From the NCBI GenBank assembly GCA_964359735.1, contig CAYHTZ010000006.1, positions 3,898 to 67,897 on the forward strand: a stretch of 64,000 nt of DNA. The letters run 5' to 3'. Each line of letters begins with the position of its first letter. Position 1 is the stretch's first letter. The stretch is from an uncultured Candidatus Saccharibacteria bacterium (GTDB lineage: Bacteria > Patescibacteriota > Andersenbacteria > UBA10190). Below, piece by piece: positions 1 through 64,000 of the stretch. A program made the translations under genes and the position numbers. Under the pieces are notes generated by a model. It made no database searches. It had not been told where the DNA came from and worked only from the letters and a program-made list of their open reading frames with translations.

Positions 1-30
1 GTATTCCGCCCGGCGGCCTGGATAACACGC

Positions 31-375
31 ATGCTTACTCCCGGCGTGGTCATAATTTTCGCCGTGGCGGCGGTGGGGCTCGTGGTAGGCGGGTACATTG
101 TGTGGCAGGTGCAATCCTTTTTTCGCCTGCCTCGACTGACTTTAGTTGAACCAGCCGGCGTAATTGTGGCCACCGATGAGCTTACGGTACGAGGGTTGGC
201 AGAGGCCGGGGCGCAGGTAACAGTGAACGGGCAAGCGGTACTTCTCTCTGAAGGTGGCCAGTTTGAAATGAAGCTGATTCTCCACCCGGGAGTGAATGTG
301 CTCCGGCTTGAAGCGCAGAACGCGGCGGAGCGAAAGCGTGTCTTGGAGAAGCACTTGCTTTTGCCGCGCAGTTAA
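31..375 (+). CDS. hypothetical membrane-anchored protein (N-terminal TM helix) upstream of recA
   Basis: ORF with hydrophobic N-terminus MLTPGVVIIFAVAAVGLVVGGYIVW; no recognisable motif. Confidence 0.45.
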   Translation: MLTPGVVIIFAVAAVGLVVGGYIVWQVQSFFRLPRLTLVEPAGVIVATDELTVRGLAEAGAQVTVNGQAVLLSEGGQFEMKLILHPGVNVLRLEAQNAAERKRVLEKHLLLPRS

Positions 376-387
376 GGGTACGGTGAA

Positions 388-1482
388 GTGATGGCAAAAG
401 CGGCCCTTCAACAAGCTCCCGCCGCCGCTAAAGCTCCGGCGGGCAAGCAGGGTAAAGTCCAAGATCCAGCTAAGGCGCGGGCAGCGGCGGTTACCTCGGC
501 GCTAGAAGAGATTAAAGAACGCTTTGGCGAGGGCGCCATTATGCGCCTGGGAGAAGTAAAGCGGGTGGATATTGATGCGATTCCCACCGGTTCCATTTCT
601 TTAGATGTAGCGCTGGGGATTGGCGGTGTACCCAAGGGCAGAATTATTGAGATCTACGGTCCGGAGTCGAGCGGGAAGAGTACGTTGGCGCTCCACATTG
701 CTGCCAACGCGCAGCGGAGAGGCGGAGTAGTAGCCTACGTGGATGCCGAGCATGCCCTTGACCCGCAGTATGCCAAGCGCTTGGGTGTGAATGTCGAGGA
801 GCTTCTGATTAGCCAGCCGGATGCGGGCGAGCAAGCGCTGGATATTGTGGAAGCCTTGGTGCGTGCTGGAGGCTTGGATTTAATTGTGGTGGATTCAGTG
901 GCGGCACTCACCCCGCGAGCTGAAATCGAAGGAGAGATGGGAGATTCACACATGGGCCTGCAAGCGCGTCTCATGAGCCAGGCGCTGCGGAAGCTGACGG
1001 GAGTGGCGGCTAAGACAGGCACCACCGTGATTTTCATTAACCAAATTCGACTCAAGATCGGCGTCATGTTCGGCAACCCGGAGGAAACAACGGGGGGCAA
1101 GGCGCTCAAGTTTTACTCCTCGGTGAGAATTGAAGTGCGCCGCCGCGCTCAAATTAAAATGGGGGAGGATAAAATTATCGGCAGCCGTATCAAAGCTAAA
1201 GTCGTAAAGAACAAGGTGGCGCCTCCCTTCCGGGTGGCGGAGTTCGATATCATGTACAACGAAGGTATCAGCTACGAAGGAGATTTAATCGATATGGGAC
1301 TGGCTCACAAGATTGTGCAGAAGTCGGGCAGCTGGCTCACCTGGGGCGATGTGAAGCTCGGCCAAGGGCGAGAGGCTGCTAAGCAGACGCTCAGGAACAA
1401 TAAGAAGTTGGCTAAAGATATAGCCGCCCAGATTTGGAAAGCAGTGGAGGAATCAGAACGGCAAGAGGCGCAGGCCCGCTAA
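388..1482 (+). CDS. recA: recombinase RecA
   Basis: Walker [10 protein letters not shown], conserved RecA blocks ([29 protein letters not shown]) over full length. Confidence 0.97.
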
Positions 1483-1492
1483 CCTCACCGGC

Positions 1493-1816
1493 TTAGAAGG
1501 AGAAGTCGACTCTACCGAGGTGGGGTCGGATGAGGTCATCAGGTGCCGTGCGGTTGCGGGAGATTTTGCCGCAGGCTTCACACTGGTGAATGAGGTCAAG
1601 GTTATCGGGGTCAGTGCCTTCGATCCGTACCAGCTTCATGCATCCGCCGCAGGTAGAGGCGCGGTCGCCGGGCAAGGCGTCGTCCACATGTTTGGAAGTT
1701 AGGCACTGGGGGCAATGGTTACGAAATGTACCCTTCGCGGGACCGACTTGGGCGTGGCAAGATTCACACGTAAAGCCTTCGTTGATGGGTATAAAGTTTT
1801 TTCTTTGCTGAGACAC
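1493..1816 (-). CDS. RNHCP domain-containing protein (small zinc-ribbon-like)
   Basis: Literal RNHCPQCL motif plus CESCH and CEAC cysteine pairs; about 107 aa as typical for this family. Confidence 0.65.
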   Translation of the reverse strand: MSQQRKNFIPINEGFTCESCHAQVGPAKGTFRNHCPQCLTSKHVDDALPGDRASTCGGCMKLVRIEGTDPDNLDLIHQCEACGKISRNRTAPDDLIRPHLGRVDFSF

Positions 1817-1820
1817 ACCG

Positions 1821-2225
1821 CTAGTCGATTAGGTTTTTCGCTTTGAGGTTGTCGAATACGAGCTGGCCCGCCCGGCCAATCTGCGGCCGCATGCTATACG
1901 GGGCGTAGTTGATTTCCTCAATTTCGTTGCTGGGTGAAAGGGTGCCTTTGTACGTGCCGGTATAGCACGTGAGCCGCGCGATGGTGCCGGGCGGTTGCCC
2001 ATGAGCTTGGCCTTCAAAGGTGCCATAGTGAGCGAGGCTCCTCAGATCCAGCGCGACAGATAGTTCCTCTTGTATCTCTCGCAGCAAGGCGGCCTGGTCG
2101 CTCTCATCGCCTTGCCGTTTCCCACCGGGCATGTACCAGGCATCTTTCCCGCGCGTGCGCGTGACTAAGACTTTGCGGTCTTGAATTTCAATCCAAGCCA
2201 GCTTATCGATAGCGGGCTTTGCCAT
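1821..2225 (-). CDS. NUDIX hydrolase
   Basis: Nudix box GGKRQGDESDQAALLREIQEELSV; start moved to internal ATG (MAKPAIDK) directly after rpsR. Confidence 0.8.
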   Translation of the reverse strand: MAKPAIDKLAWIEIQDRKVLVTRTRGKDAWYMPGGKRQGDESDQAALLREIQEELSVALDLRSLAHYGTFEGQAHGQPPGTIARLTCYTGTYKGTLSPSNEIEEINYAPYSMRPQIGRAGQLVFDNLKAKNLID

Positions 2226-2230
2226 GGCTC

Positions 2231-2446
2231 CTAGTGTCCCCGGTACGGGAGGAGCCCCATTTCTCGAGCGCGCTTGATTTCGCGAGACAGCCGGCGCTGA
2301 TGGCGGGCGCATGTACCCGTCTTTTTGCGGGGTAAAATTTTGTGCTGGCCACTGATGAAGCGCCGGAGCAGTTCAGTGTCTCGGAGTGTTACCTCTTCAA
2401 GGTTTTGGGCGCAAAAGAAACAAATTGAGCTCCGGGAGCGTTTCAT
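2231..2446 (-). CDS. rpsR: 30S ribosomal protein S18
   Basis: LRRFISGQHKILPRKKTGTCARHQRRLSREIKRAREMGLLPY matches the S18 core; sits in the rpsF-ssb-rpsR operon. Confidence 0.92.
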   Translation of the reverse strand: MKRSRSSICFFCAQNLEEVTLRDTELLRRFISGQHKILPRKKTGTCARHQRRLSREIKRAREMGLLPYRGH

Positions 2447-2449
2447 GGC

Positions 2450-2920
2450 TTAAAAGGGAATGTCTTCGATACGGATTTCTTCGTCGGCTACGCCGGCTGC
2501 AGGAGCAGCTACCATGGCTGGCTCACGCTTTTCTTCCACCGGTTGATCGCTGCTTGCTCCGCGATCAGCGCCAGCTGACTTTGTGGAGTCTCCTTTATTG
2601 CCCAACATAATCATGTTATCGGCAATAACTTCTGTGCGGTAACGTTTCTGGCCATTTTGATCTTCCCAATTGCGGGTTTCGAGGTGTCCTTCTAGGTAAA
2701 TTTGACGACCTTTAGCGAGATATTGAGCGCAGATTTCGCCGAGGCGCCGCCAGGCCACTATGTTATGAAATTCGGTGCGGTCTTGGGTGTTTCCTTGGTC
2801 ATCCTTCCAAGTGCGGCTGGTGGCCAGAGAAAAATTGCACACGGTGACGCCCTGGGGAGTGGTGCGGGATTCCGGGTCCCGGGTTAAGCGGCCAATCAGC
2901 ATCACTTTATTGAGATCCAT
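2450..2920 (-). CDS. ssb: single-stranded DNA-binding protein
   Basis: OB-fold SSB N-terminus (MLIGRLTRDPE...TEFHNIVAWRRLGE), Gly/acidic tail ending DIPF. Confidence 0.95.
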   Translation of the reverse strand: MDLNKVMLIGRLTRDPESRTTPQGVTVCNFSLATSRTWKDDQGNTQDRTEFHNIVAWRRLGEICAQYLAKGRQIYLEGHLETRNWEDQNGQKRYRTEVIADNMIMLGNKGDSTKSAGADRGASSDQPVEEKREPAMVAAPAAGVADEEIRIEDIPF

Positions 2921-2924
2921 ACAT

Positions 2925-3368
2925 TTATTTTACCTCTTCTTCGAGTGCCTTCTCGATGCCTTTCTCCACTTCCTCCATCGTTACTGGCTTAGCTGGGGCT
3001 GCCTTACTCGTTACCGGAGCAGGAGTAGGACGGCCTTTGCTTCCGCGGAGCTGGTCAAGAATGGTGGCGGGGACTTCGGAGCGGCGGGGAGTGTTCAAAA
3101 TGGAGAAACGGAGCAAGCCGGCGTGCTTTTTGAAGAAGGTTTTGAGCTCCTCCACCTGGCTTGACTCTAGCTCAACTTGCAGCGCCCGCATGCCGGCTGT
3201 GCGCTTACCCGCTACGGGGTAAAAAAGCCGGCGGGGGGTATGGGGGGAGGAGAAGCTGGCACTGCCTCCAAGATCGCGGATAGCACCATCTACCTCAGCA
3301 TCAAGCTGAGCGCGAGCTTCTTCGGCGATCTCGCCGTCACTAATATAGGTGATTTCGTACTGGGCCAT
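2925..3368 (-). CDS. rpsF: 30S ribosomal protein S6
   Basis: Canonical S6 start MAQYEITYI; start trimmed to that ATG; operon order rpsF-ssb-rpsR. Confidence 0.9.
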   Translation of the reverse strand: MAQYEITYISDGEIAEEARAQLDAEVDGAIRDLGGSASFSSPHTPRRLFYPVAGKRTAGMRALQVELESSQVEELKTFFKKHAGLLRFSILNTPRRSEVPATILDQLRGSKGRPTPAPVTSKAAPAKPVTMEEVEKGIEKALEEEVK

Positions 3369-3412
3369 GGTGCAGAAAAAATATACCAAACGGACCAAAA
3401 AGTCAAAAGTGT

Positions 3413-3455
3413 CACCCCACTTCGCCCCACCGGCTGGCGGGGCTTCGCGGGGCGT
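3413..3455. repeat. copy A of short GC-rich repeat CCCCACTTCGC-spacer-GCTTCGCGGGGC (intergenic, ychF/rpsF)
   Basis: The same two half-sites occur at 3853-3881 and 8764-8790. Confidence 0.5.
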
Positions 3456-3457
3456 GG

Positions 3458-4420
3458 TTACACCGCGAACTTAAAGATCACCACATCTCCGTCCTGAACC
3501 ACGTATTCTTTGCCTTCATCGCGCAGCAGCCCGCGAGCTCTAGCGGCCGCGTAGGAGCCGGCAGAAAGGAGGTCCTGCCAGGCGATTGTCTCGGCGCGGA
3601 TAAATCCTCGCTCCATGTCAGAGTGGACTTTACCAGCGGCTTCAGGGGCCTTCGTGCCTTGCCGTACTGTCCAAGCGCGGGTTTCTTTTGGTCCGGTGGT
3701 TAGGAAGGTAATGAGGTTGAGAAGAGAATAACTGGCTTGAATAAGACGGTTGAGGCCAGTGTCTGCCAGGCCGTATTCCTGTAAGAAGGTAGCGCGCTCT
3801 TCGTCAGAGAGTTCAACCAACTCCTGCTCGATTTTTATGGAAATAGGGAGTACCCCACTTCGCTCGGAAGCTTCGCGGGGCGCAGCGGGCGAGATCTTAC
3901 CCTTGAACTCAGCAATAATGGCATCGGCGTTTTGCATTTGAGTTTCCGAAAGATTTGCTATGTACAACGTGGGTTTGGTTGAAAGTTTTGGCGTGTCTTC
4001 TTTGGTGTTTAAGTCAGCTAGCTCGAGCTCGGTGCGGATCGTTTCCACATCGTCGATCGGGTTTACCCGATTCATAACGTGGGTAATACTGGGGTCTTCA
4101 AAGAACCGGACTACATGGGCAATGGCGTCTACTTCCCGGATGTGGGAGAGAAATTGATTGCCCAGCCCCTCGCCTTGGTGCGCGTTCTTCACCAGGCCGG
4201 CGATGTCTACAAACTCAACGCTGGTGGGCACGATTTTTTCAGATTTGCTCATGGCCGCCAGTTTTTCTAGGCGCTCGTCGGGCACAGGCACCACGCCGAC
4301 ATTCGGGTCAATGGTGGTAAACGGGACATTCCGCGCCGCCACCGCTTGCTTAGTAAGCGCGTTAAATAAGGTAGACTTGCCCACATTGGGGAGACCAACA
4401 ATACCGATTCTTAAGCTCAT
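3458..4420 (-). CDS. ychF: ribosome-binding ATPase YchF (Obg-family GTPase)
   Basis: G1 GIVGLPNVGKSTLFNALT, G-domain and C-terminal TGS domain (DMERGFIRAE...DGDVVIFKF). Confidence 0.95.
   Translation of the reverse strand: MSLRIGIVGLPNVGKSTLFNALTKQAVAARNVPFTTIDPNVGVVPVPDERLEKLAAMSKSEKIVPTSVEFVDIAGLVKNAHQGEGLGNQFLSHIREVDAIAHVVRFFEDPSITHVMNRVNPIDDVETIRTELELADLNTKEDTPKLSTKPTLYIANLSETQMQNADAIIAEFKGKISPAAPREASERSGVLPISIKIEQELVELSDEERATFLQEYGLADTGLNRLIQASYSLLNLITFLTTGPKETRAWTVRQGTKAPEAAGKVHSDMERGFIRAETIAWQDLLSAGSYAAARARGLLRDEGKEYVVQDGDVVIFKFAV
3853..3881. repeat. copy B of the CCCCACTTCGC/GCTTCGCGGGGC repeat, embedded in-frame in ychF
   Basis: Encodes the extra peptide SPAAPREASER relative to canonical YchF between the G-domain and the coiled coil. 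Confidence 0.5.
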
Positions 4421-4571
4421 ATCCCAACCTTTCGGTGGTTAGCGGTATGTGACCCCATATTTCACCTTTCTTTTGCCCATATATGACTACTTTATCAATT
4501 AGTTCCCTTATTACAGCTGTTCTGTTGCGAAAATCAAGTTTGAGAAAGATACTTTGTTGTACTAATCCGAC

Positions 4572-5519
4572 CTAAATCATGCTTTGTCCTTTGTGTGGTT
4601 TGTATTCAGAGAAGGGTGTTAAAGCAATGAAGTTAGAGTTGTTTTTTCGATAACAAAATTTGTTATCTATAACTTCAACTTCTTGGACTAACTCCAAGTC
4701 TTTTGGGTCGCCAGTTCTTGATATATAGGTCTTGTTGCTTCCCATGAAAGTACCTGGAACACTGTTTGGTAAAGTGCCAACCATTAACGTGATTACGCCA
4801 CCCCCTACAGTGGGCAGTTCTTTGGTGGCTGCCGTTGAAAAAATGAAAGCAGCTAGTACACCCGTTTCTCGTATGACGTTGCCGCACCCTTTCTCGAACT
4901 CTAATTGACCAATGAGGGTTGAGGGTACGTCTTCCTTCGAGAATCCTTTTGGACCGTAAGCCAAGTATTCACCCCAATCAGTGTCTTCGATTTTTAATAG
5001 GTTTTCTTTGGGGGATATTTGTACCCCGAATAAACGGCTGTGTGGCACTGGCAGTTCTGGGTATGGGTTGGGATTGTTCCCTTTAGCTTTAAGTCCCTCA
5101 TAAATTACAGGCTTCAGTTCCATTTGGGTGCCTGTAGTGTCTTGAAAATGCTTAACTTTCTTGATTAACTGTTTTCCAGAAATTATTTTCCTTTTGTCTG
5201 GATCAATGCCAGCAAATAACAAGCAAGACTTTGCGTAGTGATGTGATTCAAGATATTTATTGATAGTTTGTTTAATCCACCCCTCTATCCCTGCTCGGAA
5301 CTGATCAATAGGGAGTTTTGGAATTGGATCCGCTTTTAACTTTTTAAAAAGATATTGAGCAAGTGCGAGGTCACCAGCGGCCGCAACAAGAAGATTATTA
5401 TGTATGTTTTCTATCTTGAGGATGTCATCCTTGCTATCACCTGATACGGTTTTAGTTAATCGAGTATCGGCTGCTAGATAAATTCGGTCTGATAAATTAG
5501 CTCCGAATATCAATGACAT
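4572..5519 (-). CDS. hypothetical protein (orphan ORF in a low-GC island)
   Basis: AT-rich K/N/I-rich ORF; start set at ATG (MSLIFGANLSD) preceded by GAGGAGG about 9 nt upstream; no recognisable domain. Confidence 0.6.
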   Translation of the reverse strand: MSLIFGANLSDRIYLAADTRLTKTVSGDSKDDILKIENIHNNLLVAAAGDLALAQYLFKKLKADPIPKLPIDQFRAGIEGWIKQTINKYLESHHYAKSCLLFAGIDPDKRKIISGKQLIKKVKHFQDTTGTQMELKPVIYEGLKAKGNNPNPYPELPVPHSRLFGVQISPKENLLKIEDTDWGEYLAYGPKGFSKEDVPSTLIGQLEFEKGCGNVIRETGVLAAFIFSTAATKELPTVGGGVITLMVGTLPNSVPGTFMGSNKTYISRTGDPKDLELVQEVEVIDNKFCYRKNNSNFIALTPFSEYKPHKGQSMI

Positions 5520-5971
5520 ATTAGGTGTCCTCCTCAAGGTTTAGGGTAGTCAAATACCAGATGGAATTTCATCGATTCAAAGGTTGGGATGGAAGCGTTA
5601 CTATCCCTACTCTTAGGTTCATATCCCACTTTTTCGGTTAGTTTGCATAATGTGTTAGATGGTAACGGAATGTGGATAACAACTTCAACTTCCTTTCTAT
5701 TCTACCTAACAAATACCCCGACCGTCAGCTCGGGGAAGTTTATGGGAAGCCATTTAACAGCAGTACGGGCTACTACTGGAATGTAATACTGTAGTAGGAA
5801 GGTGTTTTTGCGGGAATGCCCTTGTTGGGTATAAAGAATCTTTGCAGGATTACTTGCGTGATTATTGCGCGATTCTAGTTAAGTGGCTATATAGGTCGGC
5901 TACAAGTGATTATGTATACGGGACCCAAACGCCAAGCAGGTAGCGCAAAGTAGGATATTTCTTGGGAAGGC

Positions 5972-8605
5972 TTACAACCCGGTCACAGCTTTAATCTTAT
6001 GCCTGGTTTTGGGACCGACGTATCCTAGGGCTGGCTGAACGTTGTGTTTTTTCTGAAAGGTGGTTACGGCATTCTTGGTCGACAGATCAAAGAGAGTGGT
6101 CAAGGAGCGTTCGCTGTAGCTACCTTCATAGATCAGGAATTGCTGCAAGGCGGCTACTTCCGCACCGCTGTCGCCATACTGCAAATCTTTTTCAAACAAT
6201 AACAAATCTTCCGGTACCTCCAGACGAACAAGCGACTCCGAGACCACATTGAGTTTAGCGCGCGTTGCCTGATCAGTTATGCCGGTTTGCGGTAGATTAT
6301 GTTTGGCTTGAAAGCGTTTCAGAGCAGTTTCCGTTAATGCCCCAAAGTAGCCGGTAATTGATTTTTCCGGATACAAGTCTTCGTCGGCGGCCAAGACCTC
6401 TTGCAAATGCTCGACTTCAATATCTTGATGACCCCGTCGCAAATCTTCAACAAAGTGTTCTTTCGCTACCCGTGGAATAATAAGCGGAACTTTACTCAGC
6501 TTGATCTGATTGCGTCCTTTAACCGCGCTTAACGAAACATTAATCCCTTTGGAGTACTGTCCGGCGCGATTATACGAGTAGAGTGTATAGTACGCCGTTT
6601 TGCCGTTGGTGACCGCGGTGTCGGTAAAGCTCTGACTGCGGCCCTGATAGACCACTTTGCCATCAGAGGGTGAGCTCGCATAGCCGCCAGCCTTTTTGAC
6701 GATCACCGTTCGCACAAAAGCACTGCTGGGAGAGTTTTGCCACGTTAAGGTAATTTGTTTATCTTCGCCAGAACCATTCAGAACAAACGGTGCATTGGTC
6801 GTTGATCCAGCCGAGTCTTCAGCTTCAGGTTCGTTGGCGCCGCTGCTGTCAGTTGTCTGGCCACTTGGTTCAAATGCAGGAGTGGCGTTAGTCACATTCG
6901 AGAGCGATGACCACGTTGTCTCTGCGTATTTTGATTTGAGCGCGAAATAGTAACGGGTGCCAGGCGTAAGACCAGCGACGATATATCTGCGCTGCGCTCC
7001 GTTTGGTTGTACATCGCCGTAGAGGACAGGTGTAGATTGGGCGCGATGAGCCTGGCTAAAATTAGCTTCAGTAATTGGCTCCTGACTATATCGAATGGTG
7101 TATTCCGCGGCGGTATCAGCATCAGCGTTCGCCACCTGCCAACTTAGCGTGGCCGAGGTTTGATCGTGCGTATTAACAGCTACATTTGTAATGGTATGGG
7201 GAGGCTGAAGGATGCTTACTCCTTCTTTTGAAGTATCAGCAGTGGTTGTAAAGGTGGAGTCGCTCGATTCGGTGATATTCCCCACTTCATCGACGGAGCG
7301 TACTCGGTAGTGATAGGTGGTGTCGGGTGTAAGATGAGCGAGGTGGACGCTATGAGCAGTAGTCCGCGTGGCCGAAGCAGCGCTGACTTGTCCGTAGGCA
7401 GTGCTCAGGCCGTACTCCACTTGTGAAGTAGCACCTTTATCTGTATGCCAAGTAACGGTAGTGGTTGAGCTTTCCACGGCCGAGGCGCTGACGGCAGAGA
7501 TGGTGGCCGGAGCAATGATAGTGGTCGGTTCAGCTAAGGTAGTAAACTCTTCATTGGCCGAGACGGTGGCAACCGTGCCGCCGAGCGGCTTTGACTTCAC
7601 ACGGAAGTAATAGCCGGTATTCGAAGCAAGATCAGTTACTGTCACCGAGTGAGTCGTCGTCAATTCTGAATGTAAGGGCGAAGTCTGGCCAAAGAACGCA
7701 TTATCGCCGTATTCAACTTGGGAGTCCGAGGGTACATTCGTATGCCAGGTGATTGTCACGCTGGAAGTGTCGATAGAGGCTGCTTCAATGAAGGAAAAAA
7801 CAACTGTTGAAGGACCGGTACTCTCCGGCACAATTTCACCAGTAGTAAAGGTATTGTCTGGGGTGACAGCCAAATTACCCGCTTCGTCGCTTGATGCGAT
7901 GCGATAGTGATACAGGGTATTGAGGGAAAGATTCGACAGAGTAATGGCGTGAGTTACTGCCAAGTTTGCATCAAACGGCGAGACTGCGCCATAGCTAGCT
8001 GTGGTACCGTACTCAACTTCGCCATTCGCCACCTCGGTAGTTGTCCAGTTAATGGTAGCCGAAGAAGTCGTAAGAGAAGTGATGGTAACTGTTTCAATGG
8101 TGGGTGGGTTAGCATCAACTGCGGTCGGGACTGTGTCAGTAGTAAATGAGTGGCCGCAGGACTGACTCGCATTGCCCGTAATATCCGTAGCATGAATGCA
8201 GTAGTAATACGTGCTGCCAGCGGTGAGGTTCAGAATCGTGGCTGTGTGAACGAGCAGAGCCCCGGTGCCAAGGGTAACGCTATGGCCATAAGTAGTGGTG
8301 GACCCATACTCCAAGCGGGAAGTGGCCACCTCATCGGTGGACCAGACAATAGTGGCTTCAATGGGTAACAAGGAGGCTTCAGCCACGTTAGAGATGACGG
8401 GTGGGGTGGTGTCGCCAGGCGCTATAATCGGGGCGACTGTTTCAGTGACAGGTGGTGTGGTTGGTACAGATGTTGCCTCCGGAGTCGTGACAGGGGTAAT
8501 TTCTGGAGTGGGCAGCGGCGGGTTAAGTTCAACTTGCGCGTACGCTGGAAAGATATTCAGGCTTAGCAGAGTTATGACCAGCAGGGGCGCAAAGGATTTT
8601 TTCAT
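5972..8605 (-). CDS. secreted cell-surface protein with 4-5 fibronectin type III-like repeats and two C-terminal peptidoglycan-binding (PG_binding_1-like) domains
   Basis: Signal peptide MKKSFAPLLVITLLSLNIFPAYA; repeated about 90-aa units (INWTT.EVANGEVEYG...YHYR); C-terminal LQ.FL repeats typical of PG-binding domains. Confidence 0.8.
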   Translation of the reverse strand: MKKSFAPLLVITLLSLNIFPAYAQVELNPPLPTPEITPVTTPEATSVPTTPPVTETVAPIIAPGDTTPPVISNVAEASLLPIEATIVWSTDEVATSRLEYGSTTTYGHSVTLGTGALLVHTATILNLTAGSTYYYCIHATDITGNASQSCGHSFTTDTVPTAVDANPPTIETVTITSLTTSSATINWTTTEVANGEVEYGTTASYGAVSPFDANLAVTHAITLSNLSLNTLYHYRIASSDEAGNLAVTPDNTFTTGEIVPESTGPSTVVFSFIEAASIDTSSVTITWHTNVPSDSQVEYGDNAFFGQTSPLHSELTTTHSVTVTDLASNTGYYFRVKSKPLGGTVATVSANEEFTTLAEPTTIIAPATISAVSASAVESSTTTVTWHTDKGATSQVEYGLSTAYGQVSAASATRTTAHSVHLAHLTPDTTYHYRVRSVDEVGNITESSDSTFTTTADTSKEGVSILQPPHTITNVAVNTHDQTSATLSWQVANADADTAAEYTIRYSQEPITEANFSQAHRAQSTPVLYGDVQPNGAQRRYIVAGLTPGTRYYFALKSKYAETTWSSLSNVTNATPAFEPSGQTTDSSGANEPEAEDSAGSTTNAPFVLNGSGEDKQITLTWQNSPSSAFVRTVIVKKAGGYASSPSDGKVVYQGRSQSFTDTAVTNGKTAYYTLYSYNRAGQYSKGINVSLSAVKGRNQIKLSKVPLIIPRVAKEHFVEDLRRGHQDIEVEHLQEVLAADEDLYPEKSITGYFGALTETALKRFQAKHNLPQTGITDQATRAKLNVVSESLVRLEVPEDLLLFEKDLQYGDSGAEVAALQQFLIYEGSYSERSLTTLFDLSTKNAVTTFQKKHNVQPALGYVGPKTRHKIKAVTGL

Positions 8606-8763
8606 GAGATTAGTGTGAAGTATAGCATGAGTTGGTATTCAGTTTTAGTAAGCGCTGGAGCTTGCGAATGCACAATCCGGCCTAAGTTATCGCGCTGCAC
8701 TATAATTCGCTCTCGGCGGGGCTTGGGCAGGGTAAGCGTGAGGGTAAAAGGAAGTAATTGAAA

Positions 8764-8790
8764 CCCCACTTCGCTAAAGCTTCGCGGGGC
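8764..8790. repeat. copy C of the CCCCACTTCGC/GCTTCGCGGGGC repeat (intergenic)
   Basis: aaaCCCCACTTCGCTaaAGCTTCGCGGGGCaag. Confidence 0.5.
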
Positions 8791-8839
8791 AAGAGTTGGG
8801 GTGGTACTCAGTCGATCCCTACTTTTAACGACATGACGG

Positions 8840-9316
8840 CTAGTAGCTGAGGGACATTGAGCCTTCGTGGGTGAAGCCGGCGCCCTCGCCAGTAAAACTG
8901 AATGGCACGGTTTTACTATCTTTATTAACGACTCCACTAAACTGCGCGCTGGCCGGTATATTCACAAAGAAAGGGCTACATGCTCCTGCCATCGTGCCGG
9001 AAATCGCCCCATTATTTTGACCACTGAAGGTGCCCTTTACTTTTCCTTCACATGTTCCTGAAACAGAACCGGTCACGGCTCCGCCTTCCAGGGGAATGTT
9101 GGCGGTTACGTTTACCGAGTAATCTTTGAATGAATACGTCCCGGTGGCCGTGACAGCTCCTTCAGGTTCGGGTTCTTCAAGTTTTCCTAGTAAGCAATCA
9201 AAAATATCTTCTTCACCGCTACAGTTTTCAAAATAGTAGCCGATAGCCTCGTTGCCACCGAGGATAATAATGATAAGGATAACTACTATTAAGGCTCCAC
9301 ATCCCATTTTCCCCAT
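8840..9316 (-). CDS. small membrane-anchored Gly/Thr-rich hypothetical protein
   Basis: N-terminal TM segment ALIVVILIIIILGG; ORF only. Confidence 0.5.
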   Translation of the reverse strand: MGKMGCGALIVVILIIIILGGNEAIGYYFENCSGEEDIFDCLLGKLEEPEPEGAVTATGTYSFKDYSVNVTANIPLEGGAVTGSVSGTCEGKVKGTFSGQNNGAISGTMAGACSPFFVNIPASAQFSGVVNKDSKTVPFSFTGEGAGFTHEGSMSLSY

Positions 9317-9427
9317 GAGGTTATTGAACCTGATTTTTGCGAAGTGGGCAAGGTGTGGTAGTGTGAAAATACAACTTTATAGCTCCAGGGTGGCGTGAAA
9401 TTCGCCAATCGGACGTATAGCCGTCGA

Positions 9428-9524
9428 CCCAGCACCCTTTCGAAAGGGTGCTGGGATGACCATGTGAGACTCATGGGCCGACCGTACAGTCGGGACCCCG
9501 CATATGCGGGGTGCGTAAGAACGC
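9428..9524 (+). promoter_or_regulatory. highly structured 5' leader (five tandem GC-rich hairpins) upstream of the DMT transporter gene; candidate cis-regulatory RNA or operator
   Basis: 13-bp perfect stem CCCAGCACCCTTT-CGAA-AAAGGGTGCTGGG (9428-9455), CCATG..CATGG (9460-9476), CCGAC..GTCGG (9478-9493), 16-bp palindrome CCCCGCATATGCGGGG (9496-9511), GCGT..ACGC (9513-9524), then SD AAAGGAG and ATG at 9540. Confidence 0.4.
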
Positions 9525-9539
9525 AGAAAGGAGTCAGGT

Positions 9540-10454
9540 ATGAACCAAACACAACTTGGATCGTTGGCGGTGATTGTGGCAGCCCTCTTGTGGAGCCTAG
9601 ATGGGTATCTTCGGCAATCGCTCTATTCGTTGCCGCCGACCGTTGTCGTGTTTTGGGAGCACGTGGTGGGATTCGTCATTTTGCTGCCGATCATACTAGC
9701 GACACTGCGCCGTTTTCGAGAGGTGACAAAAAAGCAGTGGTGGGCAATTGCGCTGGTATCATTTCTATCTGGAGCGCTGGGAACAATTCTCTACACCGCA
9801 GCGCTGGGGAAGGCGCAATACATTCCCTTTTCAGTGGTGGTGTTCTTGCAGCAATTGCAGCCGGTGTTTGCCATCTCCGCCGCCGCGCTGCTTCTTAAGG
9901 AGCCTATCGGAAAGCGCTTTGCGCTCCTTGCGGCGCTGGCACTGGTGGCGGCCTATTTCATTTCATTCCCAGATCTCACCGTGGCCGCGACCAAGGCGGG
10001 TACGTTTCTGGCAGCCATCATGGCGCTGGGCGCGGCTGCGAGCTGGGGAGCGTCCACGGCCTTTTCGAAATATGCTCTCAAGGATACGTCGTTCTTACAT
10101 ATTACGGCGGCACGATTTGGTTTGGCACCAATCTTTGCGCTCGTTTTAGCTTTTATGTTAGGGCACTCATCTTCCCTTCTTGCCTTAAGCGGACCGCAGT
10201 GGGGGAAGATCGTGGCCATTACATTTTCTACGGGTCTGGTGGCGCTGGCGATTTACTACTTTGGCCTAAAAAGAATTCCTGCCTCTCGTTCGACACTGCT
10301 CGAGCTTACTTGGCCGCTTTCGGCCGCGCTGGTCGGGTTCTTTTTTCTCGGAGATAGGCTCACTGGCACTCAGTGGCTGGGAGCGCTGGTTTTGATAGTC
10401 GTTATCTACCTTGTTGAACGGGATGCGGAGAGAGTGACACGTCAGCCGGCATAG
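9540..10454 (+). CDS. DMT-superfamily (EamA-like) permease
   Basis: 10-TM profile with two EamA-like halves; strong SD. Confidence 0.8.
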   Translation: MNQTQLGSLAVIVAALLWSLDGYLRQSLYSLPPTVVVFWEHVVGFVILLPIILATLRRFREVTKKQWWAIALVSFLSGALGTILYTAALGKAQYIPFSVVVFLQQLQPVFAISAAALLLKEPIGKRFALLAALALVAAYFISFPDLTVAATKAGTFLAAIMALGAAASWGASTAFSKYALKDTSFLHITAARFGLAPIFALVLAFMLGHSSSLLALSGPQWGKIVAITFSTGLVALAIYYFGLKRIPASRSTLLELTWPLSAALVGFFFLGDRLTGTQWLGALVLIVVIYLVERDAERVTRQPA

Positions 10455-10524
10455 GCCTGAATACGGGCTATACTACTGAGCTTGGAATGTGTGATAGATC
10501 TGTATTATAGTGGAAGGAATTCTT

Positions 10525-11148
10525 ATGATTTTTTTTAAGTCCCATACCACGATTTTTGATGAGTTTGAGAAAATGAATGTGGTTTTGCTGGAAGCGGGGG
10601 CTAAACTCTTAGAAGTGCCAAAGAGTATTCCGGAGGCACTTGGCGAATGTGCTCGGGAGGTGTCAGAATTGCAGAGAAAAGCAAACGAAGCCCGGCACGC
10701 GATAGCGGACGAGATTGATAAGTCGTTTGTGACACCTTTAGACAGAGAGGATCTGCATGTCTTAGTCGTGCGGCTGGATGCCACTCTTGATCATGCCGAG
10801 AATGCGGTTTCGAATCTCGTGGTATATGGAGTGAAGACAGCGCGTGATCCGCTGGCTGAGTTTTGTGAGACGGTCAACCAGGCCATCAAAGAATGTGTCT
10901 CCTGTGTACGAGTCCTGCGGCAGCACAAAAAACTGGAGCGGATACGACAACACTTTCAGGAACTTCATCGATTAGAAATGAAGGGGGACATCTTGTTGCA
11001 GATGGCTCTTAAGGAGCTATTTTCGCACGAACAGGATGTGCGCGAAATAATGATTTGGAAAGACATTTTTCTTTCGTTTGAGAGATCGCTTGATCGCGGG
11101 GAAGATGTCGCCGATGTCTTGGAAGGCATTTTGATCAAGAACACCTAG
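10525..11148 (+). CDS. DUF47 / PhoU-like phosphate-transport accessory protein
   Basis: Helical protein immediately upstream of the PiT transporter (classic pit-associated pair); start at ATG with AAGGA SD. Confidence 0.8.
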   Translation: MIFFKSHTTIFDEFEKMNVVLLEAGAKLLEVPKSIPEALGECAREVSELQRKANEARHAIADEIDKSFVTPLDREDLHVLVVRLDATLDHAENAVSNLVVYGVKTARDPLAEFCETVNQAIKECVSCVRVLRQHKKLERIRQHFQELHRLEMKGDILLQMALKELFSHEQDVREIMIWKDIFLSFERSLDRGEDVADVLEGILIKNT

Positions 11149-11151
11149 GGC

Positions 11152-12147
11152 ATGTTCGGGCCAGAGTTTCTGTATGTGAGTGTAGTAGTGGTGATTGCTT
11201 GGTTGTACGACTATTACAATGGTGCGAACGATGCGGCGAATGCCATTGCCACTACAGTTTCGACCCGTGTGTTGTCACCAGGTAAGGCGCTGGCTCTGGC
11301 GGCCCTGCTGAATGGGGCAGGGGCGTTTGTGAGTACGCGGGTGGCTAAGACAATCGGTAAGGGTATAGTAGACCCAGAACTGCTGGGTGGAGTTGTATTG
11401 ATAGCAGCACTTATCGGTGCGGTGGTGTGGGTGGCACTTTCCACGCGAATGGGGTTGCCGGTGAGCGTGACTCACGCGCTGGTGGGAGGAATTATTGGGG
11501 CAGTGGCGATACCGCATCATTTCGGCGTGCTGAAGGTGGCGGGCCTAAGCAAAATCTTGCTTGGTATTGTTCTGTCGCCGTTGTTGGGGCTTTTGGGAGC
11601 GGCACTGCTGTTGATACTATTGTATGCCTTGTCGCTTCGCTCCACTGCCGCTTCAGTGCAGCGTCGCTATAGTGTGTTGCAGCTTGTGTCTGCAGCTTGG
11701 ATGGCTTTATCCCATGGTATGAATGACACGCAGAATGCCATGGCCATGATCACGGTGGCTCTCTATACCACGGGGGCGATTCAGGAATTTGAGGTGCCTT
11801 GGTGGGTGCTGGTTGGGTCTGGCCTATTTATGGCACTGGGAACGTATGCGGGGGGCTGGCGAGTGATTAAGACACTGGGAATGCGCATCGCAAAGATTCG
11901 CCCGATTCATGGATTCGCAGCCGAGACTGCGGCCGGGGGAGTAATTATGGCAGCAACGTTCCTAGGTATTCCGATTAGTACGACGCATGCTATTACCGGT
12001 GCGGTACTAGGGGTAAGCGTGGCGGAGCGTCCTCGCGCCGTGCGTTGGTATGTAACGCGAGATATTGTGTTAGCGTGGATATTCACCATTCCGGGGTCTG
12101 CGATTTTAGCCGGCGTGGTATATGCTCTCCTCCGCCTCTTCTTTTAA
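11152..12147 (+). CDS. inorganic phosphate transporter, PiT family
   Basis: PiT signature GANDAANAIAT near the N-terminus and second repeat (MNDTQNAMA); polytopic. Confidence 0.9.
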   Translation: MFGPEFLYVSVVVVIAWLYDYYNGANDAANAIATTVSTRVLSPGKALALAALLNGAGAFVSTRVAKTIGKGIVDPELLGGVVLIAALIGAVVWVALSTRMGLPVSVTHALVGGIIGAVAIPHHFGVLKVAGLSKILLGIVLSPLLGLLGAALLLILLYALSLRSTAASVQRRYSVLQLVSAAWMALSHGMNDTQNAMAMITVALYTTGAIQEFEVPWWVLVGSGLFMALGTYAGGWRVIKTLGMRIAKIRPIHGFAAETAAGGVIMAATFLGIPISTTHAITGAVLGVSVAERPRAVRWYVTRDIVLAWIFTIPGSAILAGVVYALLRLFF

Positions 12148-12195
12148 AGGTAGCTAGCGCAGGCAGGACATCTGAGCGGGGGCTATACTGGGGGC

Positions 12196-13497
12196 ATGTC
12201 CTCCTTTGCTGGGCGCTACGTGCCGAGAGGCAGCGTGGTCTTGGCGGCAACTACATTTGGTTCGTACGCGCTAGGGCTGTTGCGCGACCGAATTTTTGCA
12301 CAAAGGTTTGGGTTATCAGAAAGCCTCGATAGTTACAATGCGGCGTTCCTCGTACCGGATTTCCTTTTTAACCTCTTAGTGGCCAGCGGTATTGCAGCGG
12401 CTACGGTGCCGCTCTACCTAGAAATTAAGAAACGCAACGCCAAGCAAGCAGATGTTTATATTTCAGCGCTGCTTACCTTGGCGACGATCGTTATGCTGGT
12501 TGTCAGTATAGTAGTGGTAATTTTTGCACCGCAGTTTAGCCTGCTCGTGGCGCCAGGGCTTTCGGAGGGAGGACAAGTGATGGTTGTAAGCCTGATGCGA
12601 GTTTTGGCGTTTTCTTCTGTGCTCTTTGCCGCATCGAACACATTAGGAGCAATGTTGGTGGCGAAGAAGCGCTTTTTCTGGTATGGAGTCTCCCCCATTT
12701 TATATAACGTGGGCATTATTGGGGGAAGTCTTTGGTTGGCACCACGGTTTGGCATCCAAGGTGTGGCGTACGGAACACTGGCGGGAGCCGTACTCCATTT
12801 AGCGGTGCGCTTTTGGGATGCCTGGCAGTCTGGCTGGCGCTGGCGAGAAGATCGGTTCCCGAAACAGGAACTTGTCCGCACCTTTAAGCTGATGCTGCCT
12901 AAAATGGTGGGGCACCCAGTGGAGCTGGCTACCTTTTGGATATTTACGACGCTGGCTTCAACGCTTGGAGCAGGCTCGATCAGCGCGCTCAACTTTGCGC
13001 GTAACTTTCAGAGCGTACCGGTGAGTCTCTTGGGAATCGCCATGGCCACGGCTGTCTTTCCTTCGCTCTCCGAAGCGGCACTGACGTCCGCCAGCGAACT
13101 CAAGAAACTTTTTCACCGCACGGCGCTTTCCATCTTGGTAGTCAGTGCCGCGGCTGCCATATTTCTCTACCTTATACGGGCCCCACTCGTGGCGATTCTT
13201 TTGGGTGGGGGAAGTTTCGATGGTGACGCCGTAATGCGAGTGGCGGTTACACTCGGGATATTTTGTCTTTCGATCCCAACCGAATCGCTCTCCCATCTTT
13301 TTGCGCGCGCGTTTTATGCCGTGCAGGATACCCTAATTCCTGTGGCGTTTAGTGTGGCCAGTTTGGTAGTAGCCGGCATTTCTGCGTGGTGGTTTATTCA
13401 ACGCATGGGGATTATCGGTCTCCCTCTCGGGTTTTTCTTAGGAAGCGCGGTGAAAACGGCGGGGCTGTACGTGGTGTTTGTTAGCCGGAGGAGTTGA
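12196..13497 (+). CDS. murJ: lipid II flippase MurJ/MviN (short form)
   Basis: N-terminal MurJ block (RGSVVLAATTFGSYALGLLRDRIFAQRFG.S...D.Y..AF..P). Confidence 0.85.
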   Translation: MSSFAGRYVPRGSVVLAATTFGSYALGLLRDRIFAQRFGLSESLDSYNAAFLVPDFLFNLLVASGIAAATVPLYLEIKKRNAKQADVYISALLTLATIVMLVVSIVVVIFAPQFSLLVAPGLSEGGQVMVVSLMRVLAFSSVLFAASNTLGAMLVAKKRFFWYGVSPILYNVGIIGGSLWLAPRFGIQGVAYGTLAGAVLHLAVRFWDAWQSGWRWREDRFPKQELVRTFKLMLPKMVGHPVELATFWIFTTLASTLGAGSISALNFARNFQSVPVSLLGIAMATAVFPSLSEAALTSASELKKLFHRTALSILVVSAAAAIFLYLIRAPLVAILLGGGSFDGDAVMRVAVTLGIFCLSIPTESLSHLFARAFYAVQDTLIPVAFSVASLVVAGISAWWFIQRMGIIGLPLGFFLGSAVKTAGLYVVFVSRRS

Positions 13498-13528
13498 ATT
13501 TAAACGGGGGCAGGATTACCGTCTTGGT

Positions 13529-14071
13529 ATGAGCAGGGGGCTAACGATTATATTGAGTTGGCTGGTAGCGCTGGGTCTTATCGCCCTGGCGCTGGTCTTT
13601 GGGGAAGGAGCAAAAAATGTGCGAGCGCAAATGATGCCTCCTGGCCCTACACCGACCGCCACGATGGCCGTGGAAAGGGGTGCTTGTTTTGTTCCGGATA
13701 TTATTGGCTGCAGGAATGGTGAGACTCGCAAGGCCTGTGAAAAAGATTTGGGTGGAAGCTTTTTTGCGGGCGGGGTTTGCCCTGAAGAGAAGTATTCCGA
13801 GTGTAACCGCGGTCACGTGATTTACGATGGCGAGGGCCGGTTGGATATTGGCAGCTGTGACACAAAAACTGATTTGGAAATTTTTCGAGAGTACCAGGAG
13901 TGGTTTAACGCTCGTATGGTACGACGGTGCGCTGAATTTGATACGCCAGGACAGTGCCGCTTTGATGGAACGTACTTCGGTCCGCGTGTTAAGGATATTG
14001 ATATAAGCGAAGATGGAAAGACGTGCACGATCCAAGTGGAGGCTTGGTACCGCTGCGTCAGGACGTATTGA
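13529..14071 (+). CDS. secreted or membrane-anchored Cys-rich hypothetical protein
   Basis: TM or signal segment then 10 Cys; start chosen downstream of murJ stop. Confidence 0.5.
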   Translation: MSRGLTIILSWLVALGLIALALVFGEGAKNVRAQMMPPGPTPTATMAVERGACFVPDIIGCRNGETRKACEKDLGGSFFAGGVCPEEKYSECNRGHVIYDGEGRLDIGSCDTKTDLEIFREYQEWFNARMVRRCAEFDTPGQCRFDGTYFGPRVKDIDISEDGKTCTIQVEAWYRCVRTY

Positions 14072-14080
14072 TTTCAGGGG

Positions 14081-14920
14081 TTACCCAACCACGATAATTA
14101 CTTTTTTGCCTTTGGTGATGTCGCGGTCGGCGCGCCAGTCGTGCATGGCGTTCATGACGGTACTTTCTGAAAAAAGGAAGTCGGCACCACGGCGGGTGCC
14201 CGGGTCGTTGGTGATAAACTTGCCATCGGCGGTATAGCCTTTGATCACGAACATGTGGTAGAGAGGGCCAGGTGGGGTGTAGTATGGGTTGCCTAATAGG
14301 CGGCCGGCGGCGGGGACGATGACGAGTTTGCCGGCGGTGACAGCTTCTTTAATTTGCGCGACGGTTGGGTTGTCGATGAGTTTTACCGCATCGATTTTAA
14401 AGTATTCACGCAAGATCACGGCTGTTTCTGCGGCGGTTGTGTCCTCGTAGTACCCGAAACGCTTTTCCTCAAAGGCTTTGATAGCAAGCATGTCTTTATC
14501 CGCGGATTCAGGGCTCGGAATTTTTTCTCCGCTCAGATATTTCGCAGTCATGAGCACGGAGGCTTCCTCACAGAATTCTTTGTACGGGGCTTCCCAATTA
14601 GCAAAAGGGGCTTGCACAGTGAAAGGAACAGCCAAGTTTACTTCTTCTGCTAGCTCGGCTGGTCCCGTTCCAGACCCGGTCCCAACGGGACCGGCATTCC
14701 CGCCAGGGGCGGGACTTGTCTGGAACGGGATGGGCTCAGCGATGGGCAGCGAAACTTTCTCTTTGACTTGTTCGTACTCCACTGCTTCAGGCAAGGTAGC
14801 GCGCTGGACCGCGCGGCGAATATCATGGCGGTTAAAATAGAACCCCACGGCGGAGACCAGGAGGGCAGCCACAATGGCAGCTATGATGATGTTTCGCGTC
14901 TGGTTTTTTGCTCTCCTCAT
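14081..14920 (-). CDS. membrane-anchored peptidase C39-like (YvpB-like) domain protein
   Basis: N-terminal TM segment, Gly/Pro linker, then C39_2-like block PFTVQAPFANWEAPYKEFCEEASVLM with a candidate catalytic Cys. Confidence 0.6.
   Translation of the reverse strand: MRRAKNQTRNIIIAAIVAALLVSAVGFYFNRHDIRRAVQRATLPEAVEYEQVKEKVSLPIAEPIPFQTSPAPGGNAGPVGTGSGTGPAELAEEVNLAVPFTVQAPFANWEAPYKEFCEEASVLMTAKYLSGEKIPSPESADKDMLAIKAFEEKRFGYYEDTTAAETAVILREYFKIDAVKLIDNPTVAQIKEAVTAGKLVIVPAAGRLLGNPYYTPPGPLYHMFVIKGYTADGKFITNDPGTRRGADFLFSESTVMNAMHDWRADRDITKGKKVIIVVG
14664..14729. repeat. 66-bp nested palindromic cassette inside the CDS (outer arms CCCGTTCCAGAC/GTCTGGAACGGG)
   Basis: Inner perfect palindromes CCGGTCCCAACGGGACCGG and TCCCGCCAGGGGCGGGA; encodes linker PFQTSPAPGGNAGPVGTGSGTG; related copy at 42613-42671. 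Confidence 0.45.
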
Positions 14921-15167
14921 AAATATAGTTTACCTGATCTCTGGCCCCACTCTATACGCTTCCAGTTTTTCTTTGGCAAGGGTGACCACAGCCTGGGCAG
15001 AGCCGCCCCGCGCGGTGAAAGCTGACCAGCTGGTAATGTGCGAGCGAGTTGTACCATCAGCGCTAATCTCCCAAATCTTGGGGTTGCCGGCAACAATTCT
15101 CTAGCGGTTTTTAATCTCTATTGATATCGTAAATGCAATGCAAGCTATTTGAAGGAGGTGATTCGTA

Positions 15168-15485
15168 ATGGCAGATCAGCAAATGACGAATATGCCAGTT
15201 TCAGAAGGAGACGGGGGTGGCGGCATGGGCACCGGTATGGTGGTAGGGGTTATTGTGGTCATTCTGATCATCATAGGTCTCTTCATCATCTTTGGACGGG
15301 GGGAAACGCCAGCTACGACCGGGCCGGCGGCTCCTGAGGAAGCAGGTACTCAAGAAGGAGCGAGAACCCAAGAAGACGCCGGAGCAGAAGTAAACCTCCC
15401 TTCGGCGGTTGATCTCAACGTGAACCAGGGACAGCAGCCAGCGTCGGAAGGAGCAATGGAAAAGAAAGTGTCACCGCAGCCTTAG
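15168..15485 (+). CDS. small membrane protein (single TM)
   Basis: Full SD AAGGAGGTGA 7 nt upstream of ATG; TM segment VVGVIVVILIIIGLFIIF. Confidence 0.55.
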   Translation: MADQQMTNMPVSEGDGGGGMGTGMVVGVIVVILIIIGLFIIFGRGETPATTGPAAPEEAGTQEGARTQEDAGAEVNLPSAVDLNVNQGQQPASEGAMEKKVSPQP

Positions 15486-15542
15486 TCGTACTGGCGGAGC
15501 GAATATTTAAAAAACAGGGAACGAACTATCTTCCCTGTTTTT

Positions 15543-15869
15543 ATGCGATGTGATATTATAAATGTAGAACGCAGGATCGCGGCGCTGCAGGCCGCGGGCC
15601 ATGATATTACCGTGGAGACGGAACTCGCCGCTGTGAAGGCAGCCGTGGCGGATGCGCAAGCACAGATCGATGCCGTGTTAGCCAAACTAGAAGAAATTCC
15701 TGATAGTGAAAAGCCGCGGGATGTTATGATGCAAGTGAAGGAACTGGTACAGGGCCTGCGCGATGATTTGAAAAAGGTACGTGACGCTTTTCATGCGTTG
15801 AGTAAAGCAGTGCGTGATGATGTGCGCGCATCCATTTCTCCTTCTCCAACGGTAACGGTAACGCCATGA
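15543..15869 (+). CDS. hypothetical helical protein
   Basis: ORF only. Confidence 0.4.
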   Translation: MRCDIINVERRIAALQAAGHDITVETELAAVKAAVADAQAQIDAVLAKLEEIPDSEKPRDVMMQVKELVQGLRDDLKKVRDAFHALSKAVRDDVRASISPSPTVTVTP

Positions 15870-16126
15870 AGCAATCGAATCTCATTTGGGTAATACTGGT
15901 TGTGATTGTTCTCGTGTTGGGTGTTGTCTGGGCAATGAAGAAGAGCGGGGTTACGTATGATTCGACCTCACGTCTTGAGTACGAGTCGACTTCAATGGGT
16001 GACACAATGGTAGGCCCGGAGCAAGGCATGGATGACCTCGCCACTGAAACTGAAAGTAGTGCTGCCCTGGATAGCAGCGTGGATTCGGATTTGCAACACC
16101 TCGATAAAGAACTGCAGGGAATCTAG
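15866..16126 (+). CDS. small membrane protein (single TM, acidic tail)
   Basis: 4-bp overlap with the previous ORF; TM segment LIWVILVVIVLVLGVVWA. Confidence 0.45.
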   Translation: MKQSNLIWVILVVIVLVLGVVWAMKKSGVTYDSTSRLEYESTSMGDTMVGPEQGMDDLATETESSAALDSSVDSDLQHLDKELQGI

Positions 16127-16188
16127 CATTTTCCACTCACTTGCGGGGCTGTGCCGGGAGCGGTACATATAGTAGTTATCCAAGAATC

Positions 16189-16899
16189 ATGAAGCGCTGG
16201 ATTTTTCTGAGTGCATTTTTGGCGGCCGCCGGGGTTGCCAGTTTGTGGTGGTCACAAGGAGCGCCAGCGCCTTCAGCTCCCGCTCCCACTGAGGTTCCGG
16301 CACTGGTCGCGCAACTGCCCGTCGCAGAAGAGGTTGAGGCGGCGTCCCCACCTTCTCTCAATGCGGAGGTAGCATTTGTGGGGCCGCGGGAGAATATCCC
16401 GGCCGAGGCGCCGACAGCTCATGGGTTTTGGTCGTTTGCACAAGCGGTGCCAGGAGCGCTTTCTCGCTCGGGGCAACCTTTAGTAAGTGAATTCGAGTGG
16501 TTGAAGAATCAGGGGTGGAAAAGCGTGGTGAATTTGCGGACAGATGGCGAGCGCTTGGAAATAGGGGACGATGCAAAGCTGCCTGGCTTCCTAGAGTTAG
16601 GTTTGCAATATATGCATTTACCCATGCGTGACGGCAGCCCGCCTACTTCGCAGCAGGCAGAGTCGTTCTTAGTATTTGTGACGAAATCAGAGAATCAACC
16701 CGTGCATGTGCACTGCCGCGGCGGCATCGGCCGGGCGGGCACAATGACAGCACTCTATCGCTACGCCGTGCAAGGTTGGCCGATGCAAGAAGCGATTGCC
16801 GAATCTCGTCTCTTCGAAGGAGGTGTCAGCGATTCACAAAAGCAGTGGCTCCTCGAGTGGGCAAGTACAAATTTGCCGGGGAATTATGGCAAAACGTAG
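16189..16899 (+). CDS. membrane-anchored protein tyrosine/dual-specificity phosphatase
   Basis: CX5R P-loop VHCRGGIGRAG; N-terminal signal or TM segment. Confidence 0.75.
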   Translation: MKRWIFLSAFLAAAGVASLWWSQGAPAPSAPAPTEVPALVAQLPVAEEVEAASPPSLNAEVAFVGPRENIPAEAPTAHGFWSFAQAVPGALSRSGQPLVSEFEWLKNQGWKSVVNLRTDGERLEIGDDAKLPGFLELGLQYMHLPMRDGSPPTSQQAESFLVFVTKSENQPVHVHCRGGIGRAGTMTALYRYAVQGWPMQEAIAESRLFEGGVSDSQKQWLLEWASTNLPGNYGKT

Positions 16900-16941
16900 A
16901 GCCGACTCTTATCAGTGTGGATTTGTAGTAAGTTGCTACAA

Positions 16942-16971
16942 ACACTCCCATATTTTGAAATATGGGAGTGT
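16942..16971. promoter_or_regulatory. 30-bp perfect palindrome ACACTCCCATATTT-TG-AAATATGGGAGTGT between convergent genes (operator candidate or bidirectional terminator)
   Basis: Near-identical half-site to the palindrome at 17460-17487 upstream of the same TrpR-like gene. Confidence 0.5.
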
Positions 16972-16977
16972 AAAAGT

Positions 16978-17433
16978 TTAGAGATCGCCTAGGAGTAGGC
17001 GGAAGAGAAGCATGCGGCTGTCGCCTCGCAGTGACCGTTGTAATTCCGGCGGAAAGTCATCAACTAGACTGCGCTGTCGGGCCCGGGCTGCGCGCTTTTT
17101 TCTACGGCTTCTAGCTTTTGCTAATCGTTTTTGACCTTCGCGAATTAATTGATACTCGTAGGCAGCATCAGTGAGCCAACGATCAACCCCGCCTATGGTG
17201 GAAGTTCCTGCACCCAATTTCCGCTGAATTTGCTCGTAGGTAAGACCGCTCACTAACATTTCTGCCACTTCCCAACGGCGCATGAGCATGACTACTTCAC
17301 TTTCAGTCAATAAGCGGTTCAAAAAGAATCGCACCTGTTCTTTCTTTTTAAGTGAGGCGATGATCTCTGCCAGGCGATCGAGAAATGCGCGTCGCTTTTC
17401 TGGTGCCAGTTTTCGGTAGTTATACCTTGCCAT
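16978..17433 (-). CDS. TrpR-family (YerC/YecD-like) DNA-binding protein with basic C-terminal extension
   Basis: LLTESEVVMLMRRWEVAEMLVSGLTYEQIQRKLGAGTSTIGGVDRWL matches the Trp repressor-like HTH; start at MARYNY with AAGGA SD. Confidence 0.7.
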   Translation of the reverse strand: MARYNYRKLAPEKRRAFLDRLAEIIASLKKKEQVRFFLNRLLTESEVVMLMRRWEVAEMLVSGLTYEQIQRKLGAGTSTIGGVDRWLTDAAYEYQLIREGQKRLAKARSRRKKRAARARQRSLVDDFPPELQRSLRGDSRMLLFRLLLGDL

Positions 17434-17459
17434 GTCCTTAATACCTTCAATTATTATTT

Positions 17460-17487
17460 TACTCCTATATTTCAAAATATAGGAGTA
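17460..17487. promoter_or_regulatory. 28-bp palindrome TACTCCTATATTT-CA-AAATATAGGAGTA centred about 40 bp upstream of the TrpR-like start; candidate autoregulatory operator overlapping the promoter
   Basis: Shares half-site TACTCC(C/T)ATATTT with the 16942-16971 palindrome; followed (minus strand) by TAAAAT and the SD. Confidence 0.5.
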
Positions 17488-17660
17488 AAATAAGTGTGTA
17501 TATCTTTTAGCCGGGGCTCTATAAGCCGGCGGCAATGAGCTGATCGCGGAGAGATGTGATTTCGAGAATGGCGGTTTGGGCTAGGTTGCCGGCGGCGATT
17601 TGCTTTTCAAGCTCGCTCTGGAAACTTTTAAAGTCTGCCTGCATTCCCAGGCTTGTGTCA

Positions 17661-18140
17661 CTAAACTACTTTTTTGCGTCGGTAGATTGTGTATGCTCCA
17701 CCACCTGCGACTAGGGCGGCGAGAGTTATAATGATCACGCCTAAGCCACTATCTTCTGAGTTAGCTGGGATTGTTACAGGAACATTCGCTGGCTCATTAG
17801 TGGGTGTTGGAGAAGACTCTTTAGTGACGCCCAGGACTTCGCCCTCTGAGTCTGGTGTTGGACTAAGTACAGGTGCGGTGTTCGAGCTAGGAGATGGTGT
17901 AGGAGACGAAGCGATCATTTTGGTTGGGAGTGGTGTCGATTTTTTAGTTGTGATTGGGGGTAGCTGTGCTCCGCCACTGTGACAATGCCGTTCGTCCCAC
18001 GCCTCGCCCCACTTGTCACAGTTGGTTCGACAGTAATGGCAGCCATCTGAGGCGGTGTTGCCAGGATGGGCATACACAGGAGGACCCAGCACTAATGTGC
18101 TCAAGGTAATTGTTAGGAATACTTCTCCCCTAATAGTCAT
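17661..18140 (-). CDS. secreted Cys/His-rich protein with Pro/Ser/Thr linker and C-terminal TM anchor
   Basis: Signal peptide; cluster DGCHYCRTNCDKWGEAWDERHCHSGG (possible metal site); C-terminal hydrophobic segment plus RRKK. Confidence 0.5.
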   Translation of the reverse strand: MTIRGEVFLTITLSTLVLGPPVYAHPGNTASDGCHYCRTNCDKWGEAWDERHCHSGGAQLPPITTKKSTPLPTKMIASSPTPSPSSNTAPVLSPTPDSEGEVLGVTKESSPTPTNEPANVPVTIPANSEDSGLGVIIITLAALVAGGGAYTIYRRKKVV

Positions 18141-18197
18141 AACTTTTTAAGTTACATTTTTCTACTATCTGAGTCAAGCTGTGAAGGAAGTTGAGCA

Positions 18198-18440
18198 CTA
18201 TAGTGGATCAGTCCAAGGGAAAATGATATTTGGCGGTATAATCAGCTTACCGAGTGTTTCTTCGCAAGCCGCCGTATCGGTTGGTAAATCGCCGCAAGTT
18301 AGGGATTGGTAAAAGACATTAGCATTGTGTGTACGGATCAATATCTGGTTTTGTTGGTATAGCAAAATGATCAAAACTGCTAAGAGAGTTAGGAAAATAT
18401 AAAGGCTTTTATTGAGGTTGTGATTAAAAACCTCGGGCAT
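18198..18440 (-). CDS. small membrane protein
   Basis: ORF with one TM segment; weak support. Confidence 0.3.
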   Translation of the reverse strand: MPEVFNHNLNKSLYIFLTLLAVLIILLYQQNQILIRTHNANVFYQSLTCGDLPTDTAACEETLGKLIIPPNIIFPWTDPL

Positions 18441-18505
18441 GGATTTACTTTATCACAATTTTCTTCTCACTTGAGCAAGGGGTGAAAGTGCCGCACCCTA
18501 GAGGT

Positions 18506-19885
18506 ATGGCGAAGTTAGTCTCTACGAACCCGGCTAGGAATTACGAGGTGATTGGCGAGGTTGAGGTTTCGAGTGAGAAGGAGATTCAGGAGAAGGTTGA
18601 GGCCGCGCAAAACGCCAAGCAGGAATGGAAAGCTTTAGGAGTGGCTAAGCGGGTGGAGCTGTTGAGAGAAGTTCACCGCATGTTCGAGGAAAATAAGGAA
18701 GCTTTGGCACAGCTGGTCACAAAGGAAATGGGAATGCCTATTTCGCAAAGCAGAGTTAATGATGTTGATTCAGGGCTCTACTATTTCAAATGGTACCTCG
18801 ATAACGCGGAGAAGTACTTAGCGCCGGAAGTTACGTACGAAGATGAGAAAGCAATCCACACGGTGTACCACGAGCCATACGGGGTGGCTGGAGTGATTGT
18901 TCCTTGGAACTTCCCCTTTTCGAATTTTATTTGGGGCGTAGGGCAAAACTTGCTGGCAGGCAACACAGTGGTATTCAAACATTCGGAGGAGTGCCCGTTG
19001 TTTGGGAAAGCAATAGAGGAAGTTACCGCAAAGTCTCCTCTGCCCGATGGGGTATTCAATGAAGTGTATGGCGATGGCAAGGTGGGAAGTTATTTGGCCC
19101 GCCAGAATATTAACTCGATTAGCTTCACAGGTAGCACAGCCGTGGGGAAACCATTATATAAGATTGCGGCGGAGAAATTGATCCATGTCTGCCTTGAGCT
19201 TGGTGGCTCGGCTCCCGGGATTATTTTTGAAGATGCGGAGCTCGAAGGAGCTGTGGATGGCCTATATTTCAGCCGTTTTGGTAACTGCGGGCAGGCGTGC
19301 GATGCCTTAAAGCGCTTAATTGTTCACGAAAGCCGATTTGATGAAGTGGTGAATAGGTTCAAGGAGTACTTGGAAGCCAGAAAGGTTGGGGACCCGCAAG
19401 ATGAGAGTACAGAAGTAGGTCCGCTGGTCGCGAAGCGGCAACTTCGGTTGCTCGCGGCGCAAGTGAGGGACGCTATAAGAAAGGGAGCGGGGGTCGCAAC
19501 GGGCGGGAAAGCACCCAAGGGTTTAAAAGGAGCCTATTTCCTGCCTACGCTCCTCACGGCGGTTACCCCGAACATGCGAGTGTGGCAGGAAGAAGTGTTT
19601 GGGCCGGTGTTGCCGGTGGTTTCATTCAAAACTGAGGAAGAAGCAATTCAGTTGGCGAATGATACGAAGTACGGTTTAGGGTCTTACATTTTCACGAAGG
19701 ACAAAGATAGAGCGGCCCGGGTGGCCGGGATGCTGGAAGCAGGAATGGTGAGCGTGAATAATGTCACATATTTGCAACCCTCCAGCCCGTTTGGCGGCTA
19801 CAAGCAATCTGGCATCGGTCGCGAGCACGGCAAGTTCGGATTCAGTGATGTGTCTCAAGTTAAAGTCGTGGCAACGGAGAAGTGA
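18506..19885 (+). CDS. NAD(P)-dependent aldehyde dehydrogenase
   Basis: ALDH motifs VIVPWNFPF, ELGGSAP, catalytic Cys in FGNCGQACDA; track start 18482 is GTG, ATG at 18506 preferred. Confidence 0.9.
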   Translation: MAKLVSTNPARNYEVIGEVEVSSEKEIQEKVEAAQNAKQEWKALGVAKRVELLREVHRMFEENKEALAQLVTKEMGMPISQSRVNDVDSGLYYFKWYLDNAEKYLAPEVTYEDEKAIHTVYHEPYGVAGVIVPWNFPFSNFIWGVGQNLLAGNTVVFKHSEECPLFGKAIEEVTAKSPLPDGVFNEVYGDGKVGSYLARQNINSISFTGSTAVGKPLYKIAAEKLIHVCLELGGSAPGIIFEDAELEGAVDGLYFSRFGNCGQACDALKRLIVHESRFDEVVNRFKEYLEARKVGDPQDESTEVGPLVAKRQLRLLAAQVRDAIRKGAGVATGGKAPKGLKGAYFLPTLLTAVTPNMRVWQEEVFGPVLPVVSFKTEEEAIQLANDTKYGLGSYIFTKDKDRAARVAGMLEAGMVSVNNVTYLQPSSPFGGYKQSGIGREHGKFGFSDVSQVKVVATEK

Positions 19886-20044
19886 TTGATTCCTATCTGT
19901 TTCTCTGGCATACATAACATAATGACTCAGAGTGGCGGAGAAAATGAAAATGTCTTTTTGAAGTTTGGCGGGCCGAAGAAGAATCGCCAGAAGGGTACAC
20001 TGCGGAAGCGAAAGAGGAGGCGCGGAGGCAAGCCAGGCAAATAG

Positions 20045-20755
20045 ATGATTTCCATAGTCATCCCGGCGTACAACGAGGAAAAGTATATTGGGGCGTGCTT
20101 GGCGTCGCTGGAGAAACAAGTGACTCGGCAAGAGTTTGAAGTGATTGTGGTTGATAACGCGTCAACGGATGGAACGGCTGAAATAGTGAAGTCATTTGTC
20201 GGTCGTGCACCGGTGAAGTTGGTACACGAACCAAAGAAGGGGCGGGGGCCGGCCCGGGCGGCAGGGTTTGCTGCCACGCGCGGGGAGATTGTTTTATCGA
20301 CAGACGCGGATGCTGTGCTGCCGCCTAACTGGATAGCGATTATGTCGGCGCCTTTTTCTGACCCTCGCGTCATTGGAGTTACCGGTACGTGCTATATCTC
20401 TGATCGGTCGACGCCGGCAAATGCAATCTTCAATACCGTGCAGTGGTCTATTACATTTCTGTGGCGCCTTGTGTACGGGAACTTCTGGCTGCTTGGCTCT
20501 AATAGTGGAATCCGCAAAAGCGTTTACCAGCAGGCAGGAGGCTTTAACTTGATGTTGAATTCGCAGGAAGATACGCAGCTCAGCCTGGCGCTGCGTAAAT
20601 ATGGGAAAATACAATACGTTGGCGCTTCGCGGGTAGACACATCTGGCCGGCGCTACGATAAAGGAATTGTGGTCGGTCTGCTGGAATACGTTTGGTCATT
20701 TTTTGAGCGGTTCCTCTTGCGGCGCAAGAATGTCCACCTACGAGATGCGCGGTAG
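20045..20755 (+). CDS. family 2 glycosyltransferase
   Basis: VIPAYNEE...VVDNASTDGT and DAD motifs. Confidence 0.85.
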   Translation: MISIVIPAYNEEKYIGACLASLEKQVTRQEFEVIVVDNASTDGTAEIVKSFVGRAPVKLVHEPKKGRGPARAAGFAATRGEIVLSTDADAVLPPNWIAIMSAPFSDPRVIGVTGTCYISDRSTPANAIFNTVQWSITFLWRLVYGNFWLLGSNSGIRKSVYQQAGGFNLMLNSQEDTQLSLALRKYGKIQYVGASRVDTSGRRYDKGIVVGLLEYVWSFFERFLLRRKNVHLRDAR

Positions 20756-20805
20756 GTGGTACTTAAGGCTCGACAGTCTAAGTCTCATATGTTCTCATTA
20801 TTTAT

Positions 20806-21954
20806 ATGTGGACGAAGGCGCGCGTCGTCGGTTTATTAGGAGCTCTACTCTTCGCTGCGGGGGTAGCATGGGCTGCCGGTACCCAGTGGCGGTTTTATCA
20901 AACAGATCTGGTGCGTTGTGCAGATGTGGCAGCGGCTGATAATGACGTCTGTGGGTCAGCGACCACTGGTACTGATTCTCTTTCGCGTGGGACGATCATC
21001 GCAACGAAAAAAGTGATCACCTTAGTACTGAGAGGTGCTGCGCCTAGCAAAGAGTACCGCTTAGGTTTTCTGCCCATAGAGAATTCTGGCAGTAATCCAT
21101 TTGGCAGTTACAATGCTCCACGCTGCATTGAGCTAGGCACTTTCTCTACGGACAGGAAAGGAAATGCATCAGCGAAATTTGATCCAAAGCTGACCAACAC
21201 GGAGGTCAGTAGCGGCCCAAAGTTTGGCTATTTTATGGTAGCGAGTGAGCCAGATTGTTTTGGTGGGCAATTTATTAGTGGTTTTGATTTTGGTTTGGGT
21301 AACTCACCATCGCCAACTCCTACTCCAACAGTTACACCTGCATCCAACTGTTCGGGATACATCAATGATTTGCAACCGGTAGTCGTAGACAATTTCAACG
21401 GATACTCTGATGGCTCTATTGTTGGGCAAGATGGATGGGTGAGCTATGTCAATGGAGATCATTTTGTAGTGCAGGGCAGCACGGCGTTTGAGGGAGCAAA
21501 AGCCGTGCACAATGACTCTTTCGGGGATAGTGTTGCTGGAAGGTATGGTACATCTCGTACAGACGGAAAGCAGGCCGTATGTTTCAGGACTGAGAATAGA
21601 GACAATTGGGGTTTCTATTCTGCAGATGGGAATGTCGGATTTCGCGTTTCAGATGGATTGAACGGAACAATATTTGCCTCTGTATCACTCAAGAAGGATG
21701 GCCATGTTGCTTATTATGACCCAATAGCTGACGTCTACAGTGACTTCGCGACTTATAATGACAACGAATGGGCGCTTCTAGAAATTGAATGGCGTTCGAG
21801 CGGTAAAACGGCTCGATATAGGATAAATGGTGGAACGTGGACAGACTGGAAGACATTTCGCGGTGCCCCTTCATTTACAAAGTTTGATTTCCTTCACTTC
21901 GGATTCGTACTCCCAAGTGGTTCGGGTGGAGTATATTTTGATGCATTGCGTTAG
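20806..21954 (+). CDS. secreted hypothetical protein (Pro/Thr linker, C-terminal beta-rich domain)
   Basis: Signal peptide MWTKARVVGLLGALLFAAGVAWA; no recognisable motif. Confidence 0.55.
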   Translation: MWTKARVVGLLGALLFAAGVAWAAGTQWRFYQTDLVRCADVAAADNDVCGSATTGTDSLSRGTIIATKKVITLVLRGAAPSKEYRLGFLPIENSGSNPFGSYNAPRCIELGTFSTDRKGNASAKFDPKLTNTEVSSGPKFGYFMVASEPDCFGGQFISGFDFGLGNSPSPTPTPTVTPASNCSGYINDLQPVVVDNFNGYSDGSIVGQDGWVSYVNGDHFVVQGSTAFEGAKAVHNDSFGDSVAGRYGTSRTDGKQAVCFRTENRDNWGFYSADGNVGFRVSDGLNGTIFASVSLKKDGHVAYYDPIADVYSDFATYNDNEWALLEIEWRSSGKTARYRINGGTWTDWKTFRGAPSFTKFDFLHFGFVLPSGSGGVYFDALR

Positions 21955-22315
21955 TTTCAGTGCTAGCAGGGTAACCTGCTCTTAGGTAATTGTCGTGGAT
22001 GAGCTGCTTATTGTAGTAGCTGTCGACTGAATAGTTTGCACCCAGTTTGAGGTCGGTATGCGGTCCTCTGAATGAATTTCGTCCACTTTGTGCCCAGAAA
22101 GGACCTGGGCAGTAGATCCACAAGCGCATACTAATAATAGAAATCCGCCCATTATAGGGTGTGGTGTAGATATTTTTCTGTGGCAACGTGGGCAGTAGTG
22201 TGACATATTGTTTGAAGCTTAACGGTTATCAATAGTTTCTCAAGAGAATTTGGTCGACACATTATACAGCTTTGATTTTTGTTCGCCGGCGGGATAGCGT
22301 GAATGTATAAGCGCT

Positions 22316-22663
22316 ATGGGCGACGTAGATCACCTTATTAAGAAAATTGTTGCATTCCGGGATGCTAGAGATTGGAAGCAATTTCATAATCCAAAAGACA
22401 TGGCCCTTTCTTTGGTCTTGGAGGCTGTGGAGGTACTGGAACATTTTCAGTGGAAAGACAAGAAAGAGATGGTGGAGCACGTTGAAGGACACAAAGCAGA
22501 GATTGGTGAGGAACTCGCGGACGTTCTCTATTGGATTCTGCTTATGAGCCATGATTTTGGTATTGATATTTTAGATGCCTCTAAGAAAAAGTTAGCTAAG
22601 ACTGAGAAAAAATATCCCGTTGCGAAGGCGAGGGGTAAGCATCTCAAGTACGACAAATTATGA
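22316..22663 (+). CDS. MazG-like all-alpha nucleotide pyrophosphohydrolase
   Basis: EAVEVLEHFQWKDK and EELADVLYWILLMS motifs (E..E..E / ELADV) typical of the MazG/house-cleaning NTP-PPase fold; low-GC. Confidence 0.8.
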   Translation: MGDVDHLIKKIVAFRDARDWKQFHNPKDMALSLVLEAVEVLEHFQWKDKKEMVEHVEGHKAEIGEELADVLYWILLMSHDFGIDILDASKKKLAKTEKKYPVAKARGKHLKYDKL

Positions 22664-23769
22664 GTCCAGACCTTACCTCGGCTCTCGACACAAAGCAATT
22701 CTTCAGATTCACGGGGCCACCTGAGCACTGGTTGACAGCTGTTAAGTATATGACTTGGGGGCTCGAGGAGAGTCATAGAGAGAGGTGGAAGAAGATTCAA
22801 ACGGGAGATGTTTTCTTTATTCACAGTACCGGTCCGCAAGCGTCCGCATTTCCAGACGCGGCTTCGGGCATCATAGGTATTGGAGTTGTTGGATTTCATT
22901 TCTCAGTAAAAACTAACAGCCTATGGCACTACGAAATAAAAAACAACAATAACCAATGGCCATTGCTCATACCTCTTACCGAGATTTATTTGTTCGGTGA
23001 GTTGCCCAGTCCCGCGGCGTGGGAGTCGCCAACTCCTGGTAATGATGCACAAACGGCAAAGCTCATTAGCCAGCTGGTTGCTGGTAGAATGCCAATATCT
23101 GAAATTCGAGGATTTCCTCAGATGGGGAGTTTCTCTTCTGTCTCACGGGAAGTTGCCGAACAAATCCTTTTTCAAAAGAGGCCCCTCTACCTTTACTCGG
23201 GTCATTCAACCCGTGGCACGATTGAAGAGAAGCCTTCTGATTTCTTCGAAGTGAAAAATGCGACAGAAACTTTACGGCATGCCGCCTCGCTCCGTTTTCT
23301 CGATGAGGTAAACAGAAGAATTATTACAAAGCCATACTCCTTGGTTGCGCGCGACAATGAAATTCTAGCTCGCGCAGAATCAGTGCATCACTCGATAGTA
23401 CAACAGTTGATCGATATCTTTAGGGCTAAGGGTTATCAGACTCTTTCGAATGAATTTGTGGATTTGTTTGCACATGATGAAAAGCGCTCGTTTCTTTTTG
23501 AAGTTAAGAGTACGGAGAATAGGAATTTCAGATCTCAAGCTCGGAAGGGAATAGTGCAATTATACGAGTACGATTATTTCGATGTAAGGAAGTTTAAGCG
23601 AGAAAGAGGGATAGACTTTCGAGATCAATACAGGATCTTTGTACCATCACGTGAGCCTGCTGATAAGGGTTATGTCGAGTTTATCAATTCCCTAGACCTA
23701 GGTGTTGCTACGGTCAAGGATGGTGCGGTCAAGCCGGTGGGTCAAGATTTCGGTTTTTCAAGGCTCTGA
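22660..23769 (+). CDS. PUA-like (EVE/ASCH-type) domain fused to PD-(D/E)xK nuclease; candidate modification-dependent endonuclease
   Basis: N-terminal RERWKKIQTGDVFFIHSTG...SGIIGIGVV resembles the PUA-like EVE core; C-terminal VDLFAHDEKRSFLFEVKST...Q..YEY resembles a PD-(D/E)xK motif; ATGA overlap with the mazG-like gene. Confidence 0.65.
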   Translation: MSPDLTSALDTKQFFRFTGPPEHWLTAVKYMTWGLEESHRERWKKIQTGDVFFIHSTGPQASAFPDAASGIIGIGVVGFHFSVKTNSLWHYEIKNNNNQWPLLIPLTEIYLFGELPSPAAWESPTPGNDAQTAKLISQLVAGRMPISEIRGFPQMGSFSSVSREVAEQILFQKRPLYLYSGHSTRGTIEEKPSDFFEVKNATETLRHAASLRFLDEVNRRIITKPYSLVARDNEILARAESVHHSIVQQLIDIFRAKGYQTLSNEFVDLFAHDEKRSFLFEVKSTENRNFRSQARKGIVQLYEYDYFDVRKFKRERGIDFRDQYRIFVPSREPADKGYVEFINSLDLGVATVKDGAVKPVGQDFGFSRL

Positions 23770-23837
23770 TTTGAAATGAATTTATGATCCGCAAGATAAA
23801 AGGTGGATGGAGGGTGGTGGCTGAGAGCGGGAGGAAT

Positions 23838-23927
23838 ATGGGGACGTACAAAACTAAGCGGGAGGCGAAGGAGCGGCTTAGGCAAATTGAGTTTTTCAAG
23901 CATCTCAAGAAGAGGAAGAAAAGATGA
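23838..23927 (+). CDS. 29-aa basic peptide ORF (MGTYKTKREAKERLRQIEFFKHLKKRKKR), ATGA-overlapping the next ORF
   Basis: Not in the ORF track (<60 aa); read directly from sequence; speculative. Confidence 0.25.
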   Translation: MGTYKTKREAKERLRQIEFFKHLKKRKKR

Positions 23928-24205
23928 CCACAGATGTTCAGATTGTGAAAACGGAGGATCTGCCGGCGGGCTGGCGATTTGCGGTGCGGCTGAAGGATGA
24001 GAGCGGAGAACAGGTGCATACGGTGGAGCTGGACAGTGATTATTGGCAGAAATTTGCCGGGAGGTACGGGACGCCAGAGAAATTAGTGGTGGAATCGTTT
24101 CGGTTTCTTTTGAACCGCGAGCCGCGGGAATCTATTTTGCTTTCATTTAACCTCAGGAAAATTTCCCAGTATTTTCCTGAGTATGAGGAAGCCATGAAGG
24201 GGTAA
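23924..24205 (+). CDS. hypothetical 93-aa protein
   Basis: ORF only. Confidence 0.4.
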   Translation: MTTDVQIVKTEDLPAGWRFAVRLKDESGEQVHTVELDSDYWQKFAGRYGTPEKLVVESFRFLLNREPRESILLSFNLRKISQYFPEYEEAMKG

Positions 24206-24257
24206 GTCCCGTTTCCCGACCAGGTCCATGATATGTTAAAACTTAACGTATAAACCC

Positions 24258-24785
24258 ATGAACAAACCTCCGCAAAATAACTATGCGTTTGTAGACGGTC
24301 AAAATCTCTACATGGGCACAGCAAAACGAGAAGTTGATCCATGGAAGGTAGATTTGGCAAAATTCCGTGTGTATCTCGCGCGTAAGTATAGCGTGTCAAA
24401 AGCATTTTATTTTCTTGGATTTTTAGACGAATCACGACAGTCGCTGTACGAAAGTATACAAGCGGCTGGATTTATTATTGCATTTCGCGAACATACATCC
24501 TTGATGCTTGGCAAAAAGAAAGGCAATGTTGACTCAGACATCGTTTTTAACGTTATGCAGAAGATGTATTACAAAGAACCATTTGATAAAATTGTATTGG
24601 TTTCCGGGGACGGCGATTACAAGCAGCTGGTTGATTTTCTCGTAGCCGAATCAAAGCTTGAAAAAATACTGTTTCCAGATCGGAAACGGGCATCATCACT
24701 CTATAAAAAGCTTGGAGCAGCTCATTTTGCGGCGCTTGATGAGCCTGACACGCGTCGGAAAATAGAAATGAAAAAGGCTCCTTAG
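24258..24785 (+). CDS. NYN-domain (LabA-like, PIN-related) ribonuclease
   Basis: FVDGQNLY...VLVSGDGDY acidic motifs of the NYN fold. Confidence 0.8.
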   Translation: MNKPPQNNYAFVDGQNLYMGTAKREVDPWKVDLAKFRVYLARKYSVSKAFYFLGFLDESRQSLYESIQAAGFIIAFREHTSLMLGKKKGNVDSDIVFNVMQKMYYKEPFDKIVLVSGDGDYKQLVDFLVAESKLEKILFPDRKRASSLYKKLGAAHFAALDEPDTRRKIEMKKAP

Positions 24786-24828
24786 GTAGTTAGCCGTTCG
24801 GAACCTTTTTCGTCGTAATACATAAAGT

Positions 24829-25266
24829 ATGCCCACAACCACGTATAATGTCAAGATGACGCCCGAGGAGTTTGAACAACTGGTAGATGAGGGGATTGCG
24901 GCTATTCCGGAGCGATTTTTGAAAAAGCTCTCTAATGTGGCGATTGTGGTGGAGGAGGCGCCCTCGCGTGAACAAGTCCGCCAGCTGGCGGAGAAGATGC
25001 GCTTACATCACGGGCATACATTGTTAGGTTTGTATGAAGGGATCCCGCAAACGAGGCGGCAGCACTACGGCGTGGGAGGGGCAGTGCCGGATAGGATTAC
25101 GATTTTCCGCCGGCCGATTGAGTGGGCGAGCGGCGGGGACCCTGGGCGCGTGCGAGACATTGTCCGCGATACGGTGTGGCACGAGATTGCCCACCACTTT
25201 GGTATGGGCGAAGCGCAGGTGCGCAGGCATGAGGCCCAGCGCCGGAGACAAACGGCTAGCACCTAG
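24829..25266 (+). CDS. small zincin-like metallopeptidase (Zincin_1/DUF1025-type)
   Basis: HExxH as WHEIAHHFG; about 145 aa. Confidence 0.6.
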   Translation: MPTTTYNVKMTPEEFEQLVDEGIAAIPERFLKKLSNVAIVVEEAPSREQVRQLAEKMRLHHGHTLLGLYEGIPQTRRQHYGVGGAVPDRITIFRRPIEWASGGDPGRVRDIVRDTVWHEIAHHFGMGEAQVRRHEAQRRRQTAST

Positions 25267-26732
25267 CCGCAATTATTTTCGGAGGTAGAAAGGAGAGCGG
25301 AAATCCCCAGCCAATCGGTAGGCGCGCGGTTGTCGGTAAGCAGCAAACCTGTCCCGCGGGGGGATTCGCCAGCTTCAAGAACGCGAGTGAGCGCATTGAT
25401 GTCCGGCCCGGCCTTCTCGGCCGGTGGCAGCGGGTTATGGGAAGCTAAGATTTCATGATTGCAGGATTTCGGCACAGAGATGATCCGAACATGCGGGAAA
25501 ACTTTGTGCATGGTACGGCTGAGGCTCCTGATCCAAATGTTGTCACTGGAAGTAGCGTTTGCGTTAACCACTAGGATGCCGCCCGCGGCTAGCCGCGGCT
25601 TTACTGTTTCAAAAAATTCTTGCGTGACCAGGTGGAAGGGAATGGTAAGCTCACGGGCGTAGGCGTCCACGATGATAATGTCGTACTGATTGGTATCACT
25701 CGCGATAAAGGCGCGGGCGTCGGCGGCAACAGTGGTTCTCTCCGGCGGGTCGAAGTATGCGTCAGCAATTTTGAAGAGGGCGCCGTCGAGCTCGACGCTG
25801 GTAAACTCGAATGTCTTCTGGCCGGCCCAAAACTTCTGGAGCTGGTGCTCGCTGGTTGAGGCCGCGGCGCCTAACACCAGAACGCGGATATTTTCTTTCG
25901 GAAGGAAAGCGGGCAGGGCCGCCACGTAATCCCAGTAACCATCCGTGTACCTTTCGCGCGTGTAGACGGATTGGATGCCAAAGGTGGCGTCAAATGTGAG
26001 AGCGCGGGTGGAGCCATACTGCTTGACGGCTACGTGTTGATAAGGCGTTTCGGCAGCAAAGATAGTATCAGGATCAGGGGGGGCGGGAATGAGGGAGGTG
26101 AGCGCGGCAGCGAGAGCGAGGAGAACAATGGAAATGAGCGGGCCCCTCGACTTCGCTCGGGGTGAACCCTTCGGTTCAAAGAGCAGAGGTAAACTCAACA
26201 GCAGAACAGCACCGCCAAATACCCAGCTCGTTTCGCGGGTGCCTAAGAAGGGGATGGTGATAAATGAAGGCAGCAGAATGCCAAGGAGACTTCCGATCGT
26301 AGTGAGCGAAGAAATCCTGCCGGCTACGGAGCCTGCTGCCTCTCCCCGGCGGGCAGCCTCGACCTGGACAGCCAAGGGGTTCACAGCGCCGAAGACAACA
26401 GAAGGTACAAAGAGTATGGCGTAGGCAAGCGTTAGGCCGACTGATCCTGGCAGCACCTTGGCCCAGTGGTATACGGCAGGCATGAGCAGAAAAAAGATGG
26501 CGCCGGCGCAGGCATAGCATACGACGGTGAGTATAGTTGTTTCTTCACGGGCACGCCGGCCGCCGTGCGCGTAGCCCAAAGCTAGCCCGGCGATGACGGT
26601 GGCAATGGCTGCTCCCCATATAGGCAGGGAGCTCCCAAAAAGAGGGGCCAAGAAGCGCAGGCCGGCAATTTCCAAAGCGGTGGAAGCGGCGCCAGATGTG
26701 AATAGAAATAGGTACCAGTGGGCAGGACGCAT
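25263..26732 (-). CDS. membrane-fused spermidine/spermine synthase family protein
   Basis: N-terminal polytopic domain plus C-terminal aminopropyltransferase/methyltransferase-fold block (VLVLGAA...IIIVDAY); start trimmed to MRPAHWYLF. Confidence 0.7.
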   Translation of the reverse strand: MRPAHWYLFLFTSGAASTALEIAGLRFLAPLFGSSLPIWGAAIATVIAGLALGYAHGGRRAREETTILTVVCYACAGAIFFLLMPAVYHWAKVLPGSVGLTLAYAILFVPSVVFGAVNPLAVQVEAARRGEAAGSVAGRISSLTTIGSLLGILLPSFITIPFLGTRETSWVFGGAVLLLSLPLLFEPKGSPRAKSRGPLISIVLLALAAALTSLIPAPPDPDTIFAAETPYQHVAVKQYGSTRALTFDATFGIQSVYTRERYTDGYWDYVAALPAFLPKENIRVLVLGAAASTSEHQLQKFWAGQKTFEFTSVELDGALFKIADAYFDPPERTTVAADARAFIASDTNQYDIIIVDAYARELTIPFHLVTQEFFETVKPRLAAGGILVVNANATSSDNIWIRSLSRTMHKVFPHVRIISVPKSCNHEILASHNPLPPAEKAGPDINALTRVLEAGESPRGTGLLLTDNRAPTDWLGISALLSTSENNCG

Positions 26733-26788
26733 AGCTCTTGCCACATAGTAGCAGGTTGATATGGTAGGAGGGCAAGGAGGTGAGGTGT

Positions 26789-26950
26789 ATGGCACATTAT
26801 GTATGTCCAGAATGCGGGGGAGTGGCGGATCACCCAAAGGTGTGCGAAACCCCTGGCTGTTCGCGAGCTGGGCACGACCTCATGGAGTGCAACTGTACCG
26901 ATAATAAGCACGCGGAAGTGATGGACGCTACCGCAGGCGAGGGAATGTGA
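26789..26950 (+). CDS. 53-aa zinc-ribbon-like Cys-rich small protein
   Basis: Not in the ORF track; full SD AAGGAGGTGA 6 nt upstream; YVCPECG...CETPGC...CNC. Confidence 0.5.
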   Translation: MAHYVCPECGGVADHPKVCETPGCSRAGHDLMECNCTDNKHAEVMDATAGEGM

Positions 26951-26986
26951 TATGCTTATAGGTAATTATCCGTAACATTATTGATT

Positions 26987-27544
26987 ATGGCGAAAAGCGT
27001 TCTGGGGGAACTCGGGAATAAGATGAAGGTGGCTTTAGTGGGGACCGTGAAAGGAGCGGATGAGCTGTACGACACGCTCTTCGAAGCGGTGCGCGGGAAC
27101 GTAGTGGCATTCCTTACCGGCACGGGGGATGTAGCGAAGGCGGGCATGGGCGGCGTGAAGGATATTGTGGTGGGAGCGATCCATGCGGTAGCGGAGATCG
27201 GGGTAGCGGCAGGAGATGCAGTTCATGACATTGTGCACGCGGCGGTAAAGGGCGTGGCGGAATCGGGAGGAGATGTAGGGAGCGCAGTGAAGCATTCCGT
27301 GCGCGGTGCTATTCAAGGGGTGAGTGATGTGGAAGGCGACGTGGTAGATGCGTCGGTGAAAGCGGTGAGCGGGGCAATTAAGGGTGTGCGGGAAGTCGGG
27401 GGAGATGTAGGGAGAGCCACAACGGATGCTGTTACGGGAGCGGTGGAAGCGGCCGGTGAAGTATCGCAGACAACGGTGCATGAAGTGAAAAAGACGTTGG
27501 CGGATTCTGTGGAAGGCGCCAAGGACGTGATTCATAAACTCTAG
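26987..27544 (+). CDS. hypothetical repeat protein (four about 22-aa repeats GAI.GV.EVGGDVG...)
   Basis: Internal periodicity in the translation. Confidence 0.5.
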   Translation: MAKSVLGELGNKMKVALVGTVKGADELYDTLFEAVRGNVVAFLTGTGDVAKAGMGGVKDIVVGAIHAVAEIGVAAGDAVHDIVHAAVKGVAESGGDVGSAVKHSVRGAIQGVSDVEGDVVDASVKAVSGAIKGVREVGGDVGRATTDAVTGAVEAAGEVSQTTVHEVKKTLADSVEGAKDVIHKL

Positions 27545-27577
27545 CGAGTTTGATGAAGACTTATACACTAGGGGATT

Positions 27578-28219
27578 GTGGGAAACGTACGCATGGCCCT
27601 GAAAATCAATGAGCGGTTTGGAAAATTAGCAGATGAGGAGACGTTGACGCGAACGGTTGCCGCATTCAGGAAAAATGGGATAATGGCAGAGATTGTAAAG
27701 AATGGGCTGGACGCCAAGGCCAGATTGTTTGAGCTTTTGCCGGAGGGGGCGGAAGTGATGAACATGACGTCCATGACGTTGGAAACAATCGGAGTAGTCA
27801 AAGAAGTGTTGGAAAGCGGGCGATATCGGGCGGTGCGCAATGAATTTAAAAAACTCGACCCGGAAAAAGATGCCGTAGTGAAACAGCGGCTAGGCGCGGC
27901 TCCGGAGTGGGCGATCGGCAGCGTGCATGCAGTGACGGAAGCCGGGCAAGTGCTGGTAGCGTCGAACACCGGCAGTCAGTTGGGGGCGTACGCGTACGGT
28001 GCTTTTCACGTCATTTGGGTAGTGGGCGCGCAGAAAGTGGTCAAGGATTTAGACGAAGGCTTTAAACGCATTGAAGAATATACTCTTCCCTTGGAAGATG
28101 CGCGGGCGCAGAAAGCGTATGGTACGGGCAGTAATATTAGTAAAATGTTGACTGTAAATAAGGAAGTGGCCCCGGAAAGAATTCACATGATTTTGGTTCA
28201 AGAGAAATTAGGATTCTAA
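27578..28219 (+). CDS. LUD-domain protein (LutC/YkgG family)
   Basis: Similarity pattern to lactate-utilisation protein C / DUF162. Confidence 0.65.
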   Translation: MGNVRMALKINERFGKLADEETLTRTVAAFRKNGIMAEIVKNGLDAKARLFELLPEGAEVMNMTSMTLETIGVVKEVLESGRYRAVRNEFKKLDPEKDAVVKQRLGAAPEWAIGSVHAVTEAGQVLVASNTGSQLGAYAYGAFHVIWVVGAQKVVKDLDEGFKRIEEYTLPLEDARAQKAYGTGSNISKMLTVNKEVAPERIHMILVQEKLGF

Positions 28220-28302
28220 ATACCCTCCACAAGAGGTGGAAAAGTTTTCTTGAAGGTGGGGGAAGTAACTGGCATTTTGAAGTTCATAAGGAGGTGATTC
28301 GT

Positions 28303-28995
28303 ATGAAGAAAACATGGATTGTGAGTTTTCTTTCGCTCTTCACGGTGATGGTGGTGACGCTGGCACTCAGCGTGAACTTTGTGGGAGCTGAAAGCGGCAG
28401 TAATGGGGATTTGGGTAATGGTGACGGCAACAGTGGGCCGGATCATGATAATGACGGCAAGAGTGATGCTACCGACCCAGATGATGATAACGACGGAATC
28501 GTAGACAAGAAAGAGAGCAGCAGCGGCAAACTGGACCATGATAACGACGGCATCAAAGATGCCAGTGACCCGGATGACGACAACGATGGCATTGCCGATA
28601 CGGAAGACACGATGCTGCTGGATGCTGACAACGATGGCATTCGCGATGATAAGGACAATGATGACGATGATGACGGTGTCAGCGATGCTAAAGAAAGTAA
28701 GCCAAAGGACCACGATAACGACGGCATCGTGGACCGGTTAGACCCAGATGATGATGAGGATGGTATTCCTGATTACATCGAGCGGGGCAATTACCTGCCT
28801 GACCACGACAACGACGGGATCAAGGACAAGAAAGACCCGGACGATGACGCCGATGGCATCTTGGACACAGCTGATGCCAAACTGTGGGACCAAGATAACG
28901 ACGGCATTGTAGACAAACTGGATACCGATGATGATGGCGACGGCACACCAGACGCCAACGACATCACGAAGATAAGCCGATCAGGGAAGGGGTGA
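28303..28995 (+). CDS. secreted calcium-binding protein with tandem thrombospondin type-3 (TSP3) repeats
   Basis: Signal peptide; more than 10 D.D.DG..D motifs (DHDNDGI.D..DPDDDNDGI.D); the same full SD as the gene at 15168. Confidence 0.8.
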   Translation: MKKTWIVSFLSLFTVMVVTLALSVNFVGAESGSNGDLGNGDGNSGPDHDNDGKSDATDPDDDNDGIVDKKESSSGKLDHDNDGIKDASDPDDDNDGIADTEDTMLLDADNDGIRDDKDNDDDDDGVSDAKESKPKDHDNDGIVDRLDPDDDEDGIPDYIERGNYLPDHDNDGIKDKKDPDDDADGILDTADAKLWDQDNDGIVDKLDTDDDGDGTPDANDITKISRSGKG

Positions 28996-29026
28996 CGAAA
29001 CGCCAGAGTTTGTATACTCTGGCGTC

Positions 29027-29803
29027 ATGGCAGATAATTGGCGCAAAAAGTATCTTTTTGACCCGAAAGGGGAGCGGCCGTTTCGCTTGAGCCGGTCTAA
29101 AGTGGATTTATTTCGGGAATGCCCGCGCTGCTTTTATTTTGACCGCAGGCTGGGGGTATCCCGGCCCAGCATGCCGGCGTTTTCGCTGAACAATGCGGTG
29201 GATATTTTAATGAAGAAAGAATTCGATATTCACCGCGCTAAGCAAGCAGCTCACCCTTTGATGGAGACATATGGTATTCATGCAGTGCCATTTGACCATG
29301 AAGATATGAATAGGTGGCGGGATGCCTTGCGCGGCGGGGTTACCTATGATGTACCGGGGACGAATTTTACCATCACGGGAGGGTTGGATGATATCTGGGT
29401 GGATGAAGAAGGAAAGTTAATCGTGGTGGATTACAAGGCGACGGCTACTGATAAAGAAATTTCTTTGGATGATAAGTGGAAGCAAAACTATAAGCGGCAA
29501 GTGGAGTTGTACCAGTGGCTCTTGAGGAAAAATGATTTTACCGTTTCCGACACGGCGTACTTCGTGTTCTGCAACGGCACCACCGACCGGGAAGCATTCG
29601 ATGGGAAACTTGAGTTCGACGTGCAGATCTTGCCGTACGAGGGTAGTGATGATTGGGTAGAAGGTACTGTTAAGAAAGCACACGCGTGCTTGATGAATAA
29701 TAAAGCTCCGGAATCCGGCGCCGAATGCGAATACTGTATGTATCGCGAAGCCTGGCAGACAGCGGAATCTCGTGTAGTGGGACAGGCTCTTGACAGCGGA
29801 TGA
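29027..29803 (+). CDS. Cas4/RecB-like PD-(D/E)xK nuclease with a probable Fe-S cluster
   Basis: VVDYKAT plus QVELYQW nuclease motifs; N-terminal CPRC plus C-terminal C.ACLM..ECEYC cysteines in the Cas4/AddB arrangement. Confidence 0.7.
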   Translation: MADNWRKKYLFDPKGERPFRLSRSKVDLFRECPRCFYFDRRLGVSRPSMPAFSLNNAVDILMKKEFDIHRAKQAAHPLMETYGIHAVPFDHEDMNRWRDALRGGVTYDVPGTNFTITGGLDDIWVDEEGKLIVVDYKATATDKEISLDDKWKQNYKRQVELYQWLLRKNDFTVSDTAYFVFCNGTTDREAFDGKLEFDVQILPYEGSDDWVEGTVKKAHACLMNNKAPESGAECEYCMYREAWQTAESRVVGQALDSG

Positions 29804-29826
29804 GTCCTTGTATAAGATCTTATGTC

Positions 29827-30864
29827 ATGCAAAGGATCATTTCCAGCATTTTCGCTGTTCTGGTAATGGCGTTGGCGGCGCCGACCGCCAGCGCTAATGG
29901 GGCAGACGGCGCTCTACGCATTCCTGCCGGCCAAGATCATTTTCGCGTCAGCGATGCCGGATTTGACCTTCAGCTGCCGCCCGATTTCTTCGGGCCCGGT
30001 TCAGAACCGTTTGACGGTACAATCATCTGCGGGGGACAAGAAGACTTTGGCACGGACACCATCATCGAGCGCAAGTCGGACATAATTCTGCCTCCGCCGC
30101 CTTCTTCTGATACTATTCCGATTGAGATCATAGAATTGCAGCTCGTAAGCTGCCAGCCGATTGTCGTCAATCACAATGACGGAAGCCAAGAGCAGTGGAA
30201 CGTTCAGATTGATCTTTCACCGATCATACCCCCGCCGGGGCAGATGACAATTGAGCGGATAGATAAAAATGGCGGAACCTTTGACGCCCAACTGCCTGTC
30301 CAGCCGCGCTTTATATTTATACAGGTTGGAGGTGAGGAAATCACGGAGCCGGGTACGATTGTGGGCGACAATCCGCTTGAGCATGGTTCGGATTCCATTG
30401 TTGAACAACAGCCCATCATCTGGGAGTCCGAGTTCAACTCTTTTGTTTTTAACGCTCAATCTGTCCCGTGGTCTTTGTGTTTGACGCCATCAGTTTTTTG
30501 TCCCGGTCCAATTGCTTTGGCCAGCGCTGACGGTTGGATGAATCTTGTTTTGCCTGTTTTTCCGGGCGATCCGGACGAGAAAGCGTGTGAGTTTCCCCTG
30601 CCCAACGGCGGGCTGGTGGTGCTCCCAACCCCCCACAACCCGAATCCAAGCTCTGATAAAGCGCAAAGCCCTGACCAATTGCGGCGCGCCGCCGACCGTC
30701 TGGAAGCCAAGGGATTTACAGCGGAGGCTGACCGTTTGCGCCTCATAGCGGAAGCGATAGAGACAATTCAGCAAACATGCAAAGGGTTGAACGATATACC
30801 GCCATTTGACGAAAATCATGCACCACCCGATCTGCCTCCTCTGGGACGAGGTCGCTCAAGATAA
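29827..30864 (+). CDS. secreted hypothetical protein
   Basis: Signal peptide MQRIISSIFAVLVMALAAPTASA. Confidence 0.5.
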   Translation: MQRIISSIFAVLVMALAAPTASANGADGALRIPAGQDHFRVSDAGFDLQLPPDFFGPGSEPFDGTIICGGQEDFGTDTIIERKSDIILPPPPSSDTIPIEIIELQLVSCQPIVVNHNDGSQEQWNVQIDLSPIIPPPGQMTIERIDKNGGTFDAQLPVQPRFIFIQVGGEEITEPGTIVGDNPLEHGSDSIVEQQPIIWESEFNSFVFNAQSVPWSLCLTPSVFCPGPIALASADGWMNLVLPVFPGDPDEKACEFPLPNGGLVVLPTPHNPNPSSDKAQSPDQLRRAADRLEAKGFTAEADRLRLIAEAIETIQQTCKGLNDIPPFDENHAPPDLPPLGRGRSR

Positions 30865-30865
30865 T

Positions 30866-30888
30866 GCAATTCCACCTACGAGGTGGAA
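30866..30888 (+). terminator. hairpin AATTCCACCT-ACG-AGGTGGAATT after the stop codon
   Basis: 10-bp perfect stem; weak T tract. Confidence 0.35.
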
Positions 30889-30968
30889 TTCTCGGCACCG
30901 GAATCTGGGGCGGAGAGTGTGAATACTGCGCTTATCGCGAGGCCTGGCAGGAGGCGGAAGCTCGATGA
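30880..30968 (+). pseudogene. 3'-terminal fragment of a paralogous Cas4-like nuclease gene
   Basis: ...GECEYCAYREAWQEAEAR* is about 80% identical at DNA level to 29690-29790 (ECEYCMYREAWQTAESR). Confidence 0.45.
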
Positions 30969-31083
30969 TTAGCGAGCGTACAGCTGTTGCCACTGGATGG
31001 CGCCGAGAAGCGCGGGTGGGGATTCCTTTTCTTCGCGCTCCACGCGGTTGACCCAATATGTCTGCTCGCCTGGGGGTAGGGGC

Positions 31084-32151
31084 CTATGGCTGCGGGGATT
31101 GATATTGATAGCTCTCAGGTGCAGGGGGTTGCGAGTCGTAAGGCTGATAGTTTTGGTACTGTGTGGAGTCGCTGGGGTATTGATATTGGGACGAATCAGG
31201 TGGCGGTGAGGATTGGTATTGCTGGTAGTGCTCGCTCTCTTCTTGGAAACGTCGGTAGTCGTCTGATTGCTGAAAACCAGGGCAGCGGTCGGGATTGTCT
31301 TGACAGTAGCGCTTACATTCCTCCTCGCTGTTGCAGGTGTATGATTCCTCCTGGTGAATATTAAGGTGGTAGGCGCCGGAGTTATCACTGTATTGCTGAC
31401 ACTGCGCAGGATTGGCTTCGCAGTAGGCGCGGCAGGTGGTGAAGGAATTGCAGGGAAGTTTGTCGCCTAGTTTTTGCGCAAACTCCTCGCGGCGCTGCTT
31501 GAATTCTTCTGGCGCATGCTTTTCGGCGAACTGCATACAGCGATCAATGTTTTGGGGGCTGTTACAGAAATTTTGGCAGCTCTCAAAGGAATCGCAGCCG
31601 AGTGCCTCGCGGGCGCGCTCAAGCATTTCGTCCTTGCGCTGGTGGTATTCAGCCGGAGCATGCACTTCCGCAAATTCCATACACCGTGATTGGTTCGCGG
31701 GATTTTCACAGAAGGCTTGGCACTCCTGCATGGAGCTGCAGCCGAGTTCCGCTTTGGCGCGTTCAAGCATGTTGGACTGCTGCCCAGCTTCGCCGAGGCC
31801 GCGCTGCTGTGCAAATGCCAGACAGGCCTGATGGTTAGCAGGTAGCTCACAGTAGGCGCGACATTCGTCAACCGAGCCGCAGTTGCCCAGCTCGGCGATG
31901 GGGAATGTGATGCCGTGCTTTTGGGCCAGTTCTTGATCGCTTTGGGAAGCTCTTACTTGTCCATGCAAAATGTATTTCTCGTACGACCAGCAGGCAGCTT
32001 TGTTCGCGGGAATTTCGCAGAAGAGGCGGCATTCTTTGGCATCGCGGCAGCTTCCCAGTTCAACGATAGGAAATGTAGTTGCTGCCTTCGCTGCGGCGCC
32101 CAAGGCGAGCAAGCTACAGGTTAGAAAAAGGATTTTGGTACGGTTGATCAT
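31084..32151 (-). CDS. secreted Cys-rich repeat protein (about 6 repeats LG.C.S..EC..FCE.PAN...C..FA) with Q/Y-rich tail
   Basis: Signal peptide MINRTKILFLTCSLLALGAAAKA; repeat periodicity. Confidence 0.65.
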   Translation of the reverse strand: MINRTKILFLTCSLLALGAAAKAATTFPIVELGSCRDAKECRLFCEIPANKAACWSYEKYILHGQVRASQSDQELAQKHGITFPIAELGNCGSVDECRAYCELPANHQACLAFAQQRGLGEAGQQSNMLERAKAELGCSSMQECQAFCENPANQSRCMEFAEVHAPAEYHQRKDEMLERAREALGCDSFESCQNFCNSPQNIDRCMQFAEKHAPEEFKQRREEFAQKLGDKLPCNSFTTCRAYCEANPAQCQQYSDNSGAYHLNIHQEESYTCNSEEECKRYCQDNPDRCPGFQQSDDYRRFQEESEHYQQYQSSPPPDSSQYQYPSDSTQYQNYQPYDSQPPAPESYQYQSPQP

Positions 32152-32356
32152 TGGTGCTTGCGTCCTGAAACGGGTTTTGATAGGTGGCGCTTTCCGAGAA
32201 GGGGTTAGCCACGTCAGGGTTGTCGAAGGGGTTTTCCGTAAGCGGAGTGGGTGAAGGGGAGAGGGAGCTTCCCCATGGTGCGTACGCCACCCATGCCCAG
32301 ATGCCAATGGCAGCCGCAGCGATCAGGATCGCAACCACAACCCAGGCCACTTTCAT
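32114..32356 (-). CDS. small membrane protein with NPF repeats
   Basis: TM segment plus repeated NPF; overlaps the downstream gene by about 37 nt. Confidence 0.35.
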   Translation of the reverse strand: MKVAWVVVAILIAAAAIGIWAWVAYAPWGSSLSPSPTPLTENPFDNPDVANPFSESATYQNPFQDASTNDQPYQNPFSNL

Positions 32357-32499
32357 GGGTAGAATTATATCACTTCTGCTTGACTAGGTTTACTTCTCGC
32401 TGTGCAAAAATTGCTCTTCTCCTTAAAAGGCGCATTTTGGGTATAGGGTACCGCCGGGCGATGATTTTTGAAGGTTTTCCGCTGGCGTATACTGGAGGG

Positions 32500-33201
32500 A
32501 TGTACTTCCGTCAGTTTGTTCATGAAGAAAAGAGCTGTCTTTCATACTTGATTGGCTGCCAAGCCTGCCGTGCGGCGATGGTGGTTGACCCGCAGATGGA
32601 AATAGAGCCGTACCTAAGAGAAGCCAGGCGCGAGGGGATGCAGATCACGCACGTGATTGATACGCACACACACGCGGATCACCTTTCGGGTGCCTCGGCA
32701 TTAGCGCGGGAGGTAGGAGTGCCGGTAGCTCAACTCAAGGATGGGGAAGTGTTCCAAGTGGGTAACCGGGTGGTGAAGGTAATAGCCACGCCGGGGCACA
32801 CTGATGACTCATTATGTTTGTATATTGATGATTGGTATGTCTTGACGGGCGATACATTATTTGTGAGCGATGTGGGGCGGGTGGATTTGGCTCTCGAAGA
32901 TACGGGCGAGGAAGAGATGCGCCGCGCTGCAGAGCGATTGTATGATTCAATTCAAAGGCTGCTTTTGTTACCCGATTGGACGGAAGTCTACCCGGGGCAT
33001 TTCGGCGGGTCGGCCTGTGGCAAGGGAATATCAGGCAAGATGATTTCGACAATTGGGCGTGAGAAACGCAGGAACAAGGCGCTTGCGCTTTCGCGTGAAG
33101 AGTTCGTCAGTTACGTTTTGACTGATACACCTTCGCCGCCCGAAGATTTTCGTGAGATTAAGCAGCGGAATATAGCCGCAGCGCAGTTGCCTGTGGTATA
33201 A
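32500..33201 (+). CDS. MBL-fold metallo-hydrolase
   Basis: HTHADH motif; canonical start MYFRQF. Confidence 0.8.
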   Translation: MYFRQFVHEEKSCLSYLIGCQACRAAMVVDPQMEIEPYLREARREGMQITHVIDTHTHADHLSGASALAREVGVPVAQLKDGEVFQVGNRVVKVIATPGHTDDSLCLYIDDWYVLTGDTLFVSDVGRVDLALEDTGEEEMRRAAERLYDSIQRLLLLPDWTEVYPGHFGGSACGKGISGKMISTIGREKRRNKALALSREEFVSYVLTDTPSPPEDFREIKQRNIAAAQLPVV

Positions 33202-33210
33202 AGATTACGA

Positions 33211-33762
33211 ATGCATCTTACGGTTGCAGAAAAGGGTTTTTGGGTTATTTCGGTTATTGCCATCCTGGGCGCAGGGTTGGCAGGCCTGCGCGTGAGATTG
33301 GAAAAAGAAAATGACCCGTGTTATGGGGGGCAGTATGGCACGACCTATGAGGAGTGCGTGGGGTGTATCGGGAATGAGAATTATTGTTCCTCCGTGTTTG
33401 GGGCACCGGGGGAGGAGATAGAGGAAGAAAAGCCGACCGCGACCCCGATTCCCGATGTCTACTGCAACAACTACGCTAACGACTACCAGACGTGTTTGGA
33501 TTGTATTAATCAAGCATACTGCGACCAGATCTTTCGGGGTCGCGCGCCAGCGGCTACTCCTTTGCCCAAGACCGCAACACCTACCCCGACATCGAAACCC
33601 AAAGCAACCCAGAAACCGCAGTCATCATCGCCAGCCGTGACAGCTACCCCCACCCCGACCCCGCCCCCCCCCCCCACCCGCCACGGCAACCAGTACACGC
33701 AAAACTACCAAACGTGCCTGGCGTGTATCAACCAGGCTTTTTGCGATCAACTTTTTGACTAG
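33211..33762 (+). CDS. membrane-anchored Cys-rich protein with repeated YQTCL.CINQA.CDQ.F motif
   Basis: TM segment; three repeats; contains a C12 homopolymer. Confidence 0.55.
   Translation: MHLTVAEKGFWVISVIAILGAGLAGLRVRLEKENDPCYGGQYGTTYEECVGCIGNENYCSSVFGAPGEEIEEEKPTATPIPDVYCNNYANDYQTCLDCINQAYCDQIFRGRAPAATPLPKTATPTPTSKPKATQKPQSSSPAVTATPTPTPPPPPTRHGNQYTQNYQTCLACINQAFCDQLFD
33664..33675. repeat. C12 homopolymer tract inside a CDS (encodes PPPP)
   Basis: ccgcccccccccccccaccc. Confidence 0.6.
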
Positions 33763-33765
33763 CCT

Positions 33766-35490
33766 ATGGACACACCTGAACCTGGGGAAACATCTTGGCT
33801 TCACACACTTTTCACTCAACATCGATCTAAAATTCTGATTGGTGCCGGCGGTATTCTGGTGCTTGCTCTTATTATTGTCTTGGCAACTCGTTTTTGGCCG
33901 GGCGAATTGTCAGATGAAGATATAGCTCGGGTTGAAGAGACATGCAGGGGGCCAAAGCAGCAGGCGCTGAGTGAATTAGAACAACAGGTGGCGTTGACCG
34001 CGACCGATGGAGAAGCGTTTGTGCGAGGTTTAGAGCAGCTGCCCTGGCTGGTGGCGATTCTCTCGCAGCGATCGACGGCCTATGAAGACGCTCAAGCCAC
34101 ACCGCCCAGCACACTGGCGGCGAACGCCAAAGCAGATGCCTTGAAGCGGCTGGATCTTTCGCTCGAACTTGTGCGGTGCTACGAAGGGCAGCTGAACCGG
34201 TTTCCGAAAGCTCGTGAAGCGGTAGCATCTGCCGTAGTTGATCTGCAAGCCGAGCGAGAGAACGTTGCGGCTGCCGATTTTGCGCAATTCTTCGCCACGG
34301 GGGAGCCGGCGGAAAGCGTCATTGAACTTGCACCGCGAGAGCAGCGGCGCCTTCGGCTGCGGACATTGTGCATTGATCGCTTTGCCCCACCCCCCGAAGC
34401 CGGCACGCGCTACATTTTGGGTGGCACGGTGGATGAGACCAAGCGGCGTTCGTTGTGTGATTTGTTACGGTCGGCGCAAGGCGGCGGCAGCCTGGCGTCT
34501 GCCCAAAATGCTATTTGGAAACTGGAGCAGGAGCATATGGATCTGTCGACTCCTCCCGTGGAAGCGGCCGCTGGCGCCACCGGCATGGTTTCCGCCCAGC
34601 GGGAGGGAAGCTTGCATGTGAGCGCGAAGGCGACCGGGGCTCTGACGGCTCTGGATGTTACGTTGACGAATGCTACGGATGCGCCGCTGTCTATTGACAC
34701 GTCCTGCGCGTACTTTGTACCGCTCTCAATTCCTGACCTTACCCAACCCCTTCCCACCGCCCCGCCCGATTGGTCTGACCCGGCCACGTTAGAAAAGTTT
34801 ACGGAGGACAGTAATCGACAATTGTTACAAACCTTAGATGAGCAGGAGAAAACTTTTGAGAAGCTTGGCATGCCGTTTCCGCCCCAGTTAAAGACGCAGC
34901 AAGAAGAGTTGCGGAAAAAACTTGGGGAGGCTGGCACAGGGGAAGTGAAGGGTATTTACAGCCGTGTGTACCTGCCTGGCAACCCCGATGCGGATCCGGA
35001 CAGTCTCGATCCCTTCCAAGTGGTGCAAACCGGCCTAGGCCGCCAGCCCTTGGGAGTGGTGGGCGCACTGCGGGGCGGCCCGCCTCCCGGGCGGCGGGAA
35101 ATTGATCGTATCAAGGATGCCTTGGAACGCATGGCAGAAGCGCCGGAGCGCGCCCGCGAGAATCTTGATAGAGCGCTGGATGACTATGCGCGCGACCCCT
35201 CCCGCCAACATACGGAAGATGTGCTTGACGCTCTCGAGCGTTGCTTTGTGAATGCGTGTGTGCCAAGTTCTGAAATGATACGTCTTTGGGAGCAAATTCG
35301 CACCCGGTCTGACCAAATGGTTGACCAGGCTATCAATCGAGTCATCGCATCCGTGACTGAACAAACGTTGCTTGACGCGGTAGACGCCATCCGCTTTTGC
35401 CAAGCGGTTGGCTGCAATGTTGAGAATGACGTCCGGCAGCTCGACACGCACTTGCGCAACCTGCTCCGCAATCAAGTCCGAGATAGATAG
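33766..35490 (+). CDS. large membrane-anchored hypothetical protein
   Basis: N-terminal TM segment; 3-nt gap from the upstream gene. Confidence 0.5.
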   Translation: MDTPEPGETSWLHTLFTQHRSKILIGAGGILVLALIIVLATRFWPGELSDEDIARVEETCRGPKQQALSELEQQVALTATDGEAFVRGLEQLPWLVAILSQRSTAYEDAQATPPSTLAANAKADALKRLDLSLELVRCYEGQLNRFPKAREAVASAVVDLQAERENVAAADFAQFFATGEPAESVIELAPREQRRLRLRTLCIDRFAPPPEAGTRYILGGTVDETKRRSLCDLLRSAQGGGSLASAQNAIWKLEQEHMDLSTPPVEAAAGATGMVSAQREGSLHVSAKATGALTALDVTLTNATDAPLSIDTSCAYFVPLSIPDLTQPLPTAPPDWSDPATLEKFTEDSNRQLLQTLDEQEKTFEKLGMPFPPQLKTQQEELRKKLGEAGTGEVKGIYSRVYLPGNPDADPDSLDPFQVVQTGLGRQPLGVVGALRGGPPPGRREIDRIKDALERMAEAPERARENLDRALDDYARDPSRQHTEDVLDALERCFVNACVPSSEMIRLWEQIRTRSDQMVDQAINRVIASVTEQTLLDAVDAIRFCQAVGCNVENDVRQLDTHLRNLLRNQVRDR

Positions 35491-35545
35491 TAACCCATAC
35501 GGCTGCAGATTCCACACCCCGTGTGGAATCGGTCTCATTTTTGTA
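35491..35545 (+). terminator. repeat-terminator copy 1: AACCCATACGGCTGCAGATTCCACAC-CCC-GTGTGGAATC then TTTTT
   Basis: 10-bp stem; near-identical copy at 36725-36770 with a complementary loop (GGG). Confidence 0.55.
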
Positions 35546-35569
35546 CCGAGCCTGTAGTACAATGCAGTT

Positions 35570-36706
35570 GTGCTCAATCGGAGTGGCTTTTCTATTCTCG
35601 TAGGTGTCGTTATTGCGGCGTTTCTGGTCTTCGTGAGCGTTATGGGAGTCTACGTACTGCGCATGGGCCCGAATGTCGAGTCGCCGAAGCTGTACGCGAA
35701 GGAAATTCAGCGCGATACCCCCATCGTTCTTACCGGTGACGAGCGCATGGAGATTGTCGATACAAGGTTCACTCAGAAAAACGACATTACGCTGTCTGGC
35801 AATGCAACACTCGTCATCCAAGATTCGTATTTCGAGCATCTCCAAGAGTACTCTTCTCAGTTCACCCTTTGGGCTCGAGAGAATGCTCGGGTGGTCGTCA
35901 AGGATAGCGAAGTAAGGGTTAGTCCGTGGCTTAACTGGAACTTTACGGACTCCGCTTCGCTGGCCTTGGAAAACGTCGAATCGATAGATTCCAATGTTTG
36001 GCATAGTTTCCAAAGCAATGCGCGGGCCGTCGTCCGCTCATCTGCGTTCCACGGCACCATAGCCGATAACGTTAGCTTGGCAGTATCCGACTCGCCAAGC
36101 ACATTTATCGAAATGGTGTACCCGATCGGCGCCACCGTAGACGAGGAGCTGCCGAAGCGCATCACGAATTTTACCTTTCCGAACTCCGGCGAAAACAACG
36201 TGAGTTTCAGATTATCAATCCAAAACTCTCAAGCCCTAGCCTGGGGCATCACGACAGGGCCAGGCAACAAGATAACGATTAGAAACGCCAAGCCACTCGT
36301 CGTCACGTACGCGATCAAGTACCCTTGGCGGGATGTGACAGCTGAGTTTTTGGACCTTGGGGATAAACACTACGACGACCAAACGTGGATAGTCGAGGAT
36401 TCCTGGCTTCGGCTGGTGAATGTCCAAACGTGGCCTTGGAGCCCCATCGTAGGCGACGGCAACACCCTCATTGTTAAGAATTCCACTCTGGCCGACAACC
36501 AGTTCAGCTGGGGCAACTCAAAGATAATTATAGAAGAAAGTACCACTTCCTTAATCAGGGCCAAAGATTCTGTCGATATAACGCTGAGAAATTCAACGGT
36601 GAAAGGTGATTTGGTAGCGCAAGATTCGGGCAGAATTACGTTGGTGAATACTCGGGTGACGGGCAAGAAAATCATCGAGGACAACGGGGAAATCATCGTG
36701 CAGTAG
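35570..36706 (+). CDS. membrane-anchored hypothetical protein, possibly right-handed beta-helix (repetitive N.S/T-rich)
   Basis: Lower GC than its neighbours; flanked by two copies of the same terminator repeat. Confidence 0.5.
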   Translation: MLNRSGFSILVGVVIAAFLVFVSVMGVYVLRMGPNVESPKLYAKEIQRDTPIVLTGDERMEIVDTRFTQKNDITLSGNATLVIQDSYFEHLQEYSSQFTLWARENARVVVKDSEVRVSPWLNWNFTDSASLALENVESIDSNVWHSFQSNARAVVRSSAFHGTIADNVSLAVSDSPSTFIEMVYPIGATVDEELPKRITNFTFPNSGENNVSFRLSIQNSQALAWGITTGPGNKITIRNAKPLVVTYAIKYPWRDVTAEFLDLGDKHYDDQTWIVEDSWLRLVNVQTWPWSPIVGDGNTLIVKNSTLADNQFSWGNSKIIIEESTTSLIRAKDSVDITLRNSTVKGDLVAQDSGRITLVNTRVTGKKIIEDNGEIIVQ

Positions 36707-36724
36707 GCGCACTACTCCATGGCA

Positions 36725-36770
36725 ACCCATAGGGCTGCAGATTCCACACGGGGTGTGGAATCTTTGTCTG
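36725..36770 (+). terminator. repeat-terminator copy 2: AACCCATAGGGCTGCAGATTCCACAC-GGG-GTGTGGAATC
   Basis: Between convergent genes. Confidence 0.5.
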
Positions 36771-36772
36771 TA

Positions 36773-37261
36773 CTACTCTTCGTACGGGAGTCGTCGTAGG
36801 ACGAACTTGCCTGTCTTGTGGTTTTCGGTGACGGTAATCTCCAGTGTATTGTTGGTGATCGCCCATGTTCCTTCAGCGGCTGGCTTGCTGGGCTGGTCAA
36901 TCAGGATAGTGTTACCTTTGACAGAGTAGGTGGTGTAGAAGCGGCAGGGTTGCGGCTGGCGGTGGATGTCAAGTATGCCCTCGGTGCAGACGTGATCCTT
37001 TTCAAAGAGAAAGTAACTTTCTGTGGCACCTGGGGCGGATTGTACGATAGTTTTTGGGTTACCACTATCATCTTCTGCCAAGATTTGTTCGACTTTCCAC
37101 AGGCCTTGCAGCTGGTTTTCTTTTCCGAGCAGCGACGATAGTTCGACATCGGGAAGTTTCCCCGGCAGTGGAATGGGTTTTTGGGTAACTCCAACGAGGT
37201 AGCCCACCGCAATACCGCCGAGAACAATGAGGATAACAAGAATAGTCAGCGCGACCCGCAT
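36773..37261 (-). CDS. membrane-anchored hypothetical protein
   Basis: TM segment MRVALTILVILIVLGGIAVGYLVG. Confidence 0.45.
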   Translation of the reverse strand: MRVALTILVILIVLGGIAVGYLVGVTQKPIPLPGKLPDVELSSLLGKENQLQGLWKVEQILAEDDSGNPKTIVQSAPGATESYFLFEKDHVCTEGILDIHRQPQPCRFYTTYSVKGNTILIDQPSKPAAEGTWAITNNTLEITVTENHKTGKFVLRRLPYEE

Positions 37262-37315
37262 GGGTGTAGTATACTGCATGTGATGGAAGTAGCACCTCGG
37301 CCGGCGTCTGCGCCA

Positions 37316-37846
37316 ATGAGTGTCAGAGCGATAGTTCTCTGGTTGGTGGTTAGCGCGGTGGTGGGGGCATTGGTACTCATGGTTGCTCTTTTGGCCATGA
37401 GCCGTTCTCGGCTCCAGGCCAGGAATGTTCAGCTGGAAAAGGACCTTGTTTTCTACCAGAGCACGGATCTGGCTAAGGAGCTGGAGATTTCCCGTCTTAC
37501 GTTGCGGGACAGTGAAGCGCAGCAGGCAGAGGCTAAGCAGAAGTTGGCGGCGGCTGAGAGTGCATTGCTGGCGCTTCGTCAGGAACTGGCGCGGATACCA
37601 TCTATAACGAACATCATTAGTATGATGATGGCCACGTTTGCCAAGCAGCCTCCCAGCTGCTACAGCGCGGCTGACCGGGAAAACGTAGACCAGGCTCTGG
37701 CAGCGCTGGGAGACTCGGCTTGGAGCAGCTTGTGGAGTAGCTTTGTCAGTAGCACAGTGTCGGCGAACTGCAGTTTTTCTCCAGAACTACTCGAGAAAGC
37801 AGTTGTCTATGGTCTAAATAGGGTTTCTGACATGGCGAAGCAATAG
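37316..37846 (+). CDS. membrane-anchored coiled-coil hypothetical protein
   Basis: Start uncertain (37283 or 37316). Confidence 0.4.
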   Translation: MSVRAIVLWLVVSAVVGALVLMVALLAMSRSRLQARNVQLEKDLVFYQSTDLAKELEISRLTLRDSEAQQAEAKQKLAAAESALLALRQELARIPSITNIISMMMATFAKQPPSCYSAADRENVDQALAALGDSAWSSLWSSFVSSTVSANCSFSPELLEKAVVYGLNRVSDMAKQ

Positions 37847-37900
37847 TTATCCACAGCTGGCGTGTAACTCCTGGTTTTCAAAAGGGTATAATTTTTCACG

Positions 37901-38884
37901 ATGGTTCATAAAGGAGGGAGGAAGAAGCGATTCAAAAAACTGGCGCCCATAACCTTGCTGGCGGGAGCGGCATTGGTGGGAGCTGTACTAGTTCAGAAAG
38001 GCTCTTTTTTTCAAACAAGCGGGAGGTCACCAAAGATTGAATCAGTCTCACCATCTCCCATCGTAGTTGGGAAAGAGTTTACCGTTACGGGTTCTGGATT
38101 TACCACCGAGGAGGAATATGAAGTCTTTAAGGGGAAGGGCTCTGTTGTAGCAGAACCAAGAAGAGATGTCTTAACTTCCTATCCAGGCAATTGGTACCAG
38201 TTGAGAGGGAGACTGCATGGCCGTCCAGTTTTTTCGCCAGATGGGAAGACGCTTACGTTTGAGCTTAGTTTAAGCTCTAAAGAGGTGCCGGAAAATTGTC
38301 TTACAGAAACAACTGGTAAAAAGTGCCAAATTCCAATCCAAATAGTTAATGCCGCCGGGGTGGCAAGTAATGTTAAGCTGATAGAAGTTTTTATTCCCGA
38401 GATTAAACCACTCATTTTCTCTTCAGCCTATGCTCTCGATAACCCCACCAGTCTGAATGTTCCGGCTGGAGCTACGGATGTTGATGTAGCAAAGGTAAGA
38501 GTGAGAGCCGGTGCCCAAAATGATGCTGACGTAATACTTAGTAGTCTGATGGTTCAAACAGGCCCACCGACGCTTTCGATTGATTGTTACAATACCTTCG
38601 CAAACGTTAAAGTATATGAGGTTGAGAGCGGTCAGGCAGTCGGAATTGGAGTTCTTGGTCCATCATGGGCAAACTCTGGTTGTTGGGATATTTTTCCAAC
38701 ATATGTTGTTCTCCCACCGGGAACCGAAAAAACACTTCTTCTTAAAATGTCACTAAAGTCGACAGCCCAAGTGGGTCTGCAATTTAACTTAGGATTAACC
38801 ACTGGTTCGACTGGCTATATTGAAGAGATAGATTATCCTGCTCCTCAAGGATCAAGCCCCACGATCACCATAGTTGCTCCTTAA
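37901..38884 (+). CDS. secreted hypothetical protein (Ig-like/beta-rich)
   Basis: Signal peptide; lower GC. Confidence 0.5.
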   Translation: MVHKGGRKKRFKKLAPITLLAGAALVGAVLVQKGSFFQTSGRSPKIESVSPSPIVVGKEFTVTGSGFTTEEEYEVFKGKGSVVAEPRRDVLTSYPGNWYQLRGRLHGRPVFSPDGKTLTFELSLSSKEVPENCLTETTGKKCQIPIQIVNAAGVASNVKLIEVFIPEIKPLIFSSAYALDNPTSLNVPAGATDVDVAKVRVRAGAQNDADVILSSLMVQTGPPTLSIDCYNTFANVKVYEVESGQAVGIGVLGPSWANSGCWDIFPTYVVLPPGTEKTLLLKMSLKSTAQVGLQFNLGLTTGSTGYIEEIDYPAPQGSSPTITIVAP

Positions 38885-38895
38885 TCCGTGGTGCT

Positions 38896-38918
38896 GATTC
38901 CGCTCCAGGAGCGGAATT
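38896..38918. terminator. hairpin GATTCCGCTC-CAG-GAGCGGAAT between convergent genes
   Basis: Same GATTCC...GGAATC outer stem as the 35491/36725 repeats. Confidence 0.35.
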
Positions 38919-38981
38919 GGGGACTGCAAGCTTTTTCAATCTCCTTACACCTACGAAGTGTAAAGAGGTGTGTCAGTGAGC

Positions 38982-40127
38982 TTAGAACGTAGCGCACTGG
39001 CCGTAGACTTTGAGCTGCATGGTGCCCGAAGTGAGGTTGCGGGTGCTGAACTTCCAGAATCCGTTGGCGGTGGTGTAGTACGAATTGTCGATTGGGCTGC
39101 CGAAGGAATACCCTCCCATGACGAGCAAGCCCTCGGTACAAGCCACGTCGCTGCCGTCTCGTACATTCGAGGGAATGTTTTTGTTCTTCTGGATTTGAGT
39201 GAGAGTGATGGGTCCACCGGAGTAACAATTTACGAAGACGGAGAGAGGATGTGATGATCGCGTGGGGTTTTTGGCCTTTATCTGCCAGCCGTTGCCGACT
39301 CGGTTTGAGAAAATGACTTGCAGGTTGTCGGCGTAAAAACCGCCGCTTAGCGCCGTGTGTCCGTCGGGGCAGTCTTTAGTTACCTCACCGATGGCGCCGG
39401 AGGCGACGGTGGTGCTGTCCGCTCGGACTGATACCGACCCGGGCAGCCCCGAGACGCATTGGGCTCGGGCAGATAGGCCCGCGGGGGCGAGCGCTGAATT
39501 GTGAGCCTCAACATACCACCCTTGTCCAGATCGGTAGCTGCGCCAAATTTCGGTGTCGTAGGTGGCGGTAAAGCCTCCGCCGACAATCGTTGACCCGGCG
39601 GGGCATTCGGCGCGCGCAGAAGCGGAGCCGCCAGCGGCGACTGTGGATTGGCTACTGGAGCTAAGAAGTTCCGGAGTTGGGGCGGGTGTTGAGGTGGGAG
39701 TGGCTGCTTCTTCTGGCGTAGGTGTGGCGGTAGTGCTACCTGTCCCGAAGCGTGGTTGGGGGCGTGCGTAGGTGGGAGAAGGTGTGCTAGCAGACGCAGC
39801 GCCAGTTGCCGCCGGAGATGGTTCCGAGATTGATTGAGATGAAGAGGCTGAAGATAATGTTTCCGTACCTTGCTCGTCAGCTTCTTTAGTGAGATTTTCT
39901 ACTTCGTCAGCTACGGGGAGCTTACCAAAGATGCCGAAATTATTGCGAGTGAGTGGGGTGGTGAGTGAAGTTTGGGCTGTGAAGAGCCACACGATGCCGC
40001 CGGCCAGAGTAATTAAAGCCAAACCAATAATTATAATGACAAGGATACGCTCGAGGTGCTTTTCGGTAAGAAGTTTCTTTTCTGGTGCAGACGAGGGAAT
40101 AGTCGGAGTGATATTTTCTGGTGTCAT
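38982..40127 (-). CDS. membrane-anchored hypothetical protein with duplicated Cys-containing domain (CP.G.T..GGGF)
   Basis: TM segment; internal duplication. Confidence 0.5.
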   Translation of the reverse strand: MTPENITPTIPSSAPEKKLLTEKHLERILVIIIIGLALITLAGGIVWLFTAQTSLTTPLTRNNFGIFGKLPVADEVENLTKEADEQGTETLSSASSSQSISEPSPAATGAASASTPSPTYARPQPRFGTGSTTATPTPEEAATPTSTPAPTPELLSSSSQSTVAAGGSASARAECPAGSTIVGGGFTATYDTEIWRSYRSGQGWYVEAHNSALAPAGLSARAQCVSGLPGSVSVRADSTTVASGAIGEVTKDCPDGHTALSGGFYADNLQVIFSNRVGNGWQIKAKNPTRSSHPLSVFVNCYSGGPITLTQIQKNKNIPSNVRDGSDVACTEGLLVMGGYSFGSPIDNSYYTTANGFWKFSTRNLTSGTMQLKVYGQCATF

Positions 40128-40891
40128 AGGTTAGGAAGGAGTGAGGAAAAGAAATCAGCGAATGATTCGAACCACGACGGTTTGTCGGTAATTCCCTTCA
40201 CTTGCTTTTTCGATGTTTGAATTTTAGCGGTTGGTTGATACTCAATTTTTAGTCGTGGGGAGTGGCCCGGTGGCATATCAAGACCGAATTGTTCAGAGGC
40301 TTCCGGGCGCTGCGAATCCGTACTCTCGAAGGCAATGGCGTAATCATTTTCTTCCCAACTAGTTGGGTCCACATCCGGATTGCCGAGGTCGGCCGGCTGG
40401 GCGGAGACTGAGAAACCGCGGTTACTTTCCGGGTGACGGAGCCAATCTTTGACTACCTCGGTGACATCGAATGAGACCCACGTCTGGGCGCCTTGTTCCA
40501 TGACCGCCTCCACGTACGGGGAGTTTAGATTAATGCCGGGCCCGCGGACGGGAAAATTCTCCACTGTCCAATCATCTTCAGCTGGAGTGACGCGGACGCG
40601 AATGCGACCATGCCCAAATCCGCCGAAATGATACACCTGGAACAGGACGCGGCTGATTTGCGCGACGGGGGGAGCGTCGCTCAATTCATCGAATTTTACG
40701 CCGAATCGTGATTGGGTGAAGAAGTGGCTGCCTTCTAACCAGAGGTAGTAGGTGTTGAACGGGTAGCGGTCTGGTTCAAACTTGTCGCCCATGGCGTCCT
40801 GGGTGGCGTTAATCTGCATGGTGGCGGCCGAAGCGGGCAGCGCTGTGAGGATAGCGGACAGGAGGCTGAATATGATGGCGAGAGTTTTCAT
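40124..40891 (-). CDS. secreted hypothetical protein (DNRLRE-like domain?)
   Basis: Signal peptide; paralogous to the next gene. Confidence 0.45.
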   Translation of the reverse strand: MKTLAIIFSLLSAILTALPASAATMQINATQDAMGDKFEPDRYPFNTYYLWLEGSHFFTQSRFGVKFDELSDAPPVAQISRVLFQVYHFGGFGHGRIRVRVTPAEDDWTVENFPVRGPGINLNSPYVEAVMEQGAQTWVSFDVTEVVKDWLRHPESNRGFSVSAQPADLGNPDVDPTSWEENDYAIAFESTDSQRPEASEQFGLDMPPGHSPRLKIEYQPTAKIQTSKKQVKGITDKPSWFESFADFFSSLLPNL

Positions 40892-41607
40892 CTTGCGCCT
40901 GCGCGGGTTATACCAATAATCAGCGTCGGGGAGGACCCTAGCTCACGTGGGGTTAAGTCTTGAAGATCGGCGCTGCCGTTTGCGCGGGATTCTTTGCTAA
41001 AGAAAGCTACACCGAATGCACAATAGCAGGGGTTGGGAACATCGGCGGTAATGAACATGCCGTTGTTGGGCTGGCCATCTTCTAGCCACTTGCGCACAAT
41101 GCTCCTCACATCCAGTGTGACTGTTTGCCGGAAGAAACGCAGGCCATCCACGATGACCCGCGGTGATTGTTCTGACCAGGTATTGAACGACTCGGCGTCA
41201 AAAAATGGAGCGGTGGGGTGGTCCCAGACGACTTGGTTTTCGCCATTGAACATATCTTCCAGGCGGTGAGCACGGATTGGGGTAGAGCCCCAGCCGCGTT
41301 GCACGACTTGGGTTAATTTCAATTGCGCAGAATCGACACGGTCGCCGGGATTCAGATGAATGGAGCTCACGTCAAAATGGATCAAAATTTTCGAAGGAAT
41401 TTCACTGCTGGGTGGATCACTATAGTAGACCAGAAAGAGATACGGTTCCGATCCAAAATTTTCCTGCGGATGGTGGGGAAAGACGGTGGTGTCGCGGTCG
41501 GGTGCGAGCGTGAATTTTTCAGCGGCGCTTGCTGGATGGTACGTAAAGAGCGCTAGCATTCCCCCGATTGCCACCGTGCTAAGAAGAAGGAAGGAGCGCT
41601 GACTCAT
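40888..41607 (-). CDS. secreted hypothetical protein, tandem paralog of 40124-40891
   Basis: LDVRSIVRKWLEDGQPNNGMFITAD vs FDVTEVVKDWLRHPESNRGFSVSAQ. Confidence 0.45.
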   Translation of the reverse strand: MSQRSFLLLSTVAIGGMLALFTYHPASAAEKFTLAPDRDTTVFPHHPQENFGSEPYLFLVYYSDPPSSEIPSKILIHFDVSSIHLNPGDRVDSAQLKLTQVVQRGWGSTPIRAHRLEDMFNGENQVVWDHPTAPFFDAESFNTWSEQSPRVIVDGLRFFRQTVTLDVRSIVRKWLEDGQPNNGMFITADVPNPCYCAFGVAFFSKESRANGSADLQDLTPRELGSSPTLIIGITRAGAR

Positions 41608-41622
41608 ACCTACCTGCTGATA

Positions 41623-42108
41623 GTGTATACTGGAGTTATGAAGCTGGGAATGGTCGGGGTGGCGGTGGTAGCACTGCTGGTTGGAGCAACTGCCGGGTGG
41701 TTTGCGGCTCAATATTATCAGGGGTCAAACACGGGTATGAGCAAGACAGAGCTGCCTGATTCGCTGCCGGTAGTGGTATTTCAGCAGGCCGGGTTGCTGT
41801 CGGCGCGGGATAAAACCTTGCTGGAGGAGCGGGTGATTCAGCCAATGATTGATTACCACAACGAGAACGAGGTCAAGATTGTGACTATCTCAGTGAAGAC
41901 ACCGGCTCACAGCGGGGAGGAATACGACATTGAAACGTTCTTCGTGGGGGGCGTCTATGAAGGGATGATATGGGGGAAGAAAGATGGAGACATTCCTTAC
42001 TGGGTGCCTGGCTGTCTTGGGCCGTGTGCGTTGAGTGATACTTTCCGCGCGAAGCACCCAGAGATCGTGGCGCAGATGAAAAAATACGGGACTCTAGCGG
42101 AAGATTGA
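41623..42108 (+). CDS. membrane-anchored hypothetical protein
   Basis: N-terminal TM segment. Confidence 0.4.
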   Translation: MYTGVMKLGMVGVAVVALLVGATAGWFAAQYYQGSNTGMSKTELPDSLPVVVFQQAGLLSARDKTLLEERVIQPMIDYHNENEVKIVTISVKTPAHSGEEYDIETFFVGGVYEGMIWGKKDGDIPYWVPGCLGPCALSDTFRAKHPEIVAQMKKYGTLAED

Positions 42109-42123
42109 TTGTAGGCGCTGGCG

Positions 42124-42759
42124 TTAGAGCAGATGGAAAGAGTCTAGAATTTGCTGGAAGACTTCGCGGCCTTGGGGGTATGTGTCAGGGTTGTACACAA
42201 AAGAGAAGGTGTAGGTAACGCCTTCATGGTGGATCATGGCATCGACCTGCTGGCCGAGCATGGTGCTGGGGTCGTTCTGGGCTCGGAATGAACCGGGAAT
42301 GCTATCAATAATAATCGGTCGGCTGGCGATGCCGGGACGGCTCATCACTTCATTGGGGTCACCGGGGCCGGCGTGCAAGCCGAATGACGCGCCGCGTTCG
42401 TAGTACTGGGGAACAAAGGGGCCATCGGTGTTTTCGTCAGCGCGAACAGAAAAATCAGGGCTTTGGGCACTGATGTAAGATAGTCTCACGCCTTTCTTGC
42501 CTTCACTGGCTGTAACTTTCCAGCCCGTGGGAAGAGTGATGCTATAAAGATTTGATTTGTCAGTGATGAGTTCCCCTTCGAGGGTTGGCAGGGGTGTTGG
42601 CGCTGGGGCGAGCCCCGTTTCAGAGGGACTGGCAGTTCCGCTCGCAGGAGCGGAACTTGTCTGAAACGGGGTAGGGCTTCTTAAGACAGCGTACCAGATT
42701 GCGGCCGCAAGGATGGCGAGGATAATAGCTGGACCAATCAGTAAAGGAAGACGTCGCAT
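42124..42759 (-). CDS. membrane-anchored hypothetical protein
   Basis: TM segment then linker TPFQTSSAPASGTASPSETG shared with the 14081 gene. Confidence 0.5.
   Translation of the reverse strand: MRRLPLLIGPAIILAILAAAIWYAVLRSPTPFQTSSAPASGTASPSETGLAPAPTPLPTLEGELITDKSNLYSITLPTGWKVTASEGKKGVRLSYISAQSPDFSVRADENTDGPFVPQYYERGASFGLHAGPGDPNEVMSRPGIASRPIIIDSIPGSFRAQNDPSTMLGQQVDAMIHHEGVTYTFSFVYNPDTYPQGREVFQQILDSFHLL
42613..42671. repeat. 59-bp nested palindromic cassette inside the CDS (outer arms CCCCGTTTCAGA/TCTGAAACGGGG, inner GTTCCGCTCGCAGGAGCGGAAC)
   Basis: Related to 14664-14729. Confidence 0.45.
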
Positions 42760-42775
42760 ACCGTGATGCTTCTTA

Positions 42776-43990
42776 TTGTATACTTTCGGTGTGAATTATG
42801 GAAAACTAGTGATTGTTTTTGCGGCCGGGCTGGCGATTTTTGGGCGAGCGCCCCAACTTTTTTTTGACCCGCGGCTGTGGGCGGAGGAAGTGACGGTGTA
42901 CTTGGAGCGGGGGCTCACCTGGCCGTGGTATCAAGCAATTTGGCTTCCCGATAGCGGCTACGTTAATTTGCTCGCGAATGGAGTTGGTATTCTGGAAGCG
43001 AGATTTGTGCCACTCGAATATGCTCCGGTTGTGCCACTCGTCGTTTCCTATCTCATCATGCTGCTGCCAATTGTGCTCGTGGTATGGAGCACAGGGGCTT
43101 GGCAGAATATTTGGAGTAAAGTCGCAGCTGCGGCGGTGATTGTGCTCACAGTGCCAAATCAGGAAGTGTGGCTGAATAGTATTACAAGCCAGTTTCACTT
43201 GAGTCTCGCTACCGGAATTATTTTGGCGCTGCCAGCGGTGGAATCTCTACGCCTGAAGTGGCTGCATCGCGCTGTTATTATTCTCGCCGGCCTGGGCGGC
43301 GCGGCTTCGATTCTACTGGCGCCATTGTTTATTTTTCGAGCTTGGAAGGATCGCTCCCGCGAGCGCGCTCTTCAGGCGGCAATACTGGCTGGTGTGGTGA
43401 TAGTGCAGCTTCTTATTTCGGCGCACTATGGATTGGGCAACCATGTGGTGAAGTTTATGCCCGGTATGTGGTGGCTCGTGATTATGGTGAAGAGTATGCT
43501 GTTGCCTTTCTTGGGAAGCGGAGGTGCTGCCGATCTCATCCCGCTATCTTGGCCGATGTACATTGGCGTGAGTGTGGCGGCCGTGAGTGGGGTAGTGGCG
43601 ATGTGTTGTGCGAAGGTAGCAGAAGCTCGCTGGCTCATAACATCCGCGCTCGCATTGATATTTTTTTCGCTCATTCTTTCGCTCGATGCACCAGCGAAAT
43701 TAGTGTCGCACTTGGTTGGTAACCGGTACTTCTTTGCGCCGAATGCCTTGCTGGGGTTAGCGTTGGTGGCCTGGATGTTTCATGTGCCATTTAAGAAAAA
43801 ATGGACGCGTGGGGTAGGAGTTTTTGTACTTATCTGGCTTGCAGTTGTAGGTGTGTGTGAATATTTCAATGCAGATCCGTTGTTTTTTGAAGGGCCGTCG
43901 TGGCGGACAGAGATTCACGCGTGGCGAGAGGATGCCTCGCATGTAGTTCGCGTCTGGCCGCGACCCTGGACGTGGGAAGTGCCACTTTAG
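42776..43990 (+). CDS. polytopic integral membrane protein of unknown function
   Basis: About 10 predicted TM segments. Confidence 0.5.
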   Translation: MYTFGVNYGKLVIVFAAGLAIFGRAPQLFFDPRLWAEEVTVYLERGLTWPWYQAIWLPDSGYVNLLANGVGILEARFVPLEYAPVVPLVVSYLIMLLPIVLVVWSTGAWQNIWSKVAAAAVIVLTVPNQEVWLNSITSQFHLSLATGIILALPAVESLRLKWLHRAVIILAGLGGAASILLAPLFIFRAWKDRSRERALQAAILAGVVIVQLLISAHYGLGNHVVKFMPGMWWLVIMVKSMLLPFLGSGGAADLIPLSWPMYIGVSVAAVSGVVAMCCAKVAEARWLITSALALIFFSLILSLDAPAKLVSHLVGNRYFFAPNALLGLALVAWMFHVPFKKKWTRGVGVFVLIWLAVVGVCEYFNADPLFFEGPSWRTEIHAWREDASHVVRVWPRPWTWEVPL

Positions 43991-43993
43991 GAA

Positions 43994-44767
43994 TTAGTTG
44001 TAGATGGCGGCGGTGCCGGAAATGTCGCCAGTGGTGAGCGTATTTTTCTTTACTTCGCCTTTGGAACCGTAGCCATACATAGTGTTGTCCACGTAGTCGG
44101 CGGTGTACATATCATCCAGGCCCAGCCAGTGGCCCAATTCGTGGTTCATAATATTTTCCGCATCGTAGGCAGTGGATTCGGCACACTGGGCTTGAGTGGA
44201 CCACCTCCAGGAGAATTTTTTGTTCATAATGGTGTCAACGTCAACTACTTGGCCGGTGGACGTGTAGTAGCGCACGTAGGTGACACCAAGCGCGGAGCCA
44301 GAGGTGCGGCCCCAAGCGATGACGTTTTTCCCGTCGTAGGCTTGGCGGGTGACAGATGTGTTTGGTCCTTGGGTGAATGTAACTTTACTGTTGGCGGCGG
44401 CGGTCCAGTCAGCGAATCCGTTTCCCACAATAGTAGGTAAGTTGCTGCCACCCACGGAAGACGGCACGCTGCTGGGGTTCAAATTGTATGTCCAGTTGGC
44501 GGGAAGCTCCCAGCCGGCGGCACCTACCAAGGCGGCAGAGTCGGGGTCAGCGAGGTTGCAGACAAGCGCGGAAGATTCGTCTCTGGTTGGCCGTTCTGGG
44601 TGTGCGAAAACACGCACGTGTATTCCAGGATGTTCGGGATCGGGATAGTCGCCACTCTCTGCAGGAATGTCAGAAGGTCTGCCGTGGGCGGCACTGGCGA
44701 CGTGTGCGACAGCGATAAGAGTAAAAGCAGCGATGATACTGGCGATGGTCAGGGCAGGTTTGCTCAT
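43994..44767 (-). CDS. secreted zinc metalloprotease (metzincin-like)
   Basis: HELGHWLGLDD (HExxHxxGxxD/H) motif; signal peptide. Confidence 0.7.
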   Translation of the reverse strand: MSKPALTIASIIAAFTLIAVAHVASAAHGRPSDIPAESGDYPDPEHPGIHVRVFAHPERPTRDESSALVCNLADPDSAALVGAAGWELPANWTYNLNPSSVPSSVGGSNLPTIVGNGFADWTAAANSKVTFTQGPNTSVTRQAYDGKNVIAWGRTSGSALGVTYVRYYTSTGQVVDVDTIMNKKFSWRWSTQAQCAESTAYDAENIMNHELGHWLGLDDMYTADYVDNTMYGYGSKGEVKKNTLTTGDISGTAAIYN

Positions 44768-44826
44768 AGTGTGAGTATACCTATTCTATACGCCTTTTTG
44801 AGAAAAGGTGTCAAGTGGCTTGTGCC

Positions 44827-45492
44827 TTACGGCGTGGTCAAAGGGCCTTTCCGGCGCAGCCATTGGAGGACGTGTTTTATGACGATGAGCCACCAGAACA
44901 GCCAGAATATCCACGGAATCCACCACCACAGCCAGCACCACCAAAACCACCAGCAGAACCCCCACCACCAGCCCCAAATCAGCCAGGGGATAAACCAGAT
45001 CCACGGAATCCACCACCACCACGGCCAGGGCCAAGCAAATACCCAAAAGCGCTGTCTCCACCATTGCCAGGAAAAGACGAACCAGGGAATCCACCACAGG
45101 AACCCCCAGATGAGTCCCCACTGCCACCCCCAGTGCAGCCACTGGGGGAGATTTTCCAGAAGTTCGCTTGGCTGGGATAGCTGCATGTCTGTCGTGGTTA
45201 TGTCGGCCTGCTCTTGGCTTTGTTTTTCTAGGGCTTGCAGGCGCTCCTCAAAGTTTTGGATAACGTCAGTTTGCTCGATGGTTTGGGAGAGTGTGTCGAG
45301 CTGTTGCGGTTGGAGTTGTGACCGAGATTGGCTGGCTGCTTGGGGAGCAGGGGCTTCAGTTGCTGCCTGGTGGGTAGCGGTCTCATTGGTTTGGGCCCGC
45401 TGTGTGCCGGTGCCGGGAGCGGCAATTTGGGCCATGGTGATAGCTGGCAGCAGCGCTATTGTCCCCGTCAGTAGTAACATGCGCCAAATCAT
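44827..45492 (-). CDS. secreted protein with Q-rich coiled coil and a hyper-tryptophan-rich C-terminal about 100 aa
   Basis: Signal peptide MIWRMLLLTGTIALLPAITMA; about 38 Trp in the last about 100 residues; the opposite strand would need almost exclusive CCA Pro codons, atypical for this genome (CCG/CCC preferred in recA). Confidence 0.55.
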   Translation of the reverse strand: MIWRMLLLTGTIALLPAITMAQIAAPGTGTQRAQTNETATHQAATEAPAPQAASQSRSQLQPQQLDTLSQTIEQTDVIQNFEERLQALEKQSQEQADITTTDMQLSQPSELLENLPQWLHWGWQWGLIWGFLWWIPWFVFSWQWWRQRFWVFAWPWPWWWWIPWIWFIPWLIWGWWWGFCWWFWWCWLWWWIPWIFWLFWWLIVIKHVLQWLRRKGPLTTP

Positions 45493-45547
45493 GCTACTGG
45501 TGTACCACCTGGGTGAACTTTCGGTCAAGTGGAGTAAGATTAGGCAT

Positions 45548-46303
45548 ATGACTCAGCGTTGGTATCTGGTAGTGGGTAGTGTTGGCTTGATCGGGCTGGT
45601 TGTAATTGTTAGTACATACCAGTACTGGACTTCGCGCGGAAGAGAGCGCGTGGAGGGGTTGAGTAGCTTTGTCGAGAGGTTTACTGGAGACAAAGTCAAC
45701 ACGAGTACCTACGGCACAAAAAGCACGGGAGGGGGCACCATCAACCAGAACAATGCTTTGATTACAGCAGGGAAGGGAACGGACAAGAAAGTTTGGAATG
45801 TGCTATTCACAAAAGACGATGTAAGTTTTACCGCAGATTTTACGTCGCAAGCGCTCGTCACACTCACCAATAAACCGCCACTGGATGGGGATGTGATGGC
45901 AATTCTGGGTGCGGAGAAGCGGTCGGTGGTGACCACGGGAGAAAATAGCGGGATTAATTGTGAACTGAGTATTGGCAGCCATGCCACTGGCGCAATCCTG
46001 CGCATGGAAAATGCCGCGGGGAAGGGAAGCAACAGCGTGGATGTTCCCAAGACGAAGGGCACCATGAAATTATCGTACAACGCCAAGAATAAAACGGTCT
46101 CGTGCAGTTTTGGGGAAGCGAAACTCAGTTTGCCGCAGACAGCGCCGGCCGGCCGCTATGCGCTGACGCTTCGCTCTGGCTTGCATAAGATTGTAGCGGC
46201 GCACGGGGATGGGGAACACGAACCGGTGGCCGAAAGTGTACAGGGCGGCACGGGGAATTTTACGGCCACGTTTGATGACTGGCAGGTGACGATGAAGAAA
46301 TAG
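45548..46303 (+). CDS. membrane-anchored hypothetical protein
   Basis: The His-rich upstream part of the 567-aa track ORF is judged spurious; start at MTQRWYLVVG. Confidence 0.5.
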   Translation: MTQRWYLVVGSVGLIGLVVIVSTYQYWTSRGRERVEGLSSFVERFTGDKVNTSTYGTKSTGGGTINQNNALITAGKGTDKKVWNVLFTKDDVSFTADFTSQALVTLTNKPPLDGDVMAILGAEKRSVVTTGENSGINCELSIGSHATGAILRMENAAGKGSNSVDVPKTKGTMKLSYNAKNKTVSCSFGEAKLSLPQTAPAGRYALTLRSGLHKIVAAHGDGEHEPVAESVQGGTGNFTATFDDWQVTMKK

Positions 46304-46317
46304 TATTAGAAAAGGCC

Positions 46318-47259
46318 ATGGTGTCGAATGAACACATTGCGCAGGTGTTATACGAAATTGCAGATTATTTAGAAGTAGACGATATGCCATTTAAGCCAGA
46401 GGCATACAGGGAGGCAGCGAAGTTTGTGGAGCATTATAAGGAGGAATTGGTTGCTGTATACAAGCGGGGTGGAGTGGATGCACTGGAGGCATTGCCCGAG
46501 ATTGGGGAAAGCATGGCGAGAAAAATTGCAGAGCTGATTGAGACAGGGAAGCTCAAGTATTTGGAAAAAATGCGCAAGAAATTGCCGGTGGATATGGTTG
46601 GGCTGAATGCCATTGCCGGGGTAGGCCCTAAGACCATTGCCAAGCTGTACAAAGAGCACAAGGTGAAAACGGTAGAAGATTACGAAAAACTTAAGGTAGC
46701 CCAGCCTTCGCTAAAGCTACGGCGGGTGCCTGCTGGGAAAGCAGGTAGAAGATTGTATGCTGAGGTTAAGCCAATTGCTGAGAGTATTGTTTCGGCGTTG
46801 CGAAAATTGCCGCAGGCAAAAGTAGTCGAGGTTGCTGGGTCGCTGCGGCGCAAAACGGCTACAATTGGCGATGTTGATTTGGTGGCGGCATCAACGAGGC
46901 CGGCAAAAGTAATGGAAGTGTTTGCGAGCTTGCCGGAGGTGGAGCGGGTGTATAGCAAGGGAGATACGAAAACGCTGGTGCGACTTAAGGAAGGAATTGA
47001 TGCGGATCTTAGAGTTGTAGCGCCCGAAAGTTTTGGCGCCGCGATGCAATATTTCACGGGGCCGAAAGAACACAGCATTGCCACCCGCCAATACGCGCGC
47101 GACCGCGGCCTGAAGCTGAATGAATATGGCTTATTCCGCGGCAAAAAGAAATTGGCTGGGAAAACTGAGAAAGAAATCTACGATGTTTTGGGCATTAAGC
47201 TGGAGAAGCCGGGGGAGAGGTCTGGAAAGCTCACTGAGAAAAGGCTTGAAGAACGCTAG
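46318..47259 (+). CDS. DNA polymerase beta-like (family X) protein, short form without PHP domain
   Basis: HhH lyase or 8-kDa region plus nucleotidyltransferase motif GSLRRKTATIGDVDLV. Confidence 0.8.
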   Translation: MVSNEHIAQVLYEIADYLEVDDMPFKPEAYREAAKFVEHYKEELVAVYKRGGVDALEALPEIGESMARKIAELIETGKLKYLEKMRKKLPVDMVGLNAIAGVGPKTIAKLYKEHKVKTVEDYEKLKVAQPSLKLRRVPAGKAGRRLYAEVKPIAESIVSALRKLPQAKVVEVAGSLRRKTATIGDVDLVAASTRPAKVMEVFASLPEVERVYSKGDTKTLVRLKEGIDADLRVVAPESFGAAMQYFTGPKEHSIATRQYARDRGLKLNEYGLFRGKKKLAGKTEKEIYDVLGIKLEKPGERSGKLTEKRLEER

Positions 47260-47282
47260 CAGGGAAGGTAGGCTAGGGACAG

Positions 47283-47561
47283 ATGGCTAAACCTCAAGTT
47301 ATTGGCACGGTTTCTCATTACTACGACCATATTGGCGTGGCGGTGGTTGAGCTTACCAAGCCACTGAAAAGCGGCGAGACCGTAACGTTTTTACGGGGCG
47401 AGCATCACCTAGTTCAGCCTGTGACTTCAATGCAGATTGACCACACGAATGTGGAGAAGGCTAAGGCGGGCACAAGTGTTGGAGTAAAAGTGGAAGCAAG
47501 TGTACAGCCAGGCGCGAAGGTATATCGGGGCGAGGTACCTGCTCCGGTAGCGGTCAGGTAA
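47283..47561 (+). CDS. small beta-barrel protein (translation-protein-like fold)
   Basis: ORF only. Confidence 0.45.
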   Translation: MAKPQVIGTVSHYYDHIGVAVVELTKPLKSGETVTFLRGEHHLVQPVTSMQIDHTNVEKAKAGTSVGVKVEASVQPGAKVYRGEVPAPVAVR

Positions 47562-47668
47562 AAGCAGGGTAGTTAAAAAGTAGCTTTGTAAGGCTGCTTT
47601 TTGTTGTTTTTTTGACTTTTTTCTTTGTCCATACTATTGTTGGCTGGACAATTAAAGTTGTCTCGAGT

Positions 47669-49546
47669 ATGAAATCCCTATTTAAATCACAAACTTCATA
47701 CGAGCTGATGGACCTTTTGGCGCGGCAGCCCAAGAAGAACTTCTTCTTAGCGGAGCTCGCGAAGACACTGCAGAAAGACAAGGCGAATGTGACGCGTGAG
47801 CTCGATAAACTGCACCAAGAAGGCATCGTACGCGTGGAAGAAAAAGGCGGGAAAAAGTTTTATGGTTTAAACCAGGGCTACGACGGCATTAAGGAGCTCG
47901 TCGGCTTGCTAGAGAAGCACCGCAGCAAAGATTTCGAGACGAAGTTCAAGCGCAGCTGGCTCCTCGCCGAAGACATTCCCAACATGGATCCATTTTTCAG
48001 CCAGATTTGGATGAACTGTTTCGTGAAGGAGTTTGCGGAGCCCAGCGGGCGGGCTTACGAATGTATTGCAGCCATTTACCAGGATTATCACCTCTGGTTC
48101 TACTTTGACGAGAAAGACGCGCACGCGGTGGCACAGAACATTGTCGATCGATTCGATGAGAATCCTGACTTCATGGATGAAGTGAACCGCGAAATTGTGC
48201 GGCACTCCGACGTTCTGCGCGATTTTGCCGAAAAGCTTCCCGAAGAGAAGTTGGAGAAGCTTTCAAATCAAAAGTTATGGCAGCTCTACCGTGACCATGA
48301 GGACACGCACAAGGCCTACTATCAGTGGGCATGGATACCAGTGGCGGTAGATATGTTTACGAATCACCTGACGGAATATGGTAAGAAATTGCTGCAGGAA
48401 ATAGAAGTGCCGGAGGACAAGGTGAATGAGTATTTAACACTGCTCACGCAACCTTCGCGGCCTTCCCCGATTAAGGAGGAACAAGATAGCTTAACTAAGA
48501 TTGCGATTGCGGTGCAGAAAGACTTCCAGCAACTGAAACTCTTCCAAGAACTTTTTCGCAAATTCAAGGAAGAGGATGTGAAGGAGTTCGGGCTTTACAC
48601 TCACAGCCCGGAATACGAAGCGCAATTTGAGAAGCGGGTGCAGGAGCTGGTGGAAACTATTCAGCCAAAGATATTGCAGGCGGTGCAAGAGGTGTACGCA
48701 CGATACTTTTACACCAAGTTTATTTTCACAGAAGAGCAAGGCGTGTACAGCTTCGAGCACTACTTAAAAGCACTGGTGCGCCTCGTGAACCGTACGCCGG
48801 ATTTAGGAAAAGAGTTTCAGGAAGAGGAGCAGGAACTCGCGAATATTATTCAAAAACGGGAAGAGCTTATCAGGAAGCTCAAATTAACCAAACGGCAGCG
48901 TCAAATATTTGATGCCTGGGGAGAATTCATGATAACGAAGATTTACCGCCGGTACGCCCAGCTCTTCGCGCTCTACAAAATGACAGCGATTGTGGAGGAA
49001 ATCGGCCGTAGACTGGGGCTTACCTTGAAACAGACTCGGTTCATGAAGACGAGCGAGGTGGAAGCGGGTCTCTCAGGCGGCAGTGTGGATATGGATGAGA
49101 TTAAGCGGCGGGTGGAGTTCTCTGTTTCTTATGCGGATAAGAACGGGCGGGTGTTTTACTCCGGCGCCGAAGCCAAGAAGGCGGCGGAACTTATCAAAGG
49201 CAAAGAACAGGATTTGAGTGGAATCAAGGAACTGAAAGGCCAGGTGGGTTGCCAGGGCATGGCCACGGGAACCGTGAAAGTAGTGAACGTGATTGAAGAT
49301 ATGAAGAAAATGGAGGAAGGGGATATTCTGGTGGCCATTTCTACACAGCCGGATCTTTTGCCGGCCATGAAAAAAGCGGCGGCGTTTGTAACGGAGCAGG
49401 GCGGGGTAACGTCCCACGCGGCCATTGTGGCGCGGGAAATGAACACGCCGTGCGTGATTGGCACCAAGATTGCCACGAAGGTTTTGAAGGATGGCATGAA
49501 AGTGGAAGTTGACGCCACGAAGGGAATTGTGAGAATTTTGGATTAG
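47669..49546 (+). CDS. winged-helix domain fused to a large helical domain and a C-terminal PEP-utilising-enzyme mobile (phospho-His) domain
   Basis: wHTH LMDLLARQPKKNFFLAELAKTL...; C-terminal GGVTSHAAIVAREMNTPCVIG signature. Confidence 0.7.
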   Translation: MKSLFKSQTSYELMDLLARQPKKNFFLAELAKTLQKDKANVTRELDKLHQEGIVRVEEKGGKKFYGLNQGYDGIKELVGLLEKHRSKDFETKFKRSWLLAEDIPNMDPFFSQIWMNCFVKEFAEPSGRAYECIAAIYQDYHLWFYFDEKDAHAVAQNIVDRFDENPDFMDEVNREIVRHSDVLRDFAEKLPEEKLEKLSNQKLWQLYRDHEDTHKAYYQWAWIPVAVDMFTNHLTEYGKKLLQEIEVPEDKVNEYLTLLTQPSRPSPIKEEQDSLTKIAIAVQKDFQQLKLFQELFRKFKEEDVKEFGLYTHSPEYEAQFEKRVQELVETIQPKILQAVQEVYARYFYTKFIFTEEQGVYSFEHYLKALVRLVNRTPDLGKEFQEEEQELANIIQKREELIRKLKLTKRQRQIFDAWGEFMITKIYRRYAQLFALYKMTAIVEEIGRRLGLTLKQTRFMKTSEVEAGLSGGSVDMDEIKRRVEFSVSYADKNGRVFYSGAEAKKAAELIKGKEQDLSGIKELKGQVGCQGMATGTVKVVNVIEDMKKMEEGDILVAISTQPDLLPAMKKAAAFVTEQGGVTSHAAIVAREMNTPCVIGTKIATKVLKDGMKVEVDATKGIVRILD

Positions 49547-49548
49547 GT

Positions 49549-50550
49549 ATGGCTTTCACGAAACCATTTGAGAAGTTGTCGAAAGAAGACGTGGGTATTG
49601 CCGGGGGCAAGGGAGCTTCCTTGGGGGAGATGACGCAGGCGGGTATTCCCGTGCCGCCTGGGTTTGTGGTGCTCTCAGGCGCATTTGAAGAATTTCTGAA
49701 GGCCACAGATTTGAATGTGGAACTGGATTCCATTCTGGATCAGGTGAATCACACGGTGATGCACGAGGTGGATGGCGCTTCAGGAAAAATTCAGGCGTTA
49801 ATTCTGAGCAAAGAAATGCCGGAGGCGATCGCGAAAGAAGTAGAAGCGGGGTTCAAGAAGTTAGGCGCCAAGTATGTAGCGGTGCGCTCGAGCGCTACGA
49901 GCGAAGATAGCGCTGACGCCGCCTGGGCGGGGCAGCTCGATAGCTATCTGAATACTACCCACGAAGTCTTGCTTGCTAATGTAAAGAGGTGCTGGGCTTC
50001 GCTGTTTACGCCGCGGGCGATTTTCTATCGATTCGAGAAGGGCTTTCACCCTTCGACAGGCTCAGGGCAAGCTGGCAAACGCATTTCGGTGGCCGTGGTA
50101 GTGCAGAAAATGATCCAAAGCGAAGTTTCTGGGATTGCTTTTTCCGTACACCCGGTGACGCAGGACCGCGATCAGATGATTATTGAATCAGGATTCGGGC
50201 TGGGGGAGGCCATTGTGCAAGGCTCCATTACGCCGGATAGTTACGTGATAGAAAAGAGCGCCAAGAATATTTTGGATAAAAATATAACAGTCCAAGAAAA
50301 AGGACTGTTTCGCAGGACCCAGCCTTCGCATGAAGCTTCGGCGGGCAAAGGCGCGGAGGTTAATGAATGGAGAGACATTCCAACTGATAAGGGTGAGATG
50401 CCTACGTTGACCGATGAAGAAGTTTTGGAGCTCTCAGATTTAATTATGAATATTGAAAAGCACTACGGCTTCCCGGTGGACGTGGAATGGGCGCGGGAGA
50501 AGGACAAGTTCTATATTGTACAATCCCGGCCGATTACAACCTTGAAGTAA
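49549..50550 (+). CDS. PPDK_N-type ATP-grasp nucleotide-binding domain protein (PEP synthase / rifampicin phosphotransferase N-domain)
   Basis: GIAGGKGASLGEM...VAVRSSATSEDS...VVVQKMI...VEWA motifs; 2-nt gap from the upstream gene. Confidence 0.8.
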   Translation: MAFTKPFEKLSKEDVGIAGGKGASLGEMTQAGIPVPPGFVVLSGAFEEFLKATDLNVELDSILDQVNHTVMHEVDGASGKIQALILSKEMPEAIAKEVEAGFKKLGAKYVAVRSSATSEDSADAAWAGQLDSYLNTTHEVLLANVKRCWASLFTPRAIFYRFEKGFHPSTGSGQAGKRISVAVVVQKMIQSEVSGIAFSVHPVTQDRDQMIIESGFGLGEAIVQGSITPDSYVIEKSAKNILDKNITVQEKGLFRRTQPSHEASAGKGAEVNEWRDIPTDKGEMPTLTDEEVLELSDLIMNIEKHYGFPVDVEWAREKDKFYIVQSRPITTLK

Positions 50551-50582
50551 GACATTGCGCTGAGGTGAGTTTTTGTGGTTGA

Positions 50583-50855
50583 TTGACAAACACCAATCCC
50601 CATTTCATTATCTATAGTATGGGATCACCAGAAGGTCCTTTTGAAGAGGATCAGAATCCGTATCAATCTCTGGGGGCAGGAATCTTTTTGGAGCGGCTGA
50701 TTGCCCAAGCTGGGCAGGAGAAAGATGTATATGCGAAAGCTTTAGAGACAGCAGCAGAAGAATTAGTGCCTGAATATGTGCAACGTGTGTCCGCAGGTGC
50801 GACCGAGGATCAACGACAGCAGATTATTACCTTGGCGGAAAGTGAGAGAGCGTAG
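50583..50855 (+). CDS. hypothetical protein
   Basis: ORF only. Confidence 0.35.
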   Translation: MTNTNPHFIIYSMGSPEGPFEEDQNPYQSLGAGIFLERLIAQAGQEKDVYAKALETAAEELVPEYVQRVSAGATEDQRQQIITLAESERA

Positions 50856-51032
50856 TTACTATGAGCTTTTTTCGGCCGCGTAAAATTAAAGATCCAATCT
50901 CGGGTGAGGAGCGAATTGTCAGCCCCGAAGAGCAGATGGAAATGCTAGAAAAAGGGATTGTGTTTGATGTGCCGTCGGAAGTAGTGGACGACGAACCGAC
51001 ACGGGGAGCGCAACAAACTTCACCGGCTTCAG

Positions 51033-52088
51033 ATGCGTGAAGAGACGTATCCTATAGGGAGCCTTAACCTTCCGCTCGGGGAAGTGGATACCTCAGCTAT
51101 GGCTGCTGGGGAGTTCCAAGCATGGCGTGACGAGTGGGGATTTATTCCTGATGTGGAAGCGCAGGTTGCCGCCCAGCTTGAAAGGCAGGGGCTCAGGTTG
51201 ATGCAAGAGGATGTTCCGTCTGGCTACCATTGGCCTACTGTACGTGAATGGATTTTCCTCTGTTTCGAACAAAGGAACCCTCATCGGTTTTATCCGGCCT
51301 TTGTGCAACGGGGAGAAAGTGGGGAAGTTTTTTTCACAAAAACACGGGTGCGTTCCCGAGTAGAATTTGGAGGGTTGGAGCATGAAGCTAAAGTATTACG
51401 ACGTCTTCCCGAAGGAGTGAACGCACCAAAAGTGATTGATTATATTCCGGCGCGGGATCGGGAATTAGAGATGCTTGTTCTGAGTAGTGTTCGTTTTAGT
51501 GAAGGCATGGCTCTTCCGGCAGAGCAGTGGCAGCCAGCCAACGCGCAGTCTGCTGCGAGGCAGATTCGAGTACTGGAAACGATGCGCATGGAAGACGTGC
51601 CAGAGCTGTCTGCAGAAGTTGATGTTTCGCTTGAATATTTGTTAGAGCACGTAGGATCTTTTCTGCCTGCTGACCTCGATCAGACAACGAAAGAGGTTCT
51701 GCGTCAGTATTCTCCCCAGGAGACTTCATTGGTACTCGTTCATAGAGATCTGCAGCCGCGAAATATTGTGGTACTGAAAACGGGCGAATGTGTCCCGGTT
51801 GATTGGGAGCAGGGCGGAGCTGGGTACCGTGGTCAGGACGCTGGCCTCCTGTTGTGGCAATTATGGGGAAATGAATCCTCCCGCCAAGCCTTTATTGATA
51901 CTTATATTGAGGCGGATAATCTGGCTGATCGAGCGCAGCGGCTAGCTCGGCTGCGCTTTGGGGTTTTGCTCGAGTTTTTGCGGCAAGTGAGCTGGCATGC
52001 GAAGCGCCCTGACCAGGTTCAAGCTGAGATTGCCAGGCTAGGCCCTCGATTAACTGAAATACTGGCTACCCTGGCTGAGCAGACATAA
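51033..52088 (+). CDS. phosphotransferase-family kinase (APH/choline-kinase-like fold)
   Basis: Catalytic loop LVHRDLQPRNIVV and VDWEQGG..YRGQD. Confidence 0.7.
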   Translation: MREETYPIGSLNLPLGEVDTSAMAAGEFQAWRDEWGFIPDVEAQVAAQLERQGLRLMQEDVPSGYHWPTVREWIFLCFEQRNPHRFYPAFVQRGESGEVFFTKTRVRSRVEFGGLEHEAKVLRRLPEGVNAPKVIDYIPARDRELEMLVLSSVRFSEGMALPAEQWQPANAQSAARQIRVLETMRMEDVPELSAEVDVSLEYLLEHVGSFLPADLDQTTKEVLRQYSPQETSLVLVHRDLQPRNIVVLKTGECVPVDWEQGGAGYRGQDAGLLLWQLWGNESSRQAFIDTYIEADNLADRAQRLARLRFGVLLEFLRQVSWHAKRPDQVQAEIARLGPRLTEILATLAEQT

Positions 52089-53151
52089 GTTTCATGATTG
52101 CCTGATAGGCGTTGGGCTCTCCCGGGACGAAGTGCTTGGCTTGGGCGGCTTGCATTCGCTTTCGGGCTTCTTCGTTGTAGAGAAGCGTATCCACTGAAGT
52201 GGTTGTTTCAGAAAGCGGGGTGAGTTTCGTTTCCATAAAACACGTGCCAGCGCGAGCAAGCGGTGAGAGTTCCCAAATATGCTGTTCAGGAATCGTGGGA
52301 TGGCCGGGAATGTCGGCATTGGCAATGACGGGTATTTGAGCGGCGATAGCTTGAGCAAGCGTGCCCATGCCGTGATGCTGGAATACGAGATCGCTCGCGG
52401 CGAGCGCCCCATAAAAATCATCGATAAAGGTCTTTTCCGTAACCCAGGGGGGCACAGGTTGTGAAAGAGGTGGGCCAAGGTAGAGCACGCGAGTGTTTTT
52501 TCCTCGGCTGCGCAGCTGCCTCACCGAACCCAGCAGCTTTTCAATTACCCAGGGGCGGTGATCGGCACCTCGCCCGCTGGCATACAAGAAAATGAGTTTT
52601 TCATCTTCTTTCAGTTGAAATGTTTTTCGAATGTTCTCTCGAGTCTCTGAGCTCGGCGGCTCATAGGAAGGCACGAAGCCGACCGGTTCCAATTTTTCGC
52701 GAACAGATTTTTCGATGGTAAAATTCCCCCCGTTTTCTTCCAGGCCTAATTCGAAAATCTTAGGAGGAAAGCCGATCAAGTAGCGATCGGCCCAGGTGAC
52801 GAACGGAAACCCGGGGAACTTCGCTCTGTCGAAAAGCCAGAAGGTGTCGAAGCAGACGGTTAGGGGTTTGTTGGGTGGCGGTGTTTCGCGAAAGAGGTCG
52901 TTTTTACGCCAGATTTTGGAATTGCAGAGCACCAGCACATCCGGAGTGTGAAGCTGGAGCTGCGCCACAAGGCTTCCTGGGGTGGGTGTAAAGGCAATAG
53001 TGAATTTGTCGCGATCCGACTTGATAAAATTCATGTTTGTGGCCTGCACCACAGCCAGCGTAACCGCGAAGCCCTGTGTGTGCAGGTGCCGGCCTAAGGC
53101 TTGGGCGTGGGCCACCTCTCCTGGCCCCATGGCAGCGAGAAGACACTTCAT
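52066..53151 (-). CDS. GT-B fold glycosyltransferase (UDP-glycosyltransferase/MGT-like)
   Basis: C-terminal HHGMGT motif. Confidence 0.5.
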   Translation of the reverse strand: MKCLLAAMGPGEVAHAQALGRHLHTQGFAVTLAVVQATNMNFIKSDRDKFTIAFTPTPGSLVAQLQLHTPDVLVLCNSKIWRKNDLFRETPPPNKPLTVCFDTFWLFDRAKFPGFPFVTWADRYLIGFPPKIFELGLEENGGNFTIEKSVREKLEPVGFVPSYEPPSSETRENIRKTFQLKEDEKLIFLYASGRGADHRPWVIEKLLGSVRQLRSRGKNTRVLYLGPPLSQPVPPWVTEKTFIDDFYGALAASDLVFQHHGMGTLAQAIAAQIPVIANADIPGHPTIPEQHIWELSPLARAGTCFMETKLTPLSETTTSVDTLLYNEEARKRMQAAQAKHFVPGEPNAYQAIMKLMSAQPG

Positions 53152-54638
53152 TACAAGTACTTCTGAGCGAGATTTTCGCTGGTGGTGTTTTTGATAAACT
53201 CAATTCCCCAGCGGTAGATATTATTTTCTTCCAAAATATGCCGCATTTCGGCGTTGCGGTGTCGTCTTTCCTCTCGATTCATATTGAGAGCGTAATTGAG
53301 CGCATCGGCGCTGCCCTCGGTGTCGTAGGGATTAATGTGGATAGCAGAGTGCAGATCTTTGGCGGCTCCGGCGAAGCGGGAAAGTACCAAGGCACTTTTG
53401 TCAGGATCAGCGGCGATGGCGAATTCTTTAGCGACCAGATTCATACCATCGTCCAGAGGGCTGACCAAGCCGATATCAGCCAGGCGATAGTAGGCAAAGA
53501 GACGGTTACGCTCAATAGCATGTGTAATAAAGTGAATCGGCTGCCAGCCGTTGTGACTGTATTTTTCGTTAATGCGCTGGACGAGCTTGTGGACCTTGCG
53601 GTGGTAGGTTTTGTAGGCAGGAATAGCTAGGCGGGAGGGAACGCCAATCATGAGCTGGGTAATAAGGTTGCGGTATTGGGGATACTTTTCCAAGAATCGG
53701 TCTAGGATACGCAGCCACTCTACCATACCCTTGGTGTAATCAATGCGGTCGACGCTGAGCAGGAGGTACTTGCTCGTGATATTTAACCCCAAATCTTTTT
53801 TGAGAATGTCGCGCGTAATCGGCTGGCTGCGCTTGATAACGTCGTCAATTTCGCCGGTATCGATACCAGTAGGAAGGTGGACGAGTTTGGTGAGGCGTTT
53901 GCGGTACAGTACGGAGCGGGGCTCGGACTCTACGACCACGCCGATTTCTTCACGGAGTGAGTCAATAAAGTTATCAACGTGGTAGTAGCGATGAAAGCCA
54001 ACCAGATCAGCTCCCAACAAACCTTCTAGGATTTCGCGCCGCCAGGGGCAAATGCGGAAAATTTCCACGGTAGGCCAGGGAATGTGCCAAAAAATCCCGA
54101 TGGAAATATTTGCGTCCATTTCGCGAAGCATTTTGGGCAAGAGTGCCAAGTGGTAATCGTTAATCCAAACGAAAGCGTCCTTTCCTTTAATTTCCTGCAA
54201 GATCGATTTCGCAAAACGGTGGTTTACCTTCGCGTACGTTCGCCACCAGGAAGAGCGAAAGAGCGGCTTTACGAACACGCCGTGGCAAAGCGGCCATAGA
54301 GTTTGGTTGGAAAACCCGTAGTAGAACTGGTCCTGCTCTTTCTTAGTGAGGAAAATTCTTTTGAGTTGGTAGCTTTCTTCGCCGGGCGGAACGGCGACTT
54401 TCCCCTCGGCGTTTAGAACTTCTTTATCGGCTTCTCCGGCAGCGACAGCTACCATCAGCCCGCCGGTCTTGCGCAGGATGCTGTCCAGGAGAACGGTGAC
54501 TCCCCCAATCGAACGCTCAGCCCTAACTCCTTCCGGGGTGGGGTTATGAGTGTACGGTTCACGCTGAATGGCGGCGATGAATTGTCTTTCTTGAAGAGCT
54601 TCGTGTGCGAAACTTATGAGATCTTGAGCAGTTGTCAT
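53151..54638 (-). CDS. otsA: trehalose-6-phosphate synthase (GT20)
   Basis: VNDYHLALLP, HAIERNRLFAYYRLADIGLVSPLDDGMNLVAKEF. Confidence 0.9.
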   Translation of the reverse strand: MTTAQDLISFAHEALQERQFIAAIQREPYTHNPTPEGVRAERSIGGVTVLLDSILRKTGGLMVAVAAGEADKEVLNAEGKVAVPPGEESYQLKRIFLTKKEQDQFYYGFSNQTLWPLCHGVFVKPLFRSSWWRTYAKVNHRFAKSILQEIKGKDAFVWINDYHLALLPKMLREMDANISIGIFWHIPWPTVEIFRICPWRREILEGLLGADLVGFHRYYHVDNFIDSLREEIGVVVESEPRSVLYRKRLTKLVHLPTGIDTGEIDDVIKRSQPITRDILKKDLGLNITSKYLLLSVDRIDYTKGMVEWLRILDRFLEKYPQYRNLITQLMIGVPSRLAIPAYKTYHRKVHKLVQRINEKYSHNGWQPIHFITHAIERNRLFAYYRLADIGLVSPLDDGMNLVAKEFAIAADPDKSALVLSRFAGAAKDLHSAIHINPYDTEGSADALNYALNMNREERRHRNAEMRHILEENNIYRWGIEFIKNTTSENLAQKYL

Positions 54639-54673
54639 ACTTGATTAAAAACGTAAAAATAACCTCCCCACCT

Positions 54674-55807
54674 TTATTGGCCGAGCCAAGCCATCAGCGT
54701 CTGTGGTCCAACAGTGCCGGGGAAAGCTTCGTCTCCCAAAATAACTTGTCGGGATGTATTCGGAAACTGGTAGACGCCAGTTGTTATGGTATCATTATTT
54801 TGTCTTTTTGTCATCTGTTGACGAATGTTATGGAGTGTTTCAGATTGCAAGTCCTGATAGAGCATGGCTCCGCCGGGAATGAGAAACGTGGCCTGGCTTT
54901 TTGGTGCGCCATACAATCCCATTTCCAGATCGGCTGGGGAGTCACCCGCGATCAGCACTTCTATTTTTGCAGAGGGAGATAGATTCACGTGGAGTTGCCT
55001 GTAGACTCTGTTTACGCCGTCTACTTTTTTCATACCTTGGGGTTGGATGTACGTTTTGTATACCGGAGGGGTAGCAGCGAACGCATTTTCGTGTGTGAGA
55101 GTGAGTTGCTTTATGACTGCTGGCGTTGTTTCTTGGACTTGAACTTCGGCGAGGGCACTCGCGAACGTTTCTTGTTCATGGAGGCTCTCGAAGCACGTTT
55201 CGATTCGGTATTGAGGGAAGTACACGCCGGGCTTGCCTTGGCGGTAGTGTTCACCAACTTCGTTCGGGTTGAGTGAGCCAAAGCTTACCCCTCGAGTTTG
55301 CTCAAGACGGTGCAGAGTCTCCACAACCTGCGACCGCCACTCGTTCGGTGCGGCGCCGGCTTGGGCAAGGTAGCTTTCGTCCGCTGCGTAGCCGCCGGTT
55401 ACTTGCCGAACTGCAAGCTCTCCTCCCAGGGTTCCAATGATGGCATCAGGATCGCGAAGGCCGGTGAAAGCAGGAGTTTCCTCCGGGTAGCCAGGCTTCA
55501 GCTTGCCTGTGGCATAGGAGACTAGATTGGCGAGGGGGCGTTGCCGGATTTCTGCGGACGATTTTTCGCGCGCTTCCTTAGTGATGCACGTTTCCGAGGT
55601 GCGGGCAGTGACGAGCACGACGACAAAACCTCGGGTTTCCAAAAGATCCCGCAATGCTTGCTGCTCGGACGGAGTGCCCGAAAATGTTCCGTCGATATCA
55701 AGAAACGCTACCTGGAGGGGCTGGCCTCCTTGGTGGGGTTGGCGAAGTTTTTGGAGAGCTGAGCTATGTTGGTACACGGCGGCGGAATCTTCATGAGCGC
55801 TTGGCAT
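54674..55807 (-). CDS. HAD-superfamily IIB phosphatase, trehalose-6-phosphate phosphatase-like
   Basis: Motif I FLDIDGT, motif IV GDSPADLEM; adjacent to otsA. Confidence 0.6.
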   Translation of the reverse strand: MPSAHEDSAAVYQHSSALQKLRQPHQGGQPLQVAFLDIDGTFSGTPSEQQALRDLLETRGFVVVLVTARTSETCITKEAREKSSAEIRQRPLANLVSYATGKLKPGYPEETPAFTGLRDPDAIIGTLGGELAVRQVTGGYAADESYLAQAGAAPNEWRSQVVETLHRLEQTRGVSFGSLNPNEVGEHYRQGKPGVYFPQYRIETCFESLHEQETFASALAEVQVQETTPAVIKQLTLTHENAFAATPPVYKTYIQPQGMKKVDGVNRVYRQLHVNLSPSAKIEVLIAGDSPADLEMGLYGAPKSQATFLIPGGAMLYQDLQSETLHNIRQQMTKRQNNDTITTGVYQFPNTSRQVILGDEAFPGTVGPQTLMAWLGQ

Positions 55808-56915
55808 GGGAAGAACTTACAACCTCCTCGTAGACTTTCAGGACTTGCTGATACGTGGTTTCCCAATCGAATTTTTTCGCTTGGGCGTAGCCGGCTTCGA
55901 TGAGCTGCTGGCGCAGTGGTGGATCCTGAAACAGTTTTTCTACGGCCTCTCCAATGGCTTCTTCACTATCTGTTTCGACCAGAATTCCGGCGTCGCCCAC
56001 AATTTCCGGCAAGGAACTATTGTTAGCGACAATAGCCGGGCAGCCAGCAGCCATGGATTCTACGGGTGGTAGGCCAAAGCCTTCATATTTGCTGGGATAG
56101 ACGGAGCAGAAGGCATCTTTTAGAATAGCCCCCAGTTGTTCGTGAGATATGTAGCCCGTGAAGACGACACTCTCTTCAATCTTCAAATCTTGCACGAGCT
56201 TCTCGACGGCATGCCGATAGGGGTTGTCCAATTTTTCGCCAATGATTAACAGTCGAAAATCAGGATGACTCTGGCGAATTTTTACAAATGCCCGAACCAA
56301 GAGGTCAATATTTTTTCGAGCGTCGAAACCGCCGAAGTATATCAGGTATGGAGCATGTTCTTTAAAAGGATTTTCTCCATCCATCTTCAATTTTTCCGCA
56401 CCGTTATAAATGACTTGTGATTTATCTTTGGCCTCGGGGAAATATTTACTGACGTCTTTCTGACTGTTTTGAGAGACACAAATAATTTTCTTAGCGCGGT
56501 GGACAGCCAGGCCATAGGCGAGATAGCGGCAGAAATAGTCGGTTTGATTTTTGGGTAAGATGAGCGGAATAACATCGTGCACTGTGACGATACTAGGAAT
56601 AGATGTATCTGGAATGCCGTCGTTTTCCACAGCGTGGTAGAGATCCGGTTTTGTTTGCTCAAGAACGGTAGGAATGACTTCTTCTTCCCAAACGATTTTT
56701 CCGAGCTCCACATTCTTAAAGCGAGGTTTATCAATACTTACGTGGGTTACTTGCTTTGAGAATTGGGATGGGATTTCCCAAAATAATTCATCATATTGAG
56801 TGATAAGCACCACCTCATGTCCATCACGCAGCAGTCGATTCAGGATATTGATAAGGTGAATTCCCACGCCACTGGGTTTACGCTCAATCTCGCGGGCATC
56901 AAAGGCGATATGCAT
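55791..56915 (-). CDS. family 4 (GT-B) glycosyltransferase
   Basis: EGFGLPPVESMAAGCPAIV. Confidence 0.85.
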   Translation of the reverse strand: MHIAFDAREIERKPSGVGIHLINILNRLLRDGHEVVLITQYDELFWEIPSQFSKQVTHVSIDKPRFKNVELGKIVWEEEVIPTVLEQTKPDLYHAVENDGIPDTSIPSIVTVHDVIPLILPKNQTDYFCRYLAYGLAVHRAKKIICVSQNSQKDVSKYFPEAKDKSQVIYNGAEKLKMDGENPFKEHAPYLIYFGGFDARKNIDLLVRAFVKIRQSHPDFRLLIIGEKLDNPYRHAVEKLVQDLKIEESVVFTGYISHEQLGAILKDAFCSVYPSKYEGFGLPPVESMAAGCPAIVANNSSLPEIVGDAGILVETDSEEAIGEAVEKLFQDPPLRQQLIEAGYAQAKKFDWETTYQQVLKVYEEVVSSSHAKRS

Positions 56916-56917
56916 AT

Positions 56918-57679
56918 TTACGATCGATATCGATTCAAAATAAACTCCACTACAGCTGTTGTATTTATCTTCTTTTTGTCAGTTTCCATACGGGAGGTAG
57001 GGTGTTGGCGGTAATGATAGAGGAGGCCTGGGGTTTTTACTGCCTTTCCGGTTTTAATAGCACGGATGAGCCAATCGAGATCGCCGGCGTAGGGAAGGCT
57101 CTCATCCCAGTATCCAGTTTTGGTGAGGAACTCGCGACGGAACATAACCGAGAGGTGATGAACAGGATACTCATGGGTGCGCTCACTGTGAGGTAAGAAA
57201 AAGTCGGCGAGCATTCGTTCGGCTGGCCAATCTTCAGCGGGAATAGTTTTGATAACGTTACCCTCTGGGTCAATTTTATCGATGTCGCCGTGAGTAAAAT
57301 CTGATTCCGAGTGATTTTCGAGCGTGGCAACTCGTTTCGCGAGAGTGTCGGCAGGCCAGAGGTCGTCGCTGTGGATCCACGTTATATATTTCCCTTGCGC
57401 GGCACGCAGCCCTAAGTTTGTCGTAGGGTATTCACCTCGGTTAATTTGGTGAATAGAGATAATTCGTTCATCTTCGGCGAGTTTCTTCTCAATAATTTCT
57501 TGTGTGTTATCTGAGCTTCCGTCGTTGATAACAATACATTCGAAGTCGGAGAATGACTGGCTCAACACCGTATCAAGAGCTGCAGGCAAATATTTTTCTC
57601 GATTGTAGGTAGGGACGATAATTGAGACGAGCGGACTCCTCGTTGGAAGTAGCTTGAAGGGTTGTGAAGACGGCGGCAT
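56918..57679 (-). CDS. family 2 glycosyltransferase
   Basis: SIIVPTYNRE...VINDGSSD. Confidence 0.85.
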   Translation of the reverse strand: MPPSSQPFKLLPTRSPLVSIIVPTYNREKYLPAALDTVLSQSFSDFECIVINDGSSDNTQEIIEKKLAEDERIISIHQINRGEYPTTNLGLRAAQGKYITWIHSDDLWPADTLAKRVATLENHSESDFTHGDIDKIDPEGNVIKTIPAEDWPAERMLADFFLPHSERTHEYPVHHLSVMFRREFLTKTGYWDESLPYAGDLDWLIRAIKTGKAVKTPGLLYHYRQHPTSRMETDKKKINTTAVVEFILNRYRS

Positions 57680-57694
57680 ACGACGAGCGTATCA

Positions 57695-58837
57695 TCAGCC
57701 TTGTGATTGCTCAATAATAGCCTTGTATACGTAGGCACTGGGCCGCGGCTTGCGCTCAAGGGTTTGGTAATTTACCTCCACTAGACCGTAGCGAGGGGTG
57801 AAGCCTAAATCCCACTCGAAATTGTCTAAGAGCGACCAGTGCAAGTAGCCGAGCACGTGAGCTCCCTGAGCCTGAGCAACTTCCACGGCGCGAAGGTGGC
57901 TGCGAATAAAGTTGGCGCGGAGTTTATCTTGGGAATCGGCCAGCCCGTTCTCAGTTACATAGATCGGCAATTGAAAACTTCCCAGGGAAAGTAAGATCTC
58001 CGTTAAGCCTTCGGGGTAGATGGGCGCACCCGTATCGGAACGCAGATTATGAGGATTTTTATTATGTGGGGGTGAGTAATAATTGACTCCGATAAAATCG
58101 TGCGCGCCGGTGGTGGCCTGAAAAAACATTGTATTCCACCACCACTTACGAAGTGGGGTTGTGGTGGTTGTAAAAACGTTAGCAATACCTACTTGCGCTT
58201 GGGGAAAGTGCTGATGAATTATTTTGTATGCTAGCTTGTGGGCTTGAGCAAACATGCTTCTCATTCGGAGAACTCGGGTAGTGCGCTTCCAGAGAGAGGC
58301 AGGAGTGGGCGATTTTTCGGCGACTGGTGGCCAGGCTCCCTTCCAACCTACTTGGTTGAGATACACTACAGGCTCGTTTAGGGTTATCCAAAAATCAACT
58401 AGGTCCCCGAGTTCGTTAGCAATTTTGTCGGTGTATTCTGCGAAGAGAATGGGGGTATGCGGGTTTTCCCAGCCACCCTGCTGCGACACCCAAATAGGGT
58501 TCGTGAAATGGTGCAGAGTTACGAACGATTTTAATCCTAAGCGGCGCAGTTCAGTTAGCACATCGCGATAGTGGGCAATCTCGCGCTGGTTCCAGGTGTT
58601 CGGAGCCGGTTGAATTCTACTCCACTCAATAGAAAGGCGATGCGCGGTATGGCCGAGCGATTTGGCGAGCGCAAAATCTTCTCGGAAGCGGTGGTAGTGA
58701 TCGGTGGCCTTGCTGGAGTGCTCCATTCCTGGTGTGGCTTTTTCCCATGCCCACCAATCGTTGTGGACATTGCCGCCCTCCGTTTGATAGGCGCTGCCCC
58801 CAGCGCCATAGAGAAATTTCTTCTCCCTCATAGTCAT
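57695..58837 (-). CDS. GH1 beta-glucosidase
   Basis: LNEP and TENG catalytic motifs, YGAGGSAYQTEG N-terminus. Confidence 0.85.
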   Translation of the reverse strand: MTMREKKFLYGAGGSAYQTEGGNVHNDWWAWEKATPGMEHSSKATDHYHRFREDFALAKSLGHTAHRLSIEWSRIQPAPNTWNQREIAHYRDVLTELRRLGLKSFVTLHHFTNPIWVSQQGGWENPHTPILFAEYTDKIANELGDLVDFWITLNEPVVYLNQVGWKGAWPPVAEKSPTPASLWKRTTRVLRMRSMFAQAHKLAYKIIHQHFPQAQVGIANVFTTTTTPLRKWWWNTMFFQATTGAHDFIGVNYYSPPHNKNPHNLRSDTGAPIYPEGLTEILLSLGSFQLPIYVTENGLADSQDKLRANFIRSHLRAVEVAQAQGAHVLGYLHWSLLDNFEWDLGFTPRYGLVEVNYQTLERKPRPSAYVYKAIIEQSQG

Positions 58838-58905
58838 AGTATGCCACGAGTTTTGTGAACGTCGTGTTCGCACTCACAATAAAGTATCAGTATAATCAAT
58901 TAATG

Positions 58906-60054
58906 AAGTTTGGAGTCATTGGGTCAATAGCCAAACCTACTCATTCTGAAGCTATGGGAGGAATCGAGGTATGGACTGCTCTTTTTTTGTTAGAATCGAT
59001 TAAGCGAGGGCATGTTTTTGACTTGTTTGCTCTGAAAGGGTCAATAGAAGTAACAAATCAAATCAGGCTCATAGAAGTACTTAAAAAGGGCCTAGATGTG
59101 ATTAAGAATAATCCATTTTTTAAGAGTAAGAGCAAGCTTTCGGGTGAACATAATGGCATGTTACTGATGGATGTGTCTTTCTCCCGAATGATGGTTCTTC
59201 TTAAGGAGAAGCAGCAAGACTACGATATTGTTATTAATAATTCGGCTAGCCCGCTGTTTACAGTTAACTGGGATCTTTATCAGAAACCTCTTTTGAATAT
59301 AGGTCACTTTTCTGCGGCTGAGCCGTACGTAAGTTACTTTGACTATTTCCCATTGCCGCCTCACTGTTTCTTTGTGTTTCCTAGTAGGCGTGAGTATGAA
59401 TTAGCAGCTAGGGTACCGGACCAGCAAAAATTCCATATTCCTCATGGTATAGATATCAGCAAAATTCCCTTTGAAGCAGGTACAGGCAAAAACATGCTAT
59501 GGGTGGGAAGATTAGATCCAGTGGCGCGTAAAGGTGCTCCTGAAGCGATTGCTATTTCTAATAAAATGGAAATACCTATCAATGTCTATACTTATATTGA
59601 GGATACTCATTATTTTGATACCGCAGTTAAACCACTATTCACCGCATATACCCACTTTCAGACAAATATTCCTCGCACAGAATATTTCAAAGATGCCAAG
59701 CTCTTTTTATTCCCTTTGCAATGGGAAGAGCCTTTTGGCTTCACTATTGTTGAGGCAATGGCTAGTGGCACGCCCGTGGTTGCCTATGCGAAAGGAGCAA
59801 TCCCAGAGATCATCAAAGATGGTGAAACAGGTTTCATTGTTAATGCCTCAGAAGATGATCGACGAGGAAACTGGATGATCACAAAAACGGGGGAGGAAGG
59901 TATGTTTGAGGCTGTTGAGAGAATTTATTCACTGCCTTTGGAGCGTTATCAAGCAATGCGAAGAGCATGCCGCGAGCACGTTGAAAGAAGCTTTACGGTT
60001 GAGAAGATGGTTGATGGCTATGAGAAAGCCTATTCAGCTATTCTCGAAAGATAG
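58906..60054 (+). CDS. family 4 glycosyltransferase (lower GC)
   Basis: EPFGFTIVEAMASGTPVV. Confidence 0.8.
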   Translation, partial: KFGVIGSIAKPTHSEAMGGIEVWTALFLLESIKRGHVFDLFALKGSIEVTNQIRLIEVLKKGLDVIKNNPFFKSKSKLSGEHNGMLLMDVSFSRMMVLLKEKQQDYDIVINNSASPLFTVNWDLYQKPLLNIGHFSAAEPYVSYFDYFPLPPHCFFVFPSRREYELAARVPDQQKFHIPHGIDISKIPFEAGTGKNMLWVGRLDPVARKGAPEAIAISNKMEIPINVYTYIEDTHYFDTAVKPLFTAYTHFQTNIPRTEYFKDAKLFLFPLQWEEPFGFTIVEAMASGTPVVAYAKGAIPEIIKDGETGFIVNASEDDRRGNWMITKTGEEGMFEAVERIYSLPLERYQAMRRACREHVERSFTVEKMVDGYEKAYSAILER

Positions 60055-60069
60055 GCGGGGTAGTGCAAC

Positions 60070-61251
60070 TTACTGAGTAAGTAGCTGGGCAAGCTTCACG
60101 AACACGGCGTTGGTCCAGCCAAAACCCTTCTGGGTGGGGTAGCGATCAGCTTTGCCGATTTCCCCCGTGACCACGTTGTATTTTTCCCAGAGGTGGCCGG
60201 TTTTCTTGAGTAGGCGATGATTCAGATCAAGCCACTTTTCGGCAATGCGTTTGACATCTTCCTTGAAGCCATAGTTTAAGAGCCCTTGGACTACAATCCA
60301 CTGTTGGTGTGGCCAGCCGTTGGGGTAATCGTGCTGATTGAAGTTTTTGGAGAGCCCGTTTTTTTGGGTATTGGCGAGGCCGTGAGCGTATTCGAATTTC
60401 TTCAGGTTGCGGCGCACTTTTTCAGCTTGAGCAAGAGTGGCCAACTTGGCCCAGAGGGGATGGAACCCAGCGGTGGAGTAGAAAGCACCGCGGCGGTTGT
60501 GAGCATAATCGTAATCAAAGAAGAAGCCTTTGCGGCTGTTCCACATGAGTTTGTTCATGGTGGCCTGCCGCTGCTTTGCCTGCTTGACATAGTGGTCCCG
60601 TTTTTCGCCGTTACCCAACAGGCCATAGATATCGCTAAGATCTGTCTCGTACTTATACAGCAAGCAGTTGAGGTCTACCGGCAAGAAGTCGAGACAGCGC
60701 TCGTCGAAGCGGCTGGTCATGTCCCAGCCGGATTCGTGCTCGGCGGTGAGGTGCATGACATAGTGATCGCAGTAGCGGGAGAGTCCTTGGAAAACGAGGT
60801 GTTTTTCGGCCCGCGCTGCTTTCTTATCCATCCAATAATTCTCCAATTCACTCTCCGCGACTTCGGCGGCTTGCGCTAACCAGTTTTTATCTTGAGTGGC
60901 ATTGAATATTTCGCGGATCATTGAGGTTAAAAATGGCGGCTGAGACATGCCGAGGTTATAGAAGCGGTTGCGTGATGGGATGATGCCGAAACGCCGGTAC
61001 AAGTAAAGAAAGTTGTCTACCATGCCCTTCGCCAGCTCGCCTTTGCCAGAAGCAACGAGTCCGAGAATAATGGTGTAGCTGTCCCAATAAAATTGATCAC
61101 TGGCGTAGTTACCTTCAGCGGGGGATGGTGCTATGAATGGATTCGGCAGACCGATGATGATGCCCTTGTCTTGAGGGTGCGAGAAAGTCAGCTTCGGCCA
61201 GTAGTCCTCGATGTAGGCTAGTGTCGAGTTGTAGTCAGGTAAAGGACTCAT
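60070..61251 (-). CDS. trehalase (GH37)
   Basis: QFYWDSY and GFGWTN signatures; start trimmed to MSPLPDY to avoid overlap with zwf. Confidence 0.8.
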   Translation of the reverse strand: MSPLPDYNSTLAYIEDYWPKLTFSHPQDKGIIIGLPNPFIAPSPAEGNYASDQFYWDSYTIILGLVASGKGELAKGMVDNFLYLYRRFGIIPSRNRFYNLGMSQPPFLTSMIREIFNATQDKNWLAQAAEVAESELENYWMDKKAARAEKHLVFQGLSRYCDHYVMHLTAEHESGWDMTSRFDERCLDFLPVDLNCLLYKYETDLSDIYGLLGNGEKRDHYVKQAKQRQATMNKLMWNSRKGFFFDYDYAHNRRGAFYSTAGFHPLWAKLATLAQAEKVRRNLKKFEYAHGLANTQKNGLSKNFNQHDYPNGWPHQQWIVVQGLLNYGFKEDVKRIAEKWLDLNHRLLKKTGHLWEKYNVVTGEIGKADRYPTQKGFGWTNAVFVKLAQLLTQ

Positions 61252-61330
61252 GCTGGCGCAATGATAATCGCTGGTTGGCGGATTGGCAATATGCCGTACC
61301 CACAATGTGATAACAAGGTATGATACATAC

Positions 61331-63733
61331 ATGGCGAAGCTGGTTGAAGAAATTTTCCCAACTATTTTTGTGATACTGGGAGCCACTGGCGATTTAGCCA
61401 AGAAAAAGCTCATTCCGGCGCTGTGGCAGCTGTACAAGGCTGGGGAGCTGCCGCCGCTGTTGCAGATTGTGGGGCTTTCCAAGGACACGCTGAGCGATGA
61501 GGAGTACCGCGATTGGGCGAGAGACGTGATTCAGCAAAGCGGTACCCAGAAGGCAGGCAGCAGCCGGCAACTGCAAGAGTTTTGCCAGAGGCTTGTGTAT
61601 GAGACGGGCCAGTTTGAAGATATGGTCGCGTATAAGCGTTTAGGGGAAAGGATGGGCCGAGTAGACGACGAGTGGCGGCTGTGCACCAACAAGCTGTTTT
61701 ACATCGCAGCTTCGCCTATCCACTACCAGACTATTTTTCAAAATTTAGCGGCCTCGCGCCTGACGGAGCCGTGCAGCCCGGAGGAAGGCTGGACGCGCGT
61801 GATGGTAGAGAAGCCGTTTGGGAAGGATTTAGCTACGGCGCAGGAGTTAGATACGATGCTCGGGCGGCTCTTTCGCGAAGAACAAATTTACCGGGTGGAC
61901 CATTACCTGGGGAAAGATACGGTGCGGAACTTACTTACCTTTCGCTTTTCGAACTCATTCTTAGAGCCGGCTTGGAACGCGCGAGGCATCGACCACATTC
62001 ACATTCGGGTTTTTGAGAAAGACGGAGTGGAAGAGCGGGGGCAATTTTACGACGGCATAGGGGCACTGCGGGATGTCGGGCAAAATCACATGCTGCAGCT
62101 CTTGGCGCTTATCGCCATGGAGAACCCGGGAACGTTTGACGCTGACTCTATTCGCCGCGAGCGCGCCAAGGTTTTGGAAATGCTGGAAGGTATGGACCGC
62201 CAAGATATTGTCCGCCAGACAGTCCGCGCTCAGTACGATGGCTATAGGCAGATTCTGGGAGTGGCACCGGATTCAAATACGGAAACTTATTTTTCCATTC
62301 AGACGTACCTGAAGTCGGCACGCTGGGCGGGAGTGCCTATCTGGTTAAAATCTGGGAAACGCATGCCGGAGGCGGCCGTGGAAGTAGCTGTGCATTTCCG
62401 GCATCAGGTGCCGTGCCTCTGTCCGCCGGGAAAGCACTATACCAATGTGCTTACCTACCGCATACAGCCGCATGAGGGAGTAACCACCTCGTTTTGGGTG
62501 AAGCGGCCGGGAGCAGATATGCAAATCGAAAAGCAAGATTTCTCCTTTGATTACAAAGCTGCGTACGAGGGAAAGTTTATGAATGAGTACATGAAGCTTC
62601 TGATTGATATGTTCCGGGGCGACCAAACATTGTTTGTGAGCACGGATGAGATTATGGCGGAGTGGAAATTTGTGGACCCCATTTTGCATGCGTGGGGGGA
62701 AAATGTAGTGCCGCTCGAGACGTATGAACCGGGGACGGTGCCCAAGGCTGCCCACGATATGGACGGCATGAAGATGCCGCGTAAGCGCATTGGTTATATT
62801 GGCTTGGGTAAGATGGGGTTCAATATGGTGCAGCGTCTCTTAGACCATCACTGGGAAGTAGTGGCTAGCGACCCAAACCAGGAAGCGCGCGAGAAGGCGC
62901 AGGCAGCGGGAGCGAAGGCGGTAGAAACAGCGGCGGATGTGGTAAAGACCCTTCGACCGTCTCGACAGGCTCGAGGTAAACACGCTCAGGGTGATCCAGA
63001 TCAGAAACTCCTGATCTGGATCATGGTGCCACACAATGTTGTGGATGAGGTATTGAAAGAAATTGCGCCGCACTTAGAGAAGGGTGATGCTGTGATTGAC
63101 GGAGGCAACTCGAATTACAAAGAGTCAGTGCGCCGAGGAGAAATGCTGGCTGAGAAAGGGATTGAGTACTTAGACATTGGCGTGAGCGGAGGCCCGGAGG
63201 GAGCACGCAAGGGAGCGTGTCTGATGATCGGAGGCAAGCGCGAGGAATACAAAAAGCACGTGGGGCTCTTTAGCGACCTGGCCACAGCGGGAGGATACGA
63301 GTACGTGGGGAAATCTGGCGCGGGGCACTTTGTGAAAATGGTTCACAACGGCATTGAGTACGGCATGATGCAGGCTTTAGGAGAAGGATTCCATATTCTG
63401 AAGGCAGGGGAGGAATTTGACCTCAACTTGGAAGCAGTGGCCAATGTGTATAACCATGGCAGCGTTATCGAGTCGCGCTTAGTAGAATGGCTGAAACGCG
63501 CCTACGACCAGTATGGGCCGGACCTGGCCGATATTTCCGGATCAGTGGAGCATAGCGGCGAGGGATTATGGACGGTGGAGGCTGCGCGGGAACTGAGTGT
63601 GCCCGTAAAAGTGATCGAGGATGCGTTGCAATTCCGGGTGGAATCACAAAAAAATCCTAGCTACACTGGGCAGGTAGTTTCTGCACTGCGCAACCAATTC
63701 GGTGGACACAATGTGAAGAAGAGTAAGCAGTAG
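61331..63733 (+). CDS. zwf: apparent fusion of glucose-6-phosphate dehydrogenase (N-terminal, about 480 aa) and short-form 6-phosphogluconate dehydrogenase (C-terminal, about 320 aa)
   Basis: G6PD ILGATGDLAKKKL and RVDHYLGKD; then MKMPRKRIGYIGLGKMGFNMV (6PGDH NAD-binding) in the same frame with no intervening stop. Confidence 0.75.
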   Translation: MAKLVEEIFPTIFVILGATGDLAKKKLIPALWQLYKAGELPPLLQIVGLSKDTLSDEEYRDWARDVIQQSGTQKAGSSRQLQEFCQRLVYETGQFEDMVAYKRLGERMGRVDDEWRLCTNKLFYIAASPIHYQTIFQNLAASRLTEPCSPEEGWTRVMVEKPFGKDLATAQELDTMLGRLFREEQIYRVDHYLGKDTVRNLLTFRFSNSFLEPAWNARGIDHIHIRVFEKDGVEERGQFYDGIGALRDVGQNHMLQLLALIAMENPGTFDADSIRRERAKVLEMLEGMDRQDIVRQTVRAQYDGYRQILGVAPDSNTETYFSIQTYLKSARWAGVPIWLKSGKRMPEAAVEVAVHFRHQVPCLCPPGKHYTNVLTYRIQPHEGVTTSFWVKRPGADMQIEKQDFSFDYKAAYEGKFMNEYMKLLIDMFRGDQTLFVSTDEIMAEWKFVDPILHAWGENVVPLETYEPGTVPKAAHDMDGMKMPRKRIGYIGLGKMGFNMVQRLLDHHWEVVASDPNQEAREKAQAAGAKAVETAADVVKTLRPSRQARGKHAQGDPDQKLLIWIMVPHNVVDEVLKEIAPHLEKGDAVIDGGNSNYKESVRRGEMLAEKGIEYLDIGVSGGPEGARKGACLMIGGKREEYKKHVGLFSDLATAGGYEYVGKSGAGHFVKMVHNGIEYGMMQALGEGFHILKAGEEFDLNLEAVANVYNHGSVIESRLVEWLKRAYDQYGPDLADISGSVEHSGEGLWTVEAARELSVPVKVIEDALQFRVESQKNPSYTGQVVSALRNQFGGHNVKKSKQ
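62993..63022. repeat. perfect 12-bp inverted repeat GATCCAGATCAG-AAACTC-CTGATCTGGATC inside the gnd-like domain
   Basis: Preceded by imperfect palindrome CCTTCGACCGTCTCGACAGGCTCGAGG (62949-62976); together they encode an about 15-20 aa insert before the conserved LIWIMVP strand. Confidence 0.45.
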
Positions 63734-63752
63734 ACAGTATGTAGAACACAGT

Positions 63753-64000
63753 ATGGAGCTAAAGAATAAAACAATATTGATCACGGGGGGGGCGAGGGTG
63801 GGGCAGTTTGTAGCGGAGGAGCTTTTGGCGGCGGGAGCTAAGCTCGCTATGACCTACGTGAGAGACAAGAGCGAAGTGCATACAAAAGCGAAGGGGTATC
63901 AGCTTGATGTGACGAGCGAGGAGAGCGTTCAAGAGTTGCTACCGGCAGTGGAAAAAGATCTTGGCCAAGTAGATGGTCTCGTGAACATGATCTCAATTTT
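63753..64000 (+). CDS. short-chain dehydrogenase/reductase (N-terminal part, runs off the window)
   Basis: TGG..G.G Rossmann motif ILITGGARVGQ. Confidence 0.6.
   Translation, partial: MELKNKTILITGGARVGQFVAEELLAAGAKLAMTYVRDKSEVHTKAKGYQLDVTSEESVQELLPAVEKDLGQVDGLVNMISI

Follow-up and report, generated by a model that had tools for sequence, protein, structure and literature searches.

A probable two-gene dikinase of Patescibacteria with a winged helix on its substrate subunit and a candidate operator at its promoter

Two adjacent genes in a Patescibacteria genome probably encode a two-component small-molecule dikinase whose substrate subunit also represses its own operon. The genes are found in a window of 64,000 nt, the whole stretch of DNA that was analyzed (GCA_964359735.1, contig CAYHTZ010000006.1, forward-strand positions 3,898-67,897), and occupy positions 47669-50550 of it. 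The dikinase reading is based on a PPDK_N-only gene and a swivel gene that lie 2 nt apart, the fold of rifampin phosphotransferase (Rph) in the substrate subunit, an invariant His583, and the ATP-site Lys and Arg residues. In the best reading, the gene pair is neither a PEP synthase nor a rifamycin resistance gene. A repressor built into a split dikinase was apparently not known before; the literature searched contains nothing relevant on this dikinase family in Patescibacteria or on HTH-fused dikinases.

Gene organization and domain content

Both open reading frames are present where the sequence-only reading had placed them (Table 1), and the junction between them is TAG-GT-ATG. An alternative start for gene 1, TTG 47612, lies upstream of the ATG and is the opening triplet of the -35-like TTGACT. 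The ATG is the start: 37 homologues begin at this point in an alignment, and the NCBI protein MEK7556775.1 is 625 aa, the same length as the product that begins at this codon.

Table 1. Positions in the window of the two genes, their domains and the upstream elements
Feature	Position	Strand	Details and basis
Terminator-like hairpin	47574..47603	+	13-pair stem, then T-run TTGTTTTTTT; sequence read
Putative promoter	47612..47640	+	-35 TTGACT 47612-47617, 17-nt spacer, -10 TATTGT 47635-47640; 9/12 consensus matches
Candidate operator	47636..47652	.	17-bp palindrome ATTGT-TGGCTGG-ACAAT; overlaps the -10 hexamer
Degenerate second site	47658..47672	.	TTGTCTCGAGTATGA; follows the first site at exactly 21 bp and extends over the start codon; 2 mismatches in the right half-site
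Gene 1	47669-49546	+	ATG 47669, stop TAG 49544-49546, 625 aa
Winged helix-turn-helix (MarR/ArsR-like) and linker helix	47669..47950	+	gene 1 aa 1-94; Pfam, AF2, Foldseek, PADLOC
Middle substrate-binding domain, mostly helical, Rph rifampin-binding-domain fold	47951..49213	+	gene 1 aa 95-515; Foldseek, hhalign
PEP-utilizers swivel phospho-His domain	49214..49546	+	gene 1 aa 516-625 plus stop
Gene 2	49549-50550	+	ATG 49549, stop at 50550, 333 aa; stand-alone PPDK_N ATP-grasp subunit

The domain inventory of that earlier reading, with a winged helix-turn-helix (wHTH), a helical domain and a swivel in gene 1 and a separate PPDK_N domain in gene 2, is correct according to Pfam, AF2 models and Foldseek. 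The helical domain is present, but at ~420 aa it is somewhat smaller than the 440 aa or so that had been claimed, and the AF2 model contains two small beta-hairpins within it. At the N-terminus, the Pfam profiles MarR_2, HVO_A0114 and MarR match aa 7-63 just under their curated cut-offs, and MarR_2 falls 0.7 bit short (26.3 bits vs a cut-off of 27). In the AF2 model (pLDDT 86.8), aa 8-67 form three helices and a beta-hairpin (H-H-H-beta-beta). By Foldseek, this winged helix resembles the ArsR/SmtB/MarR repressors SqrR, HlyU, SmtB and MepR (TMt 0.5-0.7). The PADLOC wHTH model PDC-M05A also matches gene 1 (E 7e-12). A defence-system identity was considered and rejected because the PADLOC matches are confined to the wHTH region.

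The middle domain carries the family-invariant TKIYRRYAQ, which includes K424 (48938) and R428 (48950). At the C-terminus, the PEP-utilizers mobile domain (PF00391) matches aa 549-619 above the cut-off (E 5e-27), and a PDB sequence search pairs the swivel with the archaeal PEP synthase 8a8e (E 7e-27). The swivel motif GGVTSHAAIVAREM contains Thr581 (49409-49411) and His583 (49415-49417). In an alignment of 38 homologues, GGVTSH583 is invariant, as are His583 and its GGVTSHAAIVARE motif. Gene 2 consists of the PPDK_N ATP-grasp domain only, as had been proposed; it covers positions 3-312 of the 328 in the PF01326 profile (E 2.8e-91). Its product shares 36% identity with the ATP-grasp domain of B. 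cereus Rph and retains the ATP-site residues Lys21 (GGKG) and Arg113 (AVRSSAT), which align with those of Rph. The Rph Thr is replaced by Ser. By its swivel and ATP-grasp features, the pair fits the PEP-utilising dikinase superfamily.

Relationship to Rph and to known split dikinases

Rph (PDB 5FBS/5FBT/5FBU, 5HV1-3; NCBIfam NF041857) has the same three functional modules as the gene pair and, among solved structures, comes closest to the middle domain in fold. The sequence-only reading had called this domain Rph-like, which the fold and profile searches support; its similarity to the rifampin-binding domain is distant. With the full-length gene 1 model as the Foldseek query, Rph is the sole full-length PDB match (E 2e-12, TMq 0.41-0.49). 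When the middle domain is modelled alone, Rph is the only real match, with TMq values of 0.39-0.48 for the Rph entries (5hv2, TMq 0.48, prob 1.0) vs 0.21 or less for non-Rph matches; the E-value is a weak 0.013, and the TM is about 0.4-0.5. In hhalign, bona fide B. cereus Rph aligns to gene 1 aa 387-624 with 98.5% probability, and ~130 aa of the middle domain are included. Identity to Rph in the middle domain is only 12-15%. Because a sequence search of the PDB with the middle domain alone returned chance matches only, the relationship rests on the fold and on the profile extension from the swivel.

The chain organization differs. Rph is a single chain that runs from ATP-grasp to substrate domain to swivel, whereas here there are two chains, with the substrate and swivel gene ahead of the ATP-grasp gene and with an extra wHTH. 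In Rph, the basic residues R666 and K670 hold the phosphate, and E667, which pairs with the catalytic Arg666, is essential and positions the phospho-His (PMC4844700). The hhalign alignment, whose per-column confidence is low in this region, places the invariant K424 and R428 at R666 and K670 and Ile425 at E667; it likewise aligns K424/Y426/R428/Y429 to Rph R668/Y670/K672/Y673. The helix with the phosphate-binding basic residues appears to be kept as [KR]-x-Y-x-[KR]-Y, but E667 appears not to be.

The split and permuted domain order, which the earlier reading implied to be novel, are not new. In the two-component dikinases PpsAB (phenylphosphate synthase, Thauera aromatica), CreHI (Corynebacterium glutamicum) and HpeHI (Rhodococcus rhodochrous), one subunit carries the substrate and swivel domains, and the ATP-grasp is separate (PMC12167813). 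As in the gene pair, the larger subunit (~60-70 kDa) joins an Rph-like substrate domain to the swivel His at its C-terminus, the ATP-grasp subunit is ~35-40 kDa, and the ping-pong mechanism via phospho-histidine may apply here as well. HpeH is dimeric (PMC12167813), which fits a palindromic operator. AcvAB of Sphingobium is probably of the same type. The characterized members act on phenolic substrates and are encoded in catabolic clusters, whereas the pair studied here belongs to a Patescibacteria genome, and no catabolic genes are recognized next to it. The gene 1 swivel has T-S-H, as in PEP synthase, whereas in the phenolic kinases Met takes the place of this Thr (PMC12167813). Moreover, no fused DNA-binding domain is reported for any characterized member.

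Membership of gene 1 in the PRK08296 group was also considered. The best of the NCBIfam PRK08296 models scores gene 1 at 97.7 bits vs a cut-off of 578 and matches only the swivel domain (aa 498-625). A classical stand-alone subunit from T. roseum is covered by this model from end to end, yet it scores 214 bits, below the curated cut-off. The assignment was dropped because hhalign of the gene 1 family with the T. roseum subunit aligns 104 swivel columns and nothing beyond.

Promoter and candidate operator

The terminator-like hairpin closes the upstream 92-aa gene and so marks the gene pair as a separate transcription unit. The putative promoter follows it; at the corresponding place, orthologous loci carry TTGACA together with an extended -10 element (TGnTATTAT). 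Within the candidate operator, the exact TTGT-N7-ACAA core spans 47637-47651 and starts 32 nt before the gene 1 ATG; the window contains just one other match. The degenerate second site is weak taken alone.

The same palindrome is conserved among relatives. It is present upstream of 22 of the 30 wHTH-bearing orthologues, usually as two sites, the first of which overlaps the -10. The 80 nt upstream of these 30 genes contain 32 exact sites, where composition-matched resamples give an expectation of 0.13 +/- 0.36, and the density is ~340-fold that in the remainder of the loci. Control upstream regions (n=207) contain just 2. In the orthologous loci, consecutive sites are spaced by 21 bp in 22 of 23 pairs. 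A point against autoregulation is that the window has a single perfect copy in a register of -32, vs the usual -40/-19. Among relatives that lack the wHTH, the site occurs at 1 of 31 loci, and relatives with an XRE-type HTH in its place have other palindromes (GACTA..TAGTC). From its fold and from the upstream regions, the gene 1 winged helix is predicted to be a DNA-binding domain, as the sequence-only reading suggested, and it has a candidate operator.

The co-occurrence of operator and wHTH could come partly from shared ancestry rather than function, since proteins with and without the wHTH fall into separate orthologous groups, and a regulator other than gene 1 could bind the palindrome. 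An RNA element in the leader was rejected. The palindrome is invariant in its outer 4 bp, without covariation, and an Rfam search of the leader gave no match, which favours a protein site over an RNA hairpin. A conserved operator for a wHTH-bearing dikinase subunit appears to be new.

Mechanism, alternatives and family context

A metagenome scan that used an alignment as the query provided 80 related loci; a single-protein scan of genome contigs gave one. Patescibacteria are the source of the related loci examined and, by their source names, of the closest homologues. The middle domain forms about 2,000 clusters at 50% identity. Most family members (about 480-540 aa) have no DNA-binding domain but retain the same middle and swivel domains. 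That genes 1 and 2 belong together, as had been claimed, is supported by same-strand gene 2 homologues near many gene 1 relatives and by gene fusions, but adjacency is frequent rather than obligatory. Of 26 wHTH orthologues, 6 are followed by an ATP-grasp gene at no more than 150 nt, and 10 have one within 1.5 kb. For several close orthologues (L001/L007, L003/L035), no such gene is found within 10 kb. Single-chain fusions in the order middle domain, swivel and PPDK_N are found at L061, L070, P0316, P0323, P0330 and P0354. The middle domain is also fused to ATP-grasp in both orders and to a HAD hydrolase, and these arrangements appear to be new. In addition, Patescibacteria have tandem arrays of up to 9 paralogous substrate subunits, usually with one ATP-grasp gene, which in most arrays is on the array's own strand. 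Such arrays, and so large a family expansion in tiny genomes, are apparently new. The small hypothetical protein and the APH-like kinase (51033-52088), named earlier as nearby genes, have no match in 89 related or comparison loci. PolX, a 90-aa ORF, the APH-like kinase and a glycosyltransferase are absent near relatives, so a conserved neighbourhood was rejected and the APH link abandoned.

From homology, we infer the following catalytic cycle. The ATP-grasp protein encoded by gene 2 would bind ATP, the gene 1 swivel would dock on it, and His583 would accept the beta-phosphate while AMP and Pi leave. The swivel would then return to the helical domain of gene 1, and the phosphate would pass to a hydroxyl, or a similar nucleophile, of a small molecule beside the invariant K424/R427/R428 helix. 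Points that count against this reading are the alignment of Ile425 with E667, the low middle-domain identity with its weak Foldseek E-value, and the close orthologues that have no ATP-grasp gene nearby. The DNA-binding domain of gene 1 most likely switches off its own promoter. Through its N-terminal winged helices, a gene 1 dimer would bind the TTGT-N7-ACAA palindromes that overlap the -10 box and the point where transcription of the operon starts, and it would be freed from the DNA when substrate binds or according to the enzyme's phosphorylation state. Synthesis of the enzyme would then be limited to conditions in which its substrate is available, in the manner of "trigger enzymes" such as BirA. 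BirA (the biotin ligase and bio repressor), NadR and PutA are trigger enzymes or enzyme-repressor fusions. Gene 1 would share with them an enzyme bearing an N-terminal (winged) HTH and a palindromic operator, here a candidate, over its own promoter, but their catalytic domains are unrelated to those of gene 1. No dikinase of this superfamily is described as a trigger enzyme in the literature searched.

The same domains could be read as a phospho-relay transcription factor, which we regard as unlikely. Here gene 2 would charge His583, the phosphorylation state alone would set DNA binding, no small molecule would be phosphorylated, and the helical domain would serve as a mere sensor or dimerisation module. 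The well-supported wHTH and operator, the apparent replacement of the Rph catalytic Glu by Ile, and the several HTH-bearing paralogues per array, which recall a regulatory network, agree with such a relay. However, most family members keep the middle and swivel domains without any DNA-binding domain, the second active site has invariant basic residues, and the fusions to ATP-grasp or HAD hydrolase look enzymatic. More doubtful is a dikinase whose target is a polymer or macromolecule, such as a glycan, a cell-wall or surface polymer or a protein, by analogy with glucan-water dikinase (GWD), which acts on starch. In plant GWD, the His domain is followed by a C-terminal nucleotide-binding domain, and the single chain carries CBM45/CBM20 starch-binding modules. 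The order of substrate region, His domain and C-terminal ATP-grasp in plant GWD/PWD is that of the genes here and of the bacterial fusions (P0316 and others), and many sugar-metabolism genes (GT20, GT4, GT2, GH1, trehalase) lie downstream at 52066-61488. These genes are, however, on the opposite strand and are not conserved beside relatives; Pfam finds no carbohydrate-binding module in either protein, and the middle domain is like the small-molecule pocket domain of Rph.

It is very unlikely that the pair is a split rifamycin phosphotransferase and thus an antibiotic-resistance determinant, even though Rph is the closest solved structure and the best profile match outside the swivel domain. 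The RIF_Ptrans_rph model (NF041857 / NF000283) scores gene 1 at 70 bits and gene 2 at 254 bits, far below its cut-off of 999, while the control, B. cereus Rph, scores 1481 bits. The middle domain is too divergent for a plain sequence search to find Rph, and the Glu essential in Rph aligns with Ile. Moreover, a protein that is conserved at 55-61% identity across Patescibacteria and occurs in arrays with up to 9 divergent paralogues does not look like a resistance gene for a single drug. Rifamycin, the substrate that the Rph comparison had brought into view, is therefore improbable. The reading as a split PEP synthase (pyruvate, water dikinase), which the automatic labels of homologues suggest, is hardly credible. 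In its favour, both the swivel and the ATP-grasp domain match PEP synthases best in NCBIfam and in PDB sequence searches, the JGI label on homologues is "pyruvate, water dikinase", and the swivel retains the T-S-H of the PEP-synthase type. Against this, Pfam finds the PEP/pyruvate-binding TIM-barrel (PEP-utilizers_C, PF02896) in neither protein, and elsewhere in the window there is no further homologue of gene 1 or gene 2, which leaves no other swivel or ATP-grasp gene. The scores of 123 and 321 bits also fall far below the equivalog cut-off of 598 (TIGR01418 / NF005057). The autoregulated two-component dikinase is the preferred reading.

This reading bears on annotation, since homologues are labelled "PEP-utilizing enzyme" or "pyruvate, water dikinase". 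If these are read as PEP synthase, a gluconeogenic step would be wrongly credited to reduced genomes. The repressor and its operator could also reveal the substrate because a screen for ligands that displace the protein from its TTGT-N7-ACAA sites needs no culture of the organism. Arrays of 10-20 kb amount to up to 1-2% of a ~1 Mb Patescibacteria genome, which implies important physiology. Tentatively, Patescibacteria may use a hub-and-spoke phosphorylation in which one ATP-grasp charges up to nine or more paralogous, substrate-specific swivel subunits encoded in tandem, several of them repressors with their own operators. If so, the system would be an ATP-driven analogue of the PTS that senses, traps and perhaps activates scavenged metabolites that these organisms cannot make, and the pair in the window would be its minimal, single-spoke version. 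An enzyme-repressor fusion, and an ATP-grasp common to many substrate subunits, would widen what is known of swivel-domain enzymes.

Domain content and fold of the gene pair

The two open reading frames described in the sequence-only reading were confirmed on the sequence and meet at a TAG-GT-ATG junction. Gene 1 encodes a winged helix (wHTH), a helical middle domain, and a PEP-utilizers phospho-His (swivel) domain at aa 549-619 (Pfam, E 5e-27). Gene 2 is a full-length PPDK_N ATP-grasp (Pfam, E 2.8e-91). TTG 47612 was rejected as a longer start for gene 1 because it forms the first three bases of a -35-like TTGACT, because the MKSLFKS N-terminus is matched by the aligned N-termini of 37 homologues, and because MEK7556775.1, an NCBI protein of identical sequence named "PEP-utilizing enzyme [Patescibacteria group bacterium]", has 625 aa. 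This identity places the window in a metagenome-assembled genome of the Patescibacteria (CPR). Gene 2 and the ATP-grasp of B. cereus rifampin phosphotransferase (Rph) share 36% identity across the whole length of gene 2. The lysine of GGKG and the arginine of AVRSSAT are kept, Ser stands in place of an Rph Thr, and gene 2 has the look of an intact nucleotide-binding subunit. By Pfam, both proteins lack the TIM barrel with which PEP synthase binds PEP/pyruvate, and tblastn with both found no further homologue in the window, which holds a single pair.

The AlphaFold2 model of gene 1, with 38 homologues as input, is confident (pLDDT 86.8, pTM 0.79). Its winged helix (aa 8-67) has three helices and a beta-hairpin and is matched by Foldseek to the ArsR/SmtB/MarR repressors SqrR, HlyU, SmtB, and MepR with probability 1.0. 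The PADLOC wHTH model also matches it (E 7e-12), and MarR/ArsR-type Pfam models match aa 7-63 slightly under threshold. The full-length model matches Rph alone (5HV1, 5FBU, and 5FBT; E 2e-12 to 6e-12; TMq 0.41-0.49 over 600-700 aligned columns), and its non-Rph matches are confined to the ~100-aa swivel. To control for a swivel-driven match, aa 95-515 were modelled separately (pLDDT 81.3). The best Foldseek match of this middle domain is again Rph (5HV2; E 0.013, probability 1.0, TMq 0.48, 442 columns), with TMq 0.39-0.41 for 5HV1, 5HV3, and 5FBS and at most 0.21 for every non-Rph match. Rph is the sole meaningful fold match with or without the swivel, in agreement with the likeness first proposed for this domain. 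A sequence search of the middle domain against the PDB gave no match.

In hhalign, the family profile aligns with true Rph across gene-1 aa 387-624 (98.5% probability, 230 columns); the reference, encoded on a B. cereus plasmid, reaches 1481 bits with NF041857 (cut-off 999). The invariant TK424-I-Y-R-R428-Y-A-Q falls on Rph Y-R668-E-Y-P-K672-Y-G-M, where R668-E-Y-P-K672 contains the counterparts of Arg666/Glu667/Lys670 of the Listeria enzyme. These residues hold the transferred phosphate, and Arg666 and Glu667 are essential (PMC4844700). Both basic residues and both tyrosines are kept, and the glutamate is replaced by isoleucine. Since per-column confidence is low in that stretch, this residue-by-residue match to the phosphate-holding residues is suggestive. 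The swivel is nearest to archaeal PEP synthase 8A8E (E 7e-27) and retains the PEP-synthase-type G-G-x-T-S-H, including Thr581.

Coordinates of the gene pair, its surroundings, and features of related loci
Feature	Location	Coordinates	Remarks
PolX-type DNA polymerase beta-like gene	window	46318-47259	short; 313 aa; HhH, palm, and thumb domains
Beta-barrel protein	window	47283-47561	92 aa; directly upstream of pair
Terminator-like hairpin	window	47574-47603	separates pair from upstream gene
Exact palindrome	window	47637-47651	the 64 kb contain one further match
Degenerate second copy	window	47658-47672	exactly 21 bp downstream of exact site
Gene 1	window	ATG 47669 to TAG 49546	625 aa
Gene 2	window	ATG 49549 to 50550	333 aa
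Other exact palindrome match	window	16243-16257	inside ORF 16141-16899
Region of odd composition	window	44600-45530	CCA-rich repeat at 44920-44970
Trp-rich ORF	window	44827-45528	- strand
Sugar-metabolism cluster	window	52066-61488	mostly minus strand
GT20 trehalose-6-phosphate-synthase-like	window	53151-54638	sugar cluster
GT4	window	55791-56915	sugar cluster
GT2	window	56918-57679	sugar cluster
GH1	window	57695-58873	sugar cluster
Further GT	window	58855-60054	sugar cluster; + strand
Trehalase-like GH	window	60070-61488	sugar cluster
Fused mid-swivel-PPDK_N	L061	6782-9502	
Fused mid-swivel-PPDK_N	L070	9782-12553	
Tandem same-strand array	L038	3543-20414	7-9 substrate+swivel paralogues per array
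Tandem same-strand array	L041	2541-19146	
Tandem same-strand array	L055	6590-19333	
Tandem same-strand array	L018	15-14350	
Tandem XRE-type HTH subunits	L089	1096-2787 and 2876-4726	then PPDK_N 4761-5744
Second wHTH paralogue family	L017	2861-4678	
Second wHTH paralogue family	L026	3202-5001	
Second wHTH paralogue family	L030	7612-9465	
Second wHTH paralogue family	L031	6751-8565	
Second wHTH paralogue family	L034	7348-9147	
HAD gene in dikinase array	L004	9391-10005	
Classical two-component dikinase	L088/L090 (NC_011961.1)	59297-66286	PPDK_N 323 aa; PEP-utilizing enzyme 564 aa

A conserved palindrome upstream of gene 1 orthologues

The 130 nt upstream of gene 1 orthologues contain a repeated palindrome, TTGT-N7-ACAA (consensus ATTGTyTwwTArACAAw), a candidate operator of the winged helix that adds to the original finding and was absent from the sequence-only reading. 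An exact site lies within 80 nt before the ATG in 22 of 30 wHTH orthologues. Site density is 13.3 per kb upstream versus 0.039 per kb elsewhere in the same loci, and the 32 exact sites compare with 0.13 +/- 0.36 in first-order Markov resamples (maximum 3 in 2,000). Control regions upstream of other ORFs hold 2 sites in 207 regions. The site co-occurs with the DNA-binding domain, as only 1 of 31 relatives without the winged helix has one. With one mismatch allowed, a pair of sites is found in 23 of 29 loci, and 22 of 23 consecutive pairs are spaced by exactly 21 bp. This spacing equals two helical turns and is kept despite differing distances to the ATG.

When 17 loci are stacked without gaps (protein identity median 67%, minimum 36%), information is concentrated in four places: the -35 (TTGACA), the extended -10 (TGnTATTAT), and both palindromic sites. 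The first site and the end of the -10 overlap. Within the palindrome, the four outermost base pairs are invariant and the inner positions are often non-complementary, which argues for a protein-binding site and not an RNA stem. An Rfam search of the leader gave no match. The window site is a 17-bp palindrome, ATTGTTGGCTGGACAAT; it begins 32 nt ahead of the ATG and overlaps a -10-like TATTGT. The other exact match in the window, TTGTGGTGGTCACAA, is probably due to chance.

Other HTH-bearing paralogues carry palindromes of their own. In locus L089, an XRE-type HTH replaces the winged helix of both subunits, and the upstream palindromes differ (GACTA...TAGTC), including a perfect 24-bp AAAAGACTACTTAAGTAGTCTTTT. 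A second family of wHTH paralogues, at about 28% identity and with the N-terminus MLxxLINSQTRLAIL, has TTGT-N7-ACAA-like sites over the -35 and a different palindrome at or near the -10 that varies between lineages. The sites of this second family suggest that paralogues cross-regulate one another.

Linkage, arrays, and fusions in the family

Full-length homologues of gene 1 are 53-61% identical, and their named sources are almost all Patescibacteria. Related ~536-aa forms lack the winged helix, and one form has an XRE-type HTH instead. A search with the middle-domain profile retrieves 2,029 representatives of 50%-identity clusters at E <= 1e-3, of which 960 reach E <= 1e-10. The same group abounds in stand-alone PPDK_N proteins of ~315-330 aa.

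Linkage was analyzed in 82 non-redundant related loci. Among wHTH orthologues with enough flank, an ATP-grasp gene starts at most 150 nt downstream in 6 of 26 and at most 1.5 kb downstream in 10 of 26. All six wHTH loci with at least 8 kb of flank on each side have a same-strand ATP-grasp gene, and two more orthologues (loci L001/L007 and L003/L035) lack one up to a distance of 10 kb. The two genes are thus often adjacent, but need not be. The APH-like kinase, which had been named as a neighbour, never recurs beside relatives, nor do the PolX gene, the 90-aa ORF, or the glycosyltransferase of the window. The 92-aa beta-barrel protein weakly resembles EF-Tu domain 2; its single recurrence is in locus L006, where a PPDK_N gene follows 3 kb downstream. 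The window region of odd composition has a putative His/Gln/Pro-rich ORF on the + strand and, on the - strand, a putative extremely Trp-rich protein (…WWWWIPWIWFIPWLIWGWWWGFCWWFWW…).

Across 79 loci, swivel-bearing ORFs number 209 versus 30 ATP-grasp ORFs. The substrate subunit genes lie in tandem same-strand arrays, usually with a single ATP-grasp gene, at a median of 4 and a maximum of 9 swivel-bearing genes per ~20-kb locus. The largest arrays, with up to 9 genes, are in L038, L041, and L055; paralogues in these and L018 are about 480-630 aa each. One ATP-grasp gene ends the L018 and L041 arrays, and none was found within the stretch fetched for L038 and L055.

Fused mid-swivel-PPDK_N chains of ~775-920 aa occur in L061, L070, and the proteins P0316, P0323, P0330, and P0354 (the last four ~775-800 aa), and one protein, P0262 (819 aa), has the PPDK_N-mid-swivel order of Rph. 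These fusions are independent evidence of a functional link between substrate subunit and ATP-grasp. Several middle-domain copies are found in the very long predicted proteins P0258 (1500 aa), P0282 (1506 aa), and P0247 (1175 aa), and eight matching stretches in P0284 (2309 aa); these may be true multi-module chains, or tandem-array read-through or gene-calling artefacts. In P0291 (721 aa), a HAD-type hydrolase is fused C-terminally to the substrate and swivel subunit, and a HAD gene also lies within dikinase array L004. Such coupling of a phosphatase to a kinase is a hint that the phosphorylated product serves as an intermediate.

Relation to known dikinases and proposed function

The permuted mid-swivel-ATP-grasp order is also that of the plant glucan, water dikinase (GWD), but a polymer dikinase of this type is very unlikely here: no carbohydrate-binding module was detected in the gene pair, and the sugar genes near it are not conserved beside relatives. 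A purely regulatory phospho-relay is unlikely, since most family members keep the same catalytic architecture without any DNA-binding domain. Lacking the TIM barrel and scoring below threshold, the pair cannot be a PEP synthase. Nor is it Rph proper: against the cut-off of 999, gene 1 scores 70 bits and gene 2 254 bits, the middle domain has very low identity, and the distribution of the family does not fit.

PpsAB (phenylphosphate synthase), CreHI, and HpeHI are two-component dikinases with an Rph-like substrate domain and swivel His in one subunit and a separate ATP-grasp (PMC12167813). For HpeHI, characterised in 2025, a relation to Rph was seen for the crystal structure of HpeI as well as for a model of HpeH; HpeH forms a dimer, and the complex of the two subunits is transient (PMC12167813). 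The split with a downstream ATP-grasp is therefore the standard layout of this subfamily, and the two-component architecture is already known. By sequence, gene 1 does not appear to be a close member. The NCBIfam PRK08296 models match the classical Thermomicrobium roseum stand-alone subunit end to end and gene 1 in the swivel only, and hhalign aligns only 104 swivel columns between the gene 1 family and that subunit, versus 230 against Rph. The phenolic kinases also have Met where gene 1 has Thr581. The T. roseum pair (L088/L090), on a megaplasmid, belongs to a cluster that looks catabolic and in which a GntR regulator is encoded separately, in contrast to the wHTH fused to gene 1.

Most likely the pair works as a two-component dikinase, with a cycle proposed by homology to Rph, PpsAB, and HpeHI. 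Gene 2 would bind ATP, and His583 of gene 1 would be pyrophosphorylated, or phosphorylated at the beta-phosphate. The swivel would then return to the helical domain, and the phosphate would pass to a small-molecule acceptor near K424/R427/R428, with AMP and Pi as the other products. Judging from the cis-element, a gene 1 dimer would repress its own promoter, bound across the -10 and the transcription start, and would be released from DNA by substrate or by its own phosphorylation state. Gene 1 would then be a "trigger enzyme" in the manner of BirA.

The literature searched holds no description of a dikinase substrate subunit fused to a DNA-binding domain that acts in autoregulation at a defined operator, of large tandem subunit expansion around a single ATP-grasp gene in Patescibacteria, or of split, canonically fused, permuted-fused, and HAD-fused forms coexisting in one middle-domain family. 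The family is highly conserved across Patescibacteria, forms arrays of paralogues, and includes HAD fusions, all of which points to the handling of metabolites rather than to resistance to one drug.

Follow-up and report, generated by a model that had tools for sequence, protein, structure and literature searches.

[quoted passage not shown] In these G6PD::6PGL proteins the partner is the lactonase of step 2, which has the Glucosamine_iso fold. A fusion to 6-phosphogluconate dehydrogenase (6PGDH), the enzyme of step 3, has been reported for a single diatom, Phaeodactylum tricornutum, as a cytosolic G6PDH/6PGDH protein (protein 54663; Kroth et al. 2008, PMC2173943; Stover et al. 2011, PMC3148214). 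[quoted passage not shown] The statement of the original prediction that G6PD is known fused to lactonase, and not to 6PGDH, is outdated by these reports. No biochemical or structural study of a bacterial G6PD-6PGDH fusion was found in the literature, which otherwise yielded engineered operons or the diatom case, and a fused chain is absent from the PDB.

6PGDH is also described as a free-standing enzyme. The short-chain tetrameric 6PGDHs of Gluconobacter oxydans (10gw/6xeq) and M. tuberculosis (Gnd2; 8ihe/9ijb) comprise about 300 aa and possess a single C-terminal hemi-domain. In the tetrameric G. oxydans enzyme, the C-terminal RX2FGXH motif, which is contributed by the adjacent subunit, binds 6-phosphogluconate (bioRxiv 10.64898/2026.01.21.700892).

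The DNA analysed here, referred to as the window, is a stretch of 64 kb of bacterial chromosome, which carries RecA, SSB, ribosomal protein S6, YchF and MurJ and encodes many proteins without a Pfam family. A G6PD-6PGDH fusion gene is located close to its end, in the following arrangement:

60070..61263, minus strand: divergent trehalase gene (Pfam Trehalase, 288 bits), an arrangement also found in locus L010
61264..61330, no strand: divergent intergenic region of 67 bp between trehalase and fusion gene, from sequence
61331..63733, plus strand: Zwf-Gnd fusion ORF, 800 aa plus TAG stop (ORF listing, Pfam/NCBIfam matches, at least 120 homologues)
61370..62758, plus strand: G6PD half, aa 14-476 (Pfam and NCBIfam)
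62759..62785, plus strand: inter-domain linker, aa 477-485, in a stretch variable from about aa 469, with M477, M480 and M482
62786..63724, plus strand: short-chain 6PGDH half, aa 486-798 (TIGR00872 and PRK09599 end to end)
62951..63010, plus strand: insertion specific to the lineage, in a loop of the 6PGDH Rossmann domain, aa 541-560 (120-protein alignment)
63689..63709, plus strand: C-terminal RX2FGXH substrate-binding motif (R787, F790, G791, H793)
63764..64000, plus strand: start of a gene for a short-chain dehydrogenase (SDR), which continues beyond the window, from sequence

Taken together, sequence comparison and a predicted structure point to a genuine bifunctional oxidative-PPP enzyme that is conserved in Patescibacteria, and we put the probability of this reading at roughly 0.88. 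It agrees with the original prediction on the single in-frame G6PD-6PGDH ORF and on one of the two alternatives offered there, namely that steps 1 and 3 of the oxidative PPP are genuinely fused: the ORF is continuous, both domains are full-length and score above curated cut-offs, both sets of motifs are intact and the architecture is family-wide. The window protein shares with the candidate-phyla and Diapherotrites G6pd-Pgd proteins (PMC11237513) the same two enzymes on one polypeptide and has the host group CPR in common with them. Like the Phaeodactylum fusion, with which it was compared by description only, it combines PPP steps 1 and 3, is devoid of a lactonase domain (no match to PF01182, Glucosamine_iso, in the fusion ORF at E <= 0.01) and has a short spacer (8-25 aa in diatom fusions); the diatom protein, in contrast, is eukaryotic. 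It resembles the G6PD::6PGL fusions in joining G6PD to an oxidative PPP enzyme and differs from them in its partner, which is 6PGDH; the protein P0240, by contrast, contains both a G6PD and a lactonase domain.

The open frame extends without interruption over 61283..63733 (+), and no stop codon or frame change is found in the window sequence between the two halves. Counted from a TTG at 61283 the product would have 816 aa, counted from the ATG at 61331 it has 800 aa and opens with MAKLVEE. Since the homologue alignments start at query residue 9-10, equivalent to residue 7-8 of the homologues themselves, ATG 61331 is the likely start codon. The original prediction had mixed the two versions: its coordinates, 61331-63733, are those of the ATG start and stand, whereas its length of 816 aa needs the TTG. 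The peptide MKMPRKRIGYIGLGKMGFNMV is located at aa 480-500, from nt 62768, and the peptide MKMPRKRIGYIGLGKMG at aa 480-496 of the fusion protein. An exact-sequence look-up of the window protein gave no record, and its nearest relative (P0001) is 76% identical.

The N-terminal half matches the Pfam domains G6PD_N (aa 14-200, 191 bits) and G6PD_C (aa 202-476, 295.5 bits) as well as the NCBIfam model zwf (TIGR00871) with 505.5 bits against a cut-off of 400.6, covering profile positions 3-475 of 486. It contains the motifs GATGDLA (17-23), EKPFG (160-164), RVDHYLGKD (188-196) and RDVGQNH (247-253). In an alignment of 120 fused homologues, GxTGDL, EKPFG, RxDHYLGK and RDxGQNH are invariant or nearly so, and residues D190, H191, K195 and H253 are invariant. 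An AlphaFold2 model of the monomer, built on 66 family members, reached a mean pLDDT of 89.3 and a pTM of 0.81. A Foldseek search of the PDB with the N-terminal half of this model returned human and L. mesenteroides G6PD with E = 5.6e-46 and an rmsd of 2.2-2.5 Å; the target-normalised TM-score against 1dpg and 5ukw is 0.88-0.90. By profile, motifs and predicted fold, the N-terminal half is a complete glucose-6-phosphate dehydrogenase.

The C-terminal half is covered by the Pfam domains NAD_binding_2 (aa 486-652) and 6PGD (aa 665-775). Only positions 1-116 of the 290 positions of the 6PGD profile are matched, which corresponds to the first hemi-domain. The models gnd_rel (TIGR00872; 344 bits, cut-off 297.2) and PRK09599 (356 bits, cut-off 271) are matched end to end (profile positions 2-298 of 299). 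Characteristic motifs are GLGKMG (491-496), D514 at the end of β2 and the block GHFVKMVHNGIEY (665-677). GLGKMG and the catalytic residues K669, N673 and E676 within this block are invariant in all 120 fused homologues, and the same holds true for the motif R787-NQ-F790-G791-G-H793, which sits 7 residues from the C-terminus. Among solved chains, the short-chain 6PGDHs 10gw/6xeq and 8ihe come closest, and like them the half has a catalytic K/N/E block and an RX2FGXH motif in its tail; unlike the fusion, these enzymes are free-standing. Judged by these features, a complete short-chain 6-phosphogluconate dehydrogenase makes up the C-terminal half. It appears highly improbable that one of the halves is dead or repurposed, e.g. 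that the C-terminal half is a β-hydroxyacid dehydrogenase with a different substrate or has a regulatory role as a sensor of NAD(P). The half does match the models of tartronate-semialdehyde reductase and HIBADH, which belong to related families, but these weak matches of 51-71 bits fall far below the respective cut-offs of 290-400, and an assignment to either enzyme was rejected in favour of the 6PGDH models. Moreover, the invariance of K669, N673, E676 and the 6-phosphogluconate-binding RX2FGXH motif argues against a loss of function, as does that of the four G6PD residues.

The size and spread of the family bear on whether the fusion is an artefact or a recent event. A homologue search in a space of 5.8 billion proteins gave at least 120 matches. 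With one exception, these are 48-76% identical to the window protein, contain the same four Pfam domains and have a length of 753-842 aa; query coverage is 97-100% for the 119 full-length matches. Over its whole length, the window protein can be aligned with these CPR fusions and nothing substantive differs, apart from its new sequence, the loop insertion specific to its lineage and K51-D52 in the cofactor pocket of the G6PD half. The same G6PD-then-6PGDH architecture was found in at least 148 distinct proteins of 34-76% identity. Among 50%-identity representatives, an exhaustive search recovered about 12-13 full-length fused clusters, the lowest with 34% identity (P0181, 730 aa), and the matches below these clusters are ordinary G6PDs of about 470 aa. 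A 200-aa junction query from a single sequence, searched by exact peptide words, retrieved 9 loci, most of them unfused, which is too few to gauge the taxonomic spread. All named carriers belong to the Patescibacteria/CPR, on the side of both the Parcubacteria (Andersen-, Wildermuth-, Harrison- and Sungbacteria, 'Minisyncoccia') and the Microgenomates (Gottesman- and Woesebacteria, one of them on a 929-kb contig). One fused gene (L016) is located on a contig with 68% GC, where the neighbouring genes gave no taxonomic signal. The window protein is accordingly placed, by sequence, as a new member of a known and widespread CPR family.

The short match (P0004) lies on a separately assembled groundwater contig, L099 (ENA ERZ1292627, 'Hain_H51_01um'), with a coverage of 3.2x. 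This contig is 99.87% identical to positions 61636-64000 of the window without gaps, and the junction is identical. It also carries the downstream adh_short gene in complete form (237 aa). At this low coverage, L099 contains a premature stop within the 6PGDH half (K636-stop variant), so that not every assembled or population variant is intact.

Since at least 148 fused proteins with identities down to 34% occur across Parcubacteria and Microgenomates, sequence evidence indicates that the fusion is neither an assembly artefact nor the result of a recent stop-codon loss. The opposite view, that two separate genes were joined by an assembly or sequencing error, or by a zwf stop codon lost very recently in one genome, could refer to split relatives that keep the order zwf-then-gnd, in frame in L019 and with a 60-nt spacer in L025, and to the Met residues at the window's junction. 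However, the fused homologues stem from many independent assemblies, the same junction is present in L099, the junction Met is not conserved and the linker is ordinary coding sequence rather than an intergenic relic with a Shine-Dalgarno sequence (SD). Family conservation thus effectively refutes this explanation, including the recent loss of the zwf stop that had been considered at first. In the comparison with zwf and gnd of relatives, proposed as a check in the original prediction, the genes are separate in some relatives (L019, L025) and fused in the family at large.

In the alignment of 120 fused proteins, a conserved Y-x-x-G segment (Y465) closes the G6PD half and the 6PGDH half begins with K-x-I-G-Y-I-G-L-G-K-M-G. 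The linker-equivalent segment in between spans 17-32 aa and is not conserved in sequence. A Met within the last 12 residues ahead of the Rossmann strand is present in only 18 of the 120 proteins and absent in 102. Due to this scarcity, M477, M480 and M482 are read from the alignment as lineage noise rather than as a retained start codon, which contradicts the earlier claim that the 6PGDH N-terminus keeps its own Met, and the junction Met residues were rejected as a sign of recent fusion. In the AlphaFold2 model, low confidence is confined to residues 1-4, the linker (pLDDT ~61, residues 471-480) and loop 541-560 (~66), and the linker is predicted to be flexible. A flexible linker would be compatible with a polypeptide that ends up as two enzymes, either by proteolysis of the linker or by internal initiation at M480/M482. 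Such an outcome is improbable, even though in-frame ATGs occur at the junction in the window's lineage and some diatom metabolic fusions may be cleaved post-translationally (Kroth et al. 2008, PMC2173943). Most family members are without the internal Met, no strong SD precedes it in the window, no promoter-like site is located nearby, and the fact that the fusion has been kept for a long time across CPR speaks for selection on the covalent link as such.

With regard to the origin of the fusion, 80 loci from metagenomes, obtained by searching with the family profile, were sorted by gene arrangement. Two of them are fused. About 25-30 loci belong to high-GC bacteria with a separate short gnd immediately upstream of zwf, the reverse of the fusion order and the arrangement of most other bacteria sampled. 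A few low-GC loci display zwf followed by gnd as split genes. In L019, the sequence runs zwf-TAG-GAGAAAGTT-ATG-gnd in one reading frame, with the genes 12 nt apart and an AGGAG Shine-Dalgarno sequence overlapping the zwf stop; by sequence, a single substitution at this locus would give a fusion. Both halves of L025 are closest to fused proteins, yet they are split by the AT-rich spacer. Stand-alone CPR G6PDs without gnd nearby were found as well (L008, L015). In view of the split zwf-gnd relatives, with L019 in frame, the fusion may plausibly have arisen long ago from a zwf-gnd operon that lost the stop codon between its genes. Neighbour-joining trees of each half (50 bootstrap replicates) did not separate fused from unfused sequences in a stable way and are too unstable to choose among one origin, several origins and a fission at a later time, including fission versus an ancestral state in L025.

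In the window, the fusion gene is embedded in a carbohydrate block with a GH1 glycosidase, a GT20 trehalose-6-phosphate synthase and several glycosyltransferases. Between them, the window and L010, the locus of the 76% identical relative, have trehalase and phosphoglucomutase (PGM) as neighbours; L010 displays the same arrangement as the window, with TrmB and PGM in addition. A scan for promoters and terminators gave nothing beyond the shuffled expectation, including the trehalase-fusion intergenic region. Genes for pgl, tkt, tal and rpi are absent from the 64-kb window. The earlier observation that no lactonase gene is adjacent was borne out, with none in the 61 kb annotated upstream and the window ending 267 nt past the fusion stop; pgl is also absent within 10 kb downstream of the fusion in L010. 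Carriers that are more distantly related have other neighbours. In L011, pgl is located 4 nt downstream of the fusion, in the company of a TrxR-like gene, AhpC, Grx and DsbD. Further neighbours are rpiB, Grx, DsbD and Redoxin in L014, transketolase (tkt) and pgi in L012, class I aldolase, MsrA and MsrB in L096, Grx, VKOR and PGI in L097, and a ROK glucokinase in L098. These sugar-phosphate and thiol-redox neighbours are in keeping with an oxidative-PPP module from which thiol-redox systems receive pentose phosphates and reducing power.

As a bifunctional oxidative-PPP enzyme, the protein would act at both ends of the oxidative branch. The N-terminal G6PD would oxidise glucose-6-phosphate to 6-phosphogluconolactone, and the C-terminal short-chain 6PGDH would convert 6-phosphogluconate to ribulose-5-phosphate by oxidative decarboxylation. 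Because the fusion protein has no lactonase domain, the middle step would presumably proceed spontaneously or be carried out by a separate Pgl encoded elsewhere. The order G6PD-then-6PGDH keeps the 6PGDH C-terminus free, and by analogy with the published structure the RX2FGXH helix of this free tail would complete the active site of the neighbouring subunit; we infer that the order is fixed because the tail must stay free. In a very small genome, the likely gain would be that both NAD(P)H-producing steps are co-localised and expressed at a constant 1:1 ratio. Judging from the gene neighbourhoods, the products would serve as a source of pentose phosphates and of reducing power in thiol-redox defence.

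Which cofactor is used may be approached through residues of the two nucleotide pockets. In the 6PGDH half, Asp514 ends β2, a classic NAD-type signature, and the name of the NCBIfam equivalog TIGR00872 implies NAD+ preference. At this position, 89 of the 120 family members carry Asp and 30 carry Asn, the latter as Asn-Arg, Asn-Lys or Asn-Gln, with 27 of them being NADP-type Asn-Arg. In the G6PD half, Thr19 and Lys51-Asp52 occupy the positions of K18 and R50 of E. coli G6PD, which have been shown experimentally to be NADP+ determinants; dual-specificity enzymes typically have Thr at position 18. The pockets of the two halves co-vary. An Asn-Arg 6PGDH half is combined with Arg-Arg in the G6PD half in 27 of 30 cases, and an acidic residue at position 52 of G6PD, present in nine proteins (eight Lys-Asp, one Arg-Asp), is in each of them accompanied by an Asp-type 6PGDH; both are raw counts that include related sequences. 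The acidic 2'-phosphate pockets in the sub-lineage of the window protein (K51-D52 in G6PD, D514 in 6PGDH) tentatively suggest NAD+ or dual use rather than strict NADP+ use. The combination of Thr19 and Lys51 resembles that of dual-specificity enzymes, which counts against reading a cofactor preference from sequence.

A more far-reaching proposal is conceivable, in which the G6PD dimer/tetramer interface and the 6PGDH tetramer interface together build a higher-order particle, the cofactor pockets co-evolve as a unit, and the enzyme runs a lactonase-independent NAD+-linked shunt as a main NADH-yielding route of glucose catabolism in ultra-small CPR cells. This combination seems unlikely.

In public databases, CPR fusions are annotated either as 'G6PD' or as '6PGDH (NAD+-dependent)', and G6PD::6PGL fusions are likewise labelled 'G6PD' only. 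Due to such one-enzyme labels, one step can be overlooked when the completeness of a pathway is called. The outcome for this window is mainly a corrected annotation. The family as a whole represents a natural single-chain enzyme, predicted to yield two NAD(P)H per glucose-6-phosphate, that is widespread in an uncultivated bacterial radiation. It could act as a compact cofactor-regeneration catalyst, offers a clean case for asking what selects fusions of non-adjacent steps and provides a useful marker in the reconstruction of CPR central metabolism.

Within the Rossmann domain of the 6PGDH half, loop 541-560 is a family-wide hot spot for insertions and deletions, and the insertion of the window protein is only partly common to its 76% identical relative P0001. 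A perfect 13-nt inverted repeat with a 6-nt loop (62992..63023) covers the end of this insertion and the conserved IWIM strand.

Within the coding sequence of the G6PD-6PGDH fusion, the 6PGDH half carries a perfect inverted repeat, which spans the edge of the lineage-specific insertion:

62992-63004 / 63011-63023: inverted repeat with 13-nt arms TGATCCAGATCAG ... CTGATCTGGATCA, separated by a 6-nt loop

One of the arms is situated inside the insertion and the other inside the conserved IWIM strand; a template-switch or hairpin-mediated event may have given rise to the insertion.

Relative to the window, L099, a near-identical groundwater contig assembled at 3.2x coverage, carries two substitutions in the 6PGDH half (window 63233-63238 against L099 1631-1636): position 63233 changes from G to T, and position 63236 from A to T. 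They convert the invariant Gly635 to Cys and Lys636 to a TAG stop, which breaks the 6PGDH half of L099 into two called genes. This variant could represent either a low-coverage error or a true inactivating change.

Located 5' of the fusion is a trehalose-related block (window 53151-61263) comprising a GT20 trehalose-6-P synthase, several GT4/GT2/GT1 glycosyltransferases, a GH1 glycosidase and a trehalase, which is also kept in L010, the locus of the 76%-identical relative. Adjoining the fusion gene of L010 and two further relatives is a TrmB-family sugar-responsive transcription regulator:

L010 12470-13162: TrmB-family regulator
L013 8187-8960: TrmB-family regulator
L017 7123-7845: TrmB-family regulator

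This regulator, recurrent in three relatives, could control the fusion gene. The window, whose end lies 267 nt 3' of the fusion, shows no TrmB-family regulator. L016 5-2443 also encodes a fused G6PD-6PGDH; this protein has 812 aa and reaches 47% identity over its best segment. Its contig has a GC content of 68%, unusually high for the group, and FG-GAP, cadherin-like and G5-domain surface proteins are encoded next to it.

Many metagenome contigs of high GC content, 55-72% (L026, L027, L035, L042, L048, L051, L053, L062, L072, L081, L084, L094, L095 and others), carry a separate short-chain gnd directly 5' of zwf, the two genes frequently overlapping or abutting. The order of this conserved pair is opposite to that of the CPR fusion, in which G6PD precedes 6PGDH. 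A different partner is found in the database proteins P0240 and P0291 (768 aa), encoded on contigs of prokaryotic size (322-534 kb), where G6PD is followed by a C-terminal 6-phosphogluconolactonase (Glucosamine_iso, 223 bits); these are apparently the bacterial equivalent of the G6PD::6PGL fusions known from eukaryotes. P0138 (868 aa), whose G6PD is closely related to the fused family, is extended at its C-terminus by about 420 aa without a match to any Pfam family.

Elsewhere in the window, positions 40124-44767 encode a run of probable secreted proteins matching CBM96, TGF-beta propeptide and matrixin (M10) peptidase, families which are odd in a small-genome bacterium, the matches being weak. 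Further along the window are two PPDK/PEP-synthase-like genes:

47612-49546: protein of 644 aa, MarR-like HTH at the N-terminus, PEP-utilizer mobile domain at the C-terminus
49549-50550: separate PPDK_N (ATP-grasp) protein, directly after the former

In L012, the locus of another relative, four PEP-utilizer paralogues stand in tandem (17374-22409), and the split or expanded arrangement of these genes in the window and L012 is unusual.
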